Virus record (IMG/VR): IMGVR_UViG_3300025121_000282
Coordinates: 186,001-250,000 of that record
Length of the DNA: 64,000 bases
Reading direction: 5' to 3' (one strand)
Within the stretch, counting starts at the first letter, position 1. Every line of letters begins with the position of its first letter. The notes beneath the pieces are model-generated. The model did not search any database, was not told the DNA's origin, and worked only from the letters and a program-made list of their open reading frames with translations. Below are positions 1 to 64,000 of this stretch, piece by piece. The translations under genes and the position numbers were made by a program.

Positions 1-1
1 T

Positions 2-586
2 GTCAGCCACCACTGTCTGAGGGGGGAACAGGTTCGTATCCCTCAAGAAAAAATTGGTGACCTTCCGGACTCTGACTTCTACGAAGATGATGTCGTTGCT
101 TTTACCCGAGACCATGCTTGGCCCAAGGGCACTGAGCTTGTGGTTTGCAACATCGATTATAACAGTGACATGAGAACTGTCAGGCACTACAGTGTGGGGC
201 CCAAAGACGGTGGCACTACCTACGCCGACACGGAAGACCTGCGGCTTGTCTCGCGTGGAAACGTGTGGAAGAAGTATCACGGTCTGCCGATGACGTTTCC
301 TTTCCTCCAGGAAGAGATGGACTTTGCCCTGAGGATTGCAGCATGCGACGAGATGAAAAATCCTCGCCAGGATAACATGTACTCCTGGAATCTAGCAGAG
401 ATCATGGATGCCATCAAAGCAGGGGAGGTGGATTGTTTCACCAACGGAAGCATCATTGGGTCCCTGGCAGGTGGTAGACCCCGGCTCGTTGCCTACCGGC
501 TCCATGACCGCGACTTGGCGGAGCGGGCCCGGAAGCACATGCTTACCCGGTTTACGGATGAATTCGTGCGTAGCAGGAGCCGATAA
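2..586 (+). CDS. hypothetical protein, 5' truncated by window edge
   Basis: Frame of ORF 140..586 is open back to position 2 (VSHHCLRGEQVRIPQ...); stop overlaps next ATG. Confidence 0.75.
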   Translation, partial: VSHHCLRGEQVRIPQEKIGDLPDSDFYEDDVVAFTRDHAWPKGTELVVCNIDYNSDMRTVRHYSVGPKDGGTTYADTEDLRLVSRGNVWKKYHGLPMTFPFLQEEMDFALRIAACDEMKNPRQDNMYSWNLAEIMDAIKAGEVDCFTNGSIIGSLAGGRPRLVAYRLHDRDLAERARKHMLTRFTDEFVRSRSR

Positions 587-1158
587 TGAACGACAACAAC
601 CTTATTGCTGCCACGGTTTTGCTTGGTGGGCCTGCCGTCTCGATGGCGATGGGTTGTAAGCACCCGATGCAAACCGAGGACGGGCGTGTTTTGGTGTGTA
701 TGGCCCAGGCTGGAGAGTGTCGCCACAACTCGCGCCACTACGAATCCGGGATGAGTTCTGAGCGGGCTTGGTCGCTTCCGCAGATCGAACCCGGCTGTGA
801 CCGTAGGTGTGGGTACAGGATGGAGGTAGCCGACCCATCTGTGGACACCGTGTGGACTCGGTACCACAGGCAATACGATTTGGCCGGGTTTGAGTATTAC
901 AAACGGGCTCAGGACGCTTGCGGCTACAATATCCGTCTTCATGCTCAGCGGAAAGAGCAGGCAAAACGGGATGGGGTACCCATCGACAGTGTGCGTTTTA
1001 CGTACAGTCATGATTCACGAACCTGTCCTGAGTGTTCCAAACCCCAGGTTGTCCCTGCCAACAACTGGGTCGACACGGTTCGTGAGAAACTTAAGGCCGC
1101 GTCTCGTGTGGAAATGTCCAGGTACGGTTATAACTGTACCTACTACGACAATGAATAA
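586..1158 (+). CDS. Cys-rich hypothetical protein (possible Zn ribbon, CPEC)
   Basis: 190 aa ORF translationally coupled on both sides. Confidence 0.7.
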   Translation: MNDNNLIAATVLLGGPAVSMAMGCKHPMQTEDGRVLVCMAQAGECRHNSRHYESGMSSERAWSLPQIEPGCDRRCGYRMEVADPSVDTVWTRYHRQYDLAGFEYYKRAQDACGYNIRLHAQRKEQAKRDGVPIDSVRFTYSHDSRTCPECSKPQVVPANNWVDTVREKLKAASRVEMSRYGYNCTYYDNE

Positions 1159-1435
1159 AACTAAGCCCACCTATGGGAACCCCGAGCGGGCTTTTGAAGT
1201 GCGTGTTCTCGAATTGCACATCGAGTCACTGGAAGACCAGATAGAAGTATCCAGAGCTGGACTGGACAGCCTCAAGAAAGCGGCCGTCGTCCAGATTCTG
1301 GGTTATAACCCAGGCACAATCCGCACTTTAGGATGGAGTTGTCCGGAGTCCCCAATCGGAGAGTGCGTAGTGCCGCTTCGAGGGAGTGACAGAGGGTGCT
1401 GCCTGTTTTGTGATCTGCCTGACGAAAGAAAATAA
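1151..1435 (+). CDS. hypothetical protein with C-terminal Cys cluster
   Basis: ATG at 1151 overlaps upstream stop; in frame with ORF 890..1435. Confidence 0.65.
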   Translation: MNKTKPTYGNPERAFEVRVLELHIESLEDQIEVSRAGLDSLKKAAVVQILGYNPGTIRTLGWSCPESPIGECVVPLRGSDRGCCLFCDLPDERK

Positions 1436-1439
1436 TTTT

Positions 1440-2096
1440 TTAGTGAATGTTAATCTTGAGGGTCTTATAGCCCTGATACTCATCCTTACCTAACTCGTAC
1501 TTCCACCCCAACTTGTCCAACAACTTCTTCGCCTTTTCAAGCTGGTCGGACTTGCCAGAGATGTAGGTGGTTCCGTTTGGCTCAAGCGGACACATCTTGG
1601 GGTCTCTCGGGTCCATTTCCTTAAAGAATTCCTCAGCCTGCCTAAACTGGGTGGGGAATTTCTTCTGGGCCTCTATTCGGTCTTTCCACCCACCACTTGC
1701 TTCTTTATGCTTAACCACACCATTTTCAATCAAAAAATCTAATAGTTCGTCGATGCTCTTACTGTCAATTTTCCCAAGCTCGTGGGTGTACTCGTTCTCC
1801 CAGGCCAGTTCATCTGGGTCTGTAGACCAAGACCTGGAAATCATGTCTCTGAGTTTATCAGCCTCAGGGTTACTAGTGTGGCGGTCGATGTGGACAACAC
1901 CACCGTAATTGCTCACGTGGGTCTCGTTGTCATTTTCAACAAACTCGTGGCCCAACCACTTAGTCGCTGCTTTAATAGCGTCCTCTTTGGTCAGGTTCTT
2001 CTCTATAATGTGCTCGCCGTCTACATCTTCTACTACAACCTTGTATTTCAAAGCTGAACTTGCAGCAACAATTTTTAATTTTGAAGAAAACCTCAT
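1440..2096 (-). CDS. AT-rich, charged hypothetical protein (possible late/virion protein)
   Basis: Start MRFSSKLK at 2096 with GGGAGG RBS; upstream TATAAC. Confidence 0.8.
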   Translation of the reverse strand: MRFSSKLKIVAASSALKYKVVVEDVDGEHIIEKNLTKEDAIKAATKWLGHEFVENDNETHVSNYGGVVHIDRHTSNPEADKLRDMISRSWSTDPDELAWENEYTHELGKIDSKSIDELLDFLIENGVVKHKEASGGWKDRIEAQKKFPTQFRQAEEFFKEMDPRDPKMCPLEPNGTTYISGKSDQLEKAKKLLDKLGWKYELGKDEYQGYKTLKINIH

Positions 2097-2150
2097 CTCA
2101 ATCCTCCCGTTGTGTATTCTCTTAGTTATAAGTGTTACAGAAGTATGAGC

Positions 2151-2176
2151 GCAGTAATGGCTGCGGGCGGGGATGA
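2151..2176. repeat. hairpin element copy 1 (GCAGTAATGGCTGCGGGCGGGGATGA)
   Basis: Near-identical to 17638-17667 and 24062-24090. Confidence 0.85.
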
Positions 2177-2318
2177 ACACCCGCTCTCGTGTAAGCGCTC
2201 GTGTGCGTGCGTGTCCGAGTGGGTGTGTTCCAACCTTTACAGACTACATTGACTGACAATTCTGACTATTGAACGGGAGAGTGTGTCCACACTTACCTGA
2301 AAGAGGGGGTATAAGTTT

Positions 2319-2570
2319 ATGGCCAAACTTTACGTAGTGTCTACCTGGGGGTTCGATAACGATTCCGTTATCGAGAAAGCCCTGGAAGAACTGAACGTGG
2401 AATTCCTGAAAGTTCCACGGAAAACGGACTGGTCCGACTTCAGAGTGAACCTCGCAGGCGAACACATTGTGGCTCTCTCCGAGAGGTTTGATGTGATGAT
2501 TCACCACGTTACAGGTGACAAAAAGATGATTTTTCTGGATATTAAGGGCAGCAGATTTAAACAGAGGTAA
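2319..2570 (+). CDS. hypothetical protein
   Basis: AGAGGGGG RBS; motif at 2249. Confidence 0.7.
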   Translation: MAKLYVVSTWGFDNDSVIEKALEELNVEFLKVPRKTDWSDFRVNLAGEHIVALSERFDVMIHHVTGDKKMIFLDIKGSRFKQR

Positions 2571-2810
2571 TTAGAACTGTTGCCAAATATTCCCAGGTGC
2601 TGCTTGGGGGAGGGGTGGCGCAGAGGTTGTCCCTTTTAGAACGAAAGTGGCATCTCCTGGAATGATGCGCACGGCATCTCCGTTTGGTGCACGTTCCAGG
2701 TGGAGAACTCTGCTATCGCTCATCTCGTATTGGTCGAAGTCTACCACATCATCTGGTATGATGGGTTCGTTGCCTTCGGGTAGATATTTGATTATAACCT
2801 GTATTTTCAT
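2571..2810 (-). CDS. hypothetical protein
   Basis: 79 aa ORF; GTATAAT about 30 nt upstream. Confidence 0.6.
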   Translation of the reverse strand: MKIQVIIKYLPEGNEPIIPDDVVDFDQYEMSDSRVLHLERAPNGDAVRIIPGDATFVLKGTTSAPPLPQAAPGNIWQQF

Positions 2811-2926
2811 GTAATAATTCTACAATTTACCAAAGCACAGATTATACGCTCTCAGAGGATTGACGATGGGTGGCGAGGGGTGAAGGACCCCAGAAGAGAG
2901 AATCAATCAACTAACTGAGATGGAGA

Positions 2927-3409
2927 ATGAAAATGTCTGGTCGTCGCCCCCGAATCGTCGCTTCTTCCCTCGCCCTTCTCGCCCTTCTCGCCCCCGCGAA
3001 CGCTGCCCCTGAGGAGCAGGGGCAGGAGCCGGTCACGGATGGCCTCCCTGGACCCATCGTGACGCCCGAGCCCGAGCCGGTCCTGGAGCCCGTCTCGCCC
3101 CCCACGGCTGCTCTGCAGCAGAAGGCCCCGGCGCCCCTCTGTCTCTGCGGATGCCTCGTGCAGACCTCCTCGGTTCGTCGCCTCTTCCGCCAGGGCCACG
3201 ACGCCCGCCTCGTGGGCTTCGTCGCTCGTGGCAAGCTGGCCGATGGCTCCGAGCCGAGCCCCGAGCAGACCGCAGCGGCGAACCAGATCCGGAGTGCCAA
3301 GGCTTGGACCGCCGCCCGCCGTCTCCCGCCGGTCCTGGAGGCCGCGACCCAGGAGGAAATCTCGGCCACGGAGCAGGCGGGAGAGGCCACTGCTTCCAAC
3401 GTGGGCTGA
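2927..3409 (+). CDS. family A (CLCGC...RQGHDARLVG putative metal-binding protein), copy 1, signal-peptide-like N-terminus
   Basis: Clear paralogy with 18505..18975 and 26000..26506; promoter motif at 2860. Confidence 0.85.
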   Translation: MKMSGRRPRIVASSLALLALLAPANAAPEEQGQEPVTDGLPGPIVTPEPEPVLEPVSPPTAALQQKAPAPLCLCGCLVQTSSVRRLFRQGHDARLVGFVARGKLADGSEPSPEQTAAANQIRSAKAWTAARRLPPVLEAATQEEISATEQAGEATASNVG

Positions 3410-3439
3410 TTGACCTGTGTCCCCACCGGGTGAAGAATT

Positions 3440-3555
3440 GCAAGACCCGGCTGGAAGTCCTAACTGCAGCGGCCCCTCCCTGTTCATCCTCCCTGTTCAC
3501 AGTGAGGCCCAACATGGACCATCCAATGCTTCGGGGATTCTCAGTCGGGTCTTGT
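3440..3555 (+). ncRNA. candidate sRNA with tandem anti-SD-like CCUCCCUGUUCA seeds
   Basis: Between motifs at 3410 and 3566, no ORF; 14-bp closing stem 3440-3453/3542-3555 with two G-U pairs. Confidence 0.65.
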
Positions 3556-3636
3556 TGTATCTGGGTTGACCCGGTTTGTTTCCATGTGAAGAATTATAAG
3601 GAGGAACTATAAAATGGCCCCAGTTCACCCTGCGAT

Positions 3637-3915
3637 CCAGTACCTCAAAGACTTGAGGCTCTGAGTTGGACTTCACCCGTGCCTCGGTGTGGGTTGACCC
3701 CGACTACTGTCCGCCGAATGATGACAAGACCTTCCGGGTGGACCTCCCCAACAAAGACGTGTTTGTCATCGTTTACCTGCCCGGTGCTGTAGGCCTGAAC
3801 GGCTCGGAAGTGGGCGGGGAATACGGAGATTACGAGGAGTTCGAAAAATGAGCCTCCCCCACAACGACCCCCAAGTTCTCGGCTATTACCACCAGTACCT
3901 CAAAGACTTGAGGCT
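3637..3915 (+). repeat. 24-bp exact direct repeat CCAGTACCTCAAAGACTTGAGGCT (3637-3660, 3892-3915)
   Basis: Read directly; encodes QYLKDLRL in a 16-codon stub (3614-3664) and in ORF 3848. Confidence 0.9.
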
Positions 3916-4090
3916 GGTTCTGGGTGACCTTGAGTTTTCTCCCAACCTTAACGTGGAGAAAATCATCTGGAAGGGTGCGGAAATCGCAGCCTTGGCGGGG
4001 TACAGCGGGGCATCCAACGATGGTGGTGGTTGGAAACACGTTCTGGAGGGGACCCTGAACTTGTTGTACCGGAGATCAATCGTGGGTTGA
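3848..4090 (+). CDS. hypothetical protein
   Basis: Stop is the TGA of a TTGAC half-motif at 4087. Confidence 0.7.
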   Translation: MSLPHNDPQVLGYYHQYLKDLRLVLGDLEFSPNLNVEKIIWKGAEIAALAGYSGASNDGGGWKHVLEGTLNLLYRRSIVG

Positions 4091-4126
4091 CCACAATCCA
4101 CCAGATAACAAATAGGGGTTTTAGTC

Positions 4127-4381
4127 ATGATATCAGTCTCCGCTGATACAGACCCAGATTTCCTTGCGGCAGTAAACCAGATGGTCGCACAAAACATCGC
4201 CGGTCGGGGGGCGCCTGACCGGGTAAAAATAACCATTCAGAACACTAGCGTTTACTTTCAGGGTCCGGTGAGTTTCCTCGATAGTACCGACCTGGAGCGA
4301 CTTTGCGGATGGCCGGTCCGAGTGTGGTACCACGACCTCACTTCGTTTTTGGTTTGTTACCAGAAGCCAAACCGGGATTGA
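4127..4381 (+). CDS. hypothetical protein
   Basis: Stop inside TTGAC at 4378. Confidence 0.7.
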   Translation: MISVSADTDPDFLAAVNQMVAQNIAGRGAPDRVKITIQNTSVYFQGPVSFLDSTDLERLCGWPVRVWYHDLTSFLVCYQKPNRD

Positions 4382-4440
4382 CCACAACACTCTCCAGACG
4401 AAGAGTACCAGACAGAAACCATTATAGGGAGTATTTCAAC

Positions 4441-4650
4441 TTGATTCACCTTTTCTTTCTCGCCATGGCCTCCAGCCTTTCTCCCAACGCCTCCAGCCTC
4501 GACCTGAGTAACATCCCCCACGAGTTTGGGGACACCCGCTACGACGGCAAATGTTGGGAGACGCCCGTCCACCTTATGGACCGTGGTCGCACGATCATTA
4601 TCCGGAAGTGTGAGGGGTGGAAGAACGCAGTGGTCATCCAGTCGAACTGA
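4441..4650 (+). CDS. hypothetical protein (start TTG 4441 or ATG 4465)
   Basis: GGGAG RBS after motif at 4378. Confidence 0.55.
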   Translation: MIHLFFLAMASSLSPNASSLDLSNIPHEFGDTRYDGKCWETPVHLMDRGRTIIIRKCEGWKNAVVIQSN

Positions 4651-4678
4651 TTACAACACCATTCAGGAGGACTCTAAA

Positions 4679-4960
4679 ATGTGGCATCCCATTCAGTGCG
4701 GGCGGCCTCGCCATGAGGCTGACCACCCGTTCACGCTATTCGGTGAACTTGTCAAGTACGGAGACACACTGGAGTTCCTCCTACCTGACGGCCATGTCCA
4801 CCCCCCGGTCATGGTTCATGGGGGAAGTGAAAACATCATGGGCGGCACGACGGAGGTGTATGTCTACCTGACTCTGCACGGTCTGTCTGTCAGATATGGG
4901 TTTGGTGCTCTCGCCCAATGCATGGTGAGTGCACGTAAAGCCACCCCGACTCCCGGTTGA
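4679..4960 (+). CDS. hypothetical protein
   Basis: AGGAGG RBS; stop inside TTGAC at 4957. Confidence 0.75.
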   Translation: MWHPIQCGRPRHEADHPFTLFGELVKYGDTLEFLLPDGHVHPPVMVHGGSENIMGGTTEVYVYLTLHGLSVRYGFGALAQCMVSARKATPTPG

Positions 4961-5014
4961 CTGTAGTCCGTTTCCATGTGAAAACCAAAGAATCCTAACA
5001 GGGGGACTAAGACA

Positions 5015-5248
5015 ATGAGCGAACACATGATCAGCGTCGACATCTACGTGGACCGCAACAGCCATCCTCACAAACCCGACTATCAGTACCACGTTTCGGC
5101 GCACCTCGCTGGAATTCCCCCGTTGGGATACCGAATTGTAGTCCCAGAGGACAACAACGGAGGAACAACTTACAAGTCCTACGTGGTGGTCGAGGGCTCA
5201 ATGCGGACACACGAACCCGTTGTGATTCTGTACTGCCGGGCGGTGTAA
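5015..5248 (+). CDS. hypothetical protein
   Basis: Motif at 4957, GGGGG RBS. Confidence 0.7.
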   Translation: MSEHMISVDIYVDRNSHPHKPDYQYHVSAHLAGIPPLGYRIVVPEDNNGGTTYKSYVVVEGSMRTHEPVVILYCRAV

Positions 5249-5297
5249 GGCAACCCTGGATTGACCGGGACCGAGACAAGACGAAGAATCCCAGAGA

Positions 5298-5385
5298 GCG
5301 AGAGTGGCGAAAAACAGGAAGACGCCCTAGCTTCAGGTGCTAGGGGCTGCAAGGCACTCAGGTTCGAATCCTGACTCTCGTACCA
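5298..5385 (+). tRNA. trnL: tRNA-Leu (CAG)
   Basis: Acceptor GCGAGAG/CTCTCGT+ACCA, anticodon arm CTAGC-TTCAGGT-GCTAG, long variable arm, T arm TCAGG-TTCGAAT-CCTGA; own motif at 5261. Confidence 0.93.
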
Positions 5386-5626
5386 CGGTCCAACAAAGGA
5401 GCACTGTTTAAAAATGACCAAATATAATCTTCTGTTCTACGATTTAATCGACCCGTGCCCGTAGCATCCCTGCCCGCTTCGACTTTTCTAGGGTACATGT
5501 ACGGTGACACGGGAAGGTTCCAATCCCTTTTTGAGTTGTCTAAACCAGTTTAAAGTATGGGTAACAATAAAATGATTCGAGCACCGCCCCGCTGAGGTTA
5601 TGTTAGTTTTTGATAAAAGAAACCAA

Positions 5627-5707
5627 ATGCCCAGACTGGATGACACCGAAACCAAGGTGCTCCTGTTCTGGGCATTGGCGTATTTAGAATACGAAAACCA
5701 TAATTGA
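5627..5707 (+). CDS. 26-aa micro-ORF (MPRLDDTETKVLLFWALAYLEYENHN)
   Basis: Stop inside TTGAC at 5704; weak RBS. Confidence 0.35.
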   Translation: MPRLDDTETKVLLFWALAYLEYENHN

Positions 5708-5751
5708 CTATAATATGTCTCCATGTGAAGAGTCTCATAAGGAGAAACCAA

Positions 5752-6096
5752 ATGACAGACCCTGTACGGTTCCACATTGATGCCATCCCCAGAGATTTCG
5801 CGCCCACAACCGAAACGGTCATCCTGTTTGACGATGTGGCGGAGCTTCACATTGATGTCAGGGACCCGGGGGAACTGTGGAAGGTCTGGTTCAAGGACGA
5901 CACTGATTACCCATACCCCACAGAGCGGATGAGTTACGACCACAGCAACCAAACCTGGACGTGGTGTTTCTACGATTACAACGTCCAGGTTCCATGTGAG
6001 ACTTTCGGAATTTGCGCACAGACCGCCTGGATGACCTACATGTACCTGAGCATCCAGTACAGGAAGGGACGTGAGGGAGTCAAAGCCAAGGATTGA
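5752..6096 (+). CDS. hypothetical protein
   Basis: AAGGAG RBS; stop inside TTGAC at 6093. Confidence 0.8.
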   Translation: MTDPVRFHIDAIPRDFAPTTETVILFDDVAELHIDVRDPGELWKVWFKDDTDYPYPTERMSYDHSNQTWTWCFYDYNVQVPCETFGICAQTAWMTYMYLSIQYRKGREGVKAKD

Positions 6097-6140
6097 CTGC
6101 AATCCGACTCCATGTGAAGAGCAGTAAGGGAGACGCCAAG

Positions 6141-6455
6141 ATGGTTATCAAACCTGGGACCAAATCCACTACCTTGGGAACGGGTTTGACTTTCAAGGTC
6201 CGAGACCACCGTGGGACATACGGATTTCCCGGCGACCAGTGTGGGTTTGTGTTCAGGTATGACTACCCTGTCCCCGATACTTCCAGGATGGAAGTCTACA
6301 CAATTCAGGCTGATATCGATCGGGATTGGCATGTGAGTTACACTTCCTGGGTTGGACCCAAAGAAGTTATTTGCGGACCCCATAATGAGTCCTACTGGTC
6401 CACAAACGAAGCGGCTGCCCAAGCCCTTGAGTGGTATTTGAAGAGTAGAGGTTGA
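6141..6455 (+). CDS. family C hypothetical (TTLG...FPGDQ...GPKE), paralog of 10975..11286
   Basis: Alignable end to end; stop inside TTGAC at 6452. Confidence 0.85.
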   Translation: MVIKPGTKSTTLGTGLTFKVRDHRGTYGFPGDQCGFVFRYDYPVPDTSRMEVYTIQADIDRDWHVSYTSWVGPKEVICGPHNESYWSTNEAAAQALEWYLKSRG

Positions 6456-6466
6456 CCGCAGTCAAG

Positions 6467-6712
6467 TCATCGAGGTGGTAGAATGCCCTCGTGCTTGATT
6501 CTTTTCTTATTCACTTCTACTATCAAGTCATAATCCGCCCGCAACTTTTCCCGCAGTTCTTCGCTGACTCCCGCAAAACCAAGCCCCGTTTTCTTTATTT
6601 CTGCCATGGTGACGCTGTAGGCATCGTTGGCCTTTTGGCACTGGTCCAACAGGTCTACCATGACGGGGTCGATTTGGGCTATTCGTCTCAGTTGTTTTGC
6701 GAGAGTTATCAT
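6467..6712 (-). CDS. hypothetical helical protein (MITLAKQLRRIA)
   Basis: 81 aa ORF on the opposite strand, inserted between cassettes. Confidence 0.7.
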   Translation of the reverse strand: MITLAKQLRRIAQIDPVMVDLLDQCQKANDAYSVTMAEIKKTGLGFAGVSEELREKLRADYDLIVEVNKKRIKHEGILPPR

Positions 6713-6810
6713 TTTTGGCTCTTACATGTGTAGTATCCTGGTGGAATAAAAACACAATTGACCATAGTATGTTCCGGTATGAAGATCTGTATAGGAGGAA
6801 CCAATTAAAA

Positions 6811-7068
6811 ATGAGCGATTCCGACACCTACTACTACGTTTCCATCGTCTACTACGGTCACAAGGTCTTCAAGTGCCACGGAATGTGCCCCGACGAGGCG
6901 CATAAAGAGGTCTACCTCCCGCTCTTCGAACAGTATGGAAACAGTCTTCCGTGGCACCAGTGTGGGGATGCGCCCACCGAACGGTACAAGGTGGTCATGA
7001 TGCCCTACGTGGCCGACCGCATCACCCAGAACGAAAATGGGGAGTGGGTTGCTTTCACCGGAACCTGA
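6811..7068 (+). CDS. hypothetical protein
   Basis: AGGAGG RBS; motif at 6758. Confidence 0.8.
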   Translation: MSDSDTYYYVSIVYYGHKVFKCHGMCPDEAHKEVYLPLFEQYGNSLPWHQCGDAPTERYKVVMMPYVADRITQNENGEWVAFTGT

Positions 7069-7120
7069 ATTAACTTGCCTGTTCTTCGGGTGAAAGACCA
7101 CAGAAAGGAGTTGTAACCAA

Positions 7121-7273
7121 ATGCTCGAACAAATCATTCACTCATTTCAACACCTTCACATTCACAATGACCACGGGGAACTCACTGCCCTGGTCGGCCT
7201 GAGTGCCACCTTCGGCATTTCAATCCGCCTGTACTGGAGCCGGATTTGTGCTTTCTTCAAGAAGGGGTGCTGA
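7121..7273 (+). CDS. 50-aa small protein
   Basis: AAGGAG RBS after TTAAC motif at 7070; below ORF-track cutoff. Confidence 0.55.
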   Translation: MLEQIIHSFQHLHIHNDHGELTALVGLSATFGISIRLYWSRICAFFKKGC

Positions 7274-7509
7274 TTATAATGAACATCTACAAAAAACCTT
7301 CCTGATGAATGACCCCATTTTCGGCCAAACCATGGGCTTCAGTGCCATCTGGTTCACTTTCAGCCGAGGCCTTGAGTATTACAGCGGCGGCCTTTTCCCG
7401 GGTCCACCAACGTGTGGACCCGGTTCAGTTTCCGCATCCCGTTCGGGCTTCTGACCATCCTCTCGTACATCACGGTTTATTCCACGTACCTCGCCGTTCG
7501 GAGTTGAAA

Positions 7510-7815
7510 ATGGCTGACCGATTCATCAACAATGGTTGTCATGCGTGGTTTAGCTATAAGCAGGCAGAGGTGGCTGGGTATCGGGTCCATCAACGACCGG
7601 ATGGGACGACTTATCAGGTGACTACAATCAGTGACACCACAGACCACGGGTGTGGTTGGGATGACATGAAGTACCTCGGTGTCATCGGTCCGGATGATAC
7701 CTCTCTGGGCCAGTACGAGGCCACGGACCCCCTGCAGGCTATGCTCAATCGAGCCGCTGACGAGGCATGGAACGATGCCGCCCTCAACTACTACGAAGAA
7801 ATGGGGTGGGATTGA
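7510..7815 (+). CDS. family B hypothetical (HAWFS...RPDGTTY...HGCGWDDM), copy 1
   Basis: Paralogs at 13446 and 16245; stop inside TTGAC at 7812. Confidence 0.85.
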   Translation: MADRFINNGCHAWFSYKQAEVAGYRVHQRPDGTTYQVTTISDTTDHGCGWDDMKYLGVIGPDDTSLGQYEATDPLQAMLNRAADEAWNDAALNYYEEMGWD

Positions 7816-7869
7816 CCTATTCGGTGCCTGTGTGAATGGACATGGTTGGCCACAAAGGAGCCCACTAAA

Positions 7870-8190
7870 ATGAAAGCCAAGGTCTCGTGTGAACTGTGTC
7901 CGAACGAGGAGGGTGTTTCCACCATGTACCTCGTTTTTGAGGCACCCTACCATTCTCCCAGCGGGGTTGAAGGAGTCTTTATCAACGAGGAATGCGGGGA
8001 TTGGGTCTCTATCTCCACCCTCGACGACGAGACCTTCACGTTTGCAGACGAAGTGAGTGGAAAAACCGCCACCTTCACCGAAAGAGAGTTGACTGCTCTC
8101 GTCTGCGAGGCCATGAAATCTCAGTATGGCTGGTCTTGGACTGGTCCCGTGATGTTTGTGGCAAAGGTCATGTACAAACACAAAGTCTGA
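7870..8190 (+). CDS. hypothetical protein (CELC)
   Basis: AAGGAG RBS; motif at 7812. Confidence 0.75.
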   Translation: MKAKVSCELCPNEEGVSTMYLVFEAPYHSPSGVEGVFINEECGDWVSISTLDDETFTFADEVSGKTATFTERELTALVCEAMKSQYGWSWTGPVMFVAKVMYKHKV

Positions 8191-8273
8191 CACCTTTTAG
8201 TCCTGACGGTTGACCGATCGTAGCCTCAGGTGAAGAATTATAGACACCAATCGACTGCAACAAGGAAAATTGA

Positions 8274-8615
8274 ATGAAAGCCATCTGGAAAGCCAATCGG
8301 GTCGATTTCCGCCCGTCCAACGTGGACCCCAACAATCTGGGCGCGAGTCACTGGCAGAATGCTGAGACGGAGACTACGGTTTTCTGGATCGTGGCCTTTC
8401 TGGTGGCCACGGGTGACACGTGGCGATCGTTTCCGCGTTCGGAACTGAATGCCTGGGCCTTTGAACATGGGCACCGTCCGGCTGGAATCCATTTCAACAA
8501 ACTCTCGGTGTACGACGACAATGACTCGCGCTCCGAGTATGCCGACCTGATTACCGAGCCGTTGGGGGACAACGACATCCGTATGGTGCCGACGACCCGT
8601 TTTCTTTCTAGGTGA
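8274..8615 (+). CDS. hypothetical protein
   Basis: Motif at 8210; stop is the TGA of the next GTGAA. Confidence 0.75.
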   Translation: MKAIWKANRVDFRPSNVDPNNLGASHWQNAETETTVFWIVAFLVATGDTWRSFPRSELNAWAFEHGHRPAGIHFNKLSVYDDNDSRSEYADLITEPLGDNDIRMVPTTRFLSR

Positions 8616-8669
8616 ACAATCTTACGAGACAATCAACCAATCAATTATTATAAAAGGACACCAATTATA

Positions 8670-9098
8670 ATGAAAATCTGGCTCAGCTATTCCACCCTCT
8701 GTCACTCCCTCGAAGCGGCGATCACCGACCCCAAGGTCGTTCTCCCCGAGCCGGGTGACTGTTTCTTCTTCGGGTGTCACGAGATTGTGGTTGGGTCCTG
8801 CCCCTACGCCGGGCACACAGGCCGCGAGTGGCCGCCTGGGGTCCTGTTTGCGGCACAGAAGCTGTTCATTACGGCCAAAAGCGTGAGACGTGCTCTCTGT
8901 TGTGGCGATCTTCGAGATGAGGGCAAAGATCTATGGGAAGAACTGGCAAAACTTACGGGGGCCCGCGACCGGTTCATGAGTGAGTTGGACCGGATTTTTG
9001 AGGATCGGTGCCGCGGGCAGGATTACTGTTATCCCACTGCGGTGGAAGTCCTGGAAAAGATGGGCATTGTGGGTGTGAGTCACACGACCCGCACTTGA
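8670..9098 (+). CDS. hypothetical protein
   Basis: Stop inside TTGAC at 9095. Confidence 0.75.
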   Translation: MKIWLSYSTLCHSLEAAITDPKVVLPEPGDCFFFGCHEIVVGSCPYAGHTGREWPPGVLFAAQKLFITAKSVRRALCCGDLRDEGKDLWEELAKLTGARDRFMSELDRIFEDRCRGQDYCYPTAVEVLEKMGIVGVSHTTRT

Positions 9099-9140
9099 CT
9101 AGTGCCATTGCCTGCTGAATGTACCCTAGGAGAATCAATC

Positions 9141-9347
9141 ATGAATAAATTTGTGGTCACCACCACACGCATCCCCACCAATTTCAACGCCCCGACGTGC
9201 AATGTTGTGGAAGCGGAAACTGAGCAGGGTGCACTGCTCATCATCAAGGACTACTACCGCGACTTCAGTCTCCCTCAGTACGTGTACTCAGTCTCCCCCT
9301 ATGTTCCGCCCCCTGCTGGACGTATCTTGAACAGAGAAGAACTGTGA
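9141..9347 (+). CDS. hypothetical protein
   Basis: TAGGAG RBS; motif at 9095. Confidence 0.75.
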   Translation: MNKFVVTTTRIPTNFNAPTCNVVEAETEQGALLIIKDYYRDFSLPQYVYSVSPYVPPPAGRILNREEL

Positions 9348-9403
9348 AGGATTGACCAGGGTACTAACAGACTGAAGAACAACAGACATTCAAGGAGCAA
9401 CTT

Positions 9404-9598
9404 TTGAACACTTCAGAACATGAACTTCGTGAACGCGTCTGTGGAATTCTCCAGTCCGGAGACTTGGCGCTCTACCAGATGAAGCGCCAATGGTTCAAGT
9501 CCAAGGCTGACGAAATTGCTATCCAGAGTCTGGAGGACCACCTTGCTTTGGTGCGTGCCTACCTCAAAAAGCGAGACGCCGAACTGAAGGGTGGCTGA
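9404..9598 (+). CDS. coiled-coil hypothetical protein
   Basis: AAGGAG RBS with TTG start; motif at 9352. Confidence 0.7.
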   Translation: MNTSEHELRERVCGILQSGDLALYQMKRQWFKSKADEIAIQSLEDHLALVRAYLKKRDAELKGG

Positions 9599-9599
9599 A

Positions 9600-9701
9600 A
9601 TGTGGGAACTTTTTGAAGTGACTGGATGGGTTGGGGTTTTCAGTCTGACTATGGTGGGCATCGACTGGATCGGTGTCAAACTCGGCCTCTGGGTCGATTG
9701 A
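9600..9701 (+). CDS. 33-aa hydrophobic peptide
   Basis: MWELFEVTGWVGVFSLTMVGIDWIGVKLGLWVD; stop inside TTGAC at 9698. Confidence 0.5.
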   Translation: MWELFEVTGWVGVFSLTMVGIDWIGVKLGLWVD

Positions 9702-9704
9702 CCG

Positions 9705-10019
9705 ATGCCTGACCTATATCTCACCCCGAGAAACATGGAAAGAATCGAGGCGGGCTGCAACATCCACGGTGGCTTTCATTTGAGCCCCGATTGCAGTGGG
9801 CTCTTACGCCATCATACTTGTCCCATTCCCAGACCAGTTGTGGTGTACAACTTGCAACCTGCCACTGCTACGGTGGCATACAAAGCCAAAATTACAATTG
9901 CTGGAATTGAAGTCGGGAACGTATGCTCCCTATGCTTCAATCAAGAAATGTCCAGACAAAATCAAGTAAAGATATCGGAAGCTCTAAAGGAGAACGAAGA
10001 TCATGGAAAATCAGTATGA
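9705..10019 (+). CDS. hypothetical protein (CSLC)
   Basis: 104 aa ORF overlapping the next start. Confidence 0.55.
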   Translation: MPDLYLTPRNMERIEAGCNIHGGFHLSPDCSGLLRHHTCPIPRPVVVYNLQPATATVAYKAKITIAGIEVGNVCSLCFNQEMSRQNQVKISEALKENEDHGKSV

Positions 10020-10296
10020 ACTGTTGACGAGAATTCTGCAGGATGCCGGAATTCCCACTGCCACCACACCTCCGAAGCTTCAGCCGTATGGAGATGCCGC
10101 CAAGTGCCCACGCCTCTGGTGGCCAAATACGGAGACACCCTACGTCCAGGTGTGCATGACCAACTCCACCCCCGGACACGAGCGCTATGAGGTCGTGGAC
10201 GACCGGCACAACGCCTTTGGCTACGAACCCCTGGTCGTGGGCGAGGATGTCACGGCCTCAGATGCCACAGCCCTAGTGAGAAACATCCTGGCTTAG
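10003..10296 (+). CDS. hypothetical protein
   Basis: AAGGAG upstream. Confidence 0.7.
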   Translation: MENQYELLTRILQDAGIPTATTPPKLQPYGDAAKCPRLWWPNTETPYVQVCMTNSTPGHERYEVVDDRHNAFGYEPLVVGEDVTASDATALVRNILA

Positions 10297-10319
10297 GCCA
10301 TTCCCAGTGCTGCAATAAG

Positions 10320-10868
10320 TTAAATGCTACTGTAAGCCCTTAACACTTCTGCAACGTCGTCATACACTTCTGGTTCAGTCGCAACAGTAGCGCAGCAATT
10401 CACCGACCTGACCACTCTGGGCTGGAAGATTTCTACCAGGGTCCTGGTCTGCTCGTTCACAGCGTCCCTCAAAGTCCTAAAAATTCCCACACCACCCTTG
10501 ATTTTGTAATCGGTCTGCTTGTCGTCCAACGCAAGCTTTGCGCCCGCCTTGGTTATAGCCTTGTCTATAATTTTCCAAATTGCAGTCCGAGTCAACTTAC
10601 CCCAATGAAGGATAGACTTGAAAAGTAGGGATTTGGCTTCCAACTTATTCTTGCGTCCGTATTCCAGAAGGCGAGTCTGTAGGCTGGCTTTGACTTTGTC
10701 TGGCATTTGACAATCTCGCACCAGAGCCTGAGCTTGCCCATAAGTCAAACCTGAAATTTGCTTATCTGAGGTAATTCTCAGGTTTGCGCATAGGATGAGC
10801 AGTAACTTATCACGGTTTGAGTGGGCAACTTCTATCATGGTTTTGAAAAGTTTGGCTACAGTGCTCAT
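10320..10868 (-). CDS. basic, AT-rich hypothetical protein (possible late/virion protein)
   Basis: AGGAG RBS; TGTATAAT upstream (10900-10907). Confidence 0.8.
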   Translation of the reverse strand: MSTVAKLFKTMIEVAHSNRDKLLLILCANLRITSDKQISGLTYGQAQALVRDCQMPDKVKASLQTRLLEYGRKNKLEAKSLLFKSILHWGKLTRTAIWKIIDKAITKAGAKLALDDKQTDYKIKGGVGIFRTLRDAVNEQTRTLVEIFQPRVVRSVNCCATVATEPEVYDDVAEVLRAYSSI

Positions 10869-10974
10869 TTTGCAACTCTCCTGTTTACTTCTTGCTACTA
10901 TTATACAATGAAAAGACTATTGACTCGAATTGTTTCCATACGAATAACCACACACACCAACAAGGAGATTAAAA

Positions 10975-11286
10975 ATGGACATCAGCGACACAGACAATAA
11001 CACCACCCTGGGAACGTCGTTGACTTTCCTCATTCTGGACTACCGCGGGAAATACGACTTTCCTGGCGACCAAAACGGGTTTGTGTTCGAACATCGGAGG
11101 TCCATACCCAAGACCACCAGTACCGAGGGCTATGCCATCCGGACAGATGACACTGGTGGGGGGTGGCGGGTGGACTACATCCCCCAATTCGGTCCCAAAG
11201 AGACTGTCTACGGACCCAACCGGGAAAGCTACTGGCCCACCAACGAGGAAGCGGCTGCAGCCCTGGAGTTGTACCTGAAAGATTGA
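10975..11286 (+). CDS. family C hypothetical, copy 2
   Basis: Paralog of 6141..6455; stop inside TTGAC at 11283. Confidence 0.85.
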   Translation: MDISDTDNNTTLGTSLTFLILDYRGKYDFPGDQNGFVFEHRRSIPKTTSTEGYAIRTDDTGGGWRVDYIPQFGPKETVYGPNRESYWPTNEEAAAALELYLKD

Positions 11287-11345
11287 CCGCAGTCTGTTTC
11301 CATGTGAATAGCCCCAGACACCAAGAACCACAAGGAGATTGAAGA

Positions 11346-11642
11346 ATGCGCTTCCTCAATGATAATGACCTCAGTGCTCTCGTCTGCCACATGAATCGTC
11401 AGATTGTGGGCTTGGCCTCAAGGTCGGTCAACGGGGAACGAGTCACGTTGATTGCCAAGCTCCACGTCGCCGTTCCCGATGATGACACGGTGGAGGACAC
11501 CGATGTGCCAGTGACCCCCTCGACAGAGCGAGGCACGATCACTTACCACACCCATCGCCACCTGGGCGGGGTCCTGCTGGAAGAGACGGACGGAACTCCG
11601 AGTCTCACACAGGCAATCCGGGAGTTCAATGAATGGATTTAG
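11346..11642 (+). CDS. hypothetical protein
   Basis: AAGGAG RBS; motif at 11283. Confidence 0.75.
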   Translation: MRFLNDNDLSALVCHMNRQIVGLASRSVNGERVTLIAKLHVAVPDDDTVEDTDVPVTPSTERGTITYHTHRHLGGVLLEETDGTPSLTQAIREFNEWI

Positions 11643-11696
11643 TTATTAACGTAGATCGTTTCCATGTGAAGCACCAACAAAGGAGACTGAAAGCCA

Positions 11697-11963
11697 ATGT
11701 CCAACCTCGAAGACGCCGATTTCACGCGGATCATCGAAGCGAGTCTCGCAGTGGAGAAAGCTGCGGACGAACTTCAGACCAAGCTCGCCTCTCTCCAGAA
11801 CAAGGTGGCACCATACCTACCCCCGAACAAGGGCTTGAGGGTTTGGATTGAAGCCATGAGAGCGGCGGCCTACTGTGACGGTCCTGGCGAGACTGGACAC
11901 GAAGACGGGAAGGTGTTTAGCTCTGCCCGCTTGGCCCGAGTCCTGCTGAGTGCCAGTGAATGA
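11697..11963 (+). CDS. hypothetical protein
   Basis: AAGGAG RBS; TTAAC motif at 11646. Confidence 0.75.
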   Translation: MSNLEDADFTRIIEASLAVEKAADELQTKLASLQNKVAPYLPPNKGLRVWIEAMRAAAYCDGPGETGHEDGKVFSSARLARVLLSASE

Positions 11964-12163
11964 GTGCCAAAAAGAAGTGCTCATATTGTAAGCGGAGGCC
12001 AGTCACGTACTGCTCTCCAGCGGATTTTTGTAATATCTGTTGGGACCGCTGGTTCAAATCAGGTTGTCCCAATTTTGATGGCAAGCGGTGGGTTTTGAAA
12101 ATCGTCCGCTTCGTCAACAGCACAAAGAACAAAACCCGCAACACTAGGAGCAGGCCACAGTGA
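11960..12163 (+). CDS. Zn-finger-like small protein (CxxC...CxxC)
   Basis: ATGA coupling; CSYC/CNIC. Confidence 0.65.
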   Translation: MSAKKKCSYCKRRPVTYCSPADFCNICWDRWFKSGCPNFDGKRWVLKIVRFVNSTKNKTRNTRSRPQ

Positions 12164-12375
12164 AATTGGACATGGTTAAGTACCTTTCGTTTGAGGCAGT
12201 GGTACCTGTCAAAATGGACTCTAGCCATCGTGACCCCGAATTGGACGAACCCAAGGCACGGACGCTTCTCGCTTCGTTGGGGGTCGCACCGCGAGACACC
12301 AATCGTGCTCTGAAAATCCTTAGGGTGCGGGTCGAACAGGTGGCCGCCCAAGTCTCGTATGAGGACCTGATCTAG
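12160..12375 (+). CDS. hypothetical protein
   Basis: GTGA coupling to the upstream gene. Confidence 0.6.
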   Translation: MKLDMVKYLSFEAVVPVKMDSSHRDPELDEPKARTLLASLGVAPRDTNRALKILRVRVEQVAAQVSYEDLI

Positions 12376-12440
12376 ATTGACCACAGTCTGTTTCCATGTG
12401 AAGCACTACGAGACACTAACTACAAGGGAGACTAACTACA

Positions 12441-12689
12441 ATGGCCGTTTACAATCGCACCAAGAAAGCTGACCGGGCACGGGAAATTGCTGATCGGCAG
12501 GCTGAGATTGAGGCCATTGAGGCCGGGCTTTGGCCTCGTGACATCAACGACCAGTTTCGGTGGTACGACCGGACTCCCACTTTTACCCCTGCTCAGTGGG
12601 CTCGGAAGATGTGTGAGGACACAATCGCCTACCTGACCGCAATTCCTGGTCGGATTGCAAATGGAGAACTGTCCGGATGGGAGGCGTAA
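12441..12689 (+). CDS. hypothetical protein
   Basis: GGGAG RBS; motif at 12377. Confidence 0.75.
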   Translation: MAVYNRTKKADRAREIADRQAEIEAIEAGLWPRDINDQFRWYDRTPTFTPAQWARKMCEDTIAYLTAIPGRIANGELSGWEA

Positions 12690-12690
12690 G

Positions 12691-12924
12691 ATGAAGGTCT
12701 CCGAACTCATCCAGTGGCTGGCCACTCAAGACCAGGAGGCCACTGTTGAGGTTGTCGTACATATGGATCGTGGTAGTTACTACGAACAGGGTGGCACGGC
12801 TACGACCGAGGAATTCACCGGCGAACTGTCCGAATACACCGATTTCCGAGAAAACCAATTTGTCACCCCAGACCAGCCTCATTTCAACCGGCGATTCCTG
12901 CTTCTGGGTGTGTACAAAGGTTAA
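12691..12924 (+). CDS. hypothetical protein (MKVSELIQWL)
   Basis: GGAGG RBS; stop TAA inside TTAAC at 12921. Confidence 0.75.
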   Translation: MKVSELIQWLATQDQEATVEVVVHMDRGSYYEQGGTATTEEFTGELSEYTDFRENQFVTPDQPHFNRRFLLLGVYKG

Positions 12925-12965
12925 CTACAATCTGTTTCCATTTGAAAAGAAGGGTGCAACTTACA

Positions 12966-13373
12966 ATGTCTACCGAAAAAGAAGCGACGACTACCCGCGC
13001 TGTTCTGAATCCGGCCACGACCAAGGACTGGCTCAAGTCTATGCTGACAAGCTCCCTTCGAAGGGTGACCCGGGTCGAAATTCACTACTTACCCCCAAGG
13101 TGGGCAGCTGTGGTCGAAATGGCATTCATGATGATGGAAGCCGTGTACTACCAACCGGGTGACGAACCCAAGGCGAGGGAAGCCGGTATCAAAATCATTG
13201 ATACGGCTGTGGAAGCCTTTAAGGGAGAATACACCGACAAGGCTGCGACTGCCCTAAACCAGATGGGTAGTATGCTGAGGTGTTGTAACGACTTGGACGA
13301 GCCAGCAGAGGTAAAGATGCTGGCTTACGTCAAGGAATTGATGGCCCGTCAGACCGAACCGGTCAAGAAATAA
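12966..13373 (+). CDS. helical hypothetical protein
   Basis: Motif at 12921; ATG 12966. Confidence 0.75.
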   Translation: MSTEKEATTTRAVLNPATTKDWLKSMLTSSLRRVTRVEIHYLPPRWAAVVEMAFMMMEAVYYQPGDEPKAREAGIKIIDTAVEAFKGEYTDKAATALNQMGSMLRCCNDLDEPAEVKMLAYVKELMARQTEPVKK

Positions 13374-13445
13374 CCAAAATCCTCGACTTAACCAATCCTC
13401 GCCTGGAATGAAGAACTGTACAGCAACAGGAAGGGACCGATTACA

Positions 13446-13724
13446 ATGGGAACTACCAGCGCGGGCCGCCATGCGTGGTACAGCCAGTCTCAAGCATGGG
13501 TGGCTGGTCATGTTACCTACCAGAGACCTGATGGGACGACCTATCAGGTGACTACAATCTCCAGCAGGCCCGAGCACGGGTGCGGTTGGGATGATATGAG
13601 GTACCTCGGTGTCATTGGTGAATCCGACATCTGCATCGGAAGCACCGAAGCACTTAACCCAAAACAAGCCAAGTTGGACAAAATCAATGATTTTGTCCGG
13701 TACAAAGAGTGGGAAATGGAATGA
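13446..13724 (+). CDS. family B hypothetical, copy 2
   Basis: Paralogy; TTAAC motif at 13388. Confidence 0.85.
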   Translation: MGTTSAGRHAWYSQSQAWVAGHVTYQRPDGTTYQVTTISSRPEHGCGWDDMRYLGVIGESDICIGSTEALNPKQAKLDKINDFVRYKEWEME

Positions 13725-13951
13725 AACAGTTTACTTTCTACTGGCTGGACGGCAAACGTGATGTCCTCTCGGGACGGGATGCGGCTGATGCCATGAACCG
13801 GGCGGGGTACGGTCATGGCGCCCTTGGTGCCCTGGACTTCCATGCCTGGGGGGACTGCAAGGAGTACGTCTGGAATCCCAAAACCCGGAGATGGGACAAT
13901 CCAGGGCTGAATGAGCGTCTCGACCGTGAGACGCTCATTCCCAAGGAGTAA
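13721..13951 (+). CDS. hypothetical protein (MKQFTFYWLDG)
   Basis: ATGA coupling. Confidence 0.7.
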   Translation: MKQFTFYWLDGKRDVLSGRDAADAMNRAGYGHGALGALDFHAWGDCKEYVWNPKTRRWDNPGLNERLDRETLIPKE

Positions 13952-13956
13952 AAGAC

Positions 13957-14199
13957 GTGAATTCACACTTCGAACAAGTCGTCTGGCACGCCCAAAACGC
14001 TGGTTTCCAGGTAGAGACGCTGGCGGGAGACAATTGCAGCTTCCGTGTCTACCCCGACGATGGGAGTCGGTGGGCCACCGTCACCGTGGGGCACTCAGGT
14101 TTGGTGAGGTGGAATACCCCGGGAGCAGAATTCAGACAGTTCGACTCCCCAAGCGTGGCTTTCAAAGAACTTAAGAAGGCATGGGGGACAAATCTGTAG
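13957..14199 (+). CDS. hypothetical protein
   Basis: AAGGAG RBS, GTG start. Confidence 0.7.
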   Translation: MNSHFEQVVWHAQNAGFQVETLAGDNCSFRVYPDDGSRWATVTVGHSGLVRWNTPGAEFRQFDSPSVAFKELKKAWGTNL

Positions 14200-14334
14200 C
14201 TATACTGGTGCAGCCCCCACCGGTAGTGGAACATGCATCTACATGGTTTGCTCCCGCCTGAGAGAGTGATTGACCCGATCTTTTCCCGTGCGAATACCTA
14301 TACCAATCAACCAATTATAATAAGGACACCATCA

Positions 14335-14751
14335 ATGTTTGACCCGCTCACCCATTACATGCAAACCATCCTGACACTCCTGGCAATGGACAATGACTCC
14401 CTGCGCGGTGCAGTTCAGGAGGCCCTCAAGCAGGACTCACTGGAGCCCATCAAGGGCGCCTTGAGTCCTCGCGATCTGGCCTACAATTTCTACCACAAGG
14501 AATGGGAAATTTGGGTTCAGATGGAGCTGTATCAGAGTTCCATGGAGCGGCGTCGAAACTGGGACGCTCTCAGCCGGGTAGAGGTTATGGTTTTTGGGCG
14601 GGCCACCCAAGGTCGAATCATCGAGACACTGGATGATGGTTTCTCCGTAGAGTTCGAAGATGAGATGGAAATCCCCATCGGGGAAATGTGGCCTTCTCAC
14701 CACGGATGCATGGGTGGTCTCTTCAAACGGGAAGACGTCACTTTCCTCTGA
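14335..14751 (+). CDS. hypothetical protein (C-terminal SH3-like barrel possible)
   Basis: Motif at 14270; leader resembles that of the 8670 gene. Confidence 0.75.
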   Translation: MFDPLTHYMQTILTLLAMDNDSLRGAVQEALKQDSLEPIKGALSPRDLAYNFYHKEWEIWVQMELYQSSMERRRNWDALSRVEVMVFGRATQGRIIETLDDGFSVEFEDEMEIPIGEMWPSHHGCMGGLFKREDVTFL

Positions 14752-14805
14752 CCGATTGACCGCTTTCGTTTCCATGTGAAGAATCCCAGAAGGAGAGAAT
14801 TCAAA

Positions 14806-14913
14806 ATGCGCACGCTCGAATCACTCGCAGATGGCCGTCTTATCACTTTTCTCGGTGCCGTTTCGGTGGACTTTCGCCACGTTCTGACCTGCCCAACGGG
14901 TTCGAGAATCTGA
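14806..14913 (+). CDS. 35-aa micro-ORF
   Basis: AAGGAG RBS after motif at 14756. Confidence 0.45.
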   Translation: MRTLESLADGRLITFLGAVSVDFRHVLTCPTGSRI

Positions 14914-14923
14914 AATTCTGTCC

Positions 14924-15109
14924 GTGGGATGGTGGAACTATCAGCACAAAAACGAGCCTCCATTTCTCATCCTGTCTCGGAGAGACAAGGGGATTTACAT
15001 CATCCCCGAATCCGAAGCTGGCGAATTGTTTGATGCCGGGTGGGTTCCCCCGAAGGTGACCAAACGGCTGGTGAATGGTGTCTTCGTGGCGGACGAGGAG
15101 AAAGTTTAG
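14924..15109 (+). CDS. hypothetical protein
   Basis: 61 aa ORF filling the gap; start uncertain. Confidence 0.5.
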   Translation: MGWWNYQHKNEPPFLILSRRDKGIYIIPESEAGELFDAGWVPPKVTKRLVNGVFVADEEKV

Positions 15110-15114
15110 CTACA

Positions 15115-15540
15115 ATGAGTACTCTTAATCAGAAGTACAGCGACACAGATGGTGTGGGCCTCGGCCGGTGCGAAGAGTGTGGCTACATGTTCGTGAATGA
15201 GAACGAGCGCCACACCAAAACCGGTCTGCCCGGCTTCTCCTGTGAACTTCACAAAGCCGTGCATATCGATGACTGGATCGAACTGCCTCCTGCCAACGAC
15301 CAGGAAAAACTGGTCAAGGAGTGGTTCGACCACTTCCGACGTCCCGCCATTCAGAAAGATTACAAGTGGCTCGCGGCCCGCAAGGTTTTCTGCATTTTCG
15401 AGGGAAAGAGGATGCGTTGCACCGGGGCTTCAAGGATGGGTGACGTGTGGCTGACCTACAATCTTGTCAAGGACTTCGGATACGACCGGCGGGTGGACGT
15501 GGCGGGATGCTCTGATTGGACCGTCGAGGGCCCGAAGTGA
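15115..15540 (+). CDS. hypothetical protein (CEECG)
   Basis: GAGGAG RBS, ATG 15115. Confidence 0.75.
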   Translation: MSTLNQKYSDTDGVGLGRCEECGYMFVNENERHTKTGLPGFSCELHKAVHIDDWIELPPANDQEKLVKEWFDHFRRPAIQKDYKWLAARKVFCIFEGKRMRCTGASRMGDVWLTYNLVKDFGYDRRVDVAGCSDWTVEGPK

Positions 15541-15818
15541 AAGTTGCAATCTACAAGTCCCAGGGTGTGGTCCCGTTCCAGACTCGTGAATGGGACGTGT
15601 CGGAGGCATACGCCACCAACGAAGAGGCCATCCGAGTTTGCAATGCCATGAATTGGAAAATGGTGAGCGCAAACTGCAATCCGGGTGTCTTCACGGTTGA
15701 CGTGTCCGAGTCCCAGATGAACCTGTGGAAGCTCCACAAGCAAATGGACATCTGCGAGATTCCTACACTTGTCATGTTGTCTGATGGTATCCAATACCAT
15801 GTTGACCCATTGGGGTGA
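15537..15818 (+). CDS. hypothetical protein
   Basis: GTGA coupling. Confidence 0.7.
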   Translation: MKVAIYKSQGVVPFQTREWDVSEAYATNEEAIRVCNAMNWKMVSANCNPGVFTVDVSESQMNLWKLHKQMDICEIPTLVMLSDGIQYHVDPLG

Positions 15819-15820
15819 CA

Positions 15821-16081
15821 ATGCAAATTAACGGCATCGACGTGTTGGTCGGGACCCAGGTGCAGTCGCTGGTCTTCGACTACGAAACCAGTGTGGCTCG
15901 TGGCGGGATTTGTCGTGGCGACATTGGCAATGTTGTACGCGTGGAACCCGAACGCGTTGAAGTTGTGTTCTACCCGTGGGGCGTCCCAACAATGTCCTGG
16001 TGGACAAAGAGCGAAACTGCACACCTGACCACACTCGTCCATATGCAGACAGTTTTGTGGCTCACCCTTGGTAGGAGATAA
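15821..16081 (+). CDS. hypothetical protein
   Basis: Coupled to upstream stop. Confidence 0.6.
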   Translation: MQINGIDVLVGTQVQSLVFDYETSVARGGICRGDIGNVVRVEPERVEVVFYPWGVPTMSWWTKSETAHLTTLVHMQTVLWLTLGRR

Positions 16082-16244
16082 TCAGGTCCAACCCACGATG
16101 GAAACAGAATGTGGAATCGATGATTTCTGGACGCTGGGTGTGTGGGTGAAATCGGAAACACGGGCTGACGTTACCCCCACACAATTGACCACCCTACTCT
16201 ACGGGCGAATTACATCCTAGACCCCAACAAGAAGATAAGAACAA

Positions 16245-16568
16245 ATGAGCAAGCAATTCAGCAGTGGTATGCACGCGTGGTTCAGCTGGAAACAGGCCGA
16301 AGCTGCTGGCGTTCGGACGCTGAAGCGTCCTGATGGGACAACCTACCATCTGACCACAGTGACTGCCGCACTCGAACACGGCTGTGGTTGGGATGACATG
16401 CAATATCTCGGGACCATTGGTGAAGATGACACCGACGTGTGCTCTACCATGTCCTCACGAGAAAACTGCAACCATGTGAAAAACACGACACTTCTCCCGT
16501 TGGATGTGGGTTCCAAAGAGTTCTTTAAACTGGTTCTGGACTGCGAGTCCAACCAGAAAAACAAGTAA
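16245..16568 (+). CDS. family B hypothetical, copy 3
   Basis: Paralogy; motif at 16185. Confidence 0.85.
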   Translation: MSKQFSSGMHAWFSWKQAEAAGVRTLKRPDGTTYHLTTVTAALEHGCGWDDMQYLGTIGEDDTDVCSTMSSRENCNHVKNTTLLPLDVGSKEFFKLVLDCESNQKNK

Positions 16569-16623
16569 CATGACTGACTTGTCTCGGTGTCCACATGGAT
16601 AGTCAACAGAGGTAGTGCAACAG

Positions 16624-16935
16624 ATGGCCGACCTTCGACGTGAATTTACCACTGACCAGTACGAAGCCATGCGCCCAGATTTGGAAGAAGCAAGGGCTGC
16701 AGTTCTGGCTGCGCTTGCCCGACACCATGAACTGGGTCTGACCCAATGGGTCCGTCAAGATGCTGACTCTGTACCTGACCCTGCGGTAAAAGAGGCATTC
16801 AGCCTGTTGAATCAAGCGGCCAGACTCATCGACCGGGCTCAGTTCGAACTAGTGCTGCGCCTCCATACAACCGGAGCCATTGCACCCAAAAATGGCCCGA
16901 CAAGAGAGGCAACAAATGGCAACCATTCCCCGTGA
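16624..16935 (+). CDS. family D helical protein, copy 1
   Basis: Tandem paralog of 16916..17203 (LARHHELG...DPAVKEAF). Confidence 0.8.
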   Translation: MADLRREFTTDQYEAMRPDLEEARAAVLAALARHHELGLTQWVRQDADSVPDPAVKEAFSLLNQAARLIDRAQFELVLRLHTTGAIAPKNGPTREATNGNHSP

Positions 16936-17203
16936 TTTCACCATTGCACAATACGACGCCATGGCCCCCGACTTCGAGGCCGCTCGTGCAGGCGTTCTCG
17001 CCCTATTGGCTCGCCACCATGAACTTGGTCAGAGTCATTGGTTGGGCGGTGATAGTGACTCTGCACCCAACCCCGCGGTCAAAGAAGCATTTGACCTGTT
17101 GCATCAAGCGGTAAGGCTCATGGACCGTGCTCAGCACGAACTGGTCATGCACCTCTGCGCAAACGGGCACATTCCTTTTCAAACCGATCAGAAACCGGAT
17201 TGA
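16916..17203 (+). CDS. family D helical protein, copy 2
   Basis: Tandem paralog; stop inside TTGAC at 17200. Confidence 0.8.
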   Translation: MATIPRDFTIAQYDAMAPDFEAARAGVLALLARHHELGQSHWLGGDSDSAPNPAVKEAFDLLHQAVRLMDRAQHELVMHLCANGHIPFQTDQKPD

Positions 17204-17461
17204 CCGCGGACTGTTTCCGCTCTCTTCAAGGAGCGAGACGACCCAGGATAGTCTTGCATGGGTGACGAAAAACTACCATGCTTAGCTGGAGAAGTAGTGC
17301 ACATCCAGTGAAATGTCGGCACTAGTTGTGGGTTCGGGTGACGCCGATAAGGGGCTGCAGACCCCAAGCGCAAACCCTCCAAATGTGGTATCACTTGGCG
17401 TAAAAAGCCAAGCAATTACGGACAAAGCCACACAAGGCCTGTTGATGGTCCTAGACAGGCT

Positions 17462-17503
17462 ACAGCGCCCTCCCGGCCTCGCAAGTGGTTGAGAGGGCGC
17501 TGT
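17462..17503. terminator. 11-bp hairpin ACAGCGCCCTC/GAGGGCGCTGT, possible terminator
   Basis: Inverted repeat seen directly; weak U-tract. Confidence 0.4.
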
Positions 17504-17616
17504 CGTATTTGAAATCTATGAACAAATAAATTAACCAATCCTTTCGTGGGGTGAAGAACTGTACACAGTGGGCTCGGTGCCACACCCGAACCTTCTTTCC
17601 ACGACTGATGCACCTA

Positions 17617-17667
17617 CCCCCCCCCCCCCCCCCCCCCGCAATAATGGCTGCGGGCGAGGATAGATGT
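17617..17667. repeat. C21 tract plus hairpin element copy 2
   Basis: C21 at 17617-17637, then GCAATAATGGCTGCGGGCGAGGATAGATGT. Confidence 0.85.
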
Positions 17668-18504
17668 ACCCGAATTCGCCCGTTGCGGTCCGCCTGTCAC
17701 CAGTACGTGGCATAGCTGCCCCCTCCCATCTGTACTCCCACGTGAATGCGGCTCGCACTCGCAACCGCCTATCAAACCCACACACCACTCAATTGCGCGC
17801 CCGCATCAAGTACCCACAATTTCGCAAACAGCATACACGAACACGGATGTACACGGAATCGTGTATGCTGTGCTTTCGTGTATGCCAGAACGGATGTACT
17901 GCATCACGCTCTCGCCAACACATGCAAGTGCTCACGTGAACGTACGGGCTGTCACATGTGGGCCCACACACGAGTGTGCTCAGTGTTCAAGAAAATTTGT
18001 CCACAATATCTCGTTCTGATTTCTGAAATTTGTCCGCACTGTTCCCACTCTCCCAAGACAACCACCCCAGCTTTGGAAGCCCCTCAGTTTAGAACTATTC
18101 ACCCCCTGACACCCCTCGAACCAAAGCTATTTACACGTCCACACCTAGAAACTTTCAACTTCTGGTGTGTTTATTTATACCTATGGTTCTAAAAAGCGGT
18201 CTATTATAACAAGGTGTCACCCTTTGGCCAAACCAGAGCCACAGGTTTGGGCCTGCCTTGGGTTTGGGGCTTGGGGGGGGGGAGTTGTTTTTCACCCAGT
18301 AGGGAGTGCTAGATAACCCGTATTTCGGGAGTCTCAAACCGTTGACTACCCATTGACGGAGCCCTGTAGGGGTGAAATAACTCAGAGACGGAGATTTTCT
18401 TTCCCGCCTCGAAGAGACTCCCCCCCCCCGACTAAGGATTGACGAGGCGGGATGGGGAGTGAAGAATCCCAGAGACAATCAACCGACTGAACAGGAGATT
18501 CCCA

Positions 18505-18975
18505 ATGACCACCAAGTCCACCAAGTCCACCACCAAGTCCCCCCGCGCTCCCAAGATCGTCGTCGAGAAGCTGGACGCCCTGGGCTTCCCGATTCCCGCC
18601 GCTGCGCAGGAGCCGGTCATCGTCCCGGTCGAAGAGACCAATCCGGGCGCGACCGGGGTCGCGCCCGTCGTCGTCGTCAAGGCGGTCCGAGTCGTCCCCG
18701 AGGCCCCGCTCTGCCTCTGCGGGTGCCTGACCCAGACCAGCCACCACACCCGGACCTTCCGCCAGGGCCACGACGCCCGGCTGGTGGGGATGTTCCGCAA
18801 GGCGCCCGAGGGCCTCTCGGAGGCGCAGGTCGCGGCGGCCACCCAGATCATCAACCGGAAGCTCCAGAGCGCCGCCGCGAAGCTCCCGGCCGCCTCCAAG
18901 CCCATCCTGGAGGCCGCTCCTGCAGAGCAGAACGAGACCACCAGCGACGAGGCCGCTGCTTCCAACGTGGGCTGA
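18505..18975 (+). CDS. family A (CLCGC...GHDAR) protein, copy 2
   Basis: Paralogy; motif at 18439; AGGAG RBS. Confidence 0.88.
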   Translation: MTTKSTKSTTKSPRAPKIVVEKLDALGFPIPAAAQEPVIVPVEETNPGATGVAPVVVVKAVRVVPEAPLCLCGCLTQTSHHTRTFRQGHDARLVGMFRKAPEGLSEAQVAAATQIINRKLQSAAAKLPAASKPILEAAPAEQNETTSDEAAASNVG

Positions 18976-18982
18976 TCGGCCT

Positions 18983-19007
18983 TTCGCCTCCCGGACGGAG
19001 CGGTCAA
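18983..19007 (-). promoter_or_regulatory. antisense promoter motif TTGAC-N15-GCGAA pointing into 18505..18975
   Basis: Exact motif on the - strand just after the stop codon. Confidence 0.65.
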
Positions 19008-19066
19008 TCTTTGGGTGTCCGAGCCCGGGATTGACCGCCCAAGGACCGAGGTGAATCATCCCGAGA

Positions 19067-19231
19067 TTGGCTGTTCAGAAATCGGTTCGAAACATTGAGG
19101 ATTGGCAACCACCCGGTACGTTCCGGGAAAGGGGTCAATCTTTAGGAGGTGGTTTGTCAGGACCACCAACCCAGCACATAGGCTGACACCTTTTGTGATT
19201 GGGTGCTTCGGACCGGTTTCTGAACAGCCAA
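19067..19231 (+). ncRNA. candidate structured ncRNA 1 (25-bp closing helix, multibranch core)
   Basis: 19067-19091 pairs with 19207-19231, its only non-Watson-Crick pairs being two G-U; own motif at 19031; no ORF. Confidence 0.7.
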
Positions 19232-19269
19232 ATGAGGATTGACCGCTCTGGTCTCCGAGGCGAAGAGTT

Positions 19270-19340
19270 ATGTGGGGGTACCAATCGGCCCTAGAGGCCG
19301 GGGTCCACTGATACGTAATTCAGTATTGGTACCCCCACAT
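19270..19340 (+). ncRNA. candidate ncRNA 2 (three-way junction)
   Basis: Perfect 16-bp stem 19270-19285/19325-19340 enclosing CGGCC/GGCCG and ACTGA/TCAGT hairpins; motif at 19239. Confidence 0.65.
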
Positions 19341-19378
19341 TGTCAATTGACGAGAGTCACCCTCAGGTGAAGTGTCCT

Positions 19379-19553
19379 GGAAGAGAGGACAATCCAAGCC
19401 CCCGAGCCGTGTGGCCCGCCCGACTCCGCGGTAAGGCCTGCCACCCGCTTTGGGACTCAAGGGGCCTCTCTTCCCTTTTCAACTACACCCTCATTGGTCC
19501 TTTTCAAGAGACTGGTGGGGGCGCAGTCGTATTTGGGGTTCGAAAAGGACCAA
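19379..19553 (+). ncRNA. candidate ncRNA 3 (two stem domains)
   Basis: 10-bp stem 19379-19388/19465-19474 and 12-bp stem 19494-19505/19542-19553; motif at 19347. Confidence 0.6.
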
Positions 19554-19609
19554 AACCTGGATTGACCGATTTTGTTTCCATGCGAAGAAAGACAAGGAGG
19601 AACTCAAAA

Positions 19610-19843
19610 ATGTCCAGATTCAAACCCTCGGTTTCGCAGCTGATGGAGGTCCAGCACCGGGTGGACACTCAGAATCCGTCGCAAGTGGCACTCTTCTGCC
19701 GGGTGATTGGTGCCTCGATGCTTGCCAATGCTGCTGCCTCGATTCCCTCCGTCTGGAGAGCGGCTCGGGCCCAGTTGGCCATTGAGGCCGCCACGCTCAA
19801 TGTGGTCTTGGGCATCGACCTCGAAGTGGTTTGGTGCGATTGA
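19610..19843 (+). CDS. hypothetical protein
   Basis: AAGGAGG RBS; stop inside TTGAC at 19840. Confidence 0.8.
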   Translation: MSRFKPSVSQLMEVQHRVDTQNPSQVALFCRVIGASMLANAAASIPSVWRAARAQLAIEAATLNVVLGIDLEVVWCD

Positions 19844-19900
19844 CTGATTTCGTTTCCATGTGAAGAACGACACACAATCGACAGGGAGGGGCTAAAAAAG

Positions 19901-20173
19901 ATGGCACGCTTCTACGTTCAGGCGAGTGAGTACGAGTTGATTGCGTCCCTGGACGTGGTTGTGGCCGACACCTACGAGGCCATCCAACACTTTAACCGGC
20001 ACTTCAAGGGACGGGTTGGCGGGTGGAAAGACGTGAAGAGTTCCACCCACATCGTGATCAACCTTGACAACCCCAAAGAGCACTGGTTGGGAACCGACTC
20101 CTTCAAGCGCATCTGCACCGGGTGGCGCGAAGGTCGAGAATACTGGTCGGGTCCACACTCAATCGAGTATTAA
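19901..20173 (+). CDS. hypothetical protein
   Basis: GGGAGG RBS; stop inside TTAAC at 20170. Confidence 0.8.
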   Translation: MARFYVQASEYELIASLDVVVADTYEAIQHFNRHFKGRVGGWKDVKSSTHIVINLDNPKEHWLGTDSFKRICTGWREGREYWSGPHSIEY

Positions 20174-20236
20174 CCGGTTCCATCTTCAGCTGAAAGAGAC
20201 TACGAGACACCGAACCAACTGAAAGGGGGATTCCAA

Positions 20237-20689
20237 ATGCTCAGCGAAGACCGACTCGAAGTTCTCGACCTCTACGGCTTCGGATGGAATCGCTTCTTTC
20301 AGACGGTCCACGAGCCGGACCCGGAAGTGAAGCGGTCCATGATCGGCGATGTGCTTCTCATGTGGGAGTTCGACAAGACAGGAGCCGAGTACCACTGGTA
20401 CGACCTGTTCACACGCCTCCGCCGAGACGAGCATGCGATCATCCTGGAGCAGCTGTTGGTCTTCATCGACCAGGGGTTCGTCCTCGGACCGTTCGCAGAC
20501 GACACCATCACCATCAACCCGGAAAAGCAGGAAGAACTGATGCTTTTCGTGGGTATGTGGCCGGAGGGTTTCGAGGCACCCGAGGGTGTGGAAGTTCTTC
20601 GCCTGACGGAAGAGGCCAAGGACATTCTCGAAACAGAGGGCGGAGAAGAGTACCTCATCGAGCAGGCGGTCAAAGCACTCAAGGATTGA
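20237..20689 (+). CDS. acidic hypothetical protein
   Basis: Stop inside TTGAC at 20686. Confidence 0.8.
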   Translation: MLSEDRLEVLDLYGFGWNRFFQTVHEPDPEVKRSMIGDVLLMWEFDKTGAEYHWYDLFTRLRRDEHAIILEQLLVFIDQGFVLGPFADDTITINPEKQEELMLFVGMWPEGFEAPEGVEVLRLTEEAKDILETEGGEEYLIEQAVKALKD

Positions 20690-20759
20690 CCGGCCTCTCC
20701 TTCGGGTGAAGGAACTAAGAGAGCACTTTCGCTCTCCTTTTCCAGCCCAGGAGGTCATA

Positions 20760-21065
20760 ATGTCCCGCATCGACGCCGAATTCAAGTCCGTTGTCGCTTT
20801 CGCCAGTTACAAGCTCGACAACGACGACCCCACCTTCACGGGTGCCGATTTGCAAACCCTCAACCGGGTGACGCTGACATCGGTCCCGAACATCAAGCTC
20901 CAATTGCTCGAACTTGGCCTGACCCAGGCCATTCCCGAAAAGGCCTCCGTGGTCCGAGGGTTCACCGCGAACTCGCACGACCGGTGGGCCGGCAACCCCT
21001 GCGCGGGTGGGTCGGGTGGGTCGTCGATCCAGAAGTTCGCAGGGAATGCGGCCGGCTGGAATTGA
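20760..21065 (+). CDS. hypothetical protein
   Basis: AGGAGG RBS; stop inside TTGAC at 21062. Confidence 0.8.
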   Translation: MSRIDAEFKSVVAFASYKLDNDDPTFTGADLQTLNRVTLTSVPNIKLQLLELGLTQAIPEKASVVRGFTANSHDRWAGNPCAGGSGGSSIQKFAGNAAGWN

Positions 21066-21117
21066 CCTGAAGTCCTGTGGGGCGAAAGTCCACACACCAA
21101 ACCAGGGAGTTTTCAGT

Positions 21118-21387
21118 ATGTCGCGAGGCAACTCACAAGTCAATCGAAACTACGAATGCGCCACAAAGATGGCCGAGTGTGCTGATTTCGTGGTTGAGCA
21201 CTTGGGCTCACACGCACACTTTCAGGTGCGATGGGGGCAATTCTGGGCGACGGTCCGCCTCGACAGAAATGGGGATGTCTCGTGCGGGAGTTTCAATCGA
21301 AACTTTTCGCCTTGGGGCTCATCCGCCTCTGTTTTTTCCGAATTGCTGAGACAGTGGAAGTCCGAGGGTGAACCCAAGGCTGATTGA
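21118..21387 (+). CDS. hypothetical protein
   Basis: GGGAG RBS; stop inside TTGAC at 21384. Confidence 0.75.
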   Translation: MSRGNSQVNRNYECATKMAECADFVVEHLGSHAHFQVRWGQFWATVRLDRNGDVSCGSFNRNFSPWGSSASVFSELLRQWKSEGEPKAD

Positions 21388-21447
21388 CCCGTTTCCATTT
21401 CGGACGAAAAGACTACGAGACACCAGCCAACAAAGGAGTAGTTTCCA

Positions 21448-21726
21448 ATGTCCCCACCCTTTCTGATCGATTTTCAGGCCATGCAAGACCACCTGAACTC
21501 AAGGGAGATGGTACTCGCTGCCTGTTCCATCAATCGGGGTCAGCACGCAGGACAGCGGCTACGGCTCGTGGCGCGTTTCCTGGTGGAAGACCCCGGTGAT
21601 AAGGACACGATTTTCTACTATGTCACCCGCACGTTCCAGGGTGATAAGGTGTACGAGGATGGGCCAAGCCCACGTCTGGCTCTCTCGGTGTCGCTGTTCA
21701 ACAGCATCTCCCTGGGCGAAGGTTGA
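21448..21726 (+). CDS. hypothetical protein
   Basis: AAGGAG RBS; stop inside TTGAC at 21723. Confidence 0.8.
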   Translation: MSPPFLIDFQAMQDHLNSREMVLAACSINRGQHAGQRLRLVARFLVEDPGDKDTIFYYVTRTFQGDKVYEDGPSPRLALSVSLFNSISLGEG

Positions 21727-21777
21727 CCCGCCTCGTTTCCATGTGAAGACCAGCACACAATCAAGGAGGAAACAGTA

Positions 21778-22035
21778 ATGACTCTGGCCAACGACCCCCG
21801 CCGGTGGGGCGGGATTTGCAAGTGGGATGGAACTTCGGCTCCCACGGTGACCGTCCAACCCCGGCTCCTGGATCTCCAAGGGTACGACTCGAACGGTCAG
21901 TACTTCGGGCGCGGTCTCCCCCTCTACTGCGTCACAGACGAAGAGGGGGACATGAACTTCTTCGTTCGTGCGGAGGGCATGGACCACGCCCGAGAGTTGG
22001 TTCTGGAGCGGGTTCCCACCTGTCAGTTCGCCTAA
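21778..22035 (+). CDS. hypothetical protein (LDxxGYDxxGxYFGxG)
   Basis: AAGGAGG RBS; motif at 21723. Confidence 0.8.
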   Translation: MTLANDPRRWGGICKWDGTSAPTVTVQPRLLDLQGYDSNGQYFGRGLPLYCVTDEEGDMNFFVRAEGMDHARELVLERVPTCQFA

Positions 22036-22098
22036 GTGGGAATTGACTGAGGTCCGTTTCCACCTGAATTGTGACACACTGAGAAATGGAGACTGAAA

Positions 22099-22323
22099 GT
22101 GGCCAACGTTCCCTACAAGTTTCGTGGTCTTCCCTGCAACATCACGACCGACGACAAGCTCTGGTGCATCGTCGGTCGCTTCGTCAATGAACGGGGTTGC
22201 GGTGGGGGCGCCTTGGAGTGGTGCTACGATGAGCAGGACGCCTCGGCTGTTCTGGCTCAGATGGTTCAGGACAGCCAGTTTCGAAACCTGCAAGCCATCA
22301 CGTATAAGCAGTTCTGCGCTTAA
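22099..22323 (+). CDS. hypothetical protein
   Basis: GGAG RBS; stop inside TTAAC at 22320. Confidence 0.75.
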   Translation: MANVPYKFRGLPCNITTDDKLWCIVGRFVNERGCGGGALEWCYDEQDASAVLAQMVQDSQFRNLQAITYKQFCA

Positions 22324-22373
22324 CCCACGCCGTTTCCATGTGAACAGTCACGCACTGGAAAAGGAGACCGAAA

Positions 22374-22514
22374 ATGGTAAAGAATCTCATCATCGGTCTC
22401 CTGCTCGTTGCCTTCGTGGCACGGGCAAACCCAGAAAAGGTGGCTCATCTGAGCAAGATGGCCACGACTGGAGTCACCTACCTGGAGAAACAGGTCGGGT
22501 TCAAATTCTGGTGA
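22374..22514 (+). CDS. 46-aa membrane-anchored/secreted peptide
   Basis: AAGGAG RBS; MVKNLIIGLLLVAFVARA hydrophobic N-terminus. Confidence 0.65.
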   Translation: MVKNLIIGLLLVAFVARANPEKVAHLSKMATTGVTYLEKQVGFKFW

Positions 22515-22562
22515 ATTGACCGCACCACAATTCGGACGAAGAGTGTTGTAGGAGACACCCCC

Positions 22563-22868
22563 ATGTACAAGAGTTTGGCAGAGTTTCTAGCCTCAACGAA
22601 TTTGCTGGAGAGGTTGACCAACATCGACAGGGCCCTGAATGTAAACGGGGCCCTGTGCAACCACCATGACGGTGTGGTCTTCAAAATCAACTTCGGCCCC
22701 TATACGGCGAGTTGCATGTGGCTGGATACCGTGTCGGACAACACCTGGAATGTCCAACTCTCCTACCTGGATTCAGACCACAAATACCACCCGTTCGGTG
22801 GCAGCGTTTCAACCTCTGAGTTCAAGATCGTAAAGGGTGTAGCCGAGATCTGCGGACTCGGCAATTGA
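22563..22868 (+). CDS. hypothetical protein
   Basis: AGGAG RBS; stop inside TTGAC at 22865. Confidence 0.8.
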   Translation: MYKSLAEFLASTNLLERLTNIDRALNVNGALCNHHDGVVFKINFGPYTASCMWLDTVSDNTWNVQLSYLDSDHKYHPFGGSVSTSEFKIVKGVAEICGLGN

Positions 22869-23245
22869 CGGGGTCTTCTCCGGGTGAAGAGTCCCCGAGG
22901 CGCTTTTGCCTCCCTTGTCCTCTGGGGGTTTTAACCATGCCTTCTTCCGATCTCTCCTTTTCCTTTTCCGGCCGTCCCTACCGCGCCCGCCTTCTCTCCG
23001 AGCCCGGCAAGGGTGACGCGCTGGTCTTCGGTCTCAGCCTCAACCCGAAACTGGACAAGGTCTGGGTTCTGGTGCAACGTGACGGCGCGTGGGTGCGCCC
23101 CACGGGTGAAAAGCCCTCGGCTCTGGGGCGGGCCGCAGTCGCAGCGATCGGTTGATCGGCGTTTCCGATTGACGGGGTCTTCTCCGGGTGAAGAGTCCCC
23201 GAGGCGCTTTTGCCTCCCTTGTCCTCTGGGGGTTTTAACCATGCC
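22864..23245 (+). repeat. 78-bp exact direct repeat (22864-22941, 23168-23245) comprising promoter, leader and ATG
   Basis: Read directly base for base. Confidence 0.95.
22937..23155 (+). CDS. hypothetical protein (MPSSDLSF)
   Basis: ATG inside repeat copy 1. Confidence 0.7.
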   Translation: MPSSDLSFSFSGRPYRARLLSEPGKGDALVFGLSLNPKLDKVWVLVQRDGAWVRPTGEKPSALGRAAVAAIG

Positions 23246-23540
23246 CGCCGCTGCCGCCCTTGCCCTCGACACGTTCCAGGCCAACCACGCGAATGACGAC
23301 CTTTGGGACGTCATGACGTTTGCTGATATGGTGGAAAACTGGCACCTTTCGACCCCCGAAGAAGAGTGCTTCAAAGCGGCTCTGGAGTTGGAGGGGCTCG
23401 GCCTCCTCACCGTCAGTACCGGATTTCTGTGCTACTCGGTCGAACTGACGGGCCTTGGGCGAGAGGCCTCCCAGATCTTCCACCAGCGGTTTTTGGACCG
23501 CGTGAAGGCCCAGAACCCGGACTTCGATGGCGTATGGTAA
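23241..23540 (+). CDS. hypothetical protein (MPAAAALA)
   Basis: ATG inside repeat copy 2. Confidence 0.75.
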   Translation: MPAAAALALDTFQANHANDDLWDVMTFADMVENWHLSTPEEECFKAALELEGLGLLTVSTGFLCYSVELTGLGREASQIFHQRFLDRVKAQNPDFDGVW

Positions 23541-23592
23541 GGGATTGACTGAAATCTGTTTCCATGTGAATTGTGACAAGGAGGAACTCAAA

Positions 23593-23820
23593 ATGGAAAC
23601 AGAAATCCTGACCCAGTGGTTCAACGAGGAAAGCGGCAATCACTGGATCGTGGTGGAAGACGCCATTGGGAAGTTTCTTCACAAGGGAAAACGGGTGGCA
23701 CTGCTGGCGGTCAGCGGTGATGTGGACAACACCTTCGTACTGAAGTGGGTTGTCGACCCCTGCTGGACGACGGAAGAGGAAGAATCGGCACTGTCAGTGC
23801 TTGGAGTTGCAGCCCGCTGA
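23593..23820 (+). CDS. hypothetical protein
   Basis: GAGGA RBS; motif at 23545. Confidence 0.75.
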   Translation: METEILTQWFNEESGNHWIVVEDAIGKFLHKGKRVALLAVSGDVDNTFVLKWVVDPCWTTEEEESALSVLGVAAR

Positions 23821-23865
23821 ATCGATTCAGCGGGATTGACCGCAGTTTTTTCGTGTGAATTACAA

Positions 23866-24050
23866 TGTACCGGGGCGACCTCCGAAGGGCCACTTAGCTC
23901 TTAAACATGTGCCTACGCCCCAAAGTGCTATGCGGTAGGGTGCATGCAATAGTCGTCAATGGTGTCTGGCGTAAGTGTGCTGCGGGGTCGGGTCAATGTT
24001 CGACCGTAAGACCGTCTGAAGCACACAGACACCGTTCCTTTTAAAGCTGG
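23866..24050 (+). ncRNA. candidate structured ncRNA 4
   Basis: Motif at 23836 followed by no ORF; nested stems 23961-67/24027-33, 23975-81/24020-26, 23986-90/24001-05 and 23906-16/23935-46. Confidence 0.55.
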
Positions 24051-24051
24051 A

Positions 24052-24090
24052 CCCCCCCCCTGCAATAATGGCTGCGGGCGGGGATAGATG
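24052..24090. repeat. C9 tract plus hairpin element copy 3
   Basis: GCAATAATGGCTGCGGGCGGGATAGATGT at 24062-24090. Confidence 0.85.
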
Positions 24091-24318
24091 TGTCAAACGT
24101 GTGGACACCTGCTACGCCTGTCAACGCGTCCACGCTGCATCCGCACAACCCACTCAGACGTACCCCCACGGGAGACATTCGAGCCGCACAATCCATTGTA
24201 ACCCGTTTCCACATAATAGTAAGTTGTGGTGGGTGGCAGGTTGTCCGAGGCATTTGAAAACTCACTGTTGAATCTTCCACCTGAGATTGACCCGTTTCCA
24301 TCTCGGGTGAAAAACAAC

Positions 24319-24714
24319 ATGGAAACAACATGGACCAATGAAGACGCAGCCGAAGCAGGACGAGCCTACCAAGGAGCCAACGACCCGGATTGGCAGGCAC
24401 CTGACCTGGACTGGCGGTACGAACCTGCTTTTCCAGTTGAAAAACTCATCCCGCTGATGCCGAGTGGGTTCAACGGCTGGAATTCGTGGCTGCTGGACGA
24501 GCGGCAGTGGGACGAGTCTGGAGGTACCAGTCGATGGGGCGACGAATTCACCGAGTGGTGGAAGCAACAGTCCGAGGATGAGCCCGTGGTCCTCGTGGAA
24601 TCGCACGATGGGTCCAAAATCCTTGGGATCTGGGATGGGTGGCCCCGGTCTGCGGTTTCCATCACCTCAAGGTTGCCGACCCTACCTGCCTTTGTGGGTC
24701 GGGCCAGACAATGA
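24319..24714 (+). CDS. possible degenerate ParB/Srx-like domain protein; probably leaderless
   Basis: EPVVLVE...IWDGWPR resembles the ParB DGxHR motif with H replaced by P; ATG 8 nt after GTGAA. Confidence 0.6.
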   Translation: METTWTNEDAAEAGRAYQGANDPDWQAPDLDWRYEPAFPVEKLIPLMPSGFNGWNSWLLDERQWDESGGTSRWGDEFTEWWKQQSEDEPVVLVESHDGSKILGIWDGWPRSAVSITSRLPTLPAFVGRARQ

Positions 24715-24806
24715 TTCAGCCATAACTCCCTGGTGACAAGTTGCAATTGACCGAACTTTCGTTCAGGCGAAAGTTCTGGAGAGACAACCAACCACGAAGA
24801 TTCCAA

Positions 24807-25025
24807 ATGACCCTCCCCATCACGATTTTCGTTGTCACGACCGCCTCGTCCATTGACGAAAACACACCGAACCCGAAGGTGATGGTGGGACACCTCTCCG
24901 AAGGCGAAATCTGGAACCAGTTCACCGAGCTCCTGGGTGGGTCTGACTGCGAACTCATCCAGGAGAGCGAAACCCGCTGGACCGGCGTCGTGGGAGACCG
25001 GACGGTCTTCGCCTTCCACGCCTGA
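24807..25025 (+). CDS. hypothetical protein
   Basis: Motif at 24747. Confidence 0.7.
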   Translation: MTLPITIFVVTTASSIDENTPNPKVMVGHLSEGEIWNQFTELLGGSDCELIQESETRWTGVVGDRTVFAFHA

Positions 25026-25085
25026 ACGATTGACGGGCTTTGTTTCTGTCTGACGAACACCACACCAACAAGGGAGACTTCGAAA

Positions 25086-25304
25086 ATGACTCGCGAAACC
25101 GTCACCAAGTGCATTGCCTTCATTTACATCTGCCTTTGCACCATTGGCCTCGGCGCCATGGCGGGCCTGCAGGAGCGGCAGTTCAGCGGGGCATGGTGGG
25201 TGCTCAGTCTCCTGATGGCCGCGGTCGTGGCGGTCATGGGCCTCATGGCCACCGTCTGCGAGCGCAAGCACCTGGGTTGGCGAATCTGGGTCGAAGAGTG
25301 CTGA
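25086..25304 (+). CDS. two-TM membrane protein
   Basis: GGGAG RBS; two hydrophobic segments. Confidence 0.75.
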   Translation: MTRETVTKCIAFIYICLCTIGLGAMAGLQERQFSGAWWVLSLLMAAVVAVMGLMATVCERKHLGWRIWVEEC

Positions 25305-25364
25305 TTGACGGAGCCTCCTGAGGGGCGAAGAGTCCCAGACCAACAACCAAGAGGAGACCGCACG

Positions 25365-25709
25365 ATGCCATTCCCCACCCCCCAGATCGAAGCTGCCACT
25401 CCCACCCCCTGCTCCGCCTTTCGGGCGTGGGCTGTCTACGCCGACTTCGACGGCAATGCGCCTGACACCAAGGACCTCGTCCTTTGCGCCTCCGAACCGC
25501 TGGCGCAAGCGGCGGCAGAGTTCCTCGCGTGGGCTGCCGACGAGCAGCAGGCGAACTGTTACAATGGCGCTGACTGCGACCCTGATGCCGATGGTGTTGC
25601 CGTCCCATCGGTCGACGAAGCGAATCGCGCGAGGAATTTCGTGGTCCGCGAGACCGTGGCCTCTCGGGTCTGCACGACCTGGGACGAGGTGTTGGCCGAC
25701 CTTCGCTAA
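25365..25709 (+). CDS. hypothetical protein
   Basis: GAGGAG RBS; motif at 25305. Confidence 0.75.
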   Translation: MPFPTPQIEAATPTPCSAFRAWAVYADFDGNAPDTKDLVLCASEPLAQAAAEFLAWAADEQQANCYNGADCDPDADGVAVPSVDEANRARNFVVRETVASRVCTTWDEVLADLR

Positions 25710-25716
25710 CCTGACC

Positions 25717-25741
25717 TTCGTCCTCGACTGAGAGTCGTCAA
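25717..25741 (-). promoter_or_regulatory. antisense promoter motif TTGAC-N15-ACGAA pointing into 25365..25709
   Basis: Exact motif on the - strand just after the stop codon. Confidence 0.65.
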
Positions 25742-25999
25742 GCTGTGCCCAGTCTGCCGAGAGGTGGCCTGGGCACAGCCGTACCTGAGTTCTGAGAGAT
25801 TCGTCCTCACAGGCATCCGGCTCTTCGGGCTGATTGGCCGATTGACGGAGGGTCGCAGCGGGTGAAAAAGGATAAGAGGACGAGATAGTTTCGTTTCGGT
25901 CCTCCTGCCCCGGTCCCCCGACTAAGGATTGACGGACCCGGGGCCGAGACGAAGAATCCCAGAGACAGCGAATCAACCCAAGACGAAGGAGATCATCCC

Positions 26000-26506
26000 A
26001 TGGCCACCAAGTCCACCAAGAGCACCACCAAGTCCCCCCGCGCCACCCGCAAGCAGGCCGAGGTCCTCGACGCCCTCGGTTTCCCGGTCCCCGCCATCAT
26101 GGAGGCCGCTCCCGAGCCCGTCGTGGCGCCCGAGCCCGAAATCCCGGTGGTCGTGGCCGTCAAGGCCGAAAAGGCGGTCCGAGTCGTCCCCGAGGCCCCG
26201 CTCTGCCTCTGCGGCTGCCTCGTGCAGACGAGCAGCCACCTGCGGACCTTCCGCCAGGGCCATGACGCCCGGCTGGTGGGCTTCCTGGCCGCCAACGAGC
26301 GGGCGGTCGCGAAGCAGAAGGAGGCCCCTCACAACCTCTCGGAGGCGCAGATCACCGCCGCCTGCCAGATCCGGAACCGCAAGGCGGAGGCCGCCGCCGC
26401 GAAGCTCCCTTCGACCTCGTCGAAGCCCGTGCTGGAGGCCGCTCCTGCGGAGCAGAACGAAGCCGAGCAGAGCACGGACGAGCAGGACGCCGCGAACGCC
26501 GGCTGA
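26000..26506 (+). CDS. family A (CLCGC...GHDAR) protein, copy 3
   Basis: Paralogy; motif at 25929; AAGGAG RBS. Confidence 0.88.
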   Translation: MATKSTKSTTKSPRATRKQAEVLDALGFPVPAIMEAAPEPVVAPEPEIPVVVAVKAEKAVRVVPEAPLCLCGCLVQTSSHLRTFRQGHDARLVGFLAANERAVAKQKEAPHNLSEAQITAACQIRNRKAEAAAAKLPSTSSKPVLEAAPAEQNEAEQSTDEQDAANAG

Positions 26507-26513
26507 TCGGGCC

Positions 26514-26538
26514 TTCGTCTGACCGACCCGCCCGTCAA
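26514..26538 (-). promoter_or_regulatory. antisense promoter motif TTGAC-N15-ACGAA pointing into 26000..26506
   Basis: Exact motif on the - strand just after the stop codon. Confidence 0.65.
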
Positions 26539-26629
26539 GCTTTCCGAGCCGATTGACCGCAGCCTCTGAGGGGCGAAGGAATCCCGAGGGCAGTTTCGCC
26601 CCCCCCCCACCAACAGAGGACCATTTACA

Positions 26630-26962
26630 ATGATCAGCGCTTTTCGGGACATGGTTGCTGAATTCGAACGGACCAAGGCTGCTTTCGAAGCCGCACAACG
26701 GAAGTTGGAGCAGGGACGGCGGCAGTGTGCCCATCTGTGGGGACCCACCCAATACGATCCCATCAGGACCAAGGGATACGAAAAGCAGGACCTCATGGGT
26801 CATTTCACGGTGAGCCAGGACGGTCACGTCAACGCTCCCACGGTGTACATCCCTCCGACCGAAACCCCGCAGTGGGTCCGCACCTGCGAACACTGTGGAC
26901 TGACCGAAACCACCCGGCAGACAACAGAGCAGAAGAGCTACACGCCGAAGTTCGGGCAGTAG
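26630..26962 (+). CDS. hypothetical protein (coiled coil plus CxH...CxxC Zn site)
   Basis: GAGG RBS; motif at 26553. Confidence 0.75.
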   Translation: MISAFRDMVAEFERTKAAFEAAQRKLEQGRRQCAHLWGPTQYDPIRTKGYEKQDLMGHFTVSQDGHVNAPTVYIPPTETPQWVRTCEHCGLTETTRQTTEQKSYTPKFGQ

Positions 26963-26999
26963 GGGGATTGACCGAATCGCACGATGGGTGAAAGAACAT

Positions 27000-27260
27000 A
27001 TGAGCACACCACAAGAAATCCAGGCCCAGAAAACCCTCATTCAGCGGCTCGATGCGGCCGGAATCCTGGACAGTGAGAAGGACTGCGACTTCAAGCTTCG
27101 GGACGAGTTGTTCTTCCGGGTGGGCAACACGATCTTCGGGTATGAGGACCCCACAATCACGGAGGTTCCCTCAACCACGATGGGTGACGATGTCAGCACC
27201 TACGAGGTGAACTACGTCAGAATGCTCGCCGTGTGGGTTGACCCGGTCAAGATCCTGTAG
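27000..27260 (+). CDS. hypothetical protein, probably leaderless
   Basis: ATG 8 nt after GTGAA of the motif at 26968, no SD. Confidence 0.7.
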   Translation: MSTPQEIQAQKTLIQRLDAAGILDSEKDCDFKLRDELFFRVGNTIFGYEDPTITEVPSTTMGDDVSTYEVNYVRMLAVWVDPVKIL

Positions 27261-27278
27261 AAAAATGGGTCAAGTAAA

Positions 27279-27578
27279 ATGAAATGGTGGCTCTCATTCT
27301 GCGATGCAACCCTACCAAGGGGCTCTCAATTCTTGGGTGCTTGCATCGTGGAAGGTGAAAGCATGATCGAGGCGGTAAAGAGTGCACATCGCCTCGGATG
27401 CAACCCTGGTGGAGAAGTCCAGGGCTGTCCTGTTCAAGAAGATCTGGTCATTGCCGATAGGTGGCTTTCACGCTTGTTATCGCGTGAAGAGTGTACACAG
27501 GTGGATGAAGAAGTGTACAAGGCCAAGTTGAAATTGACCGAATCGCACGATCGGTTGAACAAAGGTGCGGGACACTAA
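27279..27578 (+). CDS. hypothetical protein (MKWWLSFCD...GCNPGGEV)
   Basis: 99 aa ORF with typical codon usage. Confidence 0.7.
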   Translation: MKWWLSFCDATLPRGSQFLGACIVEGESMIEAVKSAHRLGCNPGGEVQGCPVQEDLVIADRWLSRLLSREECTQVDEEVYKAKLKLTESHDRLNKGAGH

Positions 27579-28128
27579 CTCAGTTAGCAAAGAATGCCTA
27601 CATTGCAAGGTTTCGTTTGTCCCACCGTACAGAAATAGACAAAAGAAATTTTGTTGTGTAGAGCACTCTCGTCTGTGGCAGAGCCAAACCCTGACTAACC
27701 AGAACACCGTCTCACGCGACGGGAAGTGTCGAAAGTGTGCTATCACCATAGACACCAACTTTCCGGGCAAAAATAGAGGTGGGCGTAGTAGACTATGTGC
27801 CAAGTGTTTCAGCAACTACACCAGTGAGCGTTATCTTTCCAGAAAACTGGCTTTAATTGAGTTTTTGGGCGGAAAATGTCATGACTATGGGCAGCAGTAC
27901 CATTATGCTGCCATGCAGTTTCATCACACGGACCCCAACAGCAAAGAGTTTGACTGGAGCCGTTTAAGACGACAGTCTCTCGCCACTGTGCTAAATGAAA
28001 TTAGCAAGTGTGCTTTGCTCTGCAATAATTGCCATGCAATAAGGCACTGTCAATCCCAGATAAGTGACGAGTCTCTAAGAATGAAAAATAACTTCCTCGC
28101 TGACTTAAGATCGGCGCACGCCTTTTAA
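27565..28128 (+). CDS. HNH homing endonuclease-like protein
   Basis: GGKC...QFHHTDPNSKEF...KCALLCNNCHAIRH, N-terminal Zn/DNA-binding Cys motifs; AT-richer than neighbours. Confidence 0.85.
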   Translation: MRDTNSVSKECLHCKVSFVPPYRNRQKKFCCVEHSRLWQSQTLTNQNTVSRDGKCRKCAITIDTNFPGKNRGGRSRLCAKCFSNYTSERYLSRKLALIEFLGGKCHDYGQQYHYAAMQFHHTDPNSKEFDWSRLRRQSLATVLNEISKCALLCNNCHAIRHCQSQISDESLRMKNNFLADLRSAHAF

Positions 28129-28316
28129 GCGTTGAGGTTCTGGGTTTCTACCCCCAGGTTGAAACCACCACCCGCAAGAATCGATGCGCCCCGAAAAGAA
28201 AGAATCGCACGATGAGTCCCCTGGTGATTGTCCATCACGGGTTATCGTGCGATTGACCCGTCCAACCCGAGATTGAAGTAATCCATGGCACACACATCCC
28301 ACAAAAGGTCCTTGTA

Positions 28317-28541
28317 ATGACAACCCCGGCAGGGCCCATGGCGACAGAGTACGTGGCACACGCTGAAACTTGTCCGCGATGTGAGACTGTAGACCGTGGA
28401 GTTGTGTCTGATTCCCGATTAAGACCAGGGTCCAGATGTCCAGTAGGTAAAATACTGGTCAAAGCAGCAGTGAGGGAAGATGTCCGTTTAGGCAGGTGCC
28501 ATCCCAACGGGCAAAGCAAGAGTTTTGTGTCCCCCAAGTAG
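28317..28541 (+). CDS. small Cys-containing hypothetical protein
   Basis: CPRC...CPVG; motif at 28253. Confidence 0.45.
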   Translation: MTTPAGPMATEYVAHAETCPRCETVDRGVVSDSRLRPGSRCPVGKILVKAAVREDVRLGRCHPNGQSKSFVSPK

Positions 28542-28921
28542 TTCTACTATCCGAAGTCGTGGTCAATCACAGACCATAATCGTGCGATTCCAGAAGGTTG
28601 TAATTGACGAATCGCATGATGGGGTGAAAAATAGTGGGAGTCCGAGAAATTACAACAGGGCAAAGGTGGATAATTGACAGAGCACGGGGAAGGTGGAAAT
28701 ACCCCACGGAAGGAAACGGGGGAGTCCGAAATATACCCCATTTCCCGAAAGGTCGGGGGCCGTCAAATGTATATATCGATATATATTTCCAGAGGTATAT
28801 ATCATCTTGCGCGTGCTCCAATGTACCTGGACGAATATTCGGATACAAACGTTTGATAACTTGTTAGTGCTGTTTTGGTCGCACCTACGTTGTTTCGTTG
28901 TTCCATTAAAAACAGGAGTGT

Positions 28922-29149
28922 GTGACCATGCTCGTCTACCTACTCATCAATGAAAAAGCCACTACCTACCTAGACAAGTGGCGGCTATTCGCTTCTAAAC
29001 AGGAGTGCTTAGCCGCTGCCCGAAAGCTGGGTTATGGTTCGTCCCCGTTCGGAGAATTCGGTTCTCTGAGTGACGAGCCTGGAAAAATTACCCAGGAGAT
29101 GGGTTGTAACCGACTGGCTTGGATATCACCATGGTTCCTGTCATACTAG
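28922..29149 (+). CDS. hypothetical protein
   Basis: AGGAG RBS. Confidence 0.6.
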   Translation: MTMLVYLLINEKATTYLDKWRLFASKQECLAAARKLGYGSSPFGEFGSLSDEPGKITQEMGCNRLAWISPWFLSY

Positions 29150-29305
29150 ACATACCATAGTGAATATACTGTATTGCAGTATGCACCCGGGTTGGTTGTT
29201 ATCTCCTCAAGGTTGTAGTACTATTTTGGTTTTGGAAATTATTTATATCTGGGCTGCAGTAGGTACAAATATTCGGTCAGGATAGAAATTGGAGATTGTA
29301 ATTAG

Positions 29306-29533
29306 ATGCTTGCACTTGGCTTATTTTTAATCACCATCGGCTCAGCTGGTATTGCCATAATTTTGTTTGAGGCTGTAATCGAACTCAGCAAAATGAAACG
29401 CAGAGTCTTCAGCAGCGATCAGTGGGTCGACTTGTTTTCTCAAAACATTATCCTGTTGACAGTAAGTGCTTTGGCTGCTTTTTCCGTCCTTGTGGGGGTT
29501 GTTTTGACCCTCGTTGGTTTGCTCAAAAACTGA
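29306..29533 (+). CDS. two-TM membrane protein
   Basis: GGAG RBS; two hydrophobic helices. Confidence 0.7.
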   Translation: MLALGLFLITIGSAGIAIILFEAVIELSKMKRRVFSSDQWVDLFSQNIILLTVSALAAFSVLVGVVLTLVGLLKN

Positions 29534-29546
29534 GGAGCGTAATGCC

Positions 29547-30338
29547 ATGTCTGAATTGGTAGCCCTTTCTAAAACCTTGCCTCGTCACCCGGGATACGTG
29601 TCCTTCGTGAACGAATCTAGATTTTTACCCGGCAGAAGCCGAATACTCCGTGAGCAAGGAGTCGTTGTCTTTGTCCGTGAATCAGACGGGACGGGAGGAC
29701 TAGAATTCCCGTTCTGGTGTAATTTCCAAAAACTAAAAGACTTGGGTCATACCAAGGGCTGGGTTCCAAAATGGTTTGTCCCCGCGGGCAGAGGACGCGC
29801 CTTGCTTCGGGTCAAACCAACCGAGTACAAAACAATGCCTCTCGGAGAATTCAAGTACAAGACGTGCGAGCCCAACTATCAGTATCAGGACGAGGTAATC
29901 ATGAAAGACTTCTTCCGGCACGCAGAGGGCATCCGGGACGGCTTGTTTGATAACAGGACCTCGTCCGACTTCAAGGGTGAGGAAAACAATTTCAACGACA
30001 CGTTGAGAGCCATTTATGCCAAAATAGCTTCACGTGATTTCCCGTTCGAGGTCGGTGACTGGGTCTATGTCCCGTTGAACGGCGGAGAACTTCAGACCAA
30101 AGCCCAGATTCAGCTGACGAAATATGACTTTGACCCGAATTGTTGTGTTGTGAGACTCGAACCATTTCTTGCGGAAGACGCCACTGGGAAATCCAAACTT
30201 CTCACCAGCGGGGGTGTCCAGGTTATTAGAAAAAGCTTGGTTACGCAACGGGCTTTTCCTCCGGTCCCGTACGAATCCAAGCGAGGAATCGGCGCCAAAT
30301 ACGACCCGACTCCTTATATCAATCTCGATTGGGAATAA
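29547..30338 (+). CDS. hypothetical protein
   Basis: GAGGAG RBS; long ORF. Confidence 0.75.
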   Translation: MSELVALSKTLPRHPGYVSFVNESRFLPGRSRILREQGVVVFVRESDGTGGLEFPFWCNFQKLKDLGHTKGWVPKWFVPAGRGRALLRVKPTEYKTMPLGEFKYKTCEPNYQYQDEVIMKDFFRHAEGIRDGLFDNRTSSDFKGEENNFNDTLRAIYAKIASRDFPFEVGDWVYVPLNGGELQTKAQIQLTKYDFDPNCCVVRLEPFLAEDATGKSKLLTSGGVQVIRKSLVTQRAFPPVPYESKRGIGAKYDPTPYINLDWE

Positions 30339-30417
30339 GTACAAGGCGCAGTAATTATAATTGACTACAAGCTCGGTCTACTGAAATACCCCCACAACCA
30401 AAGGAATAGAGTTTACA

Positions 30418-30681
30418 ATGAGCAAACAATTGATGGCTATCAGTATCCTTGAAGACATGATTGTAGCTGGATGGTCTCCTGAGACTTCTATCCTGGACGC
30501 CATACAGTTCTTGCAAACGTCCACAGATGTGGCAAACCTCCAACCCACAGAAGATTATAACAGAACTCAACGAATTAGAAAACTTAAGCGGGACCTTGCT
30601 CAGGCTGGAGACAGGAGAGACTCGGACGCATGCGACGAAATTGAGGCTGAACTTGACAAACTTCGCGGTTATTGCACCTGA
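30418..30681 (+). CDS. hypothetical helical protein
   Basis: AAGGA RBS; last promoter motif at 30361. Confidence 0.7.
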   Translation: MSKQLMAISILEDMIVAGWSPETSILDAIQFLQTSTDVANLQPTEDYNRTQRIRKLKRDLAQAGDRRDSDACDEIEAELDKLRGYCT

Positions 30682-30689
30682 GAACCAGC

Positions 30690-31033
30690 TGTTTAAAAAT
30701 GCATGCAGGGTTGCCTGCAACTGGGCCATACACCAGTATCTCCAGGCCAACGCTGGGGGGTGTGTAGATTTTGCAGCCAAGTCTACTTGGCACATCGAGT
30801 TGTGCAATTTTTACGTGGCTACGTTTTACGGTTTACCCGATGGTTTTGGGGCGGGCAGCTTTTACCCTGAGGCGCACTCAAAAATACATTCTGAGACCCA
30901 AGAATTAACCGGGTACTTGGACACTGCTATCGGTTTCCCGATCAGAGGCATTCCGGACTACGACCAGCTGGCGTCAAAGTTTTTTGAAATATTCCACACC
31001 ATTGCAATGGCAACATTGGAGTCGCAGCATTGA
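30690..31033 (+). CDS. hypothetical protein, start uncertain (track ORF 30527..31033)
   Basis: Open frame filling the gap; stop coupled to the next TTG. Confidence 0.5.
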
Positions 31034-31392
31034 CACCCGACCATGAATTGCAAACCTTGGGTAATGAGAAGTTTCCGGCCAACTCTGCCAACGTTATTCG
31101 GTGGTGGACGCTTCCTGATAACGCTTACGTGGTGATGTTTGAGTATTATGATGGCTGTGACCTGGAAAATGAGTCAACACCGCTTCCGATGATCCACGGG
31201 GCAATCCGCTTTGATGGGTGTGCAAACTTGTATTCCGACAATCCTGATGGCTCTGGTATGCATTTTTGCGGACCTTATGCAGCACAGGTCATTTTACGCA
31301 TGTACCAAATCGCAGGCGAACAGATGGGTCAGGACTTTAACATCCCAGCTTTGCCTAAAAACTACTCGTTGGAGCGTTACAATGAGCCTTAA
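31030..31392 (+). CDS. hypothetical protein
   Basis: TTGA coupling. Confidence 0.65.
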   Translation: MTPDHELQTLGNEKFPANSANVIRWWTLPDNAYVVMFEYYDGCDLENESTPLPMIHGAIRFDGCANLYSDNPDGSGMHFCGPYAAQVILRMYQIAGEQMGQDFNIPALPKNYSLERYNEP

Positions 31393-32062
31393 TGACCGTC
31401 TTTGTCCCCCACCCAATGAGAAGCTCGCAATTATCGGGATTGAAGTTTCATTCTCAATTCCGGTATTCTTGTCTGTGGAACAAGACCGTGAACTGTCGAA
31501 TCTTATAGGTGAGATTGTCGAATCCCGTTATAATCAGCCCACCGAGGGTGTCCATTGGGTATCAGGCTATGGCTCCAAACCAAATTACAGCCGAATGGAT
31601 GCGATCTTTTTGGGACTAAAACCGGACCCTGAAGCCCCGGAAGATGGAGAGCCCACCTATAACGATTCTATTTATCAGATTGTAACCACAGCCCGTGAAT
31701 TTGTATCTGATTCAGAGCGCTATAATACCAAACTTGAGAGAGACCAGCACCCAAATCCGGTCCCTGAACCGGTCCGCATAGACAAACGCCCTAGCCGCAG
31801 AAGTTATTCTCAGCACGACGAGCGGCTCGACACGCTACCCGAGGGAACCATCATAAGGGACCACACAGGGGTCGTCGTGCATGTGCGTCAAAGTGACTGT
31901 TGGCTCGGTTTTGACTTTAGCAGAGAGGTAGAAACGTACAACCTTACCTACCCTGTGCAGGTTATCTGGGTTCCGGAAACAGAGATTTGTACAGCATGCA
32001 ACGGTGTAACTACAGTTTGTGAAACGTGCGGGTCTCGCGGATGGGTACTTCCCACGCCTTAA
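31382..32062 (+). CDS. hypothetical protein with C-terminal CxxC-CxxC ribbon
   Basis: ATG 31382 overlapping upstream end; CTACNG...CETCG. Confidence 0.7.
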   Translation: MSLNDRLCPPPNEKLAIIGIEVSFSIPVFLSVEQDRELSNLIGEIVESRYNQPTEGVHWVSGYGSKPNYSRMDAIFLGLKPDPEAPEDGEPTYNDSIYQIVTTAREFVSDSERYNTKLERDQHPNPVPEPVRIDKRPSRRSYSQHDERLDTLPEGTIIRDHTGVVVHVRQSDCWLGFDFSREVETYNLTYPVQVIWVPETEICTACNGVTTVCETCGSRGWVLPTP

Positions 32063-32082
32063 AAAGACGGTTAGTCTACAAA

Positions 32083-32793
32083 ATGAACGTGTATGGTCAT
32101 ACTATAAATCACGCCTTAGTGTCAAATAGACTCAAATTTTATATTGACAGAGGAAGAGATTACGTAGATATCTCGGCTGAGTGCCAAAATTGTGGCGCTT
32201 GTTTACATTTTGAATTGGACTCTCAAAAGAATCTCTTTGTCGAGTCTATGTACCCATTTCCTAGTGTGACTCCGTGGAGTGACCCATTTTTGGTGAATTT
32301 TGCAAAACCATTTGAGTGTCCGTATCAGGAAGTTATACCTCTGTCATTTGATTTTGAGGTTAAATCCGGTGTAATAGCCCTCGGAAATGATTTCAGAGGA
32401 AACCTTGAGCTAGAACCTAAAGTCACGCCTTACTTCTCCTACAAAGGTTTGCTTGGTGACCGTACCTACATCCAGCACCGCTATGAATCTTTAAAATATT
32501 TGACAGGTCGAGTCGGCAATACCCACATAACTTTTGTCGACAAGGACGGCGGAATTGATGTTGTGGAGGGGTGGGGCGAAAACGCCGTCCACGAGTTCTC
32601 AACTGAACTGTGGTGGTTCATGATAATGGACGCCGCAGACCTACCATTTGGTTGCACAGACTCGTTTGGTCGTAAAATTGGTTTTCACAAAGTGGAATCC
32701 GGTTGGTACAAATTTACCTACCATCAAGAACTTCTACTAACCGAACTAACCGAGTCACAAGTGTGGGCTACCCTGAGGAAAATTGTATTGTAG
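32083..32793 (+). CDS. hypothetical protein
   Basis: Long ORF; CQNCG. Confidence 0.7.
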   Translation: MNVYGHTINHALVSNRLKFYIDRGRDYVDISAECQNCGACLHFELDSQKNLFVESMYPFPSVTPWSDPFLVNFAKPFECPYQEVIPLSFDFEVKSGVIALGNDFRGNLELEPKVTPYFSYKGLLGDRTYIQHRYESLKYLTGRVGNTHITFVDKDGGIDVVEGWGENAVHEFSTELWWFMIMDAADLPFGCTDSFGRKIGFHKVESGWYKFTYHQELLLTELTESQVWATLRKIVL

Positions 32794-32796
32794 TAC

Positions 32797-33684
32797 ATGC
32801 TTAAAATAATTCTAGACATGGAGACTCAGGACCCGGATGATGTGCTGACCCTGGCTATGCTTGCGGACCATCCACAAGTAGACCTGCTTGCTGTCACCGT
32901 CACCCCCGGAACTCCACACCAAATAGGTGTGGTTTCTCATGTGTTGTGGTTACTGGAAAAAGAAAGTGTACCAGTTGGTAGCTTCAATATCAACCACACA
33001 AAAGGCAGAGGGACTCCACAGGAACATTATGTGACCTGTGTCTCCGACTGGCATTATAAAGCTTTTGGCCCCATGGAACCAATTTCGAAGACTGAAGTCG
33101 GGTGGCAGTTGTTGGAGCGGACTTTAGGCCCTGATACAACCTTAGTAACGGGTGCTCCGCTCAAAAATCCGGGTGCTCTTCTTGAGAATACTGCAAATTC
33201 TAACTTGGGACGCATTTTTGTCCAGGGTGGTTTTGCTGGGCAGGGAGTGGTTCCGGAGTGCGACCAATTGCCAAAATTCAAAGGTTTGGTTTCATGCCCC
33301 ACCTTCAATCTGAACGGCGACCCCAAGGCTGCACTGAGAGTTCTGGAATCTAAAAGGTTCTCTGAACGTAAAATGGTGTCTAAAAATGTTTGCCATGGGG
33401 TTACTTACACCCAAGAGTTCCACGACAAGTTAAGAACCATGGAACGTAGCCGTCAAGGTTTGCGACTGATCACCCGTGTCATGAATTCCAAGATCGGTAA
33501 AGCACTACACGACCCTTTGACAGCTTGCTGTGCCATCGAGCCCAAAATAGGGAAATGGGCTCCTGTTATTGTGTTTAGGACTGTCCATGATGAGTGGGGG
33601 AGTGAGCTAAGCCCAGAATCCACTACTCAAATCATAACATCTTACGACCCCAATTTGTTTTTCCGTACCTTCAGTGCAACCTAA
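32797..33684 (+). CDS. inosine-uridine nucleoside hydrolase (IUNH)-like protein
   Basis: N-terminal DMETQDPDD Asp motif, GAPLKN, FNLNGDP, LHDPL. Confidence 0.8.
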   Translation: MLKIILDMETQDPDDVLTLAMLADHPQVDLLAVTVTPGTPHQIGVVSHVLWLLEKESVPVGSFNINHTKGRGTPQEHYVTCVSDWHYKAFGPMEPISKTEVGWQLLERTLGPDTTLVTGAPLKNPGALLENTANSNLGRIFVQGGFAGQGVVPECDQLPKFKGLVSCPTFNLNGDPKAALRVLESKRFSERKMVSKNVCHGVTYTQEFHDKLRTMERSRQGLRLITRVMNSKIGKALHDPLTACCAIEPKIGKWAPVIVFRTVHDEWGSELSPESTTQIITSYDPNLFFRTFSAT

Positions 33685-33708
33685 TTTGTAAACCGAGGAG
33701 AGTTAAAA

Positions 33709-34959
33709 GTGTCTTACTCAATTCACGAAGTCCTGGGGATTCCTGTTATTTTCAATACCACAGGCACACCGATGGTATCTGTAAGGGTCATTGTGAATGC
33801 GGGTAGTACCCATGAGGACGTCCCTGGTACTGCTCACTTTTTGGAGCACATGTTTTTCAAGGGTTCCGAAAAGAGAGGTTATGAAGAGATAAACCGTATT
33901 GCGGCCAGAATGGGCAATACGAATGCGTACACGTGCCCCAACCGAACAGTGTTCACCATAGATACCGTAGAAGGAAAAGTCTTGGAGGCTCTAGAGCTTC
34001 TGCTTGAAATGTTGTTTACACCCAAACTCGATCCTGCTGAGATAGAAAAAGAGCGGAGTGTAATTTTAGAAGAGTGGAGGGCAGGCGAGGACGACCCGGT
34101 GGGCTTTATGATAGAAAGCGCTGTGAACTTGGTGTCCCCCAATCGTAATGGCCGACCAGTTATTGGAACCGAAGACTCAATAAAAAGTATTACTGCAAAT
34201 ACCCTCAGGGATTTCAGGTCCAAAAACTATACCAGACAAAATTTGGCTATTGCTATTATTGGTGGAACCACAATTGATTCTGAACCAATAGACAGCGCAA
34301 TTGCAGGGTATGGGTGGTACCTTATCGACTCTAGCAAAAATGATATAGTTACACTAGAAAAGGACTTCAAACCCTGGGAAGAAGATCACAGCAGAGCCAT
34401 TACCCACGTGGCCGGTCAAGCTGGTATATGTCTATTTACACCCTGGGTCTCAGCAGCCGAGGACCAAAACCTCGCTAGCCATGTTTTGGCAAATATGCTC
34501 GGCGAGGGCATGCACAGCCTTCTATTTAATAGACTTCGAGAACAAAGTGGTCTCTGTTATGCCACGGGATGTTCACCCATGGGCTCGTGGGACGACCAGT
34601 CTCTTTTGTGTTATGCTCTTTTGAGTCCCGAGAATGTGATTCGGGGTGTAACAGAAATGAAAGCAGTTTTAGAAGAGCTTGCCCTAGGCCAGTTTGACGA
34701 CGACCTTTTAGAAATTAGTCTAGCTAACAGTTTGTTTGCCAGTGCATCCCGGTCCGAAACCGCTTCGGGGTGGGCTCAAACTTTTGTTGATGATTACTTC
34801 TACTTCGAAAAGGTAGGACTCATACCCGAAATCTTCCATGGGTATGACTTCATTACAAGTAGGCTAGGCTCCATGGACATGGTCCAACTGCGGGAAGAGA
34901 TTATTGTGATAGCCAAAAAGATGGTAACCCAGTCTTTGACAGTTGTTATGAATGGGTAA
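33709..34959 (+). CDS. M16 family zinc peptidase (insulinase-like)
   Basis: GTAHFLEHMFFKGS (HxxEH), NAYT, distal E...E, C-terminal SLLFNRLREQSGLCY. Confidence 0.92.
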   Translation: MSYSIHEVLGIPVIFNTTGTPMVSVRVIVNAGSTHEDVPGTAHFLEHMFFKGSEKRGYEEINRIAARMGNTNAYTCPNRTVFTIDTVEGKVLEALELLLEMLFTPKLDPAEIEKERSVILEEWRAGEDDPVGFMIESAVNLVSPNRNGRPVIGTEDSIKSITANTLRDFRSKNYTRQNLAIAIIGGTTIDSEPIDSAIAGYGWYLIDSSKNDIVTLEKDFKPWEEDHSRAITHVAGQAGICLFTPWVSAAEDQNLASHVLANMLGEGMHSLLFNRLREQSGLCYATGCSPMGSWDDQSLLCYALLSPENVIRGVTEMKAVLEELALGQFDDDLLEISLANSLFASASRSETASGWAQTFVDDYFYFEKVGLIPEIFHGYDFITSRLGSMDMVQLREEIIVIAKKMVTQSLTVVMNG

Positions 34960-35227
34960 ACTAGAAATACTTAAGGCTTTTGCTTTTGCCCATGCTATAA
35001 CTGTTACAACCCTAATGCTGTCAAGTAATTTTGTGCCATTGCTTGTGACAATTTTCTGGGGCATAGGAGTTGTAATTAGTGGTTTAATAGAATTCAGAAT
35101 CCGACATCGACCGGGTCCACCATGGCAGATTAGAGCCATGCTGGTCATAAGCGGGTGGGGTATGCCCTTACTAGCCGTTGTCGGGAGCATTGTTTATGCC
35201 TGCAAAAAGACTAGGATTAACCAGTAA
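34952..35227 (+). CDS. three-TM membrane protein
   Basis: Hydrophobic segments; coupled start. Confidence 0.7.
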   Translation: MGKLEILKAFAFAHAITVTTLMLSSNFVPLLVTIFWGIGVVISGLIEFRIRHRPGPPWQIRAMLVISGWGMPLLAVVGSIVYACKKTRINQ

Positions 35228-35248
35228 CCCGCTGCACGTAATTATAAT

Positions 35249-35464
35249 ATGCAGCACGACTCTTTAAACAAATTCAGACAATTTATCACTGAACAAATGA
35301 TTGCCCAGGGTATGTCCAGGTCTGATTTGTCCAGAGTTTTGGGTTTGCACAGGTCCAGGGTTACTAAAATTTTGGACCACGACGACAACCTAACTTTCAA
35401 AACCATGTACAGGGTGGCCCAGGCTTTGGGATACAAAATTGAAATCAACCTTACTAAAGAGTGA
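35249..35464 (+). CDS. XRE-family HTH transcriptional regulator
   Basis: GMSRSDLSRVLGLHRSRVTKIL...NLTFKTMYRVAQALG. Confidence 0.88.
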   Translation: MQHDSLNKFRQFITEQMIAQGMSRSDLSRVLGLHRSRVTKILDHDDNLTFKTMYRVAQALGYKIEINLTKE

Positions 35465-35811
35465 TACTTACAATGAACAAACCTGAAGAATTCCCCGATG
35501 GCAACGGGATCGTGTACCTGACGTCTCTGTTTATAATGCAAATTGAGAATAAGTTTGGTGAAGAAATACCCGCAGAAAAAGTAGACTTTGTTATAGACTC
35601 CATTGAAAGACATGCATCGGTATACGACGCCCTGATGGAGAAAGCCTTTAAGAAAGCCGGTGTTAAGACCCCGTCTGAAACTACAGGCGCGCTTCACCAA
35701 TCCGCTTTGGCACTGTGGGAGGTATGTTTTAGTTTAGCTATGTTGACCATGTTTAACAAGCAAACTTTGAGAGGTGTGAATAAGCTCATTTCTAAGAATA
35801 CGGAGGAGTGA
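35461..35811 (+). CDS. hypothetical protein
   Basis: GTGA coupling. Confidence 0.7.
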   Translation: MILTMNKPEEFPDGNGIVYLTSLFIMQIENKFGEEIPAEKVDFVIDSIERHASVYDALMEKAFKKAGVKTPSETTGALHQSALALWEVCFSLAMLTMFNKQTLRGVNKLISKNTEE

Positions 35812-36134
35812 GAGTGTTTATCAAGGCACAGTCTCCATCAAATTTAGAGGGCTCTGTAGGTGGTTATGACGAGACTTACACTACAGCACCAAGCTGCTAC
35901 CGTTGCCCATGTGGGGAATCTTGGCCCCTAGGTGTGCTCACTCACACAGGGTACCTACCGGCAGGGAGTCCTAAGCCCAAAGGGCCCAATGTTTGGAGCG
36001 AACAGATTACACAAGGACCCATACGGGTAAAGCGGTGGTTGGCGTGTGGGATGTGTATAAATACTGCAACTGGCATTGCGATAGAAGTACGAGACTTATT
36101 TCTTGAGCGTTACCCGCCCGGTACTGCAGATTAG
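35808..36134 (+). CDS. Zn-ribbon-like hypothetical protein
   Basis: CPCG and CGMC; coupled. Confidence 0.65.
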   Translation: MRVFIKAQSPSNLEGSVGGYDETYTTAPSCYRCPCGESWPLGVLTHTGYLPAGSPKPKGPNVWSEQITQGPIRVKRWLACGMCINTATGIAIEVRDLFLERYPPGTAD

Positions 36135-36547
36135 AGTATTTTACACAATATCCCAAATCTGTCTGGTTTCCCCACCAAACCAGCTTGGGATGGGTGGGGG
36201 TCGTGTACTATTTCCTCGTCCAACATAATCACAGCGTGCCTCAACCCTCTAGGACTTATCCCTGAACCAATGTAATGGACCACACTTGAGGTGCAAGGCT
36301 CTTCTTTGGTGTACATAAGCCAGAGCCCGTGTTTGGCTAAAAATGCTTCCTGTTCGTCCCAGTATTTGACCCCAAATTTTGCAAAATTGGGCACTTCTTC
36401 GATCGATAAGTCCAGTAAAGTTGCTATGCATGCTGCTTGACAATTACCCGGTTCAGAGCCGTCTGAACCGTCTCCGAAAGTGGTTTGAAATACAGGTGTC
36501 ACTTGAGATAACCTCCAATTAACCCACCCTAACTGTATAGAAAACAA
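36131..36547 (-). CDS. putative papain-fold (C39-like) peptidase
   Basis: GNCQAACIATLL, SPRGLRHAVI, VHDPHP give a Cys-His-Asp arrangement. Confidence 0.6.
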   Translation of the reverse strand: MFSIQLGWVNWRLSQVTPVFQTTFGDGSDGSEPGNCQAACIATLLDLSIEEVPNFAKFGVKYWDEQEAFLAKHGLWLMYTKEEPCTSSVVHYIGSGISPRGLRHAVIMLDEEIVHDPHPSQAGLVGKPDRFGILCKIL

Positions 36548-36561
36548 CTAGGAGTGTACCG

Positions 36562-36885
36562 ATGCTGATTGCCCCACCGGGTACAAAAGTAAAAACGCTT
36601 TCTTTGTGGAGGCTGAGTTTTTATTTTTGTCCAACAAATCGCAGAATTGGTAGACTAATGGACATTCAACCGCCCATTCCTAGCGAAAAATACTTGGACC
36701 CTTGGTACCAATCTGACCTATGCGCCCCTATTGTTATACCAGCAGAGTCAATTTTGGTCATAGACCGAATTTATTTTGAAAAGAAAACCTCCAAAGTAAT
36801 TTTAAAAATGATCCTGGGGCACTGTCAGTACCGGTTGCTGTGCACTTTGTCTGATATAAACCAAATGGAGTACGAGCTTGCTTGA
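36562..36885 (+). CDS. hypothetical protein
   Basis: AGGAG RBS. Confidence 0.7.
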   Translation: MLIAPPGTKVKTLSLWRLSFYFCPTNRRIGRLMDIQPPIPSEKYLDPWYQSDLCAPIVIPAESILVIDRIYFEKKTSKVILKMILGHCQYRLLCTLSDINQMEYELA

Positions 36886-37075
36886 AGAGATCGATGACGA
36901 AACTCTAGCGGCTTTTGCTGAGGGTAGACTAACTAAACCTGAGTATGACACCGTAACTCAAAAGTTATTAAGCCAAAACACAGCTAGAGCAGCATTTAGG
37001 GATTTGTACCCGCATGAGTACCGCAAATGGGAGAACGGAAATTGGAACAATCAGTATCCATTGACACAGTATTGA
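36878..37075 (+). CDS. anti-sigma-domain-like small protein lacking Zn ligands
   Basis: IDDETLAAFAEGRLT..E...V...L matches the N-terminal helices of RsiW/zf-HC2 anti-sigma domains. Confidence 0.55.
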   Translation: MLEEIDDETLAAFAEGRLTKPEYDTVTQKLLSQNTARAAFRDLYPHEYRKWENGNWNNQYPLTQY

Positions 37076-37305
37076 CAGCGTTTGTACACCAGTGTCACAT
37101 AGCCAAAAGAAGCGACCAAGAATCCTTATGCAATGTTGTGGCTACCATCCTGACTTTTTCGTTAAAAAAGATGGGCCCGACTTTAGATGGCTCTTTGCTA
37201 AAATTGTTAGATGGTACGGCGGCCTTGTTAGTGCATGACGTGATGCCACCAGAAAAGGTGCTTTCTGAACTAAAAATAGCCATTAACAACTTGTACATTC
37301 CATAA
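37027..37305 (+). CDS. hypothetical protein, start uncertain
   Basis: Open frame filling the gap. Confidence 0.5.
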   Translation: MGERKLEQSVSIDTVLTAFVHQCHIAKRSDQESLCNVVATILTFSLKKMGPTLDGSLLKLLDGTAALLVHDVMPPEKVLSELKIAINNLYIP

Positions 37306-37318
37306 GAAAGGTTGCGCA

Positions 37319-37624
37319 ATGTTTACACTTACTCCTAGACTCACCCATTGGTCTTTAGAGAGTCTGGCACACAGGCTTACGCGTATCAGAAGCGAAAACC
37401 CGTTTATGATTGACAGAGAATCTTGGTCGCTGGGGTCTGACAACAACGTGTGGCTTCACGCCGGGGGCGCCCCAGGAACATTTAGAATAAACAACAGGAC
37501 CTTTGACACCCCGCAGTTTATTGCATTTATGGCATTTGTCGCATTTGAAATTGGGGAAGTAACCAGTCCAGTCCCTGAGATGATGGAAAAACTGAGGCCA
37601 TACATAGTACCCCGAAAGTGGTAA
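37319..37624 (+). CDS. hypothetical protein
   Basis: AAGG RBS. Confidence 0.7.
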   Translation: MFTLTPRLTHWSLESLAHRLTRIRSENPFMIDRESWSLGSDNNVWLHAGGAPGTFRINNRTFDTPQFIAFMAFVAFEIGEVTSPVPEMMEKLRPYIVPRKW

Positions 37625-37625
37625 A

Positions 37626-37901
37626 ATGAGATACAATCAAAAAGTAGCTGACGAGTTGTGGACGCAGTATAGCCAGCATGTACGGGTGTCCATGCTGTTG
37701 TGCGGCATACTAGTGCTTGCGTGCCTTTTAAACAGTGTAGCAGGATACATGGGATATTCCAATACATCGATGTCCCTTTGGGCCATTTCTGCTGTATTGT
37801 TTGTTGTTTTGCTGGTGTATGATCAGCGCAGGAGAACCTCAAGAGACAAATGGCGTTCATATACATTTTCGCTTGAGACGAACGAAACTGATAGTCTTTA
37901 A
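37626..37901 (+). CDS. two-TM membrane protein (holin-like topology)
   Basis: Two hydrophobic helices, basic C-terminal region. Confidence 0.65.
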   Translation: MRYNQKVADELWTQYSQHVRVSMLLCGILVLACLLNSVAGYMGYSNTSMSLWAISAVLFVVLLVYDQRRRTSRDKWRSYTFSLETNETDSL

Positions 37902-38244
37902 ATCCCATCAAAAACTGAGGTGTCCTCAGAATAGAATCTCGCTTGGGAGGATGCGAGAAGGTACATAAACTCAAATCAAAGGATGACTAAAATGAAAGTC
38001 TTTAATTCGGTTACGTGGTCAGAAATATATAAGTACACAAACTCATTATCTGTCAATGGACCTGTTGGGCTCACCCCCATTGTATTTATAGACGCGGGTA
38101 CCCGCGTCTTTTGTAAATCAACAGGTAAATGACCTGTAAAAAGATTGTAGTAACTAGTAATACCAAAAATTTTGAAGGAGATAGTAAAAAGACTCTGGTT
38201 TGTGGTGAGACAAACCAATACATACTAAAGCTTGTTATTAGTAG

Positions 38245-38817
38245 GTGGTTGCAATGACAATACTGATCATGGCCACACTAATAAAAGCCTTCCTAGGAAC
38301 GCCAGAAGAAAGCCTTCCTAAATGTTCTGCGGCAACCCACAGATGGTGCCCAGAAAGAGCCAAGTTGTGGTCGTTACCTATAGACATGGCTATCAGGTAT
38401 ACTGGGACCAAAGTTAAGCGGTCTCAATTACAGGCCTTGGCTGCTATAGAGACAATACACGACCCTGAGGTGTATGCCAGGAAAAAAGACCCTACCGAGT
38501 ACCAACGAGGTCTTTACAGCATTATGTGCAAAGATGGGGATAAGGAAACTTGGGGTAGTCAAAAGTGGCTACATGTGCTGAGAAAAGCAGACCCTATGTT
38601 GCATGGCCTAAAATGTTCGGACATAGACAGTTCCAGCACTTGGTCTGTGTTTTTGCAAACAGTGTCCGCAATCAAGGTTTTGGAGTACATGAGTCCAGAT
38701 CTGGAACATGCAGCCACGGTAGTGTACGCTGGGAACAAAAAAAGTAAAAACCAAGAAATGAGGAAAGTTATGTTCAAAAGATTTACTAGGTACTTCGACG
38801 AAGTGCCAGAATTATGA
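38245..38817 (+). CDS. putative lytic transglycosylase (SLT-like) with N-terminal membrane anchor
   Basis: LQALAAIET..DP......RGLYSI resembles SLT motifs I/II; hydrophobic N-terminus. Confidence 0.5.
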   Translation: MVAMTILIMATLIKAFLGTPEESLPKCSAATHRWCPERAKLWSLPIDMAIRYTGTKVKRSQLQALAAIETIHDPEVYARKKDPTEYQRGLYSIMCKDGDKETWGSQKWLHVLRKADPMLHGLKCSDIDSSSTWSVFLQTVSAIKVLEYMSPDLEHAATVVYAGNKKSKNQEMRKVMFKRFTRYFDEVPEL

Positions 38818-39080
38818 GGATGTGGATGTGGCTATGCACTATTTTCACAATGGGCCTATCTGGGTGTGGCTCTGCCCCGATAAATCTACCTCGTCCCAAA
38901 AAAGAGTTGAACACGAGGGTGTATAAGTGCTCATTTTCCGATAAAAAAGAACACAACGAACTGTGGGTGAGTGTGGTAATTAAAGTAAGTGGAGCACTAA
39001 TAGATGTAAGTAATAGTGCGGGCTTGGGTTCTGATAGGATAGAACTCAAGGCTAGGTGTTCTGAAAGCTACATCAACTAA
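38814..39080 (+). CDS. lipoprotein
   Basis: Lipobox LSGC; ATGA coupling. Confidence 0.7.
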   Translation: MRMWMWLCTIFTMGLSGCGSAPINLPRPKKELNTRVYKCSFSDKKEHNELWVSVVIKVSGALIDVSNSAGLGSDRIELKARCSESYIN

Positions 39081-39324
39081 ACCTTACTAGTACAAGATAT
39101 CTCGTTACATATCTACGTTTTAATCCCCCCCCCCAATCTTCAGCTTCATTGTTTGTTAGTCCCAAACTTGTGTGCAATGAGGTTGGGACTGCTGTACCCA
39201 ATTGTGGGTAAGGCCTGATGTCAAACCAAGCAACAAACTGTATGGCTGTTGATACGTCAATAGACTGTATAATAGCCATAGTTGACACAACAAAACCCGC
39301 ACAAAGCAGGTGAATTGAGTACAT
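39073..39324 (-). CDS. small hypothetical protein with hydrophobic N-terminus
   Basis: Fills the gap between + genes. Confidence 0.4.
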   Translation of the reverse strand: MYSIHLLCAGFVVSTMAIIQSIDVSTAIQFVAWFDIRPYPQLGTAVPTSLHTSLGLTNNEAEDWGGGLKRRYVTRYLVLVRFS

Positions 39325-39712
39325 GGATCTTCAACAAAAAGCAGAGGAGATGTTTTCCAGATTGGCAAGCATCAATCCGATTCTGGCTGATTTGATTAAA
39401 GAGGCCGCCAAAACTGGGGAGGCCGCTATAGTAGACCACCTGAAGTCCAGGTTATCCCCATTTATGTCTGTTACTTTAGGTGAAAAGTCTAAGTATGGTG
39501 CAATGGTTACCATGATTATTCAAGCAGAGCAATTAATGAAACTTATAGAATCAGACTACAGTATACTGTCTCCTGCTCAAACCATTGTTGTAGTCAAAAA
39601 GAGTGTCAACACCGGTAATGATGCCCCAGACTTATCTGACCTGGATGAGCATACACGTTCTGCAGGCCCGGGTCCCGTAAGAGCGCCAATGGCGTTTGTG
39701 AAACCGGCCTAA
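39323..39712 (+). CDS. hypothetical protein
   Basis: 129 aa ORF. Confidence 0.7.
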   Translation: MDLQQKAEEMFSRLASINPILADLIKEAAKTGEAAIVDHLKSRLSPFMSVTLGEKSKYGAMVTMIIQAEQLMKLIESDYSILSPAQTIVVVKKSVNTGNDAPDLSDLDEHTRSAGPGPVRAPMAFVKPA

Positions 39713-39715
39713 ACG

Positions 39716-40237
39716 ATGGCACACATAAAAAGTATAATAGTAACTGATTCAGAAGTTAAAATGCCAGATTTGCCTATTGACCTAAAAAGGCCAGTAGGGG
39801 TAATAGTTGCGTCTGTAGACTCAGACACCTTGTCAAATTTGGCTGATGTATTCTGTAGTCACAATATTATAGTGTCAAATTTAGTTCCGAAGTTTTTAGT
39901 AATAGATAACAACGGAACTAGAATGGCGCTGAAATGTGTAGAGGACAAGCCCAAGTCGTGCTTGTTAAAGATAGACGGCTGCAACACAAATGTTTTTGTG
40001 TACCAAGTAGGTAATAGCTGTTTTGTATTGAGTGATCCGGACATAAATGACACCAATTTTATCGCGGACCACCTGCAAAAAGTTACACAAGCAATATACC
40101 TGGACAACCCGCTTTTAACCGGAAAACAAATACCGATAATATTCGGAAATTCTATTCGTTTATTGCAAACTGTTGGATGTCCCAACTGGTTTGTTGAGTG
40201 GCACTTGAGAGATAAGGACAATCAAAATGGCATGTGA
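39716..40237 (+). CDS. hypothetical protein
   Basis: 173 aa ORF. Confidence 0.7.
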   Translation: MAHIKSIIVTDSEVKMPDLPIDLKRPVGVIVASVDSDTLSNLADVFCSHNIIVSNLVPKFLVIDNNGTRMALKCVEDKPKSCLLKIDGCNTNVFVYQVGNSCFVLSDPDINDTNFIADHLQKVTQAIYLDNPLLTGKQIPIIFGNSIRLLQTVGCPNWFVEWHLRDKDNQNGM

Positions 40238-40823
40238 ATTTTGGCTTGCAGACGAAGTTAAAACAATTGCTGAGGGTTTGATTGCTGATGGTACTGACCA
40301 TTCGCATTTGGCCTCTGCAAAAATAGTATACATGTTTCGCGAGACACCCACCAAAAGGGGTGGCAAAATAGTGTATGCGACTATGTCCAAGATGTCTGCA
40401 ATGATGGCTGCACTCATCAGAGAGACGGAGACTTCTACTGAAGAAAAAATTAGTGGCCCAGACGCGATAGTGTTGGGCGCGTCAGTGTATACACCAGACA
40501 TAGCGGCTCAGATTGTGGCCGAGGGGACTTCTGAAGAGGATACACCGTCCAACAAGCCAAAAAGAGAAGAGTTTGTATTCTTAATGATGGTTGCGTGGGA
40601 ATGTTGGAAGGCTCTGGACGATAACAAGAAGAAAGCTCTGGTTGATCACGAATTGTGCCACGCCCAAGGCGAGGAAGACGAAGACACAGGTGACATGCGT
40701 TGGTTTACCATCGGCCATGACTATGAGGGGTTTTTATCAAATATAAAGAGATTTGGGTTCTGGACCCCAGAGTACCAGAGCATGGCAGACACTGTAGTAA
40801 AAATTGAAGACGAAAACTCGTAA
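40227..40823 (+). CDS. putative phage metallopeptidase
   Basis: ALVDHELCH...GHDYEGF...IKRFGFW (HExxH plus downstream HD-E). Confidence 0.8.
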   Translation: MACEFWLADEVKTIAEGLIADGTDHSHLASAKIVYMFRETPTKRGGKIVYATMSKMSAMMAALIRETETSTEEKISGPDAIVLGASVYTPDIAAQIVAEGTSEEDTPSNKPKREEFVFLMMVAWECWKALDDNKKKALVDHELCHAQGEEDEDTGDMRWFTIGHDYEGFLSNIKRFGFWTPEYQSMADTVVKIEDENS

Positions 40824-40846
40824 TCACTAACTAAGAGACAGAGGAC

Positions 40847-41038
40847 ATGAGAGAAGAAGCTGGAGAGCGTTTAAAAAATTTTCTTTTAGAGTACGAAGGA
40901 CTATGTAGGAAGTACAGGTGTGTACTGAACACCGAAAATTCTGAGGATGTAGTTCTTGTACCTTTAGAAGAATACGGACTCTATGGCAATTCTGAGTTAG
41001 AAAACCAAATCCGTAAGCTAGAATTATCCCTACCCTAG
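40847..41038 (+). CDS. hypothetical protein
   Basis: GAGGA RBS. Confidence 0.65.
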   Translation: MREEAGERLKNFLLEYEGLCRKYRCVLNTENSEDVVLVPLEEYGLYGNSELENQIRKLELSLP

Positions 41039-41066
41039 CCCCCCTGATTACACGTAGGACCGCAAA

Positions 41067-41750
41067 ATGCTTTTAGTAAAGCCAACAGCCATAATTGAGG
41101 CTGGGACATTTGGCAATGAGGCCTTGTCTATCATAGAACGTGCAGGTAGGACATGTTACAAAAGCGAGCCTAAGGGAGAGTCAGCTGCTTTTGTAAGACG
41201 CATACTCGATAGCCAGCACGAATCTGTGATAGAGCATGCAGGCTTCTCTGTCAGATTCGTTGTGGACCGGGGTGTTTCTCACGAATTGGTACGCCATCGT
41301 TTGGCAGCATTCAGTCAAGAGTCTACACGGTATGTGAACTACAGCCGTAAGGGTGGTGGACACTGTCAGTTCATTATACCCAGCTGGCTGAGCGCAGAAT
41401 TGTTTGAGGGTGAAAACACAGAAAAGGATTTTTATACTCCCGCTCAAAATGGCTCATACAGCCTTTCGGCAGTACAGTGGCTTACTGCTATGCAAAGTGC
41501 AGAGAATGCCTACAGGGACCTGTGTGCTCTAGGTTGGACGGCTCAACAGGCCCGAAGTGTGTTGCCAAATAGTGCAAAAACTGAATTGGTTATGACAGCC
41601 AATTACAGAGAATGGCGCCATGTATTCAAACTACGGACATCAAAACAGGCTCACCCTCAGATGAGAGAGGTTATGGCCCCACTTCTCGACCAGATTAAAA
41701 CACTGGTTCCGGTTGTGTTTGATGACATAAACTTGCACAAGACTGTATAA
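41067..41750 (+). CDS. thyX: FAD-dependent thymidylate synthase
   Basis: HESVIEH, SHELVRHRLAAFSQESTRY, ARSVLPN, AHPQMRE. Confidence 0.97.
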   Translation: MLLVKPTAIIEAGTFGNEALSIIERAGRTCYKSEPKGESAAFVRRILDSQHESVIEHAGFSVRFVVDRGVSHELVRHRLAAFSQESTRYVNYSRKGGGHCQFIIPSWLSAELFEGENTEKDFYTPAQNGSYSLSAVQWLTAMQSAENAYRDLCALGWTAQQARSVLPNSAKTELVMTANYREWRHVFKLRTSKQAHPQMREVMAPLLDQIKTLVPVVFDDINLHKTV

Positions 41751-41759
41751 TATAAAACC

Positions 41760-42176
41760 ATGCAATATGTAATAGACGTGCCTGAAACAGATGCATCACT
41801 AGTGTGGCAGCTAGTGATGCAATCCTTTATAAACAGCAGCAGGTACTCGGCATCAGAAATTAATTCTATTGAAATTAAAGTGTACCAAGAGTGGGATGAA
41901 GCCAAAAAGCGTATGTTTGTATTAGTACACAAACTTTTACAGAGTATGGACTATCTTAGTTTGGGGGCACTGCTGGGCCACTTTGGAAGACCGATTTTAC
42001 ACTCAGTAGAAGAGCGTAGATCAGCGGTGTCAGACTTGGTGGAAGATGGGATGATAGAGATTGTAAAGGTGTACAAAGATGACAAAGAATTAGAAGTCGT
42101 CTTAGTATGCCACCACAACGACAAAGTGAAACAGTTACTTCGCACCCTAATTAAAGGTGGGTCCAACAATGTCTAA
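41760..42176 (+). CDS. hypothetical protein
   Basis: 138 aa ORF; TGTATAAT just upstream. Confidence 0.7.
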   Translation: MQYVIDVPETDASLVWQLVMQSFINSSRYSASEINSIEIKVYQEWDEAKKRMFVLVHKLLQSMDYLSLGALLGHFGRPILHSVEERRSAVSDLVEDGMIEIVKVYKDDKELEVVLVCHHNDKVKQLLRTLIKGGSNNV

Positions 42177-43152
42177 CAATGCTTACAAAGGCGTACCGAA
42201 TCCTAAAAAAGATTCTGCGTATGCCTGTGAACTGAATGTACATTACTCTCAGAGCATCGGCTGGGGCGAAAAGACAAACGGGAAAGTAGTAGTTAAACCG
42301 CTACCGCCTCCATTGGATAAGTTATGTGGTCTTTTGGTTGACGACCCCATAGTAGCAATTAGTATTTTTGATTTTCAAACTGAATTTTCTGCCACTCACA
42401 CAGAGTCACCATTGGTGTGTGATGGCGTCATGGGGAATAAAACATTCTCGGTATTAAAGTCCACTTCTGTAAATCCTGTAGGGAGAGACTACATAGTACT
42501 AAACAAAGTACACGTTCCAGTGGACTTTAAGGTCATCTCATTTGATGAAAATGGCGGGTACTCATTTTACCCACACAGAAAAAATTATAGGTCGCGGGTT
42601 AACAAAATCACTGCCATAACGGTGCACTGGGATGCGGCACTATCGGCCATCTCGTGTTTCAACATTCTGTTGAGAAGGAATTTTTCCACACATTTCTGTG
42701 TGGACGTAGAGTGGGACGGTAAGAAACTTATACCTGTGGTTTATCAGTTTGGTGACCCATCGGACATGGTTACTCACCACGGTGGGTTTGTAAATGGTTG
42801 GACCATAGGGATTGATATATCTAATGCAGTAGACATGCAGTTTCAATCTAGCTATGTCTCCAGACTAAAAGTACCAAGACCCGTAGTGACCGGGTCTGTA
42901 CACGGCGATAAAAGCACTATACTAGGCTTTTATCCAGAGCAGAAGGCATGTCTCAAATCGTTGTGCCACGCTTTGATGAGAACCTACAACATCAAGCCTG
43001 TAGCGCCTACACACAAAGATACAATATCTCCTGAGGTATTCAAATCTTCCTGGTCCGGTGTTATGGGACACCTAAACTTAACAACCAATAAATGGGACCC
43101 GGGTCCGGAGTGGCCAAGTTTAGTGACTAGTATCGTTGATAGTTACAAATAA
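42169..43152 (+). CDS. N-acetylmuramoyl-L-alanine amidase (Amidase_2), probable endolysin
   Basis: ITVHWD, STHFCVD, IGIDIS, GVMGH...KWDPG Zn-amidase pattern. Confidence 0.85.
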   Translation: MSNNAYKGVPNPKKDSAYACELNVHYSQSIGWGEKTNGKVVVKPLPPPLDKLCGLLVDDPIVAISIFDFQTEFSATHTESPLVCDGVMGNKTFSVLKSTSVNPVGRDYIVLNKVHVPVDFKVISFDENGGYSFYPHRKNYRSRVNKITAITVHWDAALSAISCFNILLRRNFSTHFCVDVEWDGKKLIPVVYQFGDPSDMVTHHGGFVNGWTIGIDISNAVDMQFQSSYVSRLKVPRPVVTGSVHGDKSTILGFYPEQKACLKSLCHALMRTYNIKPVAPTHKDTISPEVFKSSWSGVMGHLNLTTNKWDPGPEWPSLVTSIVDSYK

Positions 43153-43167
43153 AATTAAGGTTACAAA

Positions 43168-44436
43168 ATGATTGATAGATACTCTTATCCAGAAATGGTT
43201 AAGGTGTGGTCGGATGAGCATAAATACGACCTATGGTTTCAACTAGAAACTAAGGTATGCAGGGCCATGGAAAAGCTAGGAACTGTTCCACCTGGAACTG
43301 CGTCTGCCATAGAGAGTAACACTAAAATAAATATAAAAAGAATTTTAGAACTAGAGTCTATAGTGAGGCACGACGTCATAGCATTTTTAAGCCACATAGA
43401 AGAACAAAACGCAGACCATTCCCGTTGGTTGCATTTAGGGCTTACGAGTTCAGACATTACTGACACAACATTCTCAATTTTATTGGACGAGGCACTGTCT
43501 TTAATTGAAGGTCAGGTGTGTGAGCTATTGGACGTAATCAGGGAATTGGCTTATAAGCATAAATTTACTATGGTTATTGGACGAAGCCACGGGATGCACG
43601 CAGAACCAACAACATTCGGACTTATAATGGCTTCTTTTTATTCTGAATTTAAAAGAAATCAGGCAAGACTAAATCAGGCAAAAGAGGGTATAAACGTATG
43701 TAAGTTCAGTGGCCCTGTTGGCAACTTTTCCAGTATAGACCCGCTAGTAGAAGTTGAAATAAGTCTCAGGTCTGGAATGAGCCCAGAGCCGGCTGCATCC
43801 CAGATTATAAATAGAGATAGACACGCTTATTATTTTAGTGTACTTGCTTTAGTTGGTACAAGCATTGAGAGACTCGCTTTACAAATAAGACATTGGCAGA
43901 GAAGTGAAGTAGGGGAGGTAGAGGAACCTTTTTCGCCTCGTCAAAAGGGTTCCTCGGCAATGCCACACAAACACAACCCTATTATTTCTGAGAACCTGAC
44001 TGGACTAGCTAGAATGCTCAGAGGGTATGCCCAATCGGCCATGGAAAATGTAGCCCTGTGGCACGAAAGAGACATCAGTCACTCTAGTGTAGAAAGATTT
44101 ATTGGGCCAGACTCAACGTCTATTTTGTATTATATGCTGAAAAAGACTGTGTTTTTATTAAAAAATATGAGAGTAAACTCTGCCAAAATGGCGGAGAATT
44201 TGAATAAGTCTATGGACTACATCCACAGCCAAAAGTTGTTACTCGCACTTACAACAGGTGGAACACCAAGACAAGAGGCGTACACCCACATACAAAACGC
44301 CCTGAAGTCTGGGGAGAGCCTGGAAGAATGGTCTAAACGACAAATTGCAACCAGTGTGTTGGTTGATAAAGTATTCAATGGGCACCAAGACTACACCAAG
44401 CACGTGGACTACATCTTTGAACGTACATTTGTGTAA
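43168..44436 (+). CDS. purB: adenylosuccinate lyase
   Basis: MIDRY...W, HDVIAF, GLTSSD, GRSHGMHAEPTTFG, signature GSSAMPHKHNP, LWHERDISHSSVER. Confidence 0.97.
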   Translation: MIDRYSYPEMVKVWSDEHKYDLWFQLETKVCRAMEKLGTVPPGTASAIESNTKINIKRILELESIVRHDVIAFLSHIEEQNADHSRWLHLGLTSSDITDTTFSILLDEALSLIEGQVCELLDVIRELAYKHKFTMVIGRSHGMHAEPTTFGLIMASFYSEFKRNQARLNQAKEGINVCKFSGPVGNFSSIDPLVEVEISLRSGMSPEPAASQIINRDRHAYYFSVLALVGTSIERLALQIRHWQRSEVGEVEEPFSPRQKGSSAMPHKHNPIISENLTGLARMLRGYAQSAMENVALWHERDISHSSVERFIGPDSTSILYYMLKKTVFLLKNMRVNSAKMAENLNKSMDYIHSQKLLLALTTGGTPRQEAYTHIQNALKSGESLEEWSKRQIATSVLVDKVFNGHQDYTKHVDYIFERTFV

Positions 44437-44457
44437 AGTATTGGTACCAGGAAACAA

Positions 44458-45159
44458 ATGATAAAAAACACCACCATTACTACAACTGGAAGAATGATGA
44501 ACCTGGAAACAGGCTCTGAGATTTCGGTTGTAGACTTTGTGTCGTTATTTACCCAGCGTAGGTTTAGTACTGTTTCAGTACCGTGTGCCATTGACATCTC
44601 TACCCACCTCATAATTTGTGGAATGGTAGGGGCCAGATATTACAGATGGTTTAAAGACAGAGTGGACCCATGCCCGAGGCATGACTTTGTACTGGCGTGT
44701 TACCAGCATGACTTGCCGGAAACATTTTTAAGTGACATAGTTGTTCCGGTTAAAAATGTTGTTGGAAGAGAAGTAATAAATAAGATAGAAGATACTGCCT
44801 ACGCCGGTATCATGGGTTGGGCTTATGGCGAGGACACTCCCGTCGACCCACCACACGAAGCCCTAAAAGATGCAGACACCCTGGCCATGATAGCAGAGTT
44901 GTCGTGGTATCTAGAGTGCTGGCCTAGGCATAAAGGCTTAAGGACAGTACTGGTTCAGTCCTATGATTATCTTTCCAGACGGAATTTGATACCATTCATA
45001 CTCTCCAAAGAGGGTATGTTCATTAGAAACCCGATAGTTATGCATTATTTTTATTCTATGGACGCCAATTGTCTCAGAGACTTGGGGATATCCAATTATG
45101 ATGTTCCCAACGAAACATACTTCGATGAATGTGCATTTGAATCAAAGGACACCAAATAA
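44458..45159 (+). CDS. HD-domain nucleotide phosphohydrolase (YfbR/DatZ-like)
   Basis: RRF...H...HDLPETFLSDI..PVK...DADT. Confidence 0.75.
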   Translation: MIKNTTITTTGRMMNLETGSEISVVDFVSLFTQRRFSTVSVPCAIDISTHLIICGMVGARYYRWFKDRVDPCPRHDFVLACYQHDLPETFLSDIVVPVKNVVGREVINKIEDTAYAGIMGWAYGEDTPVDPPHEALKDADTLAMIAELSWYLECWPRHKGLRTVLVQSYDYLSRRNLIPFILSKEGMFIRNPIVMHYFYSMDANCLRDLGISNYDVPNETYFDECAFESKDTK

Positions 45160-46785
45160 ATGGACCAAACTAAAACCATAACCCACGGCACCATTGTTCG
45201 CAAGAAAATGGTACGAGGGGCTCAGATCTTAGCCAGAACTGTGGGAGTCACACTTGGCCCCAAGGGTAGAAATGTCATGATTGACCGGGCCATGCTCGGT
45301 CCTGTAATAACCAAGGATGGTGTCACAGTAGCGAAAGAGGTGATGCTCTCTGACCCGTTAGAGGACATGGGTGCCACTATCGTGCGTCAGGCGTCGGAAA
45401 AGACCTCCGACGACGCAGGAGACGGCACGACGACGGCTACTGTAATAGCGGGCAGGCTGATTACTGAGGCAAACAAACTGGTAGAGAGCGGGATGTCGCC
45501 TATAAACTTGCACAAAGGCATGCTTATAGCACAAAGATACATAACTGACCAGATTGGCCAAACTGCCACAAAAATATCCTCTGTTGAAGAAATAAAGGCA
45601 GTTGCTACACTGTCAGCCAATGGCGACACTACTATAGGTGACACAGTTTCTGAAGCCATGGACGCCGTTGGTAAAGACGGTGTCATAATGGTCGAAGAGT
45701 CCAACACCGTAAAAGATGTGCTTGAACTTATTGAGGGAGCCCGGTACGAAAAAGGCTGGAAGGACCAAGCCTTTGGCGGTATTTCGGGCACAGCAACACT
45801 GGAAAATCCGTATGTCTTAATTATAGGCGAAAGAGTAGAAGCAATCAATGCTTTTGTAGACACTATTCATTTTATTTTGGAGTCTGGCAGGCCCTTGTTG
45901 TTCATTGCAAATGATATAGCGTTGGACGCCTTGTCCACGTTTATCCTTAACCACAAAAAAGAACAACTCATTTGTTGTTGTGTTCCTGGTCCCTCATTTG
46001 GTCAGAAAATGAGGGATATGATGGAGGACTTGGCTATTTTTACTGGTGCAACGCTTATTGCAACAAATAAGGGCATCAAACCGTCCGACATCAAACCGGA
46101 ACACCTAGGAACATGCGACAAAGCCGTAATAAATAAAACTCACACTACTATATTTGGTGGTAAGGGTTCGAATGAGAACATTACGGCCAGAATCACATCG
46201 CTGCGCTCTCAAAGGGACAGTGCACTATCTCTTTTTGACAAAGACAGGTATCAAGAGAGAATCGGTATGCTGTCTGGCGGTATTGGTGTGATAAAGATAG
46301 GGGAAATGACAGAAGCAGCCCTGAGAGAGCGGAAGGCCCGTGTAGAGGACGCAATTGGGGCCACAAGGTCTGCCATAAAGCATGGCGTAGTAGCTGGTGG
46401 TGGCTCAATTTTGGCTAAAATCTCCGCAAGCATGGGTGACTTGGATGACTATGGGGAACATGACGTAGAAGAGTGTGCCGGGTGGAATGCTGTAAGAACA
46501 GCAATACAAGAACCTATACGACTCATCGCTAAAAATTGCGGAGTAAATGCAGATACTGTTTATAGGGTAGTGTCTAGCTCTGTAGACCCCAAATTTGGTT
46601 GGAACGCATCAACAGAGGAATACGGGGACTTGTTTATCGACGGGGTTATTGACCCATCAGCTGTAACTCAAAATGTTGTGGTTAATGCCATTTCTGCTGT
46701 CCATGGGATTTTGACATCTGAATGCGCTATTGTGTACACCCAGTATGTTAAAGATCAGGACTTGTCCGGAGGGCTCCATGTCTGA
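45160..46785 (+). CDS. groEL: phage chaperonin GroEL
   Basis: TLGPKGRNV, TKDGVTVAKE, AGDGTTTATV, LSGGIGVIKIG, RVEDAIGATR..GVVAGGG; no GGM tail. Confidence 0.97.
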   Translation: MDQTKTITHGTIVRKKMVRGAQILARTVGVTLGPKGRNVMIDRAMLGPVITKDGVTVAKEVMLSDPLEDMGATIVRQASEKTSDDAGDGTTTATVIAGRLITEANKLVESGMSPINLHKGMLIAQRYITDQIGQTATKISSVEEIKAVATLSANGDTTIGDTVSEAMDAVGKDGVIMVEESNTVKDVLELIEGARYEKGWKDQAFGGISGTATLENPYVLIIGERVEAINAFVDTIHFILESGRPLLFIANDIALDALSTFILNHKKEQLICCCVPGPSFGQKMRDMMEDLAIFTGATLIATNKGIKPSDIKPEHLGTCDKAVINKTHTTIFGGKGSNENITARITSLRSQRDSALSLFDKDRYQERIGMLSGGIGVIKIGEMTEAALRERKARVEDAIGATRSAIKHGVVAGGGSILAKISASMGDLDDYGEHDVEECAGWNAVRTAIQEPIRLIAKNCGVNADTVYRVVSSSVDPKFGWNASTEEYGDLFIDGVIDPSAVTQNVVVNAISAVHGILTSECAIVYTQYVKDQDLSGGLHV

Positions 46786-47080
46786 GGTAAACACTGACAA
46801 AATACCGCAGGACTTAGTATCCTCCGGATACTTACAGGAAGCGAACAGACAGTTTTTCCACCTGCTAGGGCTAGCTTTAGGTGTGGTGGAAGAGGACGAT
46901 GGGTCGATTTCCAAACTATTTATTTTAGACTACAGAGACGACCCTGAGGGTATGGCATTTGATGATGCGTTTATTTCTAGTGACGACGCAAAGAAAAAAG
47001 CGGGTCACATTAAATTTGAATTGGCACGAAAGTCAGTGGTAAGACTTAAAAATTTGGGGTATGTAGTACAACCAGTTTAG
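46778..47080 (+). CDS. conserved-looking phage hypothetical protein (GYLQEANRQFFHLLGLAL...DYRDDPEG)
   Basis: ATG overlapping the groEL end. Confidence 0.75.
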   Translation: MSEVNTDKIPQDLVSSGYLQEANRQFFHLLGLALGVVEEDDGSISKLFILDYRDDPEGMAFDDAFISSDDAKKKAGHIKFELARKSVVRLKNLGYVVQPV

Positions 47081-47385
47081 TTTATCTGTTCTGGGTCAAT
47101 ATAAATCAGTATTCTCCTAACTTCAAAACTACTTCTTAACTCGATGTCGAGACTATTCAAATAGTCCCGTGCCGACTCCACGTCAGAGAACACACCAAAT
47201 TCAGGCATAAATCTGGCACTTATGATTTGTTCGGGTGTTATACCCATACCTAACAGAGACTTACATAATTTGGGAACCCCAGAGCGATGTTTTTGTACCA
47301 CAATCCACCGCTCGTCACCTGGGTCATTGTCATGAAATGGGTCATTGACCATGTGCTCTCCTGTTGCAATACACTGTACATCCAC
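47077..47385 (-). CDS. hypothetical protein, start uncertain
   Basis: 102 aa ORF converging on the 46778 gene. Confidence 0.55.
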   Translation of the reverse strand: MDVQCIATGEHMVNDPFHDNDPGDERWIVVQKHRSGVPKLCKSLLGMGITPEQIISARFMPEFGVFSDVESARDYLNSLDIELRSSFEVRRILIYIDPEQIN

Positions 47386-47882
47386 TAGAAAGTAATCCTA
47401 ACGTGTACATTTACAACAAAATAGTACTCGGTGTTGCAGTAACAAAGGACCAGTTCTTCGTTAAGTCAGGTCGCAAACTGCAGTGTGGGCATTTAGTTGT
47501 TCTACCCATTAAGAAATTTTGCGCTGAGTGTGGCAAATCAGCTAAGTTGAAAGAAACCTTTGTCCCCACAGAGAACTTTGCTGACTGGTGTAGAAAAAGT
47601 GGTATTTCACTTTCTAAGGCTTGGCTTCCGGACGAAACCATTCCCGGTCAACTGGCGGCATTTCAGGTAAACCCCATTTACGACATAGAGTGTAAGGGTG
47701 AAGGTCAAATAGCATTTGGTTTTTGCATGTACTTTTGCACTGGAAGCGACGAGGGGTGCAGGGTAAACTTTGACCTGTTAGGTGCCATCCATGAGTATAA
47801 GGTTAAGTTGTTTTTGGCGCTAACTGAATTGGGACTGTCTGGAGAACCAGTGCTATACCCAACTGTCATGGCATCATACTAA
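47364..47882 (+). CDS. hypothetical protein (CGH...CAECG), start uncertain
   Basis: 172 aa ORF. Confidence 0.6.
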   Translation: MQYTVHPLESNPNVYIYNKIVLGVAVTKDQFFVKSGRKLQCGHLVVLPIKKFCAECGKSAKLKETFVPTENFADWCRKSGISLSKAWLPDETIPGQLAAFQVNPIYDIECKGEGQIAFGFCMYFCTGSDEGCRVNFDLLGAIHEYKVKLFLALTELGLSGEPVLYPTVMASY

Positions 47883-47896
47883 GAGGCTCCAAGTTA

Positions 47897-48436
47897 ATGA
47901 GACTAAATGCCCGCCTAGAAGAGATTCGGGTTCACCTCGGTCATTGTCTTAACAAGGACTCGCAAAGAGTGTGCGATATAGACGCCGCCAAGGCTATACT
48001 GGGTAGTATGGGTGGTTCAGACCTGGATGCTGATTGGGAAGAACGGGTATGTAGAGAAGAGGCAGAACGACTCATCAGCACGGCTGAGAATTCAAAAATT
48101 CCATTTTCTAAGTGGGTGTGGCTAGACGACCCTACTCTATGGGACTTAACCGATAGGCCGGGTTTCCCATTTGGCTGTTTAAATGAAGATGGGATGATGA
48201 CGGACGAAGAAGAAGCTGAATTTGAGGCCTATACCCAGAGGATAAAACAGCTTGAATCCCTGACATTTAAGGGAAGTGTACACTGCGTTCCTGGAGTTGT
48301 AATAAAGTTGTACGATGGCACAGAACACGTGTTGGGCGGACGTTTGCCTGACCTATATGTGGACACCGACTGGTGGACCACAGAGATTTTGGTCATTGCA
48401 TACATACCGTCCCCATTTTATAGTCAGTCTGTGTGA
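47897..48436 (+). CDS. hypothetical protein
   Basis: GAGG RBS; 179 aa. Confidence 0.7.
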   Translation: MRLNARLEEIRVHLGHCLNKDSQRVCDIDAAKAILGSMGGSDLDADWEERVCREEAERLISTAENSKIPFSKWVWLDDPTLWDLTDRPGFPFGCLNEDGMMTDEEEAEFEAYTQRIKQLESLTFKGSVHCVPGVVIKLYDGTEHVLGGRLPDLYVDTDWWTTEILVIAYIPSPFYSQSV

Positions 48437-48440
48437 TGGC

Positions 48441-48698
48441 TTACTGACAGCTTTCTATCTTATCACAAGACAAAATAGAAGAAACACACTTGGGCTTTAA
48501 GTTGTGCCCATTAGTCAAAGACTGCCGACAAAATACTTCACAAGTAGTGCCGTCCTCCAGTGGTTTCCCTTCCTCGCACCCTAATTTTACTAAATTTTGA
48601 CACGCAAGCGGACAGTCTTCTGCTCCACCCACTTCTTGCACTACATATGCTGGAACACAACCTGGAATAAATAAGAAAACTGCTGAAAGCATCTTCAT
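48441..48698 (-). CDS. Cys-rich lipoprotein
   Basis: MKMLSAVFLFIPGC lipobox-like signal; 8 further Cys; ATGA coupling to the C1 peptidase. Confidence 0.75.
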   Translation of the reverse strand: MKMLSAVFLFIPGCVPAYVVQEVGGAEDCPLACQNLVKLGCEEGKPLEDGTTCEVFCRQSLTNGHNLKPKCVSSILSCDKIESCQ

Positions 48699-49492
48699 TT
48701 TTTGTTTCCTAGTGCAAAGGGGTCCCAAGGAGCCGAAACTACAAAGGGGTCGTCTGTTAGGGTAAAGTCCGCAATCACATCCGGGTCCATAAAATAGTAT
48801 CCGTCGTACCCCCACTTGGTGCCCCAGGAATTTTCTCCTATAAAGTTCGTCCCATCCCACCCCACCAAAACTGTAATATGTCCACCTTCAGTAGTGCTCG
48901 GCTTTCCAATTACCATGTCCGGTTTTTTACCATAACCGTCCCAGTTGTTGCCAATTAAGGTTCCCACTACAACAGGGCAATTGTTGCGCAGGGCTTTAAT
49001 GCATGCATCCACCCTGTAAGACCCAATTCCTCGAATTCTATAGTATGAATCAATTTTGTTTACATAGGCTCTGCGCATGGCTGCCCACGATGGGGCAACT
49101 GAGACCTTACTTAAATCAAATGGCCACACTACATCTTCGCATACACCAAATCTTTTTAAGGCGTCACATGCTGCACTGATGGTAGTCCCGTTGTCAACCC
49201 TGCCACCATCAGGTCCACCTCTCAATTCTCTGGCTAGGTAATACAAAGCTAACACAGACAGGTCTATGTGCTTTGATTTTCCATACGTAAGTATTCTTTT
49301 AATTTCCAGGGCTTTAATTACGCCCTGAGCTACACAACTGTTTGACCCTTTTTGGTTGTGTCTGGGCGATGAATAGTCCCTTAGGTCCACCGTCCCCGCA
49401 CCTGAAGTGCCAAGCATGGGAGACAGTCTGTCCTCAAATGACCAATCACCCGGATGCTCACCCTCCCCGGAATAGCCGTACTTAATTACCAC
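48695..49492 (-). CDS. C1 (papain-family) cysteine peptidase
   Basis: VDLR, NQKGSNSCVA (Q...C), GGHITVLVGW, ENSWGTKWGYDGY. Confidence 0.92.
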   Translation of the reverse strand: MVIKYGYSGEGEHPGDWSFEDRLSPMLGTSGAGTVDLRDYSSPRHNQKGSNSCVAQGVIKALEIKRILTYGKSKHIDLSVLALYYLARELRGGPDGGRVDNGTTISAACDALKRFGVCEDVVWPFDLSKVSVAPSWAAMRRAYVNKIDSYYRIRGIGSYRVDACIKALRNNCPVVVGTLIGNNWDGYGKKPDMVIGKPSTTEGGHITVLVGWDGTNFIGENSWGTKWGYDGYYFMDPDVIADFTLTDDPFVVSAPWDPFALGNKK

Positions 49493-50121
49493 ACTATCCT
49501 CCAGGTCAAAGAGTATGTGGCACCCGATGGCTTATTTATTACTTTCATAGTTTTATAGTTGATTAAAATATCTACACCCTCTTGGGATGCATCCCCGCCT
49601 GCTGTAACTATACTGATGCCAGCATCTGGGCCAGAGGGGGCGTTTCCGCCCACTATTCCCATTTCTACCCACGGCCCCACGGCTTCGGCTTCGGCAAATG
49701 TAGTAGTAAAGTCCACTATGTTGGATGGGGCAGCTTGTTCATCCCCATTTTCATCTCTAAACGAAGTTCCAGAAAATGTTTTTCTGAAAAATTCAGCAAC
49801 AAGAGCGCGCTGAGTCGATGTTGGTGCTGGCGGATCCTGTTTATCCCAAGCTGGGTCTCCTGACCCTACCGCTAGAGCAACAGCCCCACCGCCCGGCCCA
49901 CCTGAGTTTTTCATAAGCCAAGCTATAAGAATAGAGTGGTCGCCAGTGATTACATTTGCAGCCGAGTATACCTCTGTCCAATTACCATCGGGGCCCATCT
50001 CTTTAATTGAAATGTGGCCTGATGGCTTCCTTGAGTAAGTTTCTTTGTGTATCCACTTGGAAACAGACTTAACTGAGGTTTCGTCGTTTAGTCTATTTTT
50101 CCTGTACTTTGAGGTTATCAC
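49486..50121 (-). CDS. baseplate/tail-fiber attachment protein
   Basis: N-I...AVGSG...L.AEFFRK...FAEAEAVG..EMG...K.....TWRI pattern; last structural gene of the operon. Confidence 0.65.
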   Translation of the reverse strand: MITSKYRKNRLNDETSVKSVSKWIHKETYSRKPSGHISIKEMGPDGNWTEVYSAANVITGDHSILIAWLMKNSGGPGGGAVALAVGSGDPAWDKQDPPAPTSTQRALVAEFFRKTFSGTSFRDENGDEQAAPSNIVDFTTTFAEAEAVGPWVEMGIVGGNAPSGPDAGISIVTAGGDASQEGVDILINYKTMKVINKPSGATYSLTWRIVW

Positions 50122-50136
50122 GTTGTCACCCTTAGT

Positions 50137-53100
50137 TTATGAAATGTACCCGATCAGGTCAACAGTTTCAGACACAGCTGCGGGACTACTAAACCTAAAA
50201 CTTGTGTTAAAAAGTGAACCTGGGCTTACTTCGGTATACCCACCGGGGTTGTCTAGCCCATCTTGAGGCTGGTTGTTAAACACAGATTCATCTACACTAA
50301 ACAGTCTAAATGATACAAAGGACACAAATGACTCACTTATGTCTTTTGTTACAGCATCCTCAAATAACAAGTCCAAAACATGTTTCACAAAATTTTTTAC
50401 AGGTCCAAATGCACCCGCATTAAAAGTACCAACACTATTAAACAGCATGTATTCCGAGTCGTAACCCTGGGTTGGAAATACATACGTGTCTGTCTGTACG
50501 GGGTTGTCTACGCTTAAACTAATAATCCCAAAATAGTCTGATGCTGGAAACAAAACATTTTCCAGTTTCCCATCTGACGTATGGTAATGGTCTACGTCCA
50601 GGTATAGGGCACTACTCGGGAAAGAATGTATCAGTATTTTATTTGCACTTATTTCCAAGTATTGTTTGCTGCTAGTTTTGTTGAATGCATAATCAAGATC
50701 AAGATCCAATTCCTCCAGTGTAACGCCACCAGATTGTGAAACTGGGACAATTGGGAACCGTCCATTTAGAACCGTCCATGTATCCATACTAGTAGACATG
50801 GAAGCCAAAAATTCATCGCTAACCGGATGGGTGTGTGCAGTTTTAGTGTACAAATGACTAGGGTCAGGTTGGATGTTGAAAGAATTCAGTACATTTTTCC
50901 CTGGGGATTCCTCAGAGTCAAATCCAGGGTGTAGCAGATACCTTAAAGATTTCACATCCAATATCAACACATTCTCGGTGTCGTAGGAACCTAGCCCAAC
51001 GCTGACACGACTGGAGTCTATGAATAGGTTGTTTAAATAGAAATCCCCATTTTCCCATTCAACCAAGCCGCCGTTTACGTGTAGTGTGGCGACCTCAAAA
51101 TCCATACCTATTTTAAACAAAATGTCACCAATAGAGTTTATCTCATTTAACGCCCATAAGATTTCAGAGTCTCCTGTTTTAATCCCCGGTATAACAGTAC
51201 TGGGTGGTGTGGGGACCACTGTTATTCTACTTAAGTTAACAGTGATACCCTCGCTATTGGTTGTACCATCACACCCCACCTGGATGTACTCGCCATTTGA
51301 GACTGATGAGACTTGCGTTGTACACGCAGTGCTGCCGTCTATTTGGACCAGGATGTCATTATTGTCTTTAAAAATTACGTCATAGGTGTGCTGCAGACTC
51401 CAGTCTACAGCGTACTCACCAACCAGTATTACGTCCTGAACGTATACCTGTATTTTTTTCCCATTGTCGTATACAAATTTTACTCTTAGTGTTTCTAGTG
51501 CATTGGATATGACAAAGTACACATTCGGACTGGTACTCACGTCGTTTATACTTAGACAGAATGAGACCACTTCAGTCCAGGCAGGGTTCCAGGTAGCCAT
51601 GGTATACCCAAAACTTGACCCGGATGGTGTGTACACACTCTGTGACTCATTTTCTAAGTTGGATATTATGCCGCCCCCAAAAGTTTGTAAAGTACATCCT
51701 ACGTCTTCCAGTAGAGAGTCTCCTACCCATCCCCACTTAGTGTTCACTTCCTCTAGACGCACAAGTTTTAAAAACAAGTCTACGCTGTACAAACCATTGG
51801 AAATGTGCGCTACCTGAAATTGAGTTTCAGACGATGCAATAACACCAATTTGAGTCTCTACTACTACAACCCCACACCCAATTTCTGTACGAGTAAAGTG
51901 ATACGGTGATGACAGCCCTGTGTCACCATATGAATAAATCCTGGATGTTTCGTCTGAGTTTGACTCGACACCCCATGTATTCGATTCGGCCCAGTCATCA
52001 CTTAAAGTAGTTGTGGGGTCCCATAGGTATTTTTTAAATCTGACAGGAGTTCTAATGCCTTCAGGCTTGGTGTAGGCCCTTACAAATTGCCACTCAGACA
52101 CTCCGTTGGCTACATAATCAAATGACCCAAACATTACACATGGGGTGGTGTGCTGTTTGGTGTAATTAAGTTCTGATACTTTTGGGAGACCACTCCACAA
52201 AAGAGTCGCTACCAACATTTCGTCCACATACAACGACACACTCTCTTCGTAATCCCAAGATAGCCTATACGTGTGAAAAGTAGACGTGTCTACTTCCAAT
52301 CCGTTGTGTGTCCACGATCCTTCTGACAGTTCGTCCCCGGTAGTCAGTAATGCGGGCAGTTCTCTTATGTTGCAGACAGCAGCTTTTATCCCGTTTGTAA
52401 CTATTACAGAAAACCCAGAGAATGCCCCATTACTCGCCACATTTGTGAGTTTAATTCTAAATACTACACTGGTGGAGAAATCTTGGTCAGGCAATGGCGC
52501 GGACCAGTATCTATTTGACAATGGAGTGCTGGTTAGAGTTAGTGCCCCATTGCCTACTGTAATCAGTCCCCCACTACCTCCGTCAGTCCACGGACTCGAT
52601 GGTAGAGCATCCCCTTCATATTGTATTACACTGTGCTCGGGAGCGTCCCACAAAGAGGACGGGTCCTCTTTGGAACGCATATTTAGCAAGAGTGACGTTG
52701 GGTCATTTAATACTGCAGAATTCTCTTTGCACACCATATGGTATGCATGGTACACCTCTTCCGGTTCCTCTACAGAACCAGTGTGCACTACACCAAAATC
52801 CTCTTCTGTGTCGGTCACGTCTATTAGATGGTTGGGATACCCCGACCCATTTAAAGAATTTAACACAAAATTTGGGTCGTTTAGCCTAGCAAAAGGTATG
52901 TTTGTGTATTGTACCCAGTAGTATGACACCAAAATTTCTGCGTTTATAGGTGGTGCATCTGATAACACTATACCAGGGACGGTGGGGTACACATCAGACA
53001 CTTCCACTTCGTCACCGTTGACAGTTACTATAACATCTGCAGATTGAGCTAACTGTGTACCCGCAGAATTCGTAAGTATGCGGCCCCTAGGGGTTATTGT

Positions 53101-53841
53101 ACTGCCGTGTATGTTAGCTGGCTCGTCTGTTTTGTGGTGTACTTTTTGGCCCCCAAGCTTGTGCACACCCTCTATACCTTCCCAGAATTTTCTCCCGTCC
53201 TCATAATAATACCACTGGACGTTAGATGTTATAGTTTCTTCTGTTTGTAAATCCACTTCTTCTTCAAACAGGTATGTAAGTTTGTATATAGTGTGTGCCG
53301 GTTTGATTAATGTGAGTACCTGTTTTAGAGTGTCGTCTATTTGACTGTTTGAGAGTTCTACACCGTCAATCTCTATGTCAAATGTAAACTGGTCGGAAAT
53401 GTCGTATGTACTATTTTTGTACCTCTCCCGTATTTGTACACTTCCAGAAAGTATTAGTTCCAGACCAGAACCAATACTTTCTTTTTTAGACCCTTGTAGC
53501 AACAACTTGAATAATGACATTAAAAACGCATTAAATTCGTCATCAGACATTGCTTTATTTGGTACATCGCCCTTAAATAGGTATACCCCCAAAAATTGCC
53601 ATAAAAACTCAGGCCTCACTTGAGTAAGGTTATTATCTTGTCTAATCTTGTCTAGTTTTATTTTGATCCTAGCTATTTCTCTGGCTATAGTGGACAGGTA
53701 CAAACCATAGTTTGTGGATGGAATTGCAGACCTATACTCTGATGGCAAAACCGCCATCAGAGACTGGAGTACTATCTTGGACTCGTCTCTGAGCAGAATA
53801 TCATACTTTTGCCCTGACTCTATTAGGTCCATACCTGCCAT
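50137..53841 (-). CDS. baseplate wedge protein (P2 gpI-like N-terminus) with beta-rich lectin-like C-terminal domains
   Basis: Follows gpJ-like gene; LWQFLG...LKQVLTLIKPAHT motif; 1234 aa. Confidence 0.7.
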   Translation of the reverse strand: MAGMDLIESGQKYDILLRDESKIVLQSLMAVLPSEYRSAIPSTNYGLYLSTIAREIARIKIKLDKIRQDNNLTQVRPEFLWQFLGVYLFKGDVPNKAMSDDEFNAFLMSLFKLLLQGSKKESIGSGLELILSGSVQIRERYKNSTYDISDQFTFDIEIDGVELSNSQIDDTLKQVLTLIKPAHTIYKLTYLFEEEVDLQTEETITSNVQWYYYEDGRKFWEGIEGVHKLGGQKVHHKTDEPANIHGSTITPRGRILTNSAGTQLAQSADVIVTVNGDEVEVSDVYPTVPGIVLSDAPPINAEILVSYYWVQYTNIPFARLNDPNFVLNSLNGSGYPNHLIDVTDTEEDFGVVHTGSVEEPEEVYHAYHMVCKENSAVLNDPTSLLLNMRSKEDPSSLWDAPEHSVIQYEGDALPSSPWTDGGSGGLITVGNGALTLTSTPLSNRYWSAPLPDQDFSTSVVFRIKLTNVASNGAFSGFSVIVTNGIKAAVCNIRELPALLTTGDELSEGSWTHNGLEVDTSTFHTYRLSWDYEESVSLYVDEMLVATLLWSGLPKVSELNYTKQHTTPCVMFGSFDYVANGVSEWQFVRAYTKPEGIRTPVRFKKYLWDPTTTLSDDWAESNTWGVESNSDETSRIYSYGDTGLSSPYHFTRTEIGCGVVVVETQIGVIASSETQFQVAHISNGLYSVDLFLKLVRLEEVNTKWGWVGDSLLEDVGCTLQTFGGGIISNLENESQSVYTPSGSSFGYTMATWNPAWTEVVSFCLSINDVSTSPNVYFVISNALETLRVKFVYDNGKKIQVYVQDVILVGEYAVDWSLQHTYDVIFKDNNDILVQIDGSTACTTQVSSVSNGEYIQVGCDGTTNSEGITVNLSRITVVPTPPSTVIPGIKTGDSEILWALNEINSIGDILFKIGMDFEVATLHVNGGLVEWENGDFYLNNLFIDSSRVSVGLGSYDTENVLILDVKSLRYLLHPGFDSEESPGKNVLNSFNIQPDPSHLYTKTAHTHPVSDEFLASMSTSMDTWTVLNGRFPIVPVSQSGGVTLEELDLDLDYAFNKTSSKQYLEISANKILIHSFPSSALYLDVDHYHTSDGKLENVLFPASDYFGIISLSVDNPVQTDTYVFPTQGYDSEYMLFNSVGTFNAGAFGPVKNFVKHVLDLLFEDAVTKDISESFVSFVSFRLFSVDESVFNNQPQDGLDNPGGYTEVSPGSLFNTSFRFSSPAAVSETVDLIGYIS

Positions 53842-53925
53842 ACCCCGGTAAGTAGGTACGGGAACAAATTCCCGTTGTGATTATACACAGCTATGCGGTT
53901 GACCTCACACGACCTTTGTTTTTGA

Positions 53926-56900
53926 TTAAGAGGTCTGTTCATTTACACACGCCATACGTATCAAAGAAAACATCGCTCTCTCTATACTGGACACTCCTAT
54001 GTCCCTGGCCCCTGTAGACCCATAAACTGAATAGGTTGCTTCAAACATATAATCAGTGGGTATCTCGTTGGTTGGTATTGCTACCAAAACTCTATTTGCA
54101 GTCCTCAGTTTTCTTTCTATCTGCCTGTCTGCATCAGTGCTAAACCCAGCCAATGTTAGAGTGGCATCATCAGAATAGCCTGCCAATGACGCCCCATCAG
54201 ACCCTATAATAAATGCCCCATTTACGGTTCCACTGATTTCTGTCGCCGAGTCTATGCCGTGTGTGGTCATCGGCTGTGTCTCTTTAAACACCCCCACTGG
54301 CTGGGTTATCCAGTTTCCACCATGGTCCGAGGTTGGGTACTGTAAAGGTGATGTAAACAAGTACACACTAGTGTTGTATGTAGACTCTTCCACCAAGTGC
54401 ACAAACCCAGTACTGTCAGTTTTGCTATGCACCAATTCTGCCACTACAAGTGTGCCATCGGCTCGGGTCAGTCTGGCGAGCGGTACCACAACTTTATCCA
54501 CGCCTATGGCAGAGCCTATGGCTGTAATAACATCAGACTGGTCTAAAGAGACTCCTGGACGTTTACTTTCCTGCAGTCTCCCTAAAGCCGTTCTTATGTT
54601 TATGTCTGCTTGCACTGGATCAAATTTAGGCACAAGTACCACTGTGGCCTCTACGTCCACCCACGCACTTAGATTCTCTTTTATTATGACGTCAGCGGTA
54701 GCATGCTTTTTTAAATTAGTTGCGGCATTAATTCTATCAATTATTCTGTTGGTGACGTATGTTACAGTAAAATTCTCGTCGTGGGCATAGTCAACATAAA
54801 CCACTCCTCCATCTGGTATGCTTCCAGATGCGACCCTGGTTATTGTTGTGTAGTCTGACACGGACACGGCGCTCGTTATAGTGTAATCTTCCCCCAATGT
54901 GTATTCTACTTCACCACCCGCGTCCTCGTATACAGCTACACTACTTGGGTTTATACCAAATTGATCAAGCCTTAGTGGAATCACACCTAGCAGGGTGTGA
55001 TTTTCTTTTGCTACTAGTAGCGGGTCTCCACTGGGCATCCAGGTATTACCACTTAGTATTCTATTAATCTGAACCCTATCATTGGACCCTGATGACCTTC
55101 CAATGGTGCGTGGGTCTGCGTCTGCTATAAAGTCAAAGTGTGTACCCTCTACGAGTAGCCCGGAAACATCTCCAACTAGGGTCACTACTGACCTAGCAGG
55201 TTGGGTTTTTAGCACATAAGCAGAATTCAACTGAAACGCATAATCTATTCGTACTACATCATCTGGATTGTAATCAATTTGGTTCAATGCATCCGGATTC
55301 AGCTTGATCTGGTTGTATAACACATCGGGGTAAGTTAAAACCCCAGTTAATACAAATCTCTTGCCTGTGGTTACATTGTATGCCCCAAGACCCCTGTCCA
55401 CATCATCAATAACTTGTTTTATGGGGCTATTTTGGGTCAGCCTACTATCATTTAAAGTAAACAACAGGTCTTGTGATTCCCCAACAAATGTGGCCAGTAC
55501 TTTTCTTCCTTCCCCAAAGTTAAATGCAAATGTTTCTGTTACTACATCTAATTCTTCCCCACATACCCACACATCTACTTTACCACCAACATGCTTTTCG
55601 CGTATTGGGTCCCAATCTCTAAACATAGACGGGTGTTGGGCATCCACAACTTCCACGTCAGTAACCCCAGAAATTCTAGCGGTCTGCTCGTAACCATTCT
55701 TTGTTCCTGAGTCTACTGCCAACCCAAGCAGCGACCGTTCTGCTAAACTTAAATTATTTTCATTTTCTTCACCATAGGCTATAGCAAGGTCATTGGTTAC
55801 CCTTAATGAACCAAACCCATACCCCGGTTTATTTACTCTGTTGGGCGGTTTATTTCCTACTTTGCCACTTACTCTAGCGATAATTTGTATAGACCCTGTT
55901 TGCCATACACCAGAGCTTGGGTCGTAGTAATCGTCTACCTCACCCGTGGCAGTAAACCCACCTACAACTGTATACTCAACAGTGGCCGAAGACTCGACCG
56001 AAGACTCACTATATACCTTTGACCCGGGTCTCACTGTTAATGAATTTAGGGAGACCGGCCTAGCGGTGGTCCATGCCCTGACATTTCCCTTTGCAAACTT
56101 GGGGCCCTGTCTGGTCACATTATAGTTAGAAGCCAGAGACTCAAACGAAAGGTCTATTATTCTTTGTACATCAGAATCGGTTTCTAACTTTAAAGCGGCC
56201 TTTAGTCCTATTTTGTAAGCATTGAGTGATACGGGGTCAGACACCCCGTCACCATCTGTGTCGTCAATGCCCAACAGTGTAGAAAACGATTTGGACCTAT
56301 GCGTGAAGTCAGCTAGAAAATGTATTCTTTCAAATTCTGACGCAAACGGGTCTATAAGCACTGTTCTATTAACAGACCCGGGTATGAGTGATACATCGGG
56401 CTGTTTTTGCATTATGTTTGTTATTATGGATTTGACTATGCCATCAAATTGGTCTACACTTATTTGACTGTAGTTGCTGCTAATTGCAATAGGTATACCT
56501 GAGAGTTCGTAAGACAGGGGACTTTCTATGTACTGGTGGGTGGCACTATCCCACGCTACGGAAGTACACACATAAAACAGCGGATTTCCGGGTGGTACTA
56601 AACTAAGTATGTCGGAGTTTAAGGTGCCATTTGACACCGTTGTCAATCTGTTATGATTAAACAAAAACACATCAGTAGTCAACACAGACACTAAGGTCAG
56701 GGTGGCTTTAATGCTACCATCCACATTTGTAACATCGAGTGTGGAGTCTATAATATTTTCCGAAATGTCTCCGTTACTGTTGGATGGTCCTACTTTTACA
56801 GATACACTCTCAGTAGATGTAATAACAGAAGAGACAGTGTCCAATTCTGTCTCTACAGACTCTTGGAAAGATACTTCAGTGACTAAGTCTTTGTTAAGTT

Positions 56901-57366
56901 TTAGGTACTTTCCTTTAGTGTCTGTGGATGCATAAAAATTATACCCTATAACTCCCGACTCCGGACTTTTGGACACTAACAGGTCAACAGAGTCTCTGTG
57001 TCTGCGAATTTTGAACCCAGTAGGTGGGGACAAAATAACGCCCAAGTTGGACGGATTAACCCGATGTATGTTTAAGGTGGTGGAAAATTTTACTTTTCCA
57101 AGCCCATCAGTGGTTCTAATCTCTAGTGTGTTCAGCCCACTTTGTAGAGGTATACCACTTTGTAAGTAAGATGGGTCTGGTATTACAAAATTGGGGTCGT
57201 CATAGTACACCATCCCATAAGAGGTCCAGCCCGACGAGTTTATACTTACCTGAACCAGAGCCGTACCTGCAGGTACGGCTCCAGATATGGAGATGGACTC
57301 TTTATTTGTAGTGAAAGAATGTGGTGACAAGACACCACTGTTAGGTGAATTTATGACAATGCTCAT
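53926..57366 (-). CDS. baseplate J / T4 gp6-like wedge protein with N-terminal Ig/FN3-like extension
   Basis: PGSVNR..IDP, VTR..AKG.V, ENENN..LAER, GT..GY...SGV.DV, GGKVDVWV. Confidence 0.85.
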   Translation of the reverse strand: MSIVINSPNSGVLSPHSFTTNKESISISGAVPAGTALVQVSINSSGWTSYGMVYYDDPNFVIPDPSYLQSGIPLQSGLNTLEIRTTDGLGKVKFSTTLNIHRVNPSNLGVILSPPTGFKIRRHRDSVDLLVSKSPESGVIGYNFYASTDTKGKYLKLNKDLVTEVSFQESVETELDTVSSVITSTESVSVKVGPSNSNGDISENIIDSTLDVTNVDGSIKATLTLVSVLTTDVFLFNHNRLTTVSNGTLNSDILSLVPPGNPLFYVCTSVAWDSATHQYIESPLSYELSGIPIAISSNYSQISVDQFDGIVKSIITNIMQKQPDVSLIPGSVNRTVLIDPFASEFERIHFLADFTHRSKSFSTLLGIDDTDGDGVSDPVSLNAYKIGLKAALKLETDSDVQRIIDLSFESLASNYNVTRQGPKFAKGNVRAWTTARPVSLNSLTVRPGSKVYSESSVESSATVEYTVVGGFTATGEVDDYYDPSSGVWQTGSIQIIARVSGKVGNKPPNRVNKPGYGFGSLRVTNDLAIAYGEENENNLSLAERSLLGLAVDSGTKNGYEQTARISGVTDVEVVDAQHPSMFRDWDPIREKHVGGKVDVWVCGEELDVVTETFAFNFGEGRKVLATFVGESQDLLFTLNDSRLTQNSPIKQVIDDVDRGLGAYNVTTGKRFVLTGVLTYPDVLYNQIKLNPDALNQIDYNPDDVVRIDYAFQLNSAYVLKTQPARSVVTLVGDVSGLLVEGTHFDFIADADPRTIGRSSGSNDRVQINRILSGNTWMPSGDPLLVAKENHTLLGVIPLRLDQFGINPSSVAVYEDAGGEVEYTLGEDYTITSAVSVSDYTTITRVASGSIPDGGVVYVDYAHDENFTVTYVTNRIIDRINAATNLKKHATADVIIKENLSAWVDVEATVVLVPKFDPVQADINIRTALGRLQESKRPGVSLDQSDVITAIGSAIGVDKVVVPLARLTRADGTLVVAELVHSKTDSTGFVHLVEESTYNTSVYLFTSPLQYPTSDHGGNWITQPVGVFKETQPMTTHGIDSATEISGTVNGAFIIGSDGASLAGYSDDATLTLAGFSTDADRQIERKLRTANRVLVAIPTNEIPTDYMFEATYSVYGSTGARDIGVSSIERAMFSLIRMACVNEQTS

Positions 57367-57389
57367 GCTAATTCTGTCCCATAGAGAAA

Positions 57390-58463
57390 TTACCCGATTC
57401 TCATAGCACCATCAGTGCCACTCAAAAGTGGCAACTCCAGCATGGACCTCACTAAAGATGTTTTGAATGTCACTGGAGTGTTTCTTCTGCTCTTCAAACC
57501 TATGGCAATTCGGATAATGGTGGGGTCGTTTGCATCAAGTTTTACTGATATACCCTCTATTCTAAAAAGATACTCTCCGTCAGACACATACTGCACTCTT
57601 TCCTGCTGTTTTTTTATAGACTGTAATTTTTGTAAAACCTGAGAGATCTCAGACATAAGTCTTAAGTCTAAAGAAGCGTGGTATTTCTCTCCAATAACAG
57701 ACATAATTTGAGTGCCGTACCACGAGTGGAATCGGTTGGTCCCCCTCATAGTCAAGACAACATTTCTGGCTTCTTGCAGTAACAGTGCCTCTTCTTCTAT
57801 AGTTACGATTTCTCCACTTTCGTTATACCTCCAGTCGTTCTCCAGCCTAAGGCCAAAACACCTTCTGCAAGATTTTGCGGGAGTAACGTAGCTACACTCT
57901 ACTTTTACCCCTTGGCCAAAGAGGTTTCTTAAATCTTGCAAAAACACAATTTTTCTGTATTCGTCGAATAACCTAGAATCGTCGTCCACCACATTCCATG
58001 GTGGACACCAAACCGAACCTGTCACCATTCTATTGTTAGGTAATCCCAATTCTTCGTGAACCGCAGAACTTCCAAATCCTATGGAAGCTGCAGCACCCAA
58101 CTCTCTGGAGCGTATGCACAACTTGTTATTTGGTGCAGAAATGTGGATAGGTATTGACAACAATGACTGTCTTAACTTATTCAAGTCATAAGAACCGAGT
58201 ACCAACCGAAGGGTGTATTCTTCCCCATTTACTGTTAGGGACAAATCAGAAGAAGAGCTTATGGTTATAGGGAAGGTTTTGTTTGTGTCCCATTTGGCAG
58301 GTAGCATTAAACCACCCTGAGGCACATGTACATCGTTGACGTATACATCGTTGACAGAAGAGGGCGGGTAGGGTAACAAGCACTCGGTGCCATCTACAAG
58401 TTCAAGTTCATCTCTAAAAACTGAGTGTGGACAGGCATTCAATAAGTTAAAATCAAAGCTCAT
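57390..58463 (-). CDS. gp25/gpW-like baseplate protein with N-terminal extension
   Basis: C-terminal LLQE...LT.RG.N.FH.WYGT.I...IG...DPT.I.I.I pattern; upstream of gpJ. Confidence 0.75.
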   Translation of the reverse strand: MSFDFNLLNACPHSVFRDELELVDGTECLLPYPPSSVNDVYVNDVHVPQGGLMLPAKWDTNKTFPITISSSSDLSLTVNGEEYTLRLVLGSYDLNKLRQSLLSIPIHISAPNNKLCIRSRELGAAASIGFGSSAVHEELGLPNNRMVTGSVWCPPWNVVDDDSRLFDEYRKIVFLQDLRNLFGQGVKVECSYVTPAKSCRRCFGLRLENDWRYNESGEIVTIEEEALLLQEARNVVLTMRGTNRFHSWYGTQIMSVIGEKYHASLDLRLMSEISQVLQKLQSIKKQQERVQYVSDGEYLFRIEGISVKLDANDPTIIRIAIGLKSRRNTPVTFKTSLVRSMLELPLLSGTDGAMRIG

Positions 58464-59140
58464 GCCACACTCCCACCCATACCTGAGGTACTGTCGCCAG
58501 CAATGGTGCCTGCATTTAAATCCGAACCAGCCCTCGGAAATGAGGGGTCACTCATTACGATTTCAACTTGAGCCACCAAACTTTGTATAGACCTAGAACC
58601 GTCTACTTTAGTGAGGTCTTTTATTTTCGATTGTATAGAAACAAGTTTATCAGAATAGTCTATTGCTTTGAGTATTTTATACTCCCATCTACCCAATTTA
58701 GACTTGATAGATGGCAAGAAAAATTCTTTGAGTTCATAGACTGCTACAGCGGCATACGTGTCATTGTGCACCCGAACGTCTTTTTCAGAGCCGTCTTTAT
58801 TTACCAACATAGCCGGCGTGTCAGCATCACCCTGGGTATAACTCTGTGGAATTTTGGGGTCATAAATTGCAGGTATATCAAGGTCTAGTGGGTTGCCACC
58901 ATTTCGTTTATAATGCTCTATCAGTTGGGCAAGCCGGGTGCCCGGGGCCACGACCAAACGTGACAGCTTTTTCGTGGTGGGGTCGCGTTCCGTTTTTAGT
59001 ATTGTACCGTTTGCAGCCAGTTCTACAGTAGTCCAAATCATTATACCATTTAGTTCTATCTCTCTGTTGCCAATGTATGCTCTTAGTAACAGGTACTCTT
59101 CTAAAGTAAATGCGCCGGAAAAGTGTAGTGATGACGACAT
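58460..59140 (-). CDS. structural-operon hypothetical protein
   Basis: 226 aa, coupled within the baseplate operon. Confidence 0.75.
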   Translation of the reverse strand: MSSSLHFSGAFTLEEYLLLRAYIGNREIELNGIMIWTTVELAANGTILKTERDPTTKKLSRLVVAPGTRLAQLIEHYKRNGGNPLDLDIPAIYDPKIPQSYTQGDADTPAMLVNKDGSEKDVRVHNDTYAAVAVYELKEFFLPSIKSKLGRWEYKILKAIDYSDKLVSIQSKIKDLTKVDGSRSIQSLVAQVEIVMSDPSFPRAGSDLNAGTIAGDSTSGMGGSVA

Positions 59141-59143
59141 ACT

Positions 59144-61147
59144 TTATCCAGCCGCACCCAAAATTAAATCCCACAAAGGCTTAATAGCAGCAAAGCTTGG
59201 GCCGCCGTACAGTATGGTTATCCCAGCAGTGTATGCATTTGGGTCGGGTTGGATGGCATCTGACCTTTCATCGGGGTTGTCCGATGGTGCACCCACGCCC
59301 TCTTGCACCTTATTTAGAAAGTCATTTGTGCTGTTTGCTTGGTCCACATACACCAAGTAAAAGCCGCCCCTTAAATTCAGAATTTCCAGTATAATGTTCT
59401 CAATCATTTTAATTAATGATTCGAGTTTCTCTATTTTATGGTCCAACATGTCTATTGTAGCAATGATGTCCTTAATAGTGGAATCATAAGCCTCCATGAG
59501 AGCTTTTAATTCTGAAATAAGAGCATTTAAAAGTTCAGAAACTGGTGGTAAGAATTCTCTTAGTGGTCTTATGGTACTCCAATTCGGCTCAACACCGGAG
59601 ACCACGCCATACTTAAGTATTTTTCTGAGAACAGTGTCTATGAATACCCTGTCAACACCGCCTACTGCGTCGTCTGAAATACCTAGGCTACCTCTCAAAT
59701 TTCCACCAAGTAATGACCCCTCATCTCCAGGTCCTTGCCACCTTTCTATGCTGTCAGCAGAATCGGTATACAATTTTTCGATCATAGACCACGTACCTGG
59801 AAGTCGGTACAAAGCGGCCATGATGTCAGCTTCCAAACGACCTTTATCAGCTTTGACTACAGCAGCCATGCCATTAGCTACACTGGTGTTCCACTGTAAA
59901 GCACTGGTTTTGGCTATACTCGACCTGACATTTGTGTTGTTGTCTGTAACATTATTAATAGCCGCTACAGCATACTGATAACCTCTATAATTGCCTGTTA
60001 GCCCACCTTTTTCTTCCACTTCTAAAAGACAGGGTGCAGAAACATTAAATCCGGCCCACAATATCCTGGATACCAGTACTCTTATGTCGGCTATTTTTTT
60101 AGAGGGTATAGTTATAGACACTGGGTACGAGGGTGAACCAAGGATTCCGCCCTCAATAGTTAATTTTCCATTAGGGTCCACTGTGTACATAGGGGACCCA
60201 GACTTGGCCCTAACACGGTAGTAATATGTTTTTACTTCTGTGTCTGCAGGGGAGAGAGTTGCGTCTTTGTCCACGTAGGTATACGCATTTGTTAAAAAAC
60301 CCATGATGCCCGTGGAAACGTCTACTTGGTCTACGTCTCCGGTTGGGGCAATGTTTTCTATGACGTCAAAATACCTTACTACAGACCCAAATTTGTCAGT
60401 ACCCACCCACTGGTTAATATTAGCGCCCGGTACCTCGTCTGGGCTATCAGCGGGTCCGTAGGTATACTTACTATCACTTATTTTTGTTACAATGTACGGG
60501 AGGCCATTAGGGTACCTGGATCGCTCGACCTGCCACTCGGTAATCCCACCAAACCCCTGCCACTGGATCATAACCTCTGGATTGGGGTCAAAACTGTCAA
60601 GTAACCTGAGAATGGGTACCCCTCCCCTGTGCATTTTCACTGTCACCGGATTAGGAGCAGGCAGGCTTAGTTTTTTGTTTATACCAAACAGCTTTAATAG
60701 AGACAGTATGGCTTCCATCACAGTAGCAATGTTTCCACTGTCCGCTACTAGAACGAACCCACCAACGTTTGCATTAGACGAAAACTGGGGCCTATTGGGG
60801 TCATTCACATCTTCAAGTGACAATATTACAGTGTTTAAAAAGTTGTCTATGCCACCTTTTACATTCGAGTAACTGTTATCAGCCCCGGCTTCTGGCAGTA
60901 CCAACAGGGAATAAACACCTGCTTGGTCCAGGTCATTTAAAATTTGTTCTATAGCGGCCACAGCTATTTGAAGGGCTGTTCTTATCGGATTTCCTAAGTC
61001 TAGTAAGAACGCCTTTATTACTCTTAATACATTTCGTACAGCGCCAGTAAAAGCAAGTATGGAATCAAATGTATCAGTTACTGTTTCTATAGCTTCTCTA
61101 GCTACTAGAAGGTCCTCTATGGCTATACTTTTCCATTTCGCTGGCAT
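59144..61147 (-). CDS. structural-operon protein with coiled-coil termini and FN3-like middle
   Basis: 667 aa; YYYRVRA, WQVERS. Confidence 0.8.
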   Translation of the reverse strand: MPAKWKSIAIEDLLVAREAIETVTDTFDSILAFTGAVRNVLRVIKAFLLDLGNPIRTALQIAVAAIEQILNDLDQAGVYSLLVLPEAGADNSYSNVKGGIDNFLNTVILSLEDVNDPNRPQFSSNANVGGFVLVADSGNIATVMEAILSLLKLFGINKKLSLPAPNPVTVKMHRGGVPILRLLDSFDPNPEVMIQWQGFGGITEWQVERSRYPNGLPYIVTKISDSKYTYGPADSPDEVPGANINQWVGTDKFGSVVRYFDVIENIAPTGDVDQVDVSTGIMGFLTNAYTYVDKDATLSPADTEVKTYYYRVRAKSGSPMYTVDPNGKLTIEGGILGSPSYPVSITIPSKKIADIRVLVSRILWAGFNVSAPCLLEVEEKGGLTGNYRGYQYAVAAINNVTDNNTNVRSSIAKTSALQWNTSVANGMAAVVKADKGRLEADIMAALYRLPGTWSMIEKLYTDSADSIERWQGPGDEGSLLGGNLRGSLGISDDAVGGVDRVFIDTVLRKILKYGVVSGVEPNWSTIRPLREFLPPVSELLNALISELKALMEAYDSTIKDIIATIDMLDHKIEKLESLIKMIENIILEILNLRGGFYLVYVDQANSTNDFLNKVQEGVGAPSDNPDERSDAIQPDPNAYTAGITILYGGPSFAAIKPLWDLILGAAG

Positions 61148-61268
61148 TCTGCCTCTTTACGCTTCTGAATCAAATTCTGTTTTACAACTTCCAGAGCATC
61201 TCTTATACTTGTCAGGTGTTTTATTAGAGGTCCAGTGAACTGACTAGCCTCTACTTTTATAAATTTGT

Positions 61269-63998
61269 TTACATGCTCTCCAGTATCAGTGTTTTCAAGA
61301 TGGACTCCAGAAGTTCTTTCTCCTGCTGTTCTTTCTCCAAGTCCATTCTCAGTATTCTCTGCAAAAACCCCGATTTCAGGTTTATTCTTGAGTTGATCCA
61401 TGTGTATCTAACCCCATTAAGGTTTGGCCCTGAGTTCAGTATAGACTCTATTTTGTCTATCAACCCTTCACTCTCATTGAGTACGCCGTTTAAATAGTCT
61501 ATTCTCCCTTGAACGGCGGACAATCTGTCTGTCAGAACACCGTCAGTTGCGTCTCCATAAGTAGGATTTGGTGGGTTCCTTGGTGGGTCATACGTGATGA
61601 TTGGTATGTTTATGTCGTCCCATGCTATATACTGCCGTAAGTTAGTCCACCCCTCACATACAACCTCGACCACTTCTGTGCCAATAAACGGAACAGTGCC
61701 CCACACCTCAAAATCTATGTTTCCTGCAGATACAAACTCTTGAGACACAGTTATTTTGCTGTTATCTGGGTCTATAACACCAATGCTTAACATCGGATTC
61801 GTGTCGCTCGACACGTATACGACACCACTAGTTAGCCCCGTTAAGTCAACAGCGGTGATTATGTCCAGTTTGTTATTTTGGACAGCACCCGACCCAGATA
61901 CTATCAAACTACTTAAAACCTGTTCTCTTAGATTGTCCCAGTTGTCTATCTGGTTTGTGGGGGTGTTGTTGTCTATTCTGTACCGTACCCGCTTTGTCTC
62001 TAATTCAGTCCCAATTGATAGTGTTATGTCATTGTTGACTACAGACGAAACTTTTCTAATTAGTCTATTAGGGCTTTTGTCTGGTATAAATACCAAGTCT
62101 CCCTCAGACACCCCTGTCAGGTTTGATACGAAATCTGTGAGTACAGTATCTGCAACTTGACATTCTCCGTAAACCCTATTTCTTTGGTTCGTTTTAAATA
62201 TTCCACTCAGAGAGCCCATTGCCTCGGCATAATTTCTAATTAAATTTGAATCTCTCCTGGGCCTTCTTATGTATGCTTTTGTGTCCTCGTCATTAGAAGC
62301 CGAATCGTACCATCTAAAAGGGTGGGCTGCATCATACCCGGGGTACACCAGTCCGGTAACTACCACCAGGGTGTCCCCAGTTGATAAATTGCTGCTTTCT
62401 ACCAAGTATCGGCCAATGTTTGGCCCATACAAAATCAGTATTTGAGTACCGGGAGTAAATGTTTCAGTTAGATCTATGCTACGGCAAGTAATTCTTGAAA
62501 GGGATGTAATGTCCACCATCACAAATTCGTCCACATCCATACACCCTCTGTCGATAAACCATTGTTTGTCGTTTCCAGAAGGGAAACACCCTTTTACTGT
62601 TATGGTCGTCCCGTTGGAGGACAAAACTTCCCACACGCCATTACAAACCCCAACTCCGGGGACACCCTCGTCCACCGTAAGTTTTGATCCAACAGGTATA
62701 CTCAGGAAGTTATCAGCCCCCAGGTCGTGCGTCAGAATGGTTGACGTTGAAACCGCCCCACTTCTACGGATAACCAGTCTATAAGTGTGGTTCGCCCCAG
62801 CAATGTTAGAAAAGGGCACTCCTGCGTCTATTACAAATCTGGGGCTGGGTACATTGGTCATGGAGGCAATTTTGTACATGCCACCGTTTACTGCTGAGGT
62901 TATAACCAAATACTCATCCCCAGTCAGTGCTGATATGCCGCTCGGGGCGTCTAGCAACAGTATAGTTGGGTCGGACACAACACCAGTGCCCTCTTCGTAA
63001 TCAATTTCGTAATCAATTCCAACCCCATCAATTTTCATCCCAACGTATACAGAGTCGGCATCACTGGACAGGCACATTTGCATGCCACCGCTGCCAGAGT
63101 TTGATGCCTCAGGGATCACAACCAAATCTCCTACTATGGTCGTGCTAAACCCGCCCGCTTGAGTGAGTGTCATTCCGTCCCCAGACACAACCCCTGCCAG
63201 ACCAGTCAGTGATTCTTGTGTATCTGTTAACATGGACTGTAAATATTCTAACACCAAACTTAACAAATAAGGTTCTGTGTTTAAACTTGTAACAGGTGTG
63301 GTGCTCGAAACAGGTAGTTTTGGCTGGATTCTAGGTATAGAAAGGCACTCTCTGTCATCAGTTCCCACACTATTCAGAGCAGGTATTTTTCTAGGGTTGG
63401 GGTCTGTCCATACAGTTTTAAATTTGAATTTTACTAATTGGTTTGGTTCCGGGTAGTATGCAGAATCACCCGGGTCGTGAGTTACAACCCCATCTTCGGT
63501 CACGTCAAAGTTGGGGCCCTCTTTCCACTTTGGGTCCAATGTGTAGACCGTATCTCCAGCGTACACGATATGTTCTACTGTGCCCCATGCATCAATGGGA
63601 AGTCTCAATTTTGCTAGCAGTACAATTTCTTCTTCAGTAGGCGCACCACCATTTTGAAGCGTGATGCTGGTGGTAGTAGAATCGGTAACTTTAGAACCCG
63701 GGGCTGCTACAGTGCCATCAAGCCGTACTATACTTATTACATCCCCAGCTATTATTTGTCTAACCCCGTTTGCATAATCATTTATCGGATTGTTTACAGG
63801 TATAATTACCGCGCCGTCATTAACCCCTGAAGTTACAATGCAAACCCCAGGTTTTTTCCATCCTCGCACCCTGGACGGGTGCTCAGTTTCCAAGTCAAAC
63901 ACATCATCATCGTCGGCATATTCTAATGAGGGGTCTGTTATACCCTCTTTTACAGACCAAGTCGGGAAAAATCTGCTGTACTTGTGTCTTTCCCATGC
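61269..63998 (-). CDS. large virion structural protein, 5' end beyond the window
   Basis: Frame of ORF 61269..63902 stays open to the window edge; beta-rich repeats and C-terminal coiled coil. Confidence 0.8.
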   Translation of the reverse strand, partial: AWERHKYSRFFPTWSVKEGITDPSLEYADDDDVFDLETEHPSRVRGWKKPGVCIVTSGVNDGAVIIPVNNPINDYANGVRQIIAGDVISIVRLDGTVAAPGSKVTDSTTTSITLQNGGAPTEEEIVLLAKLRLPIDAWGTVEHIVYAGDTVYTLDPKWKEGPNFDVTEDGVVTHDPGDSAYYPEPNQLVKFKFKTVWTDPNPRKIPALNSVGTDDRECLSIPRIQPKLPVSSTTPVTSLNTEPYLLSLVLEYLQSMLTDTQESLTGLAGVVSGDGMTLTQAGGFSTTIVGDLVVIPEASNSGSGGMQMCLSSDADSVYVGMKIDGVGIDYEIDYEEGTGVVSDPTILLLDAPSGISALTGDEYLVITSAVNGGMYKIASMTNVPSPRFVIDAGVPFSNIAGANHTYRLVIRRSGAVSTSTILTHDLGADNFLSIPVGSKLTVDEGVPGVGVCNGVWEVLSSNGTTITVKGCFPSGNDKQWFIDRGCMDVDEFVMVDITSLSRITCRSIDLTETFTPGTQILILYGPNIGRYLVESSNLSTGDTLVVVTGLVYPGYDAAHPFRWYDSASNDEDTKAYIRRPRRDSNLIRNYAEAMGSLSGIFKTNQRNRVYGECQVADTVLTDFVSNLTGVSEGDLVFIPDKSPNRLIRKVSSVVNNDITLSIGTELETKRVRYRIDNNTPTNQIDNWDNLREQVLSSLIVSGSGAVQNNKLDIITAVDLTGLTSGVVYVSSDTNPMLSIGVIDPDNSKITVSQEFVSAGNIDFEVWGTVPFIGTEVVEVVCEGWTNLRQYIAWDDINIPIITYDPPRNPPNPTYGDATDGVLTDRLSAVQGRIDYLNGVLNESEGLIDKIESILNSGPNLNGVRYTWINSRINLKSGFLQRILRMDLEKEQQEKELLESILKTLILESM

Positions 63999-64000
63999 AT

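What the first reader, a model, noticed from the sequence alone, without database searches (positions are those of the whole stretch)
22864..23245. Identical 78-bp expression module fused at the ATG to two unrelated ORFs
The repeat runs from the A before TTGAC through YGAA, a leader hairpin (GAGGC-GCTTTT-GCCTC) and a GGGGG SD to ATGCC, then diverges into unrelated proteins. The first ORF ends in a broken older joint (TTGATCGGCGTTTCCG) right before copy 2. This is the clearest snapshot of promoter-plus-RBS capture of a new ORF. It also predicts precise loss of a 304-bp unit by recombination.
Basis: seen in the sequence. Interest (0 to 1): 0.7.

Follow-up and report, generated by a model that had tools for sequence, protein, structure and literature searches.

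The report
Duplicated promoter cassette flanking a losable phage gene
In a 315-kb groundwater jumbo phage, two identical 78-base promoter-leader-start modules bracket a small real gene, and natural phage populations carry both this form and a form in which recombination between the two modules has cleanly removed the 304-base unit.

Summary
An exact 78-nt direct repeat (22864-22941 and 23168-23245, spacing 304) runs from one base before a TTGAC box through a leader and a GGGGG Shine-Dalgarno to ATGCC. It then continues into two unrelated ORFs: A (72 aa) and B (99 aa).

It is not a misassembly. k=127 and k=141 contigs from several samples span it, and k=31 graphs show the repeat node at about twice the depth.

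The module belongs to an array of about 45 co-oriented "TTGAC-N14-16-GTGAA, leader, SD, ATG" cassettes in front of small ORFs. The upstream gene's TGA stop often lies inside the TTGAC.

The stub TTGATCGGCGTTTCCG before copy 2 is the 5' half of a canonical cassette promoter (18 such signatures against 0.22 expected; this is the only one cut off at an identifiable joint).

The predicted 304-bp loss exists in nature. Three contigs from at least two samples join 22863 directly to 23168. They sit on two different SNP backgrounds, each of which also occurs with ORF A.

The phage encodes a RecA/UvsX-like recombinase and no site-specific recombinase.

ORF A is a real, confidently folding protein family of unknown function.

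The closest known system is the PeSL cassettes of T4-type phages. This locus works like them but lacks their stem-loop signature and lies in a non-Gp23 jumbo phage.

The parts
2249..30385 (+). Array of about 37 co-oriented promoter-like cassettes (TTGAC-N14-16-GTGAA, 21-87-nt leader, SD, ATG) in front of small ORFs. It continues upstream of the window to genome position ~150 kb, about 45 cassettes in all. This block has higher GC (52-59%).
   Evidence: 41 matches in the window against 6.6 expected, 38 of them on the + strand and 37 within 2249-30385; the motif is confined to genome 150-217 kb; sequences; median 34.5 nt to the start codon, median ORF 98 aa. GC profile.
22563..22868 (+). Upstream 101-aa early ORF. 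Its TGA stop (22866-22868) lies inside the TTGAC box of module copy 1, which is the normal way cassettes abut here.
   Evidence: the same stop-in-TTGAC arrangement at 25 of 55 motif sites. Called as a gene in all assemblies.
22864..22941 (+). Module copy 1 (78 nt): TTGACG 22865-22870, GTGAA 22884-22888 (putative -10 AAGAGT 22887-22892), hairpin 22897-22912, GGGGG SD 22924-22928, ATGCC 22937-22941.
22937..23155 (+). ORF A, 72 aa. A real small protein: five beta-strands plus a C-terminal helix. It belongs to a conserved family of 54-83-aa proteins that also occurs as repeats in large proteins. Function unknown. Dispensable in nature.
   Evidence: 15 homologues, best E 2.5e-13; alignment A1; pLDDT 89, pTM 0.74; no fold match; coding-like GC by codon position.
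23152..23167 (+). Stub TTGATCGGCGTTTCCG: the 5' half of a canonical GTTTCC-type cassette promoter, cut off at the left edge of module copy 2. It contains ORF A's TGA stop.
   Evidence: 18 TTGAY-N0-9-GTTTCC against 0.22 expected; this one is truncated right at the left edge of copy 2 (one other unit, at 17199, also lacks GTGAA).
23168..23245 (+). Module copy 2 (78 nt), 100% identical to copy 1.
23241..23540 (+). ORF B, 99 aa. Lineage-specific ORFan. A weak structural lead to a winged-helix (MarR/PadR-like) fold. Retained in both alleles.
   Evidence: only self among 5.8 billion proteins. Atlas structure neighbours, model pLDDT 0.52. AF2 single-sequence pLDDT 49, unusable.
22864..23167 (+). The 304-bp unit (module + ORF A body + stub) that is missing in the natural single-module allele. 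Because of the 78-nt identity, the break can lie anywhere from 22864/23168 to 22941/23245.
   Evidence: an X9 contig joins 22863 to 23168, with 78 nt fitting both sides and depth 0 over ORF A. L005 and L006. L030.
23545..23820 (+). Next canonical cassette (TTGACTGAAATCTGTTTCCATGTGAA, SD, ATG 23593) and its 75-aa ORF. It shows what an intact GTTTCC-type promoter looks like.

Best explanation
The window lies in a complete 315-kb jumbo phage from groundwater. About 68 kb of the genome is an array of small genes, each with its own compact expression cassette: a sigma-70-like -35 box (TTGAC), a conserved GTGAA 14-16 nt later, a short leader, a Shine-Dalgarno and the ATG. The previous gene's stop often lies inside the TTGAC.

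The 78-nt repeat is one such cassette present twice, in front of two unrelated genes: ORF A, a real conserved small protein, and ORF B, an ORFan.

Copy 2 sits on a secondary joint that destroyed a canonical cassette promoter, whose 5' half survives as the stub. So at some point a promoter-to-ATG module and an ORF were newly joined here.

Because the two copies are identical direct repeats, general homologous recombination between them removes exactly one module plus ORF A (304 bp). The phage has its own RecA/UvsX-like enzyme. ORF B keeps an unchanged promoter, leader and start. Natural populations contain both forms.

Shown:
- the repeat;
- the two-copy and single-copy alleles in independent assemblies and on different SNP backgrounds;
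- the truncated promoter stub;
- the cassette family;
- ORF A being a real protein family.

Inferred:
- that the motif is an active (probably early, host-sigma-70-read) promoter;
- that the polymorphism arose by deletion rather than insertion;
- that RecA-type recombination is the agent.
For: Repeat and uniqueness.

Cassette family: 41 motif matches against 6.6 expected in the window, nearly all on the + strand. Confined to genome 150-217 kb. Each is followed by SD + ATG of a small ORF, and the upstream stop lies inside TTGAC at 25 of 55 sites.

Not a misassembly:
- In X1, X3 and X7 the 78-nt node has about twice the depth (41 vs 20-25; 211 vs 128-147; 11.3 vs 6.7), and a 286-nt ORF A node is at single depth.
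- MEGAHIT k=127 and k=141 contigs L007, L021, L023, L024, L026 and L028, plus JGI and ggKbase-style scaffolds, carry ORF A - module - ORF B.

Single-module allele:
- An X9 contig skips exactly 304 nt, with depth 0 over ORF A at ~10x.
- L005 and L006 are 100% identical to the window outside the 304 bp.
- L030 is a third contig from another ENA assembly.

Backgrounds:
- L030 carries 19962C/20251T, as does the ORF-A-bearing L012.
- L005 carries T/C there, as the window does.
- X9 has 24928G (haplotype H2), as do the two-copy contigs L001 and L024.
- So the two-copy form is on all three backgrounds and the loss is on two.

In the +-10 kb compared across 9 assemblies, the only cassette-sized indel lies at the only long exact repeat.

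Ectopic recombination is active in this population: mosaic tracts between the paralogues at 18.7 and 26.2 kb.

Recombination machinery: RecA family at 167 bits; no tyrosine or serine recombinase, with controls ringing.

Stub. ORF A is real.
Against: - No transcript data, so promoter activity and the start site are unproven. A standard TTGACA/TATAAT scan does not pick up the family because its -10 region is atypical.
- A sub-threshold sigma-70 region 4 hit elsewhere in the phage leaves room for a phage-encoded factor.
- Polarity (loss or gain) rests on parsimony over a few SNPs in a recombining population. No outgroup phage was found.
- Logan contigs drop rare variants, so within-sample allele frequencies are unknown.
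- L005 and L006 may come from the same sample.
- The origin of the duplication is not resolved: either the module was copied over ORF B's old promoter, or ORF A arrived as a cassette.
Confidence: 0.78

Rival explanations
1. The polymorphism is a gain, not a loss. The single-module form (101-aa gene - module - ORF B) is ancestral, and a 304-bp cassette (ORF A + promoter stub + module), perhaps a mini-circle excised elsewhere, integrated by homologous recombination into the resident module. This is the reverse reaction proposed for PeSL mini-circles.
For: - The reaction is formally reversible (Arbiol et al. 2010, PMC2839356).
- The stub shows ORF A once sat in front of a different, canonical promoter.
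- ORF A belongs to a family spread over unrelated metagenomic contigs.
- The two alleles are otherwise isogenic, so the SNPs give little time depth.
Against: - The two-copy form is on all three SNP backgrounds and the single-module form on two. Gain would need repeated identical insertions or extra recombination.
- No other source of ORF A at more than 60% identity exists among 1.8 billion representatives or 5.8 billion clusters.
- No contig shows ORF A in any other context.
Confidence: 0.15
2. The repeat is an assembly artefact: a single module was wrongly duplicated, or two strains were stitched together.
For: The window comes from a short-read metagenome assembly, and the repeat (78 nt) is longer than common k-mers. 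k=31 graphs do break at it.
Against: - k=127 and k=141 contigs from different samples and pipelines contain both joints, 101-aa gene - module - ORF A and ORF A - stub - module - ORF B.
- The repeat node has about twice the depth and the ORF A node single depth in three samples.
Confidence: 0.01
3. The module is the recombination site of a dedicated cassette system (integron-like attC/attI, or a small mobile element) and moves by a site-specific recombinase or transposase, not by general homology.
For: - The repeat boundaries coincide almost exactly with the functional boundaries (one base before TTGAC; two bases after ATG).
- Arbiol et al. themselves compared PeSL + ORFan cassettes with integrons.
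Against: - No tyrosine or serine recombinase in the complete genome, with controls ringing.
- Only two copies and no partial copies elsewhere.
- No terminal inverted repeats.
- The deletion joint is indistinguishable from simple homologous exchange (78 nt fit both sides).
Confidence: 0.04
4. The TTGAC...GTGAA motif is not a promoter. It is another kind of punctuation, such as a binding site for a phage regulator or for packaging or replication, or an RNA processing site. Under this reading the 78-nt unit is not an 'expression module'.
For: - The -10 region (GTGAA-gaaT) departs from TATAAT, and the standard scan does not find the family.
- GTTTCCAT in the spacer of about 17 units looks like a separate protein-binding word.
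- There are no RNA data.
Against: - A perfect -35 TTGAC(C).
- 16-17 nt from it lies an A-rich hexamer ending in T (AAGAAT, AATTAT, AAGAGT).
- Strict co-orientation with the genes.
- A fixed 21-87-nt distance to SD + ATG.
- One unit per small gene.

This is the geometry of sigma-70-type promoters, and of the early-promoter arrays of T4-type phages.
Confidence: 0.1

Closest known systems
PeSL (promoter-early stem-loop) regulatory cassettes of T4-type phages (Arbiol et al. 2010, PMC2839356; Comeau et al. 2014, PMC4122927)
   Same: - A composite intergenic motif running from the upstream gene's stop, through a sigma-70-like promoter, to the SD and ATG of a small ORFan.
- Dozens of copies clustered in a plastic region of non-essential genes.
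- Closely related genomes differ by the presence or absence of single ORFans bounded by two motifs.
- The loss leaves neighbouring expression intact.
- No dedicated recombinase; the phage's general recombination system is invoked.
   Different: - The host phage is an uncultivated 315-kb groundwater jumbo phage with no Gp23-type capsid match.
- The -10 region is GTGAA-gaaT rather than the E. coli consensus.
- The stem-loop/terminator component is not enriched (mean z -0.36 against -0.16 for controls; no terminators).
- The upstream stop lies inside the -35 box, not in an AT-rich tract.
- The recombining pair here is 78 nt and 100% identical through ATG+2, whereas PeSLs are merely similar.
- Mini-circles were not tested.
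Deletion between short direct repeats by phage or host homologous recombination (T4 needs less than 50 bp of homology; Singer et al. 1982 and Mosig, as cited in PMC2839356)
   Same: Precise loss of one repeat plus the intervening DNA. A RecA/UvsX-type enzyme is encoded by the phage.
   Different: Here the repeat is a complete expression module, so the product is a functional promoter-ORF fusion rather than a scar. The alleles are seen segregating in natural populations.
Integron gene cassettes
   Same: Small single-gene units that can be gained or lost as cassettes. A circular intermediate is conceivable.
   Different: - Each unit here carries its own promoter.
- There is no integrase.
- There is no attC-like imperfect inverted repeat.
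Morons and mosaic boundaries of lambdoid phages (my own recollection of Hendrix, Juhala and colleagues; no paper was read here)
   Same: Autonomously expressed extra genes with their own promoter, inserted between resident genes, with a novel joint at the gene boundary.
   Different: Morons are usually flanked by a promoter and a terminator and arise by illegitimate recombination. Here the flanks are identical modules that permit homologous excision.

Membership tests
PeSL cassettes (Arbiol et al. 2010) | Sigma-70-like early promoter (-35 and -10) in intergenic position | tested here: inconclusive
   A perfect -35 TTGAC, 16-17-nt spacing to an A-rich hexamer ending in T, with a strong strand and position bias. 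However, the -10 is atypical, the standard scan misses the family, and there are no activity data.
PeSL cassettes (Arbiol et al. 2010) | Stable stem-loop (often GGGG...CCCC) within or next to the promoter, acting as a terminator or attenuator | tested here: not met
   Across 55 units the mean folding z is -0.36 against -0.16 for random segments; 5 of 55 units have z below -1.5, against 10 of 55 controls. The module itself has a GGGG...CCCC pairing, but z is only -1.2. No intrinsic terminators were found at the cassettes in 20-26 kb.
PeSL cassettes (Arbiol et al. 2010) | The composite motif spans the upstream stop codon, SD and start codon of a downstream ORFan | tested here: met
   The upstream stop is the TGA of TTGAC at 25 of 55 sites. 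At 30 of 55 sites (strict filter), SD + ATG of an ORF of at least 40 aa follows 21-87 nt after the motif. Neighbouring ORFs have no Pfam or PHROG family.
PeSL cassettes (Arbiol et al. 2010) | Motifs clustered in hyperplastic regions of non-essential small genes | tested here: met
   The motif is confined to genome 150-217 kb. Median ORF is 98 aa. ORF A is absent from natural variants.
PeSL cassettes (Arbiol et al. 2010) | Indels between close relatives are bounded by two motifs (recombination between them) | tested here: met
   The 304-bp presence/absence polymorphism is bounded by the two modules, in otherwise 99.9-100% identical contigs.
PeSL cassettes (Arbiol et al. 2010) | Mini-circles formed by exchange between flanking motifs | not testable with these tools
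   This needs raw reads or inverse PCR. The one contig that reads ORF A tail - module - ORF A head (X14) is explained by a low-coverage de Bruijn walk through the two-copy genome, so it is not evidence.
PeSL cassettes (Arbiol et al. 2010) | Host genome is a T4-type myovirus | tested here: inconclusive
   No PF07068 (Gp23) match, but the control genomes did not ring either. The phage has RIIA, baseplate-wedge-like proteins, a large terminase and DnaB. No close relative was found in the phage or IMG/VR collections.
Integron cassette system | Tyrosine-recombinase integrase and attC/attI sites | tested here: not met
   No PF00589 or PF00239 match in a genome rated complete, with controls ringing in 14 and 12 of 14 genomes. 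No inverted-repeat site at the unit ends.
Tandem gene duplication | The duplicated units are homologous over their whole length | tested here: not met
   Identity is 100% for 78 nt and then none. ORF A and ORF B are unrelated in protein and DNA, and their predicted secondary structures differ: all-beta plus one helix against mainly helical.

The most novel reading that the evidence does not exclude
The cassette array may be an integrase-free gene-shuffling platform. Under this reading, promoter-to-ATG modules serve as portable homology arms, so that single early genes such as ORF A cycle in and out of jumbo-phage genomes. They might travel as ~300-bp promoter-carrying mini-circles. The recurrent presence/absence of ORF A on several haplotypes would then reflect fluctuating selection on an accessory host-takeover or anti-defence gene, rather than neutral decay.
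Probability: 0.15. Interest if true: 0.75.

Novelty: new variant of a known kind. Interest (0 to 1): 0.5.

Why it matters
How phages gain and lose their many small ORFan genes is largely inferred from comparing isolates. Here both states of one such event are caught segregating in wild populations of an uncultivated jumbo phage. The recombination substrate is visible: an exact promoter-to-ATG repeat. So is the scar of the earlier joining event: a half promoter. This extends the PeSL idea of regulatory cassettes doubling as recombination sites beyond T4-type phages, and to a cassette type that lacks the stem-loop. It also gives a concrete, PCR-sized system (304 bp) for measuring excision, circle formation and re-integration, and a defined dispensable early gene (ORF A, a confidently folding new family) whose function can be tested.

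Tried and rejected
1. Circle or tandem junction. An X14 contig (157 nt) reads 23144-23167, then the module, then 22942-22996. I considered it a circle or triplication joint and rejected that. At 2.7x depth the branches 'upstream gene to module' and 'module to ORF B' are simply unsampled, so a k=31 walk through the ordinary two-copy genome gives this contig.

2. PeSL stem-loop. Folding of the module and of all 55 units against shuffles and random controls shows no enrichment.

3. Known RNA family in the leader: no Rfam hit at E up to 0.1 in 20-27 kb.

4. Outgroup relatives:
- An exact 40-nt piece of the module in IMG/VR: none.
- blastn of 6 kb against phage genomes: none.
- RIIA-based search of IMG/VR: none.
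- ORF A and ORF B in 5.8 billion clusters: only self.
- Contexts of remote ORF A homologues (L031, L032) belong to unrelated GC-rich arrays and cannot polarise the event.

5. Paralogues of ORF A or ORF B, or of their DNA, elsewhere in the genome: none.

6. Function of ORF A by fold: no PDB or BFVD match at E up to 0.001.

7. ORF B structure: the single-sequence AF2 model is unusable (pLDDT 49). Only a weak winged-helix lead from the Atlas.

8. Microhomology at the unit's outer junctions (GGCA|ATTGAC against TTCCG|ATTGAC; ATGCC|TTCT against ATGCC|CGCC): none seen by eye, so the original joining mechanism stays open.

9. Phage-encoded sigma factor or single-subunit RNAP that could read the motif: only a sub-threshold region-4 hit. 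The PF00940 control did not ring, so its absence is not informative.

Full report
**1. The observation**

The repeat finder reports one family of two exact 78-nt copies, at 22864-22941 and 23168-23245, 304 nt apart.
- In the whole 314,886-bp genome (the window is genome 186001-250000) the sequence occurs only at these two places.
- No diverged partial copy exists at up to 4 substitutions for any third of the module.
- A self-comparison of the 70-kb early region shows this is by far the longest exact repeat there (the next exact match is 24 nt). The other repeats of 28-40 nt are 92-96% identical, and the two longer ones are 84-89% coding paralogues.

Reading the sequence gives these features:

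| Feature | Coordinates |
|---|---|
| TTGACG | 22865-22870 |
| GTGAA | 22884-22888 |
| GAGGC-GCTTTT-GCCTC | 22897-22912 |
| GGGGG | 22924-22928 |
| ATG (copy 1 / copy 2) | 22937 / 23241 |

Identity stops after ATGCC.

ORF A (22937-23155, 72 aa) and ORF B (23241-23540, 99 aa) are unrelated in protein and DNA. The one exception is the leader hairpin, which is present as sequence but is no more stable than shuffled controls.

**2. What genome this is**

The contig is an IMG/VR virus record that CheckV rates complete. It is recovered from several groundwater metagenomes.

It encodes:
- baseplate proteins;
- a large terminase, a DnaB helicase, RIIA, and a PurZ-like and a Mom-like enzyme;
- a chaperonin, an adenylosuccinate lyase and an M16 peptidase.

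So it is a jumbo phage. No Gp23-type capsid was found (control silent). No close relative was found in the phage or IMG/VR collections.

**3. The module is one member of a cassette family**

- TTGAC-N14-20-TGAA occurs 41 times in the window against 6.6 expected. 38 of the matches are on the + strand, and 37 of those fall between 2.2 and 30.4 kb.
- Genome-wide, the motif is confined to 150-217 kb.
- Each unit is followed by a short leader, an SD and the ATG of a small ORF: median 34.5 nt to the start, median ORF 98 aa.
- At 25 of 55 motif sites, the upstream open frame ends in the TGA contained in TTGAC itself.
- The 101-aa gene before copy 1 does exactly this (stop 22866-22868).

The geometry is sigma-70-like: TTGACC, 16-17 nt, then an A-rich hexamer ending in T (AAGAAT, AATTAT, AAGAGT). 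A strict TTGACA/TATAAT scan does not detect the family, and no RNA data could be laid. Promoter function is therefore an inference from anatomy.

The block has 52-59% GC against 42-47% for the rest of the window.

**4. The 'broken older joint'**

About 17 cassettes carry GTTTCC(AT) in the spacer. TTGAY-N0-9-GTTTCC occurs 18 times in the early region against 0.22 in shuffles.
- At least 16 of the other 17 are followed by the (G)TGAA/CGAA half of an intact unit. One further unit, at 17199, also lacks it (see section 10).
- The eighteenth is TTGATCGGCGTTTCCG at 23152-23167. It is cut off right where copy 2 begins, and it contains ORF A's TGA stop in the position where cassette genes normally end.

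So ORF A once abutted a canonical promoter in the normal way, and the left edge of copy 2 is a secondary joint.

It does not say which of two events happened:
- the module was copied over ORF B's old promoter and start; or
- ORF A plus stub arrived as a cassette next to a module that already drove ORF B.

I saw no microhomology at the outer junctions.

**5. Not a misassembly**

In k=31 Logan graphs of three samples (X1, X3, X7):
- the upstream contig ends 30 nt into the repeat;
- the repeat is a separate 78-nt node;
- a 286-nt node carries ORF A.

| Run | 78-nt repeat node depth | Flanking / ORF A node depth |
|---|---|---|
| X1 | 41 | 20-25 |
| X3 | 211 | 128-147 |
| X7 | 11.3 | 6.7 |

MEGAHIT contigs built with k=127 or k=141, longer than the repeat, contain 101-aa gene - module - ORF A - stub - module - ORF B. 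So do JGI assemblies and scaffolds from other pipelines. These are L001-L004, L007, L011, L014, L021 and L023-L029.

**6. The predicted deletion exists**

- Run X9 has a 4854-nt contig that passes from 22863 directly to 23168 ('skips 304', with 78 nt fitting both sides). Depth is zero over ORF A at ~10x.
- That same Logan contig (L005) and a JGI contig from another assembly (L006) are 100% identical to the window on both sides of the missing unit.
- A third contig, L030, from a SPAdes assembly in another ENA record, has the same joint.
- ORF B was indexed on more contigs than ORF A (18 against 14).

**7. Loss or gain?**

The SNP backgrounds are:

| Contig or run | Allele | 19962 / 20251 | Downstream haplotype |
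|---|---|---|---|
| L030 | single-module | C / T | H1-like (24928A, 25326C, 25337A, 25394T) |
| L012 | carries ORF A | C / T | not covered |
| L005 | single-module | T / C | ends at 24060 |
| X9 (run of L005) | single-module | - | sole base at 24928 is G (H2) |
| L001, L024 | two-copy | C at 20251 (L001) | H2 |
| window | two-copy | T / C | H1 |

Sources.

The two-copy form therefore occurs on all three backgrounds and the single-module form on two. The simplest reading is recurrent precise deletion from a two-copy ancestor. The alternative is that recombination has moved the alleles among backgrounds.

Further support:
- Across the +-10 kb compared in nine assemblies, this is the only cassette-sized indel, and it sits at the only long exact repeat.
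- Ectopic exchange is visibly active: contigs L024, L025 and L030 carry tracts copied from the paralogue at 26.2 kb into the 18.7-kb copy.
- The phage encodes a RecA/UvsX-family protein (167 bits) and no tyrosine or serine recombinase.

Gain by integration of a 304-bp circle is the formal reverse reaction. It cannot be excluded, and I give it about 0.15.

**8. The genes**

ORF A is real.
- An exhaustive HMMER search finds 15 homologues. The best are 54-83-aa proteins at 44-60% identity, and the domain also occurs as repeats in proteins of 535-2052 aa.
- The alignment shows a conserved SFxFxGRxY...DALVFGLGLNPKLDKVWV...LTPLAxAAxAA pattern beginning 4-7 residues after the Met. So the module-ORF A joint preserves a natural N-terminus.
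- AlphaFold2 with this alignment gives pLDDT 89 and pTM 0.74: five strands plus a C-terminal helix.
- There is no significant PDB or viral fold match.

ORF B has no homologue. It has only a weak winged-helix lead, and its AF2 model is unusable.

Both ORFs show the same codon-position GC pattern as their neighbours.

**9. Comparison with what is known**

The closest described system is the PeSL cassettes of T4-type phages.
- PeSLs are composite motifs running from the upstream stop, through a sigma-70-like early promoter and a stem-loop, to the SD and ATG of an ORFan.
- There are about 50 per genome, concentrated in hyperplastic regions.
- Recombination between them deletes, inserts or replaces ORFans between near-identical phages and yields mini-circles (PMC2839356; PMC4122927).

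This locus shares the composite layout, the clustering, the ORFan association and the motif-bounded indel between near-identical genomes.

It differs in five ways:
- the stem-loop/terminator component is not enriched;
- the -10 region is atypical;
- the stop lies inside the -35 box;
- the phage is not a recognisable Gp23-type T4-like phage;
- the recombining pair is an exact 78-nt duplicate reaching two bases past the ATG.

I therefore describe it as working like a PeSL system without filing it as a PeSL.

Integron-like and tandem-duplication readings fail their defining tests.

**10. What remains open**

- Promoter activity.
- Within-sample allele ratios.
- Circles.
- The polarity and mechanism of the original joining.
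- The functions of ORF A and ORF B.

One more unit with a 5' half only (TTGACC...GTTTCCG at 17199-17219, with no GTGAA) hints that such scars may not be unique. It was not followed up.

Noticed in passing
window 17617-17637, ~18419, 24052-24060, ~26598: Poly-C tracts whose length differs among otherwise near-identical assemblies. For example, the window has 21 C at 17617, while L021, L023, L024 and L027 have 8-11. The tract at 24052 varies by 1-3 C, and the single-module contigs L005 and L006 end there. This could be homopolymer sequencing or assembly noise, or it could be real slippage-prone tracts.
   Followed up: partly
window 17628-17667 and 24052-24091; promoter-like unit 23836-23859: A 40-nt repeat (95% identical) directly follows two of the poly-C tracts. 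Both copies lie in ORF-free stretches. The unit at 23836 is followed by about 390 nt with no called gene. This is a candidate non-coding transcript. There is no Rfam hit over the 24-kb copy (the only one lying in the 20-27 kb searched).
   Followed up: partly
window 18723-18897 against 26171-26400 (contigs L024, L025, L030): Mosaic tracts. Some assemblies carry short (10-nt) or long (~110-nt, including a 30-nt insertion) stretches of the 26.2-kb paralogue inside the 18.7-kb paralogue. This indicates gene conversion between diverged paralogous early genes, each of which is preceded by tandem promoter units.
   Followed up: yes
window 17199-17219: A second unit has the TTGACC-N8-GTTTCCG 5' half but no GTGAA half and no ORF behind it. 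It may be another scar of cassette rearrangement.
   Followed up: no
genome 286256-288679 (-), 284678-286213 (-); window 43168-44436 (+): A PurZ-like enzyme (phrog_1211, annotated as 2-aminooxy adenylosuccinate synthetase, in an 807-aa frame), a Mom-like/HNH protein and an adenylosuccinate lyase. Together they hint at modified bases, possibly 2-aminoadenine, in this phage's DNA.
   Followed up: no
genome 24999-28199 (+) and 45576-48407 (+): The large terminase (1066 aa) and the DnaB helicase (943 aa) are oversized and carry extra segments that hit other PHROGs (phrog_9666, phrog_17415). This suggests inteins or inserted domains.
   Followed up: no
window ~28000: A sharp GC step, from 52-59% in the cassette array to 42-47% in the rest of the phage. 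The array may have a different origin or be under different constraints.
   Followed up: no
window 5298-5385: A tRNA-Leu(CAG) lies inside the cassette array.
   Followed up: no
L031:553-975: The closest ORF A homologue, on an unrelated metagenome contig, is itself flanked by near-identical leader/SD modules (GGGTGGAGGTGAC-GATCATG) in front of successive small ORFs. Module sharing between neighbouring small genes may be common in such arrays.
   Followed up: no
genome 19005-19151 (+): A sub-threshold sigma-70 region 4 match (23.3 bits against a 24.1 cut-off) in a 236-aa frame. This could be a phage-encoded sigma-like factor.
   Followed up: no

What the first reader, a model, noticed from the sequence alone, without database searches (positions are those of the whole stretch)
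23836..24050. About 185-nt structured RNA cassette leading into hairpin element 3
The promoter motif at 23836 is followed by no RBS or ORF. A long nested arm forms at 23961-24033, an 11-bp arm at 23906-23946 has an alternative pairing GGGGCG/CGCCCC (23872-77/23916-21) that suggests a pseudoknot or switch, and AGCT(C)TTAAA/TTTAAAGCT could close the fold. It ends at the C9 tract. It could be an independent ncRNA or a primer/activator RNA for the adjacent element.
Basis: partly seen in the sequence, partly recalled or inferred. Interest (0 to 1): 0.6.

Follow-up and report, generated by a model that had tools for sequence, protein, structure and literature searches.

The report
Untranslated promoter leader, only weakly structured
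A strong copy of a giant groundwater phage's early-promoter motif is followed by about 450 gene-free bases. The flagged first 185 fold no better than shuffled sequence apart from one ordinary long hairpin, so this is most likely an untranslated leader or terminator stretch running into a three-copy conserved element.

Summary
The window lies in a 314,886-bp virus record from groundwater metagenomes. Window 1-28000 is a dense array of small + strand genes, each behind a promoter-like motif (ATTGAC, 13-16 nt, GTGAA).

Confirmed:
- The motif at 23835-23859 is a top-ranked copy (6th of 49).
- 23821-24318 has no codon periodicity and no ribosome-binding site.
- The 23958-24036 hairpin and the C9 tract (24052-24060) are present.

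Not confirmed:
- The 225-nt cassette folds like its shuffles (z -0.9), and so does the 420-nt spacer (z -0.1).
- The long hairpin ranks only 119th of 2991 local windows.
- The 11-bp arm has 6% probability and the proposed closing helix about 0.3%.
- There is no Rfam match, no second copy and no relative, so covariation could not be tested. No RNA runs exist.

What is conserved is the downstream element. A 40-nt core is 95% identical between two copies, and 24 nt of it recur in a third. A further ~135 nt of homology to one copy follows, in a C-rich, G-poor tail.

Best reading: an untranslated leader with a leaky terminator or processing hairpin, feeding a conserved cis element and a Rho-prone tail at the boundary between two gene arrays. 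The function is inferred, not shown. Interest is low to moderate. Neighbouring gene-free cassettes with fold z scores of -5 to -10 deserve more attention.

The parts
23593..23820 (+). Last gene (75 aa) of the upstream early-gene array. It sits behind promoter motif 23544 and a Shine-Dalgarno sequence.
   Evidence: no Pfam or PHROG match
23813..23834 (+). Perfect 9-bp palindromic hairpin that contains the stop codon (23818-23820) and abuts the next promoter motif. Together they form a terminator-like stem-loop plus promoter composite.
   Evidence: dG -15.7 kcal/mol, z -3.0, 1 of 200 shuffles as good
23835..23866 (+). Promoter-like motif: ATTGAC, 14 nt, GTGAA, then TACAAT. The transcription start is inferred near 23864-23868.
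   Evidence: 30.9 bits, rank 6 of 49. The same spacing occurs at 22864, 23168 and 18352.
23865..23897 (+). 10-codon ORF whose ATG lies where the transcript is predicted to start, so it could be leaderless. It overlaps the 5' arm of the GGGGCG/CGCCCC helix. Speculative.
   Evidence: Read. In some searches the ATG lies 4-7 nt after the GTGAA block at 24319, 27000 and 24882, and 5 nt here.
23872..23921 (+). GGGGCG/CGCCCC helix (23872-77 with 23916-21) enclosing a small hairpin. It is the dominant fold of the 5' half but no better than shuffles.
   Evidence: probability 0.93; z -0.21 for 23866-23950
23896..23907 (+). boxA-like 12-mer. By my reading it matches 10 of 12 positions of both the E. coli rrn boxA and the lambda nutR boxA. 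It is the only GCTCTT[TA]A word in the 64-kb window.
   Evidence: Window-wide, matches of this quality occur at chance frequency (6 found, 5.9 expected).
23906..23946 (+). Low predicted occupancy.
   Evidence: z -0.85; probability 0.06
23958..24036 (+). Long imperfect hairpin (10 bp, a 7-nt bulge, 7 bp, then a distal stem) followed by CC and four U (24039-24042). Candidate leaky terminator or processing site.
   Evidence: dG -34.1 kcal/mol; z -2.6; rank 119 of 2991
24052..24091 (+). Conserved core of 'hairpin element 3': the C9 tract, a small hairpin with loop AUAAUGGC, and a G-rich 3' flank. It is 95% identical to window 17628-17667, and 24 nt of it are shared with 2151-2174.
   Evidence: The fold itself is not significant.
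24092..24239 (+). Tail homologous to copy 2 (17668-17797). It is C-rich and G-poor (33% C, 21% G over 24090-24230) and looks like a Rho-loading (rut) site.
24286..24318 (+). Next promoter-like motif, at the head of the downstream array. The gene 24319-24714 (131 aa) starts 7 nt after the GTGAA block with no Shine-Dalgarno sequence.

Best explanation
The flagged stretch is the promoter-proximal, untranslated part of a 0.5-kb non-coding spacer (23821-24318) between two early-gene arrays of a 315-kb groundwater phage. Host-type RNA polymerase starts at a strong copy of the phage's early-promoter motif, near 23866. The first ~90 nt have no special structure. The 79-nt hairpin (23958-24036) with its short U run then acts as a leaky terminator or processing site. 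Read-through transcripts carry the three-copy conserved core and a C-rich, G-poor, untranslated tail, on which Rho would be expected to stop transcription before the next array. On this reading the 185 nt are a leader or spacer serving a boundary and regulatory zone, not a self-standing folded RNA. SHOWN: the motif, the lack of coding signal, the hairpin, the conservation of the core, and the base composition. INFERRED: that the motif is a promoter, where transcription starts, and every termination step.
For: The promoter motif is top-ranked and strand-specific. Other copies sit 22-50 nt before a Shine-Dalgarno sequence and ATG, and one directly before tRNA-Leu. No sigma factor or RNA polymerase family was found in the phage genome, so host polymerase is assumed. 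There is no coding signal in 23821-24318. Only the hairpin exceeds its shuffles, and it is followed by CCUUUU. The core is 95% identical between copies 2 and 3, while the nearby paralogous genes are 70% identical, which points to constraint or gene conversion on the core. All three copies are on the transcribed strand, collinear with one paralogue each. Copy 2 also has a promoter motif reading into it. The tails downstream of copies 2 and 3 are among the most C-over-G-biased 100-nt windows of the first 30 kb. The region is otherwise so compact that stop codons lie inside the next promoter motif, so 0.5 kb of spacer is unlikely to be idle.
Against: There is no transcript evidence of any kind: all 13 runs listed for this DNA are DNA runs. 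The U run is only four long, and the hairpin is ordinary for this region. The scan for simple terminators found none in 23000-25000. The core does not fold better than its shuffles, and its three copies fold differently. There is no sequence variation across samples and no relatives, so selection on the 185 nt cannot be shown. They could be inert spacer.
Confidence: 0.4

Rival explanations
1. Inert remnant: an 'empty' promoter cassette left by gene loss or segmental duplication in a region that shuffles at its repeated promoters. The 185 nt have no function.
For: The body is unique, is not conserved next to copies 1 and 2 of the element, and folds like shuffled sequence. The region does rearrange at promoter repeats: a 304-bp tandem duplication flanked by 78-nt identical repeats is missing in another sample.
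Against: Gene packing elsewhere is extreme. The promoter copy is one of the best. The adjoining core is under constraint or conversion. The sequence is identical in samples from several studies, though this is weak evidence because the whole region is nearly invariant.
Confidence: 0.22
2. Processive antitermination leader, like nut or put. The boxA-like word with its adjacent hairpin, and/or the conserved core, modify RNA polymerase that started at 23835 so that it reads through the C-rich terminator zone and the downstream array.
For: The 12-mer at 23896-23907 matches 10 of 12 positions of both the rrn and lambda nutR boxA and is the only GCTCTT[TA]A word in the window. A hairpin follows it at once. 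The sequence-related cores lie about 50 nt (copy 2) and about 185 nt (copy 3) downstream of promoter motifs. This resembles putL and putR of HK022, which are about 70 nt long, related in sequence, and placed just after PL and about 270 nt after PR (PMC9378689). A rut-like tail follows, as at lambda nutR-tR1 (textbook knowledge).
Against: boxA-quality matches occur at chance frequency in the window. Neither other copy has such a word. There is no boxB-type small hairpin. No N- or Q-like protein was recognised. The two-hairpin fold of the core is neither significant nor consistent between copies. The arrays have few terminators that would need overriding.
Confidence: 0.13
3. Independent trans-acting small RNA of about 175 nt that ends at the 23958-24036 hairpin.
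For: There is a strong promoter, a terminal hairpin and a U run. The same region holds gene-free promoter cassettes that clearly are structured RNAs, with z scores of -5 to -10.
Against: Unlike those cassettes it has no closing stem and no excess stability. No complementarity of 13 nt or more to any other part of the genome was found beyond the promoter motif and one direct-orientation 13-mer. No Rfam match.
Confidence: 0.12
4. Leader-peptide switch. A leaderless 10-codon ORF (23865-23897) is translated, the ribosome opens the GGGGCG/CGCCCC helix, and the 11-bp arm forms instead, changing the fate of the transcript.
For: The ATG sits at the position used by three apparently leaderless genes. 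The two helices are mutually exclusive.
Against: An ATG at such a position has roughly a 6% chance expectation (my estimate). No terminator or ribosome-binding site is controlled by either helix. Neither helix beats its shuffles.
Confidence: 0.04
5. Primer or activator RNA of a transcription-dependent replication origin formed by element 3.
For: A promoter reads into a homopolymer tract and a conserved non-coding element. Copy 2 is followed by two direct repeats with a DnaA-box-like core and by an AT-rich stretch.
Against: The RNA would be C-rich over a G-rich template, the unfavourable polarity for stable R-loops (textbook knowledge: ColE1 RNA II, mitochondrial CSB II). DnaA-box-like words do not cluster at the elements. 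Three origins within 22 kb is unlikely. GC skew shows no switch here. The replication genes lie in the first ~52 kb of the record, about 135-185 kb away.
Confidence: 0.04

Closest known systems
PeSL (promoter-early stem-loop) cassettes of T4-type phages (PMC2839356, PMC4122927)
   Same: There are many near-identical early-promoter copies, some fused to a preceding stem-loop (23813-23834 plus 23835-23866). They flank small genes of unknown function in a variable region. Recombination between copies creates insertions and deletions, such as the 304-bp duplication polymorphism.
   Different: The sequence is unrelated, the phage lineage is different and most copies lack a stem-loop. Here the cassette carries no gene.
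Lambda PR'-tR' unit (6S RNA) and other promoter-proximal terminated leaders
   Same: A strong promoter is followed by about 180-190 nt of untranslated RNA ending at a hairpin. The RNA itself has no known function, and the site serves regulation of read-through (textbook knowledge).
   Different: No Q-binding element, no late operon downstream, and a weak U run. Termination was not tested.
Lambda nut sites / rrn boxA (PMC3177189)
   Same: A boxA-like 12-mer (10 of 12 positions) lies about 30 nt after the inferred start. A hairpin follows, and a C-rich tract lies downstream.
   Different: The match is at chance level window-wide. There is no boxB-like 15-nt hairpin and no recognisable N protein. 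The host is unknown.
HK022 putL/putR RNA (PMC9378689)
   Same: Sequence-related copies of a ~70-nt element lie at variable distance downstream of early promoters on the transcribed strand.
   Different: No sequence similarity, no supported two-stem fold, and three copies rather than two. Action on polymerase is untested.
Transcription-primed origins (ColE1 RNA II; T4 ori(uvsY)/ori(34))
   Same: A promoter is directed into a non-coding element.
   Different: The purine/pyrimidine polarity is wrong for a stable hybrid, no unwinding element adjoins copy 3, and there is no origin evidence.

Membership tests
Any Rfam 15 family (riboswitch, leader, sRNA, tRNA-like and others) | Covariance-model score at the family's gathering threshold | tested here: not met
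   no match in the whole window at gathering thresholds; in 16500-25500 the only hit at E up to 5 is an irrelevant miRNA at 18363-18432.
Structured non-coding RNA (generic) | A fold more stable than composition-matched shuffles | tested here: not met
   z -0.89 for the 225 nt, z -0.21 for the 5' half and z -0.14 for the 420 nt. Only the hairpin reaches z -2.6, and it ranks 119 of 2991 locally.
Structured non-coding RNA (generic) | Compensatory base changes in homologues | not testable with these tools
   No homologue of 23866-24050 was found in the genome, phage records, IMG/VR or JGI metagenomes. Other samples carry the identical sequence.
Independent small RNA gene | A discrete transcript with defined 5' and 3' ends | not testable with these tools
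   no RNA run holds this DNA. Contigs cannot show transcript ends.
Intrinsic (Rho-independent) terminator | A GC-rich stem directly followed by a U run | tested here: inconclusive
   The basal stem is 10 bp and is followed by CC and four U. The hairpin is far longer than a usual terminator and was not called by the simple scan.
Lambda-type nut site | A boxA word (GCUCUU(U)A...) | tested here: inconclusive
   10 of 12 positions match at 23896-23907 by my reading, but the window holds 6 such matches against 5.9 expected.
Lambda-type nut site | A boxB hairpin (5-bp stem with a purine-rich pentaloop) a few nt after boxA, and a cognate N protein | tested here: not met
   What follows is a 41-nt imperfect hairpin with 6% probability. 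The six neighbouring proteins scanned gave no informative Pfam or PHROG family.
HK022 put RNA | About 70 nt folding into two stem-loops, with related copies downstream of early promoters | tested here: inconclusive
   The position and copy pattern fit. The alignment fold proposes two stems, but each copy folds differently and none beats its shuffles.
PeSL-like promoter/stem-loop shuffling cassette | A repeated early promoter fused to a stem-loop, at gene boundaries in a variable region, with indels at the repeats | tested here: met
   Searches show the composite at 23813-23866. One search shows a 304-bp indel between 78-nt promoter repeats. This is an analogy of mechanism. Homology to T4 PeSLs was not tested.
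Transcription-primed replication origin | G-rich RNA over a C-rich template, an adjacent unwinding element, and initiator boxes | tested here: not met
   The transcript would be C-rich. There is no cluster of DnaA-box-like words and no skew switch.

The most novel reading that the evidence does not exclude
The 23835 transcription unit and the three-copy core belong to an RNA-based early-gene control layer of a singleton 315-kb groundwater phage. On this reading, promoter-driven non-coding cassettes mark the heads and tails of gene arrays. The conserved core would be a new cis-acting RNA signal that reprogrammes host polymerase or loads Rho, comparable to put or nut but unrelated in sequence. 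The hyper-stable neighbouring cassettes would be companion RNAs, for example processing sites or decoys.
Probability: 0.15. Interest if true: 0.65.

Novelty: new member of a known kind. Interest (0 to 1): 0.3.

Why it matters
On its own the flagged stretch matters little. It is a gene-free leader behind a repeated early promoter, a layout long known from lambda, T4 and T7.

Its value is as a pointer. It shows that this uncultured giant phage interrupts an extremely compact early region with about six gene-free islands. One short sequence in three of those islands is kept far better than the neighbouring genes. Other islands encode RNAs of exceptional predicted stability.

If the conserved core proves to be a transcription signal, it would be an example of RNA- or DNA-encoded control of host polymerase in a huge phage that has no recognisable sigma factor or polymerase of its own.

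Tried and rejected
Tried, with no useful result:
- Rfam at gathering and permissive thresholds gave nothing relevant.
- No relatives were found. I searched phage records by DNA. I searched IMG/VR with two flanking proteins, a 1234-aa structural protein and three DNA patterns. The single pattern hit was a chance match in an unrelated AT-rich contig.
- The JGI metagenome scan returned only identical copies of the same phage.
- The core pattern gave two hits in 185,579 prokaryote genomes, about the number I would expect by chance and with unrelated flanks.
- Contigs from four other samples show no differences in 23590-24276. They break at the 40-nt repeat, as expected for 31-mer assemblies.
- A tblastn search with the 43168-44436 protein, run to guess the host, found only PurB-like enzymes in many unrelated phages.

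Rejected ideas:
- A protein-coding reading of the 45-aa ORF, of the 67-aa ORF that starts inside the core (24068-24271), and of - strand ORFs. There is no periodicity, no ribosome-binding site, and the copy 2 / copy 3 differences are block-wise, not codon-wise.
- A DnaA-box cluster or origin.
- A sigma-70-type promoter inside the core (TTTAAA, 18 nt, AATAAT). Copy 2 has only C residues where the -35 would be.
- A phage-encoded sigma factor or RNA polymerase as reader of the motif. Absence of Pfam hits does not exclude a very divergent enzyme.

Tools not used or limited:
- The costly protein search was not run. Distant protein homologues would not give alignable leaders.
- No alternative genetic code was used.

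Full report
CONTEXT

The window is positions 186001-250000 of a 314,886-bp IMG/VR virus record judged complete. The same DNA occurs in groundwater and soil metagenome runs from five studies, all of them DNA runs.

Window 1-28000 has 52-58% GC, against 42-47% in the rest. It is packed with small + strand genes. Nearly every gene is preceded by a promoter-like motif: ATTGAC, 13-16 nt, GTGAA, usually continuing GAA.

A weight matrix built from 49 copies finds 63 sites of at least 15 bits on the + strand of genome 150-216 kb and 2 on the - strand. About 27 of the 37 copies in window 1-29500 are followed within 22-50 nt by a Shine-Dalgarno sequence and a start codon. One copy directly precedes tRNA-Leu.

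Many genes end with the TGA or TAA that lies inside the next motif's TTGAC or TTAAC, so there is no intergenic space at all. No sigma factor or RNA polymerase family was detected in the phage. I therefore take the motif to be an early promoter for host polymerase. That is an inference.

THE OBSERVATION

The motif at 23835-23859 is real and strong: 30.9 bits, rank 6 of 49. It abuts a perfect 9-bp palindromic hairpin (23813-23834, z -3.0) that contains the stop codon of the upstream 75-aa gene.

From 23821 to 24318 the three-frame GC periodicity seen in the flanking genes disappears. The only ORF in the cassette (23907-24044, 45 aa) has no ribosome-binding site. Six-frame comparison with the whole genome finds nothing except the shared element. 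So 'no RBS or ORF' is confirmed.

The long arm exists: 23958-24036, dG -34.1 kcal/mol, pair probability about 1. The C9 tract is at 24052-24060.

IS IT MORE THAN CHANCE?

Mostly not.
- The 225-nt cassette has z -0.89, and 37 of 200 shuffles fold as well.
- The 5' half has z -0.21.
- The whole 420-nt spacer has z -0.14.
- The hairpin alone has z -2.6 at hand-picked ends. In an unbiased scan of 2991 windows over 30 kb it ranks 119th.
- The 11-bp arm and the GGGGCG/CGCCCC helix share bases, so they are alternatives and not a pseudoknot. The model gives 0.93 to the latter and 0.06 to the former. The proposed closing helix gets about 0.003.

A useful calibration comes from other gene-free promoter cassettes in the same region, which are exceptionally stable.
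- 19060-19237: dG -95.5 kcal/mol, z -9.8.
- 19268-19345: z -5.3.
- 3440-3562: z -6.2.

Each of these is closed by a 15-25-bp stem. The phage therefore does contain strongly folding, promoter-flanked, gene-free cassettes, and the flagged cassette is not one of them.

WHAT THE CASSETTE LEADS INTO

'Hairpin element 3' is one of exactly three + strand copies of a conserved core, at window 2151-2174, 17628-17667 and 24052-24091.

Copies 2 and 3 are 95% identical over 40 nt (a C21 or C9 tract plus the core). They remain alignable for about 135 nt more, with shared blocks separated by fully diverged blocks.

All three copies are collinear with one member each of a paralogous ~160-aa gene family (2927-3409, 18505-18975, 26000-26506; PHROG families of unknown function). 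The copies of that gene next to elements 2 and 3 are only 70% identical. The core is thus kept much better than the duplicated genes around it, which suggests constraint or gene conversion.

Its small hairpin (loop AUAAUGGC) is present in all copies. Neither it nor a proposed second stem is thermodynamically notable, and the three copies fold differently. Recognition is therefore more likely to be of sequence than of shape.

The tails after copies 2 and 3 are among the most C-rich, G-poor stretches of the 30 kb.

Copy 2 has a promoter motif about 50 nt upstream. Copy 1 has at most a weak one, which I read by eye. Neither is preceded by anything resembling the 185 nt.

So a promoter reading into the element recurs in at least two of the three copies, but the flagged cassette body is a unique spacer.

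MECHANISM

My best reading, with confidence about 0.4, has four steps.
1. Host polymerase starts near 23866.
2. The untranslated RNA meets the long hairpin followed by CCUUUU, which would stop or pause a fraction of polymerases.
3. The remaining polymerases transcribe the core and the C-rich tail.
4. An untranslated, C-rich, G-poor RNA is the classical Rho substrate (textbook knowledge), so the unit would end before the next array, which starts at promoter motif 24286.

The zone would then act as a boundary or regulator between arrays. All termination steps are inferred.

RIVALS

- Inert remnant. The region shuffles at its promoter repeats: a 304-bp tandem duplication at 22864-23471 is collapsed in another sample.
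- nut/put-like antitermination leader. The 12-mer at 23896-23907 matches 10 of 12 positions of the rrn and lambda boxA and is the only such word in the window. However, matches of that quality occur at chance frequency. The layout of the cores recalls putL and putR.
- A ~175-nt trans-acting RNA.
- A leaderless 10-codon leader peptide at 23865-23897.
Its strand polarity is wrong for a stable R-loop. DnaA-box-like words do not cluster here. The replication genes (NAD ligase, RecD2-like helicase, DnaB, PolA) lie in genome 1-52 kb.

COMPARATIVE AND EXPRESSION EVIDENCE

None is obtainable here.
- No similar DNA exists in 50,697 phage records.
- IMG/VR holds no relative by three proteins or three DNA patterns.
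- The metagenome scan returned only the identical phage.
- The two hits of the core in prokaryote genomes look like chance matches.
- Contigs from other samples are letter-identical over 23590-24276 and break at the 40-nt repeat.
- No RNA run holds the sequence.

VERDICT

The sequence features are largely as described. The interpretation as a distinct structured RNA with a switch or pseudoknot is not supported. The stretch is best filed as an untranslated promoter-proximal leader with an ordinary hairpin, a new member of a known kind.

The conserved three-copy core and the hyper-stable neighbouring cassettes are the more promising objects.

Noticed in passing
window 19060-19237: A gene-free cassette between promoter motifs 19030 and 19238. 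It folds into a four-way junction closed by a ~25-bp stem, with dG -95.5 kcal/mol against -54 for shuffles (z -9.8). No Rfam match.
   Followed up: partly
window 19268-19345 and 3440-3562: Two more promoter-driven gene-free cassettes with long perfect closing stems. The first has a 16-bp stem and a three-way junction (z -5.3). The second has a 15-bp stem (z -6.2). Together with 19060-19237 they look like a class of 'closed' RNAs placed just after paralogues of one gene family.
   Followed up: partly
window 2151-2174, 17628-17667, 24052-24091: A three-copy conserved core, all on the + strand. Copies 2 and 3 are 95% identical over 40 nt while the neighbouring paralogous genes are 70% identical. 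Copies 2 and 3 are preceded by C21 and C9 tracts and followed by C-rich tails.
   Followed up: partly
window 1-29500, + strand (genome 150-216 kb): A promoter-like motif family (ATTGAC, 13-16 nt, GTGAA) with 63 sites on the + strand and 2 on the - strand. The stop codons of many genes lie inside the next motif's TTGAC or TTAAC, so genes and promoters overlap with zero spacing. The downstream block does not look like a standard -10 element.
   Followed up: partly
window 22864-23471: A 304-bp tandem duplication bounded by 78-nt identical repeats (promoter plus 5' leader). One groundwater sample carries the single-copy form (joint 22863 to 23168).
   Followed up: partly
window 24319, 27000, 24882: Genes whose ATG lies only 4-7 nt after the GTGAA block, with no Shine-Dalgarno sequence. 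They are probably leaderless mRNAs, which may be a clue to the host.
   Followed up: no
window 17183-18431: A 1.25-kb gene-free island. It contains a ~290-nt RNA-like unit with a strong terminal hairpin (17462-17505), element copy 2, the most C-biased stretch of the region, two direct repeats AAATTTGTCC(A/G)CA (17993-18005 and 18027-18039), an AT-rich stretch, and a 13-bp inverted repeat (G10AGT at 18273-18285, ACTC10 at 18417-18429) that brackets promoter motif 18352.
   Followed up: partly
window 17495-17511 and 19519-19535: A shared 17-nt tail motif, GGGCGC(T/A)GTCGTATTTG, at the 3' ends of two different gene-free cassettes. It may be a common terminator or processing signal.
   Followed up: no
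window 2927-3409, 18505-18975, 26000-26506: Three paralogues of a ~160-aa protein with a CLCGC...FRQGHDARLVG motif. They match PHROG families 5395, 5390 and 5539 of unknown function and have no Pfam or PDB match. Each lies downstream of one copy of the element.
   Followed up: partly
window 5298-5385: tRNA-Leu(CAG) was called by ARAGORN directly behind a promoter motif, but it did not reach Rfam's tRNA gathering score.
   Followed up: no
genome 2966-6454, 24993-28199, 45540-48407 (L009, L010, L012): Replication-module proteins are interrupted by intein/LAGLIDADG domains: a RecD2-like helicase, an unidentified 1068-aa protein, and a DnaB-like helicase. A LAGLIDADG-methylase fusion lies at genome 37310-40189.
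   Followed up: no
window 43168-44436 and 45160-46785: The phage carries an adenylosuccinate lyase (PurB-like, ~43% identity to copies in diverse phages) and a GroEL-type chaperonin.
   Followed up: no
window 1440-2180 (- strand): A low-GC gene on the opposite strand, directly beside element copy 1, with only weak matches (PlyG cell-wall-binding domain, E 0.003). It looks foreign to the surrounding high-GC array.
   Followed up: no

What the first reader, a model, noticed from the sequence alone, without database searches (positions are those of the whole stretch)
43168..45159. Phage purB adjacent to an HD hydrolase: possible modified-purine (dZ-type) pathway
In 2-aminoadenine phages, PurZ makes a succinylated dGMP derivative that PurB converts to dZMP, and the HD enzyme DatZ removes dATP (established; PurB is normally borrowed from the host). 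Here an intact purB is directly followed by an HD nucleotide hydrolase. No purZ/purA, mazZ or dpoZ is in the window, so plain purine supply plus a YfbR-like nucleotidase is equally possible.
Basis: partly seen in the sequence, partly recalled or inferred. Interest (0 to 1): 0.6.

Follow-up and report, generated by a model that had tools for sequence, protein, structure and literature searches.

The report
Jumbo phage 2-aminoadenine pathway genes
A 315-kb groundwater phage carries its own adenylosuccinate lyase next to a divergent HD phosphohydrolase, and 56 kb away an intein-split PurZ-type synthetase, so it probably replaces adenine with 2-aminoadenine (Z) by a variant of the known pathway.

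Summary
Window 43168-44436 (+) encodes a full-length adenylosuccinate lyase that passes NCBI's purB equivalog cut-off. Window 44458-45159 (+), 21 nt downstream, encodes a very rare, divergent HD phosphohydrolase of the YfbR/DatZ/OxsA fold with every catalytic residue.

The window lies in a 314,886-bp virus record, and that genome holds a PurA-family gene (G000:286256-288679, minus strand, outside the window). It is split by a LAGLIDADG intein. Its exteins carry the PurZ hallmarks, and it groups with phiVC8/S-2L PurZ (96/93 support) inside a clade found in phage contigs of 147-436 kb.

In that clade PurB is present in 9 of 24 large contigs. One subclade, which includes this phage, carries YfbR-like HD proteins with an aromatic/Ser-Thr motif reported only from dZ-enriched contigs. 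The other subclade carries NDT-like genes.

No MazZ/DUF550, DatZ ortholog or DpoZ-like polymerase was found. The PurZ model score is below its curated cut-off, and A-containing restriction sites are still avoided.

Best reading, at confidence about 0.55: PurZ plus phage PurB make dZMP, and the HD enzyme removes dA nucleotides. No base chemistry was measured.

The parts
43168..44436 (+). purB: adenylosuccinate lyase, 422 aa. Proposed to cleave fumarate from the PurZ product (N6-succino-2-amino-2'-deoxyadenylate) to give dZMP.
   Evidence: TIGR00928 purB scores 411 bits against a 326-bit cut-off. PDB ASL structures match at about 1e-119 over the full length. Lyase_1 matches at 1e-44. PurB is present in 9 of 24 large PurZ-like-bearing viral contigs. 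Its partner, the PurZ-type gene, lies outside the window at G000:286256-288679 on the minus strand, which would be window coordinate about 100256-102679.
44458..45159 (+). Divergent YfbR-like HD phosphohydrolase, 233 aa. Proposed dA-nucleotide-clearing enzyme (a DatZ analogue, not an ortholog).
   Evidence: Invariant H50, H84-D85, E88, D93, K99 and D140. Profile against PDB: Atu1052 1.8e-6, YfbR 3.4e-6. Fold Z: 11.8 YfbR, 10.2 DatZ. Aligned to DatZ, R35/F36/T38 correspond to R19/W20/I22, and P97/K99/K137 to P79/K81/K116. Only 5 representatives among 1.8 billion proteins.
41067..41750 (+). ThyX thymidylate synthase, in the same co-directional gene string (context: nucleotide supply).
   Evidence: Pfam Thy1 6.6e-49. 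A ThyX gene also lies near the PurZ-like gene in relatives L013, L014 and L024.
32797..33684 (+). Inosine-uridine-type nucleoside hydrolase. Possible helper that would destroy released (deoxy)adenosine. This role is inferred only.
   Evidence: Pfam IU_nuc_hydro 1.6e-17 over the full length. Only weak RihC/RihA matches in NCBIfam.
45160..46785 (+). GroEL-like chaperonin. It starts right at the HD gene's stop and is a conserved neighbour of the HD family. Not part of the pathway.
   Evidence: Pfam Cpn60_TCP1 2.3e-62. A 37%-identical HD homologue (P0006) also sits just upstream of a Cpn60 gene.

Best explanation
This jumbo phage most likely makes 2-aminoadenine (Z) deoxynucleotides by a variant of the known PurZ pathway, with two of the steps encoded in the finding.

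Step 1, inferred from sequence. After its intein splices out, the PurZ-type synthetase at G000:286256-288679 condenses dGMP with aspartate, probably using ATP or dATP rather than GTP.

Step 2. The phage's own PurB (window 43168-44436) removes fumarate to give dZMP. The enzyme's identity is shown. Its use on this substrate is inferred from what host PurB does in known Z phages.

Step 3, inferred. Host kinases make dZTP, and the phage's family-A polymerase incorporates it.

Step 4. The HD enzyme encoded right after purB (44458-45159) lowers the dA nucleotide pool by hydrolysing dATP or dAMP. It would then play the part that DatZ plays in S-2L/phiVC8-type phages. The fold and catalytic residues are shown. 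The substrate is inferred.

No dedicated dGTP-to-dGMP enzyme (MazZ/DUF550) was found, so dGMP would come from host pools or host DNA breakdown.
For: PurZ-type gene.
- It matches PF00709 and is interrupted by an intact intein: Cys1, TxxH, LAGLIDADG_3 at 4.8e-18, an intein C-terminal model over its cut-off, then His-Asn followed by Thr. The insertion sits exactly in the NAGH|T motif.
- The exteins carry Ser at the E. coli PurA Asp13 / S-2L S23 position, the TTVT loop, F295, and Asn in place of the guanine-specific Asp. D-type PurA, PurZ0 and the cellular clade all keep that Asp. The exteins also carry the PurZ-only insertion with Y244 and W252.
- PMC12884076 reports Asp-to-Ser in 100% of 147 phage PurZ-group proteins. 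bioRxiv 10.1101/2025.10.22.683976 states that S14D abolishes selectivity.
- Among PDB sequences the order is phiVC8 PurZ 3.5e-22, S-2L PurZ 4e-19, archaeal PurA 1e-13, E. coli PurA 2e-6.
- NCBIfam's PurZ model is the top model.
- In the careful tree the protein sits in a 9-row large-virus clade (98/98) that joins phiVC8/S-2L PurZ (96/93). This excludes D-type PurA and a cellular Ser/Gly clade (the quick tree agrees).

PurB.
- It passes the equivalog cut-off.
- PurB is found in 9 of 24 large PurZ-like viral contigs, against 41 of 50,697 phage records overall, several of which look like bacterial contamination.
- Other PurZ/PurZ0 phages carry PurB: Archimedes, and a 43-kb contig, G006, with a PurZ0-like gene, an adjacent HD_3 gene and PurB.

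HD protein.
- All DatZ metal-A, metal-B and phosphate-binding residues are present.
- All six PurZ subclade-A contigs with a Pfam HD_3 gene encode a 210-255 aa YfbR-like protein with [YF]20 and [ST]22 at the DatZ W20/I22 positions. The window's protein has F and T there.
- The Y20-T/S22 combination was reported only on dZ-enriched contigs (bioRxiv 10.1101/2025.10.22.683976).
- The window's HD profile hits three of those jumbo HD_3 genes at 1e-4 to 1e-5.

The sister subclade B instead carries NDT-like genes, which lie beside purZ in several of the contigs, and dUTPase genes in three of the four contigs tested. This mirrors the known split between DatZ-type and NDT/Dut-type Z phages.
Against: - No chemistry was measured. 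Nothing here shows Z in the DNA.
- NCBIfam's PurZ model scores 156 bits (140 for the C-extein) against a 300-bit cut-off. Intein-free relatives score 195-229. This is a divergent subfamily whose substrate is untested.
- Tyr298 (phiVC8 numbering), which stacks on the adenine of ATP, is Gln here.
- No MazG, DUF550, DUF5664, NDT or dUTPase was found.
- The genome has a PolA, but it shows no BLAST similarity to either DpoZ type.
- purB and the PurZ-type gene are 56 kb apart.
- The HD family's other members sit in other contexts with no PurB or PurZ in reach: Cpn60; Cpn10 and DnaE; dNK and NUDIX.
- By sequence the family is nearer YfbR and Atu1052 than DatZ. A plain 5'-deoxynucleotidase is not excluded.
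- The genome strongly avoids A-containing palindromes: CTCGAG 0 observed against 65 expected, GGATCC 6 against 37, GAGCTC 2 against 20, GATC at O/E 0.65. BamHI is among the enzymes reported as hindered by dZ. Only about half of tested enzymes are hindered at all, so this argument is weak.
Confidence: 0.55

Rival explanations
1. Plain purine supply. PurB is an auxiliary metabolic gene that boosts AMP/IMP synthesis during infection. The HD protein is a general YfbR-like 5'-deoxynucleotidase for nucleotide salvage. Neither has to do with a modified base.
For: PurB is a textbook ASL. Some viral contigs do pair PurB with a canonical Asp-type PurA: in G009 the two genes overlap, and in L010 they are 1.2 kb apart. 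The HD family is closest in sequence and fold to YfbR. Its relatives sit in salvage-like contexts, for example next to dNK and NUDIX. Restriction-site avoidance persists.
Against: This genome's only PurA-family gene is of the PurZ type, not the PurA type. No other de novo purine gene turned up among the roughly 70 ORFs scanned. A lone PurB without PurA gains little for AMP supply.
Confidence: 0.2
2. The phage does make Z with PurZ and PurB, but the HD protein is unrelated to it. It would be, for example, a housekeeping phosphohydrolase co-transcribed with the chaperonin. Adenine exclusion would then rest on PurZ's own (d)ATP use or on unknown genes.
For: The HD-chaperonin adjacency recurs in a 37%-identical homologue. 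PurB-HD adjacency is seen only in near-identical variants of this phage. In related jumbo contigs the HD_3 gene and purB are tens of kb apart or more.
Against: A YfbR-like HD gene with the [YF]-x-[ST] motif is present in all complete subclade-A PurZ contigs and absent from subclade B, which has NDT instead. That pattern is hard to explain without a link to PurZ.
Confidence: 0.15
3. The divergent PurZ-like subfamily makes a different purine nucleotide than dZMP, for example a ribo- form or another 6-amino product. The end product would be an undescribed modification.
For: The score is below the PurZ model cut-off. The clade has its own insertions of 10-20 residues near the substrate loops, and Y298 is Gln. 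No member of the clade has been assayed, and none is described in the literature searched.
Against: All residues named as contacting the 2-amino group and the base of dGMP are kept. The accessory genes in the clade are the same kinds as in proven Z phages.
Confidence: 0.08

Closest known systems
Z-cluster of cyanophage S-2L and Vibrio phage phiVC8 (purZ-mazZ-datZ, with DpoZ or PrimPol)
   Same: A PurZ-type synthetase with Ser for Asp13, the TTVT loop, loss of the GTP-specific Asp, and tree placement beside these PurZs. A YfbR/HD_3-fold phosphohydrolase with the same metal and phosphate residues as DatZ.
   Different: The genome is 315 kb, against about 40 kb. The genes are scattered (purB and HD at 229-231 kb, the PurZ-type gene at 286-289 kb) rather than in one cluster. 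purZ is split by an intein. There is no MazZ/DUF550 and no DpoZ-like polymerase. The HD protein is not a DatZ ortholog and has F/T at the W20/I22 positions. The phage brings its own PurB.
PurZ0 phages (Gordonia phage Archimedes, Arthrobacter phage Wayne type)
   Same: A phage-encoded PurB-like lyase together with a PurZ-group synthetase. Both lack DatZ and MazZ.
   Different: PurZ0 keeps the GTP-type Asp and lacks the PurZ insertion. Those phages use DutZ and DmtZ (dUTPase-like and NDT-like), which this genome lacks. Archimedes PurB-like is shorter (365 aa) and only 31% identical over 265 residues.
E. coli YfbR 5'-deoxynucleotidase / HDDC2 / OxsA family (Pfam YfbR-like, HD_3)
   Same: Best fold matches (Z 10-12), with the same H...HD...E...D...D spacing and the R-aromatic motif 15 residues before the first His.
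   Different: There is no hit to the Pfam or NCBIfam models of these families. The protein has an extra N-terminal stretch of about 30 residues and a C-terminal tail. Its substrate is unknown.
Canonical PurA + PurB pairs in viral contigs (L010, G009)
   Same: A phage-borne PurB of the same family, 33-46% identical.
   Different: Those contigs carry Asp-type PurA with the GTP motifs (GDxGKG, TTGR, (N/T)K(M/L)D), and their best NCBIfam models are purA. The window's genome carries the PurZ type instead.

Membership tests
PurZ (succino-amino-deoxyadenylate synthase) | Homology to adenylosuccinate synthetase (PF00709) | tested here: met
   PF00709 at 5.7e-17 on the ORF. The genome search scored 46.9 bits, over the cut-off.
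PurZ (succino-amino-deoxyadenylate synthase) | Ser in place of the catalytic Asp13 of E. coli PurA (S-2L S23, phiVC8 S14) | tested here: met
   The motif WGSSGKG is in the N-extein. PMC12884076 reports Ser in 100% of 147 phage PurZ-group proteins.
PurZ (succino-amino-deoxyadenylate synthase) | TTVT loop tip (S-2L T273-T276) in place of PurA's G-x-T-T-G-R | tested here: met
   TTVTKR is present. The D-type rows have G-A/T-T-T-G-R.
PurZ (succino-amino-deoxyadenylate synthase) | ATP/dATP-type donor site: loss of the guanine-specific Asp (S-2L Q308), with F295 and Y298 (phiVC8 numbering) | tested here: inconclusive
   Asn replaces the Asp and F295 is present, as in PurZ proper. PurZ0, the cellular clade and PurA keep the Asp. 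But Y298 is Gln in this protein, although it is Tyr in all its clade mates.
PurZ (succino-amino-deoxyadenylate synthase) | Placement inside the PurZ clade of a PurA-family tree | tested here: met
   In the careful IQ-TREE the 14-row clade with phiVC8 and S-2L PurZ has 96/93 support, and the 9-row large-virus clade has 98/98.
PurZ (succino-amino-deoxyadenylate synthase) | Score over the curated cut-off of NCBIfam NF038379 (300 bits) | tested here: not met
   156.5 bits for the intein-bearing ORF and 140 for the C-extein. It is the top model but below the cut-off. phiVC8 PurZ scores 397. The joined extein was not scored, as it has no reference.
PurZ (succino-amino-deoxyadenylate synthase) | Catalyses dGMP + Asp + (d)ATP to the succinylated intermediate | not testable with these tools
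   Needs an enzyme assay.
PurB adenylosuccinate lyase (TIGR00928) | Equivalog score cut-off and signature loop | tested here: met
   411 bits against a 326.2-bit cut-off. SSAMPHKHNP loop present. Full-length match to solved ASLs at about 1e-119.
DatZ dATP triphosphohydrolase | YfbR-like/HD_3 fold with metal-A (H, HD, D) and metal-B (E, D) ligands and R19, K81, K116 | tested here: met
   H50, H84-D85 and D140; E88 and D93; R35, K99 and K137. Fold Z 10.2 to 6ZPA.
DatZ dATP triphosphohydrolase | W20 and I22 (deoxyribose selection and exclusion of the 2-amino group) | tested here: not met
   F36 and T38 occupy these positions. This resembles the Y20-T/S22 variant reported on dZ-enriched contigs, whose activity is untested.
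DatZ dATP triphosphohydrolase | Orthology or close sequence similarity to known DatZ, and synteny with purZ | tested here: not met
   No tblastn hit with either DatZ. No match in 50,697 phage records. The profile reaches phiVC8 DatZ only at 4.7e-5, and does not reach S-2L DatZ. The gene lies 56 kb from purZ.
DatZ dATP triphosphohydrolase | dATP-specific hydrolysis that spares dZTP | not testable with these tools
   Needs an enzyme assay.
YfbR 5'-deoxynucleotidase (NCBIfam PRK03826; Pfam PF12917/PF13023) | Match to the family models | tested here: not met
   The window protein has no Pfam or NCBIfam hit. A distant family member, P0008, carries weak precomputed YfbR-like/HD_3 hits. The best fold match is YfbR.
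Z-cluster (datZ-mazZ-purZ gene triad) | MazZ or DUF550 (d)GTP diphosphohydrolase present | tested here: not met
   No MazG, DUF550 or DUF5664 match in the genome. The DUF5664 search had no positive control. No tblastn hit with MazZ-1 or MazZ-2.
DpoZ (Z-selective family-A polymerase) | Membership of a DpoZ subfamily | tested here: inconclusive
   A 925-aa PolA exists at G000:49575-52352. It has no BLAST similarity to phiVC8 DpoZ or Archimedes Pol I. No polymerase tree was built.
Intein (class 1, LAGLIDADG) | Cys1, block B TxxH, homing endonuclease domain, C-terminal His-Asn, nucleophile at +1 | tested here: met
   The junctions read NAGH|C ... SHN|T, with TDIH in block B. Intein_splicing, LAGLIDADG_3 and intein_Cterm models match. 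The splice junction restores the conserved NAGHT motif seen in intein-free relatives.

The most novel reading that the evidence does not exclude
A widespread, so far undescribed clade of jumbo phages (contigs of 147-436 kb, several with terminal repeats) replaces adenine by 2-aminoadenine. They would use a distinct PurZ subfamily that is often split by inteins. About a third carry their own PurB. They would use two alternative adenine-exclusion modules: a YfbR-like HD enzyme with a [YF]-x-[ST] motif in one subclade, and an NDT-like enzyme (with dUTPase genes in the contigs tested) in the other. The window's phage would be the extreme case, with a nearly orphan HD enzyme fused into a purB operon and no MazZ or DpoZ.
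Probability: 0.45. Interest if true: 0.75.

Novelty: new variant of a known kind. Interest (0 to 1): 0.6.

Why it matters
Z-DNA has so far been tied to small siphoviruses and podoviruses of roughly 40-70 kb with a compact purZ-mazZ-datZ cluster.

If this reading is right, full adenine replacement also occurs in phages five to ten times larger, with the pathway scattered across the genome. The host-supplied step (PurB) would be internalised. The dATP-clearing step would be done by a lineage of HD enzymes that standard models do not recognise.

That would widen the search space for Z genomes in metagenomes, because a Pfam HD or DatZ search misses this one. It would give new enzymes for making Z-DNA in vitro. 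It would add PurZ to the list of intein-invaded phage nucleotide-metabolism genes.

If the reading is wrong, the locus is an ordinary auxiliary purine gene beside a nucleotidase.

Tried and rejected
- tblastn of phiVC8 and S-2L DatZ, MazZ, DpoZ and PrimPol, and of Archimedes Dut-like proteins, gp51/52 and Pol I, against the genome. Only PurZ and PurB hit.
- Pfam genome scans for MazG, HD, DUF550, DUF5664 and PolB. All were empty, and DUF5664 had no positive control.
- HD protein against phage records, IMG/VR and PDB by sequence. Nothing was found. The word-based homologue search found only two near-identical proteins.
- A second HD candidate (G000:273151-273681). It is a (p)ppGpp/(p)ppApp-hydrolase-like HD_4 protein, not DatZ.
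- The two Mom-family genes that flank purZ were considered as a second adenine-modification step. They match whole-length PHROG 'homing endonuclease/HNH' families that include the Mom-like domain, so selfish elements are the simpler reading. This is not settled.
- Alternative genetic code for the ORF-poor, GC-richer part of the genome. There is no sign of stop-codon reassignment.
- Microcystis phage MaAM05 purB as a jumbo-phage precedent. The surrounding genes (metG, ftsH, proS) look bacterial, so it was set aside.
- PurB tree. It is poorly resolved and pairs the window's PurB only weakly (SH-aLRT 94, quick search) with that of the PurZ0-like contig G006.
- Palindrome avoidance as a proxy for Z. 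The result is ambiguous.
- The joined extein has no reference. It was built only inside scripts, for alignments and trees. No search or fold tool was given it. Searches used the C-extein (P0003:471-807) or the whole ORF by reference.
- No complex prediction was run.
Full report
**Setting.** The window is bases 186001-250000 of a 314,886-bp IMG/VR virus record that CheckV rates as complete. Near-identical contigs come from groundwater metagenomes. The PurZ-type protein is also on record on a contig of 341 kb. From window position 28000 onward, GC drops from about 0.52-0.58 to about 0.42-0.47 and long co-directional genes begin.

**The observation.** ORFs 43168-44436 and 44458-45159 exist as described, on the + strand.
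- Both have plausible ribosome-binding sites.
- They sit in a tight gene string: ThyX (41067-41750), a 138-aa ORF, an amidase_2 protein, purB, the HD gene, then a GroEL-like gene that starts at the HD stop.

**PurB.** The first ORF is an unambiguous adenylosuccinate lyase.
- It scores 411 bits on TIGR00928, whose cut-off is 326.
- It aligns over its full length to the Thermotoga, Bacillus and Staphylococcus structures at E about 1e-119.
- Its signature loop is intact.

**The HD protein.** The second ORF has no hit in Pfam, NCBIfam or PHROGs, none in 50,697 phage records and none in the PDB by single sequence. An exhaustive HMMER scan of 1.8 billion representatives found only five relatives. 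Their alignment keeps H50, H84-D85, E88, D93, K99 and D140 invariant.
- A profile of the family reaches Atu1052 (1.8e-6), YfbR (3.4e-6), HDDC2 and OxsA in the PDB. It reaches phiVC8 DatZ at 4.7e-5 among the loci held.
- The AlphaFold model (pLDDT 67.8, core 75-93) aligns to YfbR at Z 11.8, OxsA 10.9, HDDC2 10.4 and DatZ 10.2. The next fold group scores 6.7 or less.

It is not a member of any curated model and not a DatZ ortholog.

Aligned to DatZ, every residue that PMC8065100 names is matched:
- metal A: H34, H66, D67, D119;
- metal B: E70, D75;
- phosphate contacts: R19, K81, K116;
- also P79.

The exceptions are the two specificity positions. W20 is Phe36 and I22 is Thr38.

**The missing piece.** A genome scan with PF00709 found one at G000:286256-288679 on the minus strand. 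It is an 807-aa ORF with three parts:
- a 45-residue N-extein;
- a 424-residue intein, with Cys1, a TDIH block B, a LAGLIDADG_3 domain and a C-terminal His-Asn;
- a 338-residue C-extein that begins with Thr.

The insertion sits inside the conserved NAGH|T motif, and intein-free relatives read straight through it.

**Is it PurA or PurZ?** Six tests were made.
1. The P-loop reads WGSSGKG, with Ser where PurA has the catalytic Asp. In PMC12884076 all 147 phage PurZ-group proteins have Ser. bioRxiv 10.1101/2025.10.22.683976 states that S14D abolishes selectivity.
2. The aspartate-loop tip is TTVT, as in PurZ.
3. The guanine-specific Asp of PurA's (N/T)KxD-like motif is Asn here, within LNFxN, as in PurZ proper. 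PurZ0, a cellular Ser/Gly clade and D-type PurA all keep the Asp. F295 is present, but Y298 is Gln.
4. The PurZ-only insertion after the conserved RV pair is present, with the Y244 and W252 that ranked top in the metagenomic association study.
5. Among solved structures the order is phiVC8 PurZ, S-2L PurZ, archaeal PurA and PurZ0, then bacterial PurA.
6. In a careful ML tree the protein lies in a 9-row clade of large-virus proteins (98/98) that joins phiVC8/S-2L PurZ (96/93). This excludes D-type PurA and the cellular clade. The position of PurZ0 is unresolved (the quick tree agrees).

Against membership, NCBIfam's PurZ model is the best-scoring model but stays under its 300-bit cut-off. The whole ORF scores 156, the C-extein 140, and intein-free relatives 195-229. 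phiVC8 PurZ scores 397. The protein is therefore best called a divergent PurZ subfamily.

The joined extein has no reference. It was used only inside scripts for alignments and trees. All searches were by reference to the C-extein or to the whole ORF.

**The clade.** Pattern searches found 222 PurZ-like loci in IMG/VR. The 80 best include 23 contigs of 147-436 kb, seven of them with terminal repeats.

Across those 23 contigs plus this genome:
- PurB is present in 9 of 24, and in 4 of the 11 rated at least 90% complete.
- For comparison, PurB matched 41 of 50,697 phage records, several of which look like bacterial contamination.
- A Pfam HD_3 gene is present in six contigs, all in the subclade nearest this phage, which I call subclade A.
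- An NDT-like gene is present in eleven contigs, all in the other subclade, B. It lies beside the PurZ-like gene in several of them. Three of the four subclade-B contigs tested also carry dUTPase genes.

This reproduces, inside one jumbo-phage clade, the known split between DatZ-type and NDT/Dut-type Z phages.

The six subclade-A HD_3 proteins are 210-255 aa. At the DatZ W20/I22 positions they carry R-[YF]-x-[ST]. The association study saw the Y20-T/S22 combination only on dZ-enriched contigs. The window's protein has R-F-S-T, and its profile hits three of those genes at 1e-4 to 1e-5. One subclade-A contig (G026) also has a MazG gene next to its HD_3 gene.

**Other PurB-bearing viral contigs.** They go both ways.
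- Two carry an Asp-type PurA next to PurB (L010, G009), which fits plain adenylate synthesis.
- One 43-kb contig (G006) carries a PurZ0-like gene, an adjacent HD_3 gene and PurB.
- Gordonia phage Archimedes, a PurZ0 phage, has an annotated PurB-like gene.

So a phage-borne PurB is informative only together with the type of PurA-family gene. Here that type is PurZ.

**What is absent.**
- There is no MazG, DUF550, DUF5664, NDT or dUTPase.
- No DatZ, MazZ or DpoZ was found by BLAST.
- The phage has a 925-aa family-A polymerase unlike either DpoZ type at BLAST level. S-2L shows that a selective polymerase is not required.
- purB/HD and purZ are 56 kb apart.
- The HD family's other members lie next to Cpn60, near Cpn10 and DnaE, or next to dNK and NUDIX, with no PurB or PurZ in reach.

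**Indirect test of modification.** The genome has no CTCGAG site at all (0 observed, 65 expected, counting both strands). It also has very few GGATCC and GAGCTC sites, and GATC is at 0.65 of expectation. BamHI is among the enzymes reported as hindered by dZ, but only about 53% of 147 tested enzymes are hindered. I count this as weak evidence against full protection by Z, not as a refutation.

**Verdict.** The two genes are real and correctly named in kind. It is also favoured because YfbR-like HD genes track the PurZ subclade to which this phage belongs.

What remains inferred:
- the substrate of this divergent PurZ;
- the substrate of the HD enzyme;
- the presence of Z in the DNA.

I put 0.55 on the full pathway as stated, 0.2 on plain purine supply, 0.15 on Z without a role for the HD gene, and 0.08 on a different product.

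Noticed in passing
outside the window: G000:286256-288679 (-) = L002:6256-8679 (-): The PurZ-type gene is split by a LAGLIDADG intein inside the NAGH|T motif. About 45 further intein-bearing PurZ-like proteins (740-1212 aa) exist in metagenomes, on contigs up to 383 kb. The longest ones and the partial coverage of others suggest two inteins or a second insertion site. No paper in the library links inteins with adenylosuccinate synthetase in phages.
   Followed up: partly
outside the window: L002:4678-6213 (-) and L002:8682-10385 (-): The only two Mom-family (PF25680) genes of the genome flank the PurZ-type gene on both sides. They are 511 and 567 aa, with NUMOD-like repeats, a Vsr-like nuclease core and a C-terminal Mom-like domain. 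They match whole-length PHROG 'homing endonuclease/HNH' families. Whether they are selfish elements or a second purine-modifying step is open.
   Followed up: partly
outside the window: G000:45576-48407 (+) = L099:5576-8407: A second intein with a LAGLIDADG domain interrupts the DnaB-like helicase, which is 943 aa.
   Followed up: no
outside the window: G000:56357-57910 (+) = L099:16357-17910: A phage-encoded PARP-like protein with WGR, PARP regulatory and PARP catalytic domains, 517 aa.
   Followed up: no
outside the window: G000:272198-273681 (+) = L096:7198-8681: A metallo-beta-lactamase-fold gene is followed by a 176-aa HD_4 protein. Its best matches are (p)ppApp/(p)ppGpp hydrolases, so it is a small alarmone hydrolase rather than a DatZ.
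   Followed up: yes
window 32797-33684 (+): An inosine-uridine-type nucleoside hydrolase, followed by a two-domain M16 peptidase at 33709-34959. The hydrolase could dispose of deoxyadenosine released by a DatZ-like enzyme, but this is a guess.
   Followed up: partly
window 1-28000 (G000:186001-214000) and upstream to about G000:60000: A GC-richer region (0.51-0.59, against about 0.44 elsewhere) with only short ORFs on mixed strands. One tRNA-Leu(CAG) lies at window 5298-5385. Reading any one stop codon through did not give the long frames that a reassigned codon would.
   Followed up: partly
whole genome G000: Extreme avoidance of some 6-bp palindromes: CTCGAG 0 observed against 65 expected, GGATCC 6 against 37, GAGCTC 2 against 20 (both strands counted). 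GATC is at 0.65 of expectation.
   Followed up: partly
loci L029-L061 (GTDB genomes): A well-supported clade (99/96) of short PurA-like proteins in bacterial and archaeal genomes and MAGs has Ser or Gly at the catalytic Asp position but keeps the GTP-type Asp. It includes Binatia, Acidobacteriota, Lacibacter, Halobacteria and Promethearchaeota. Several lie on chromosome-length records of 3.6-5.6 Mb. Their substrate is unknown to me.
   Followed up: partly
IMG/VR contigs G001-G029 (loci L101-L159): Among large PurZ-like-bearing contigs, HD_3 genes (6 contigs) and NDT-like genes (11 contigs) never occur together, and the split follows the two PurZ subclades. G026 also has a MazG gene beside its HD_3 gene.
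   Followed up: partly
L010:9971-13559 and L092 (G009): Some viral contigs carry PurB next to a canonical Asp-type PurA. L010 is from a 244-kb contig that also has a GroEL-like gene 39.5% identical to the window's.
   Followed up: partly
window 48695-49492 (-): A Peptidase_C1 (papain-like) gene lies just before the long minus-strand genes of 1234 and 1146 aa, which I take to be structural. The annotation comes from the near-identical contig L089.
   Followed up: no
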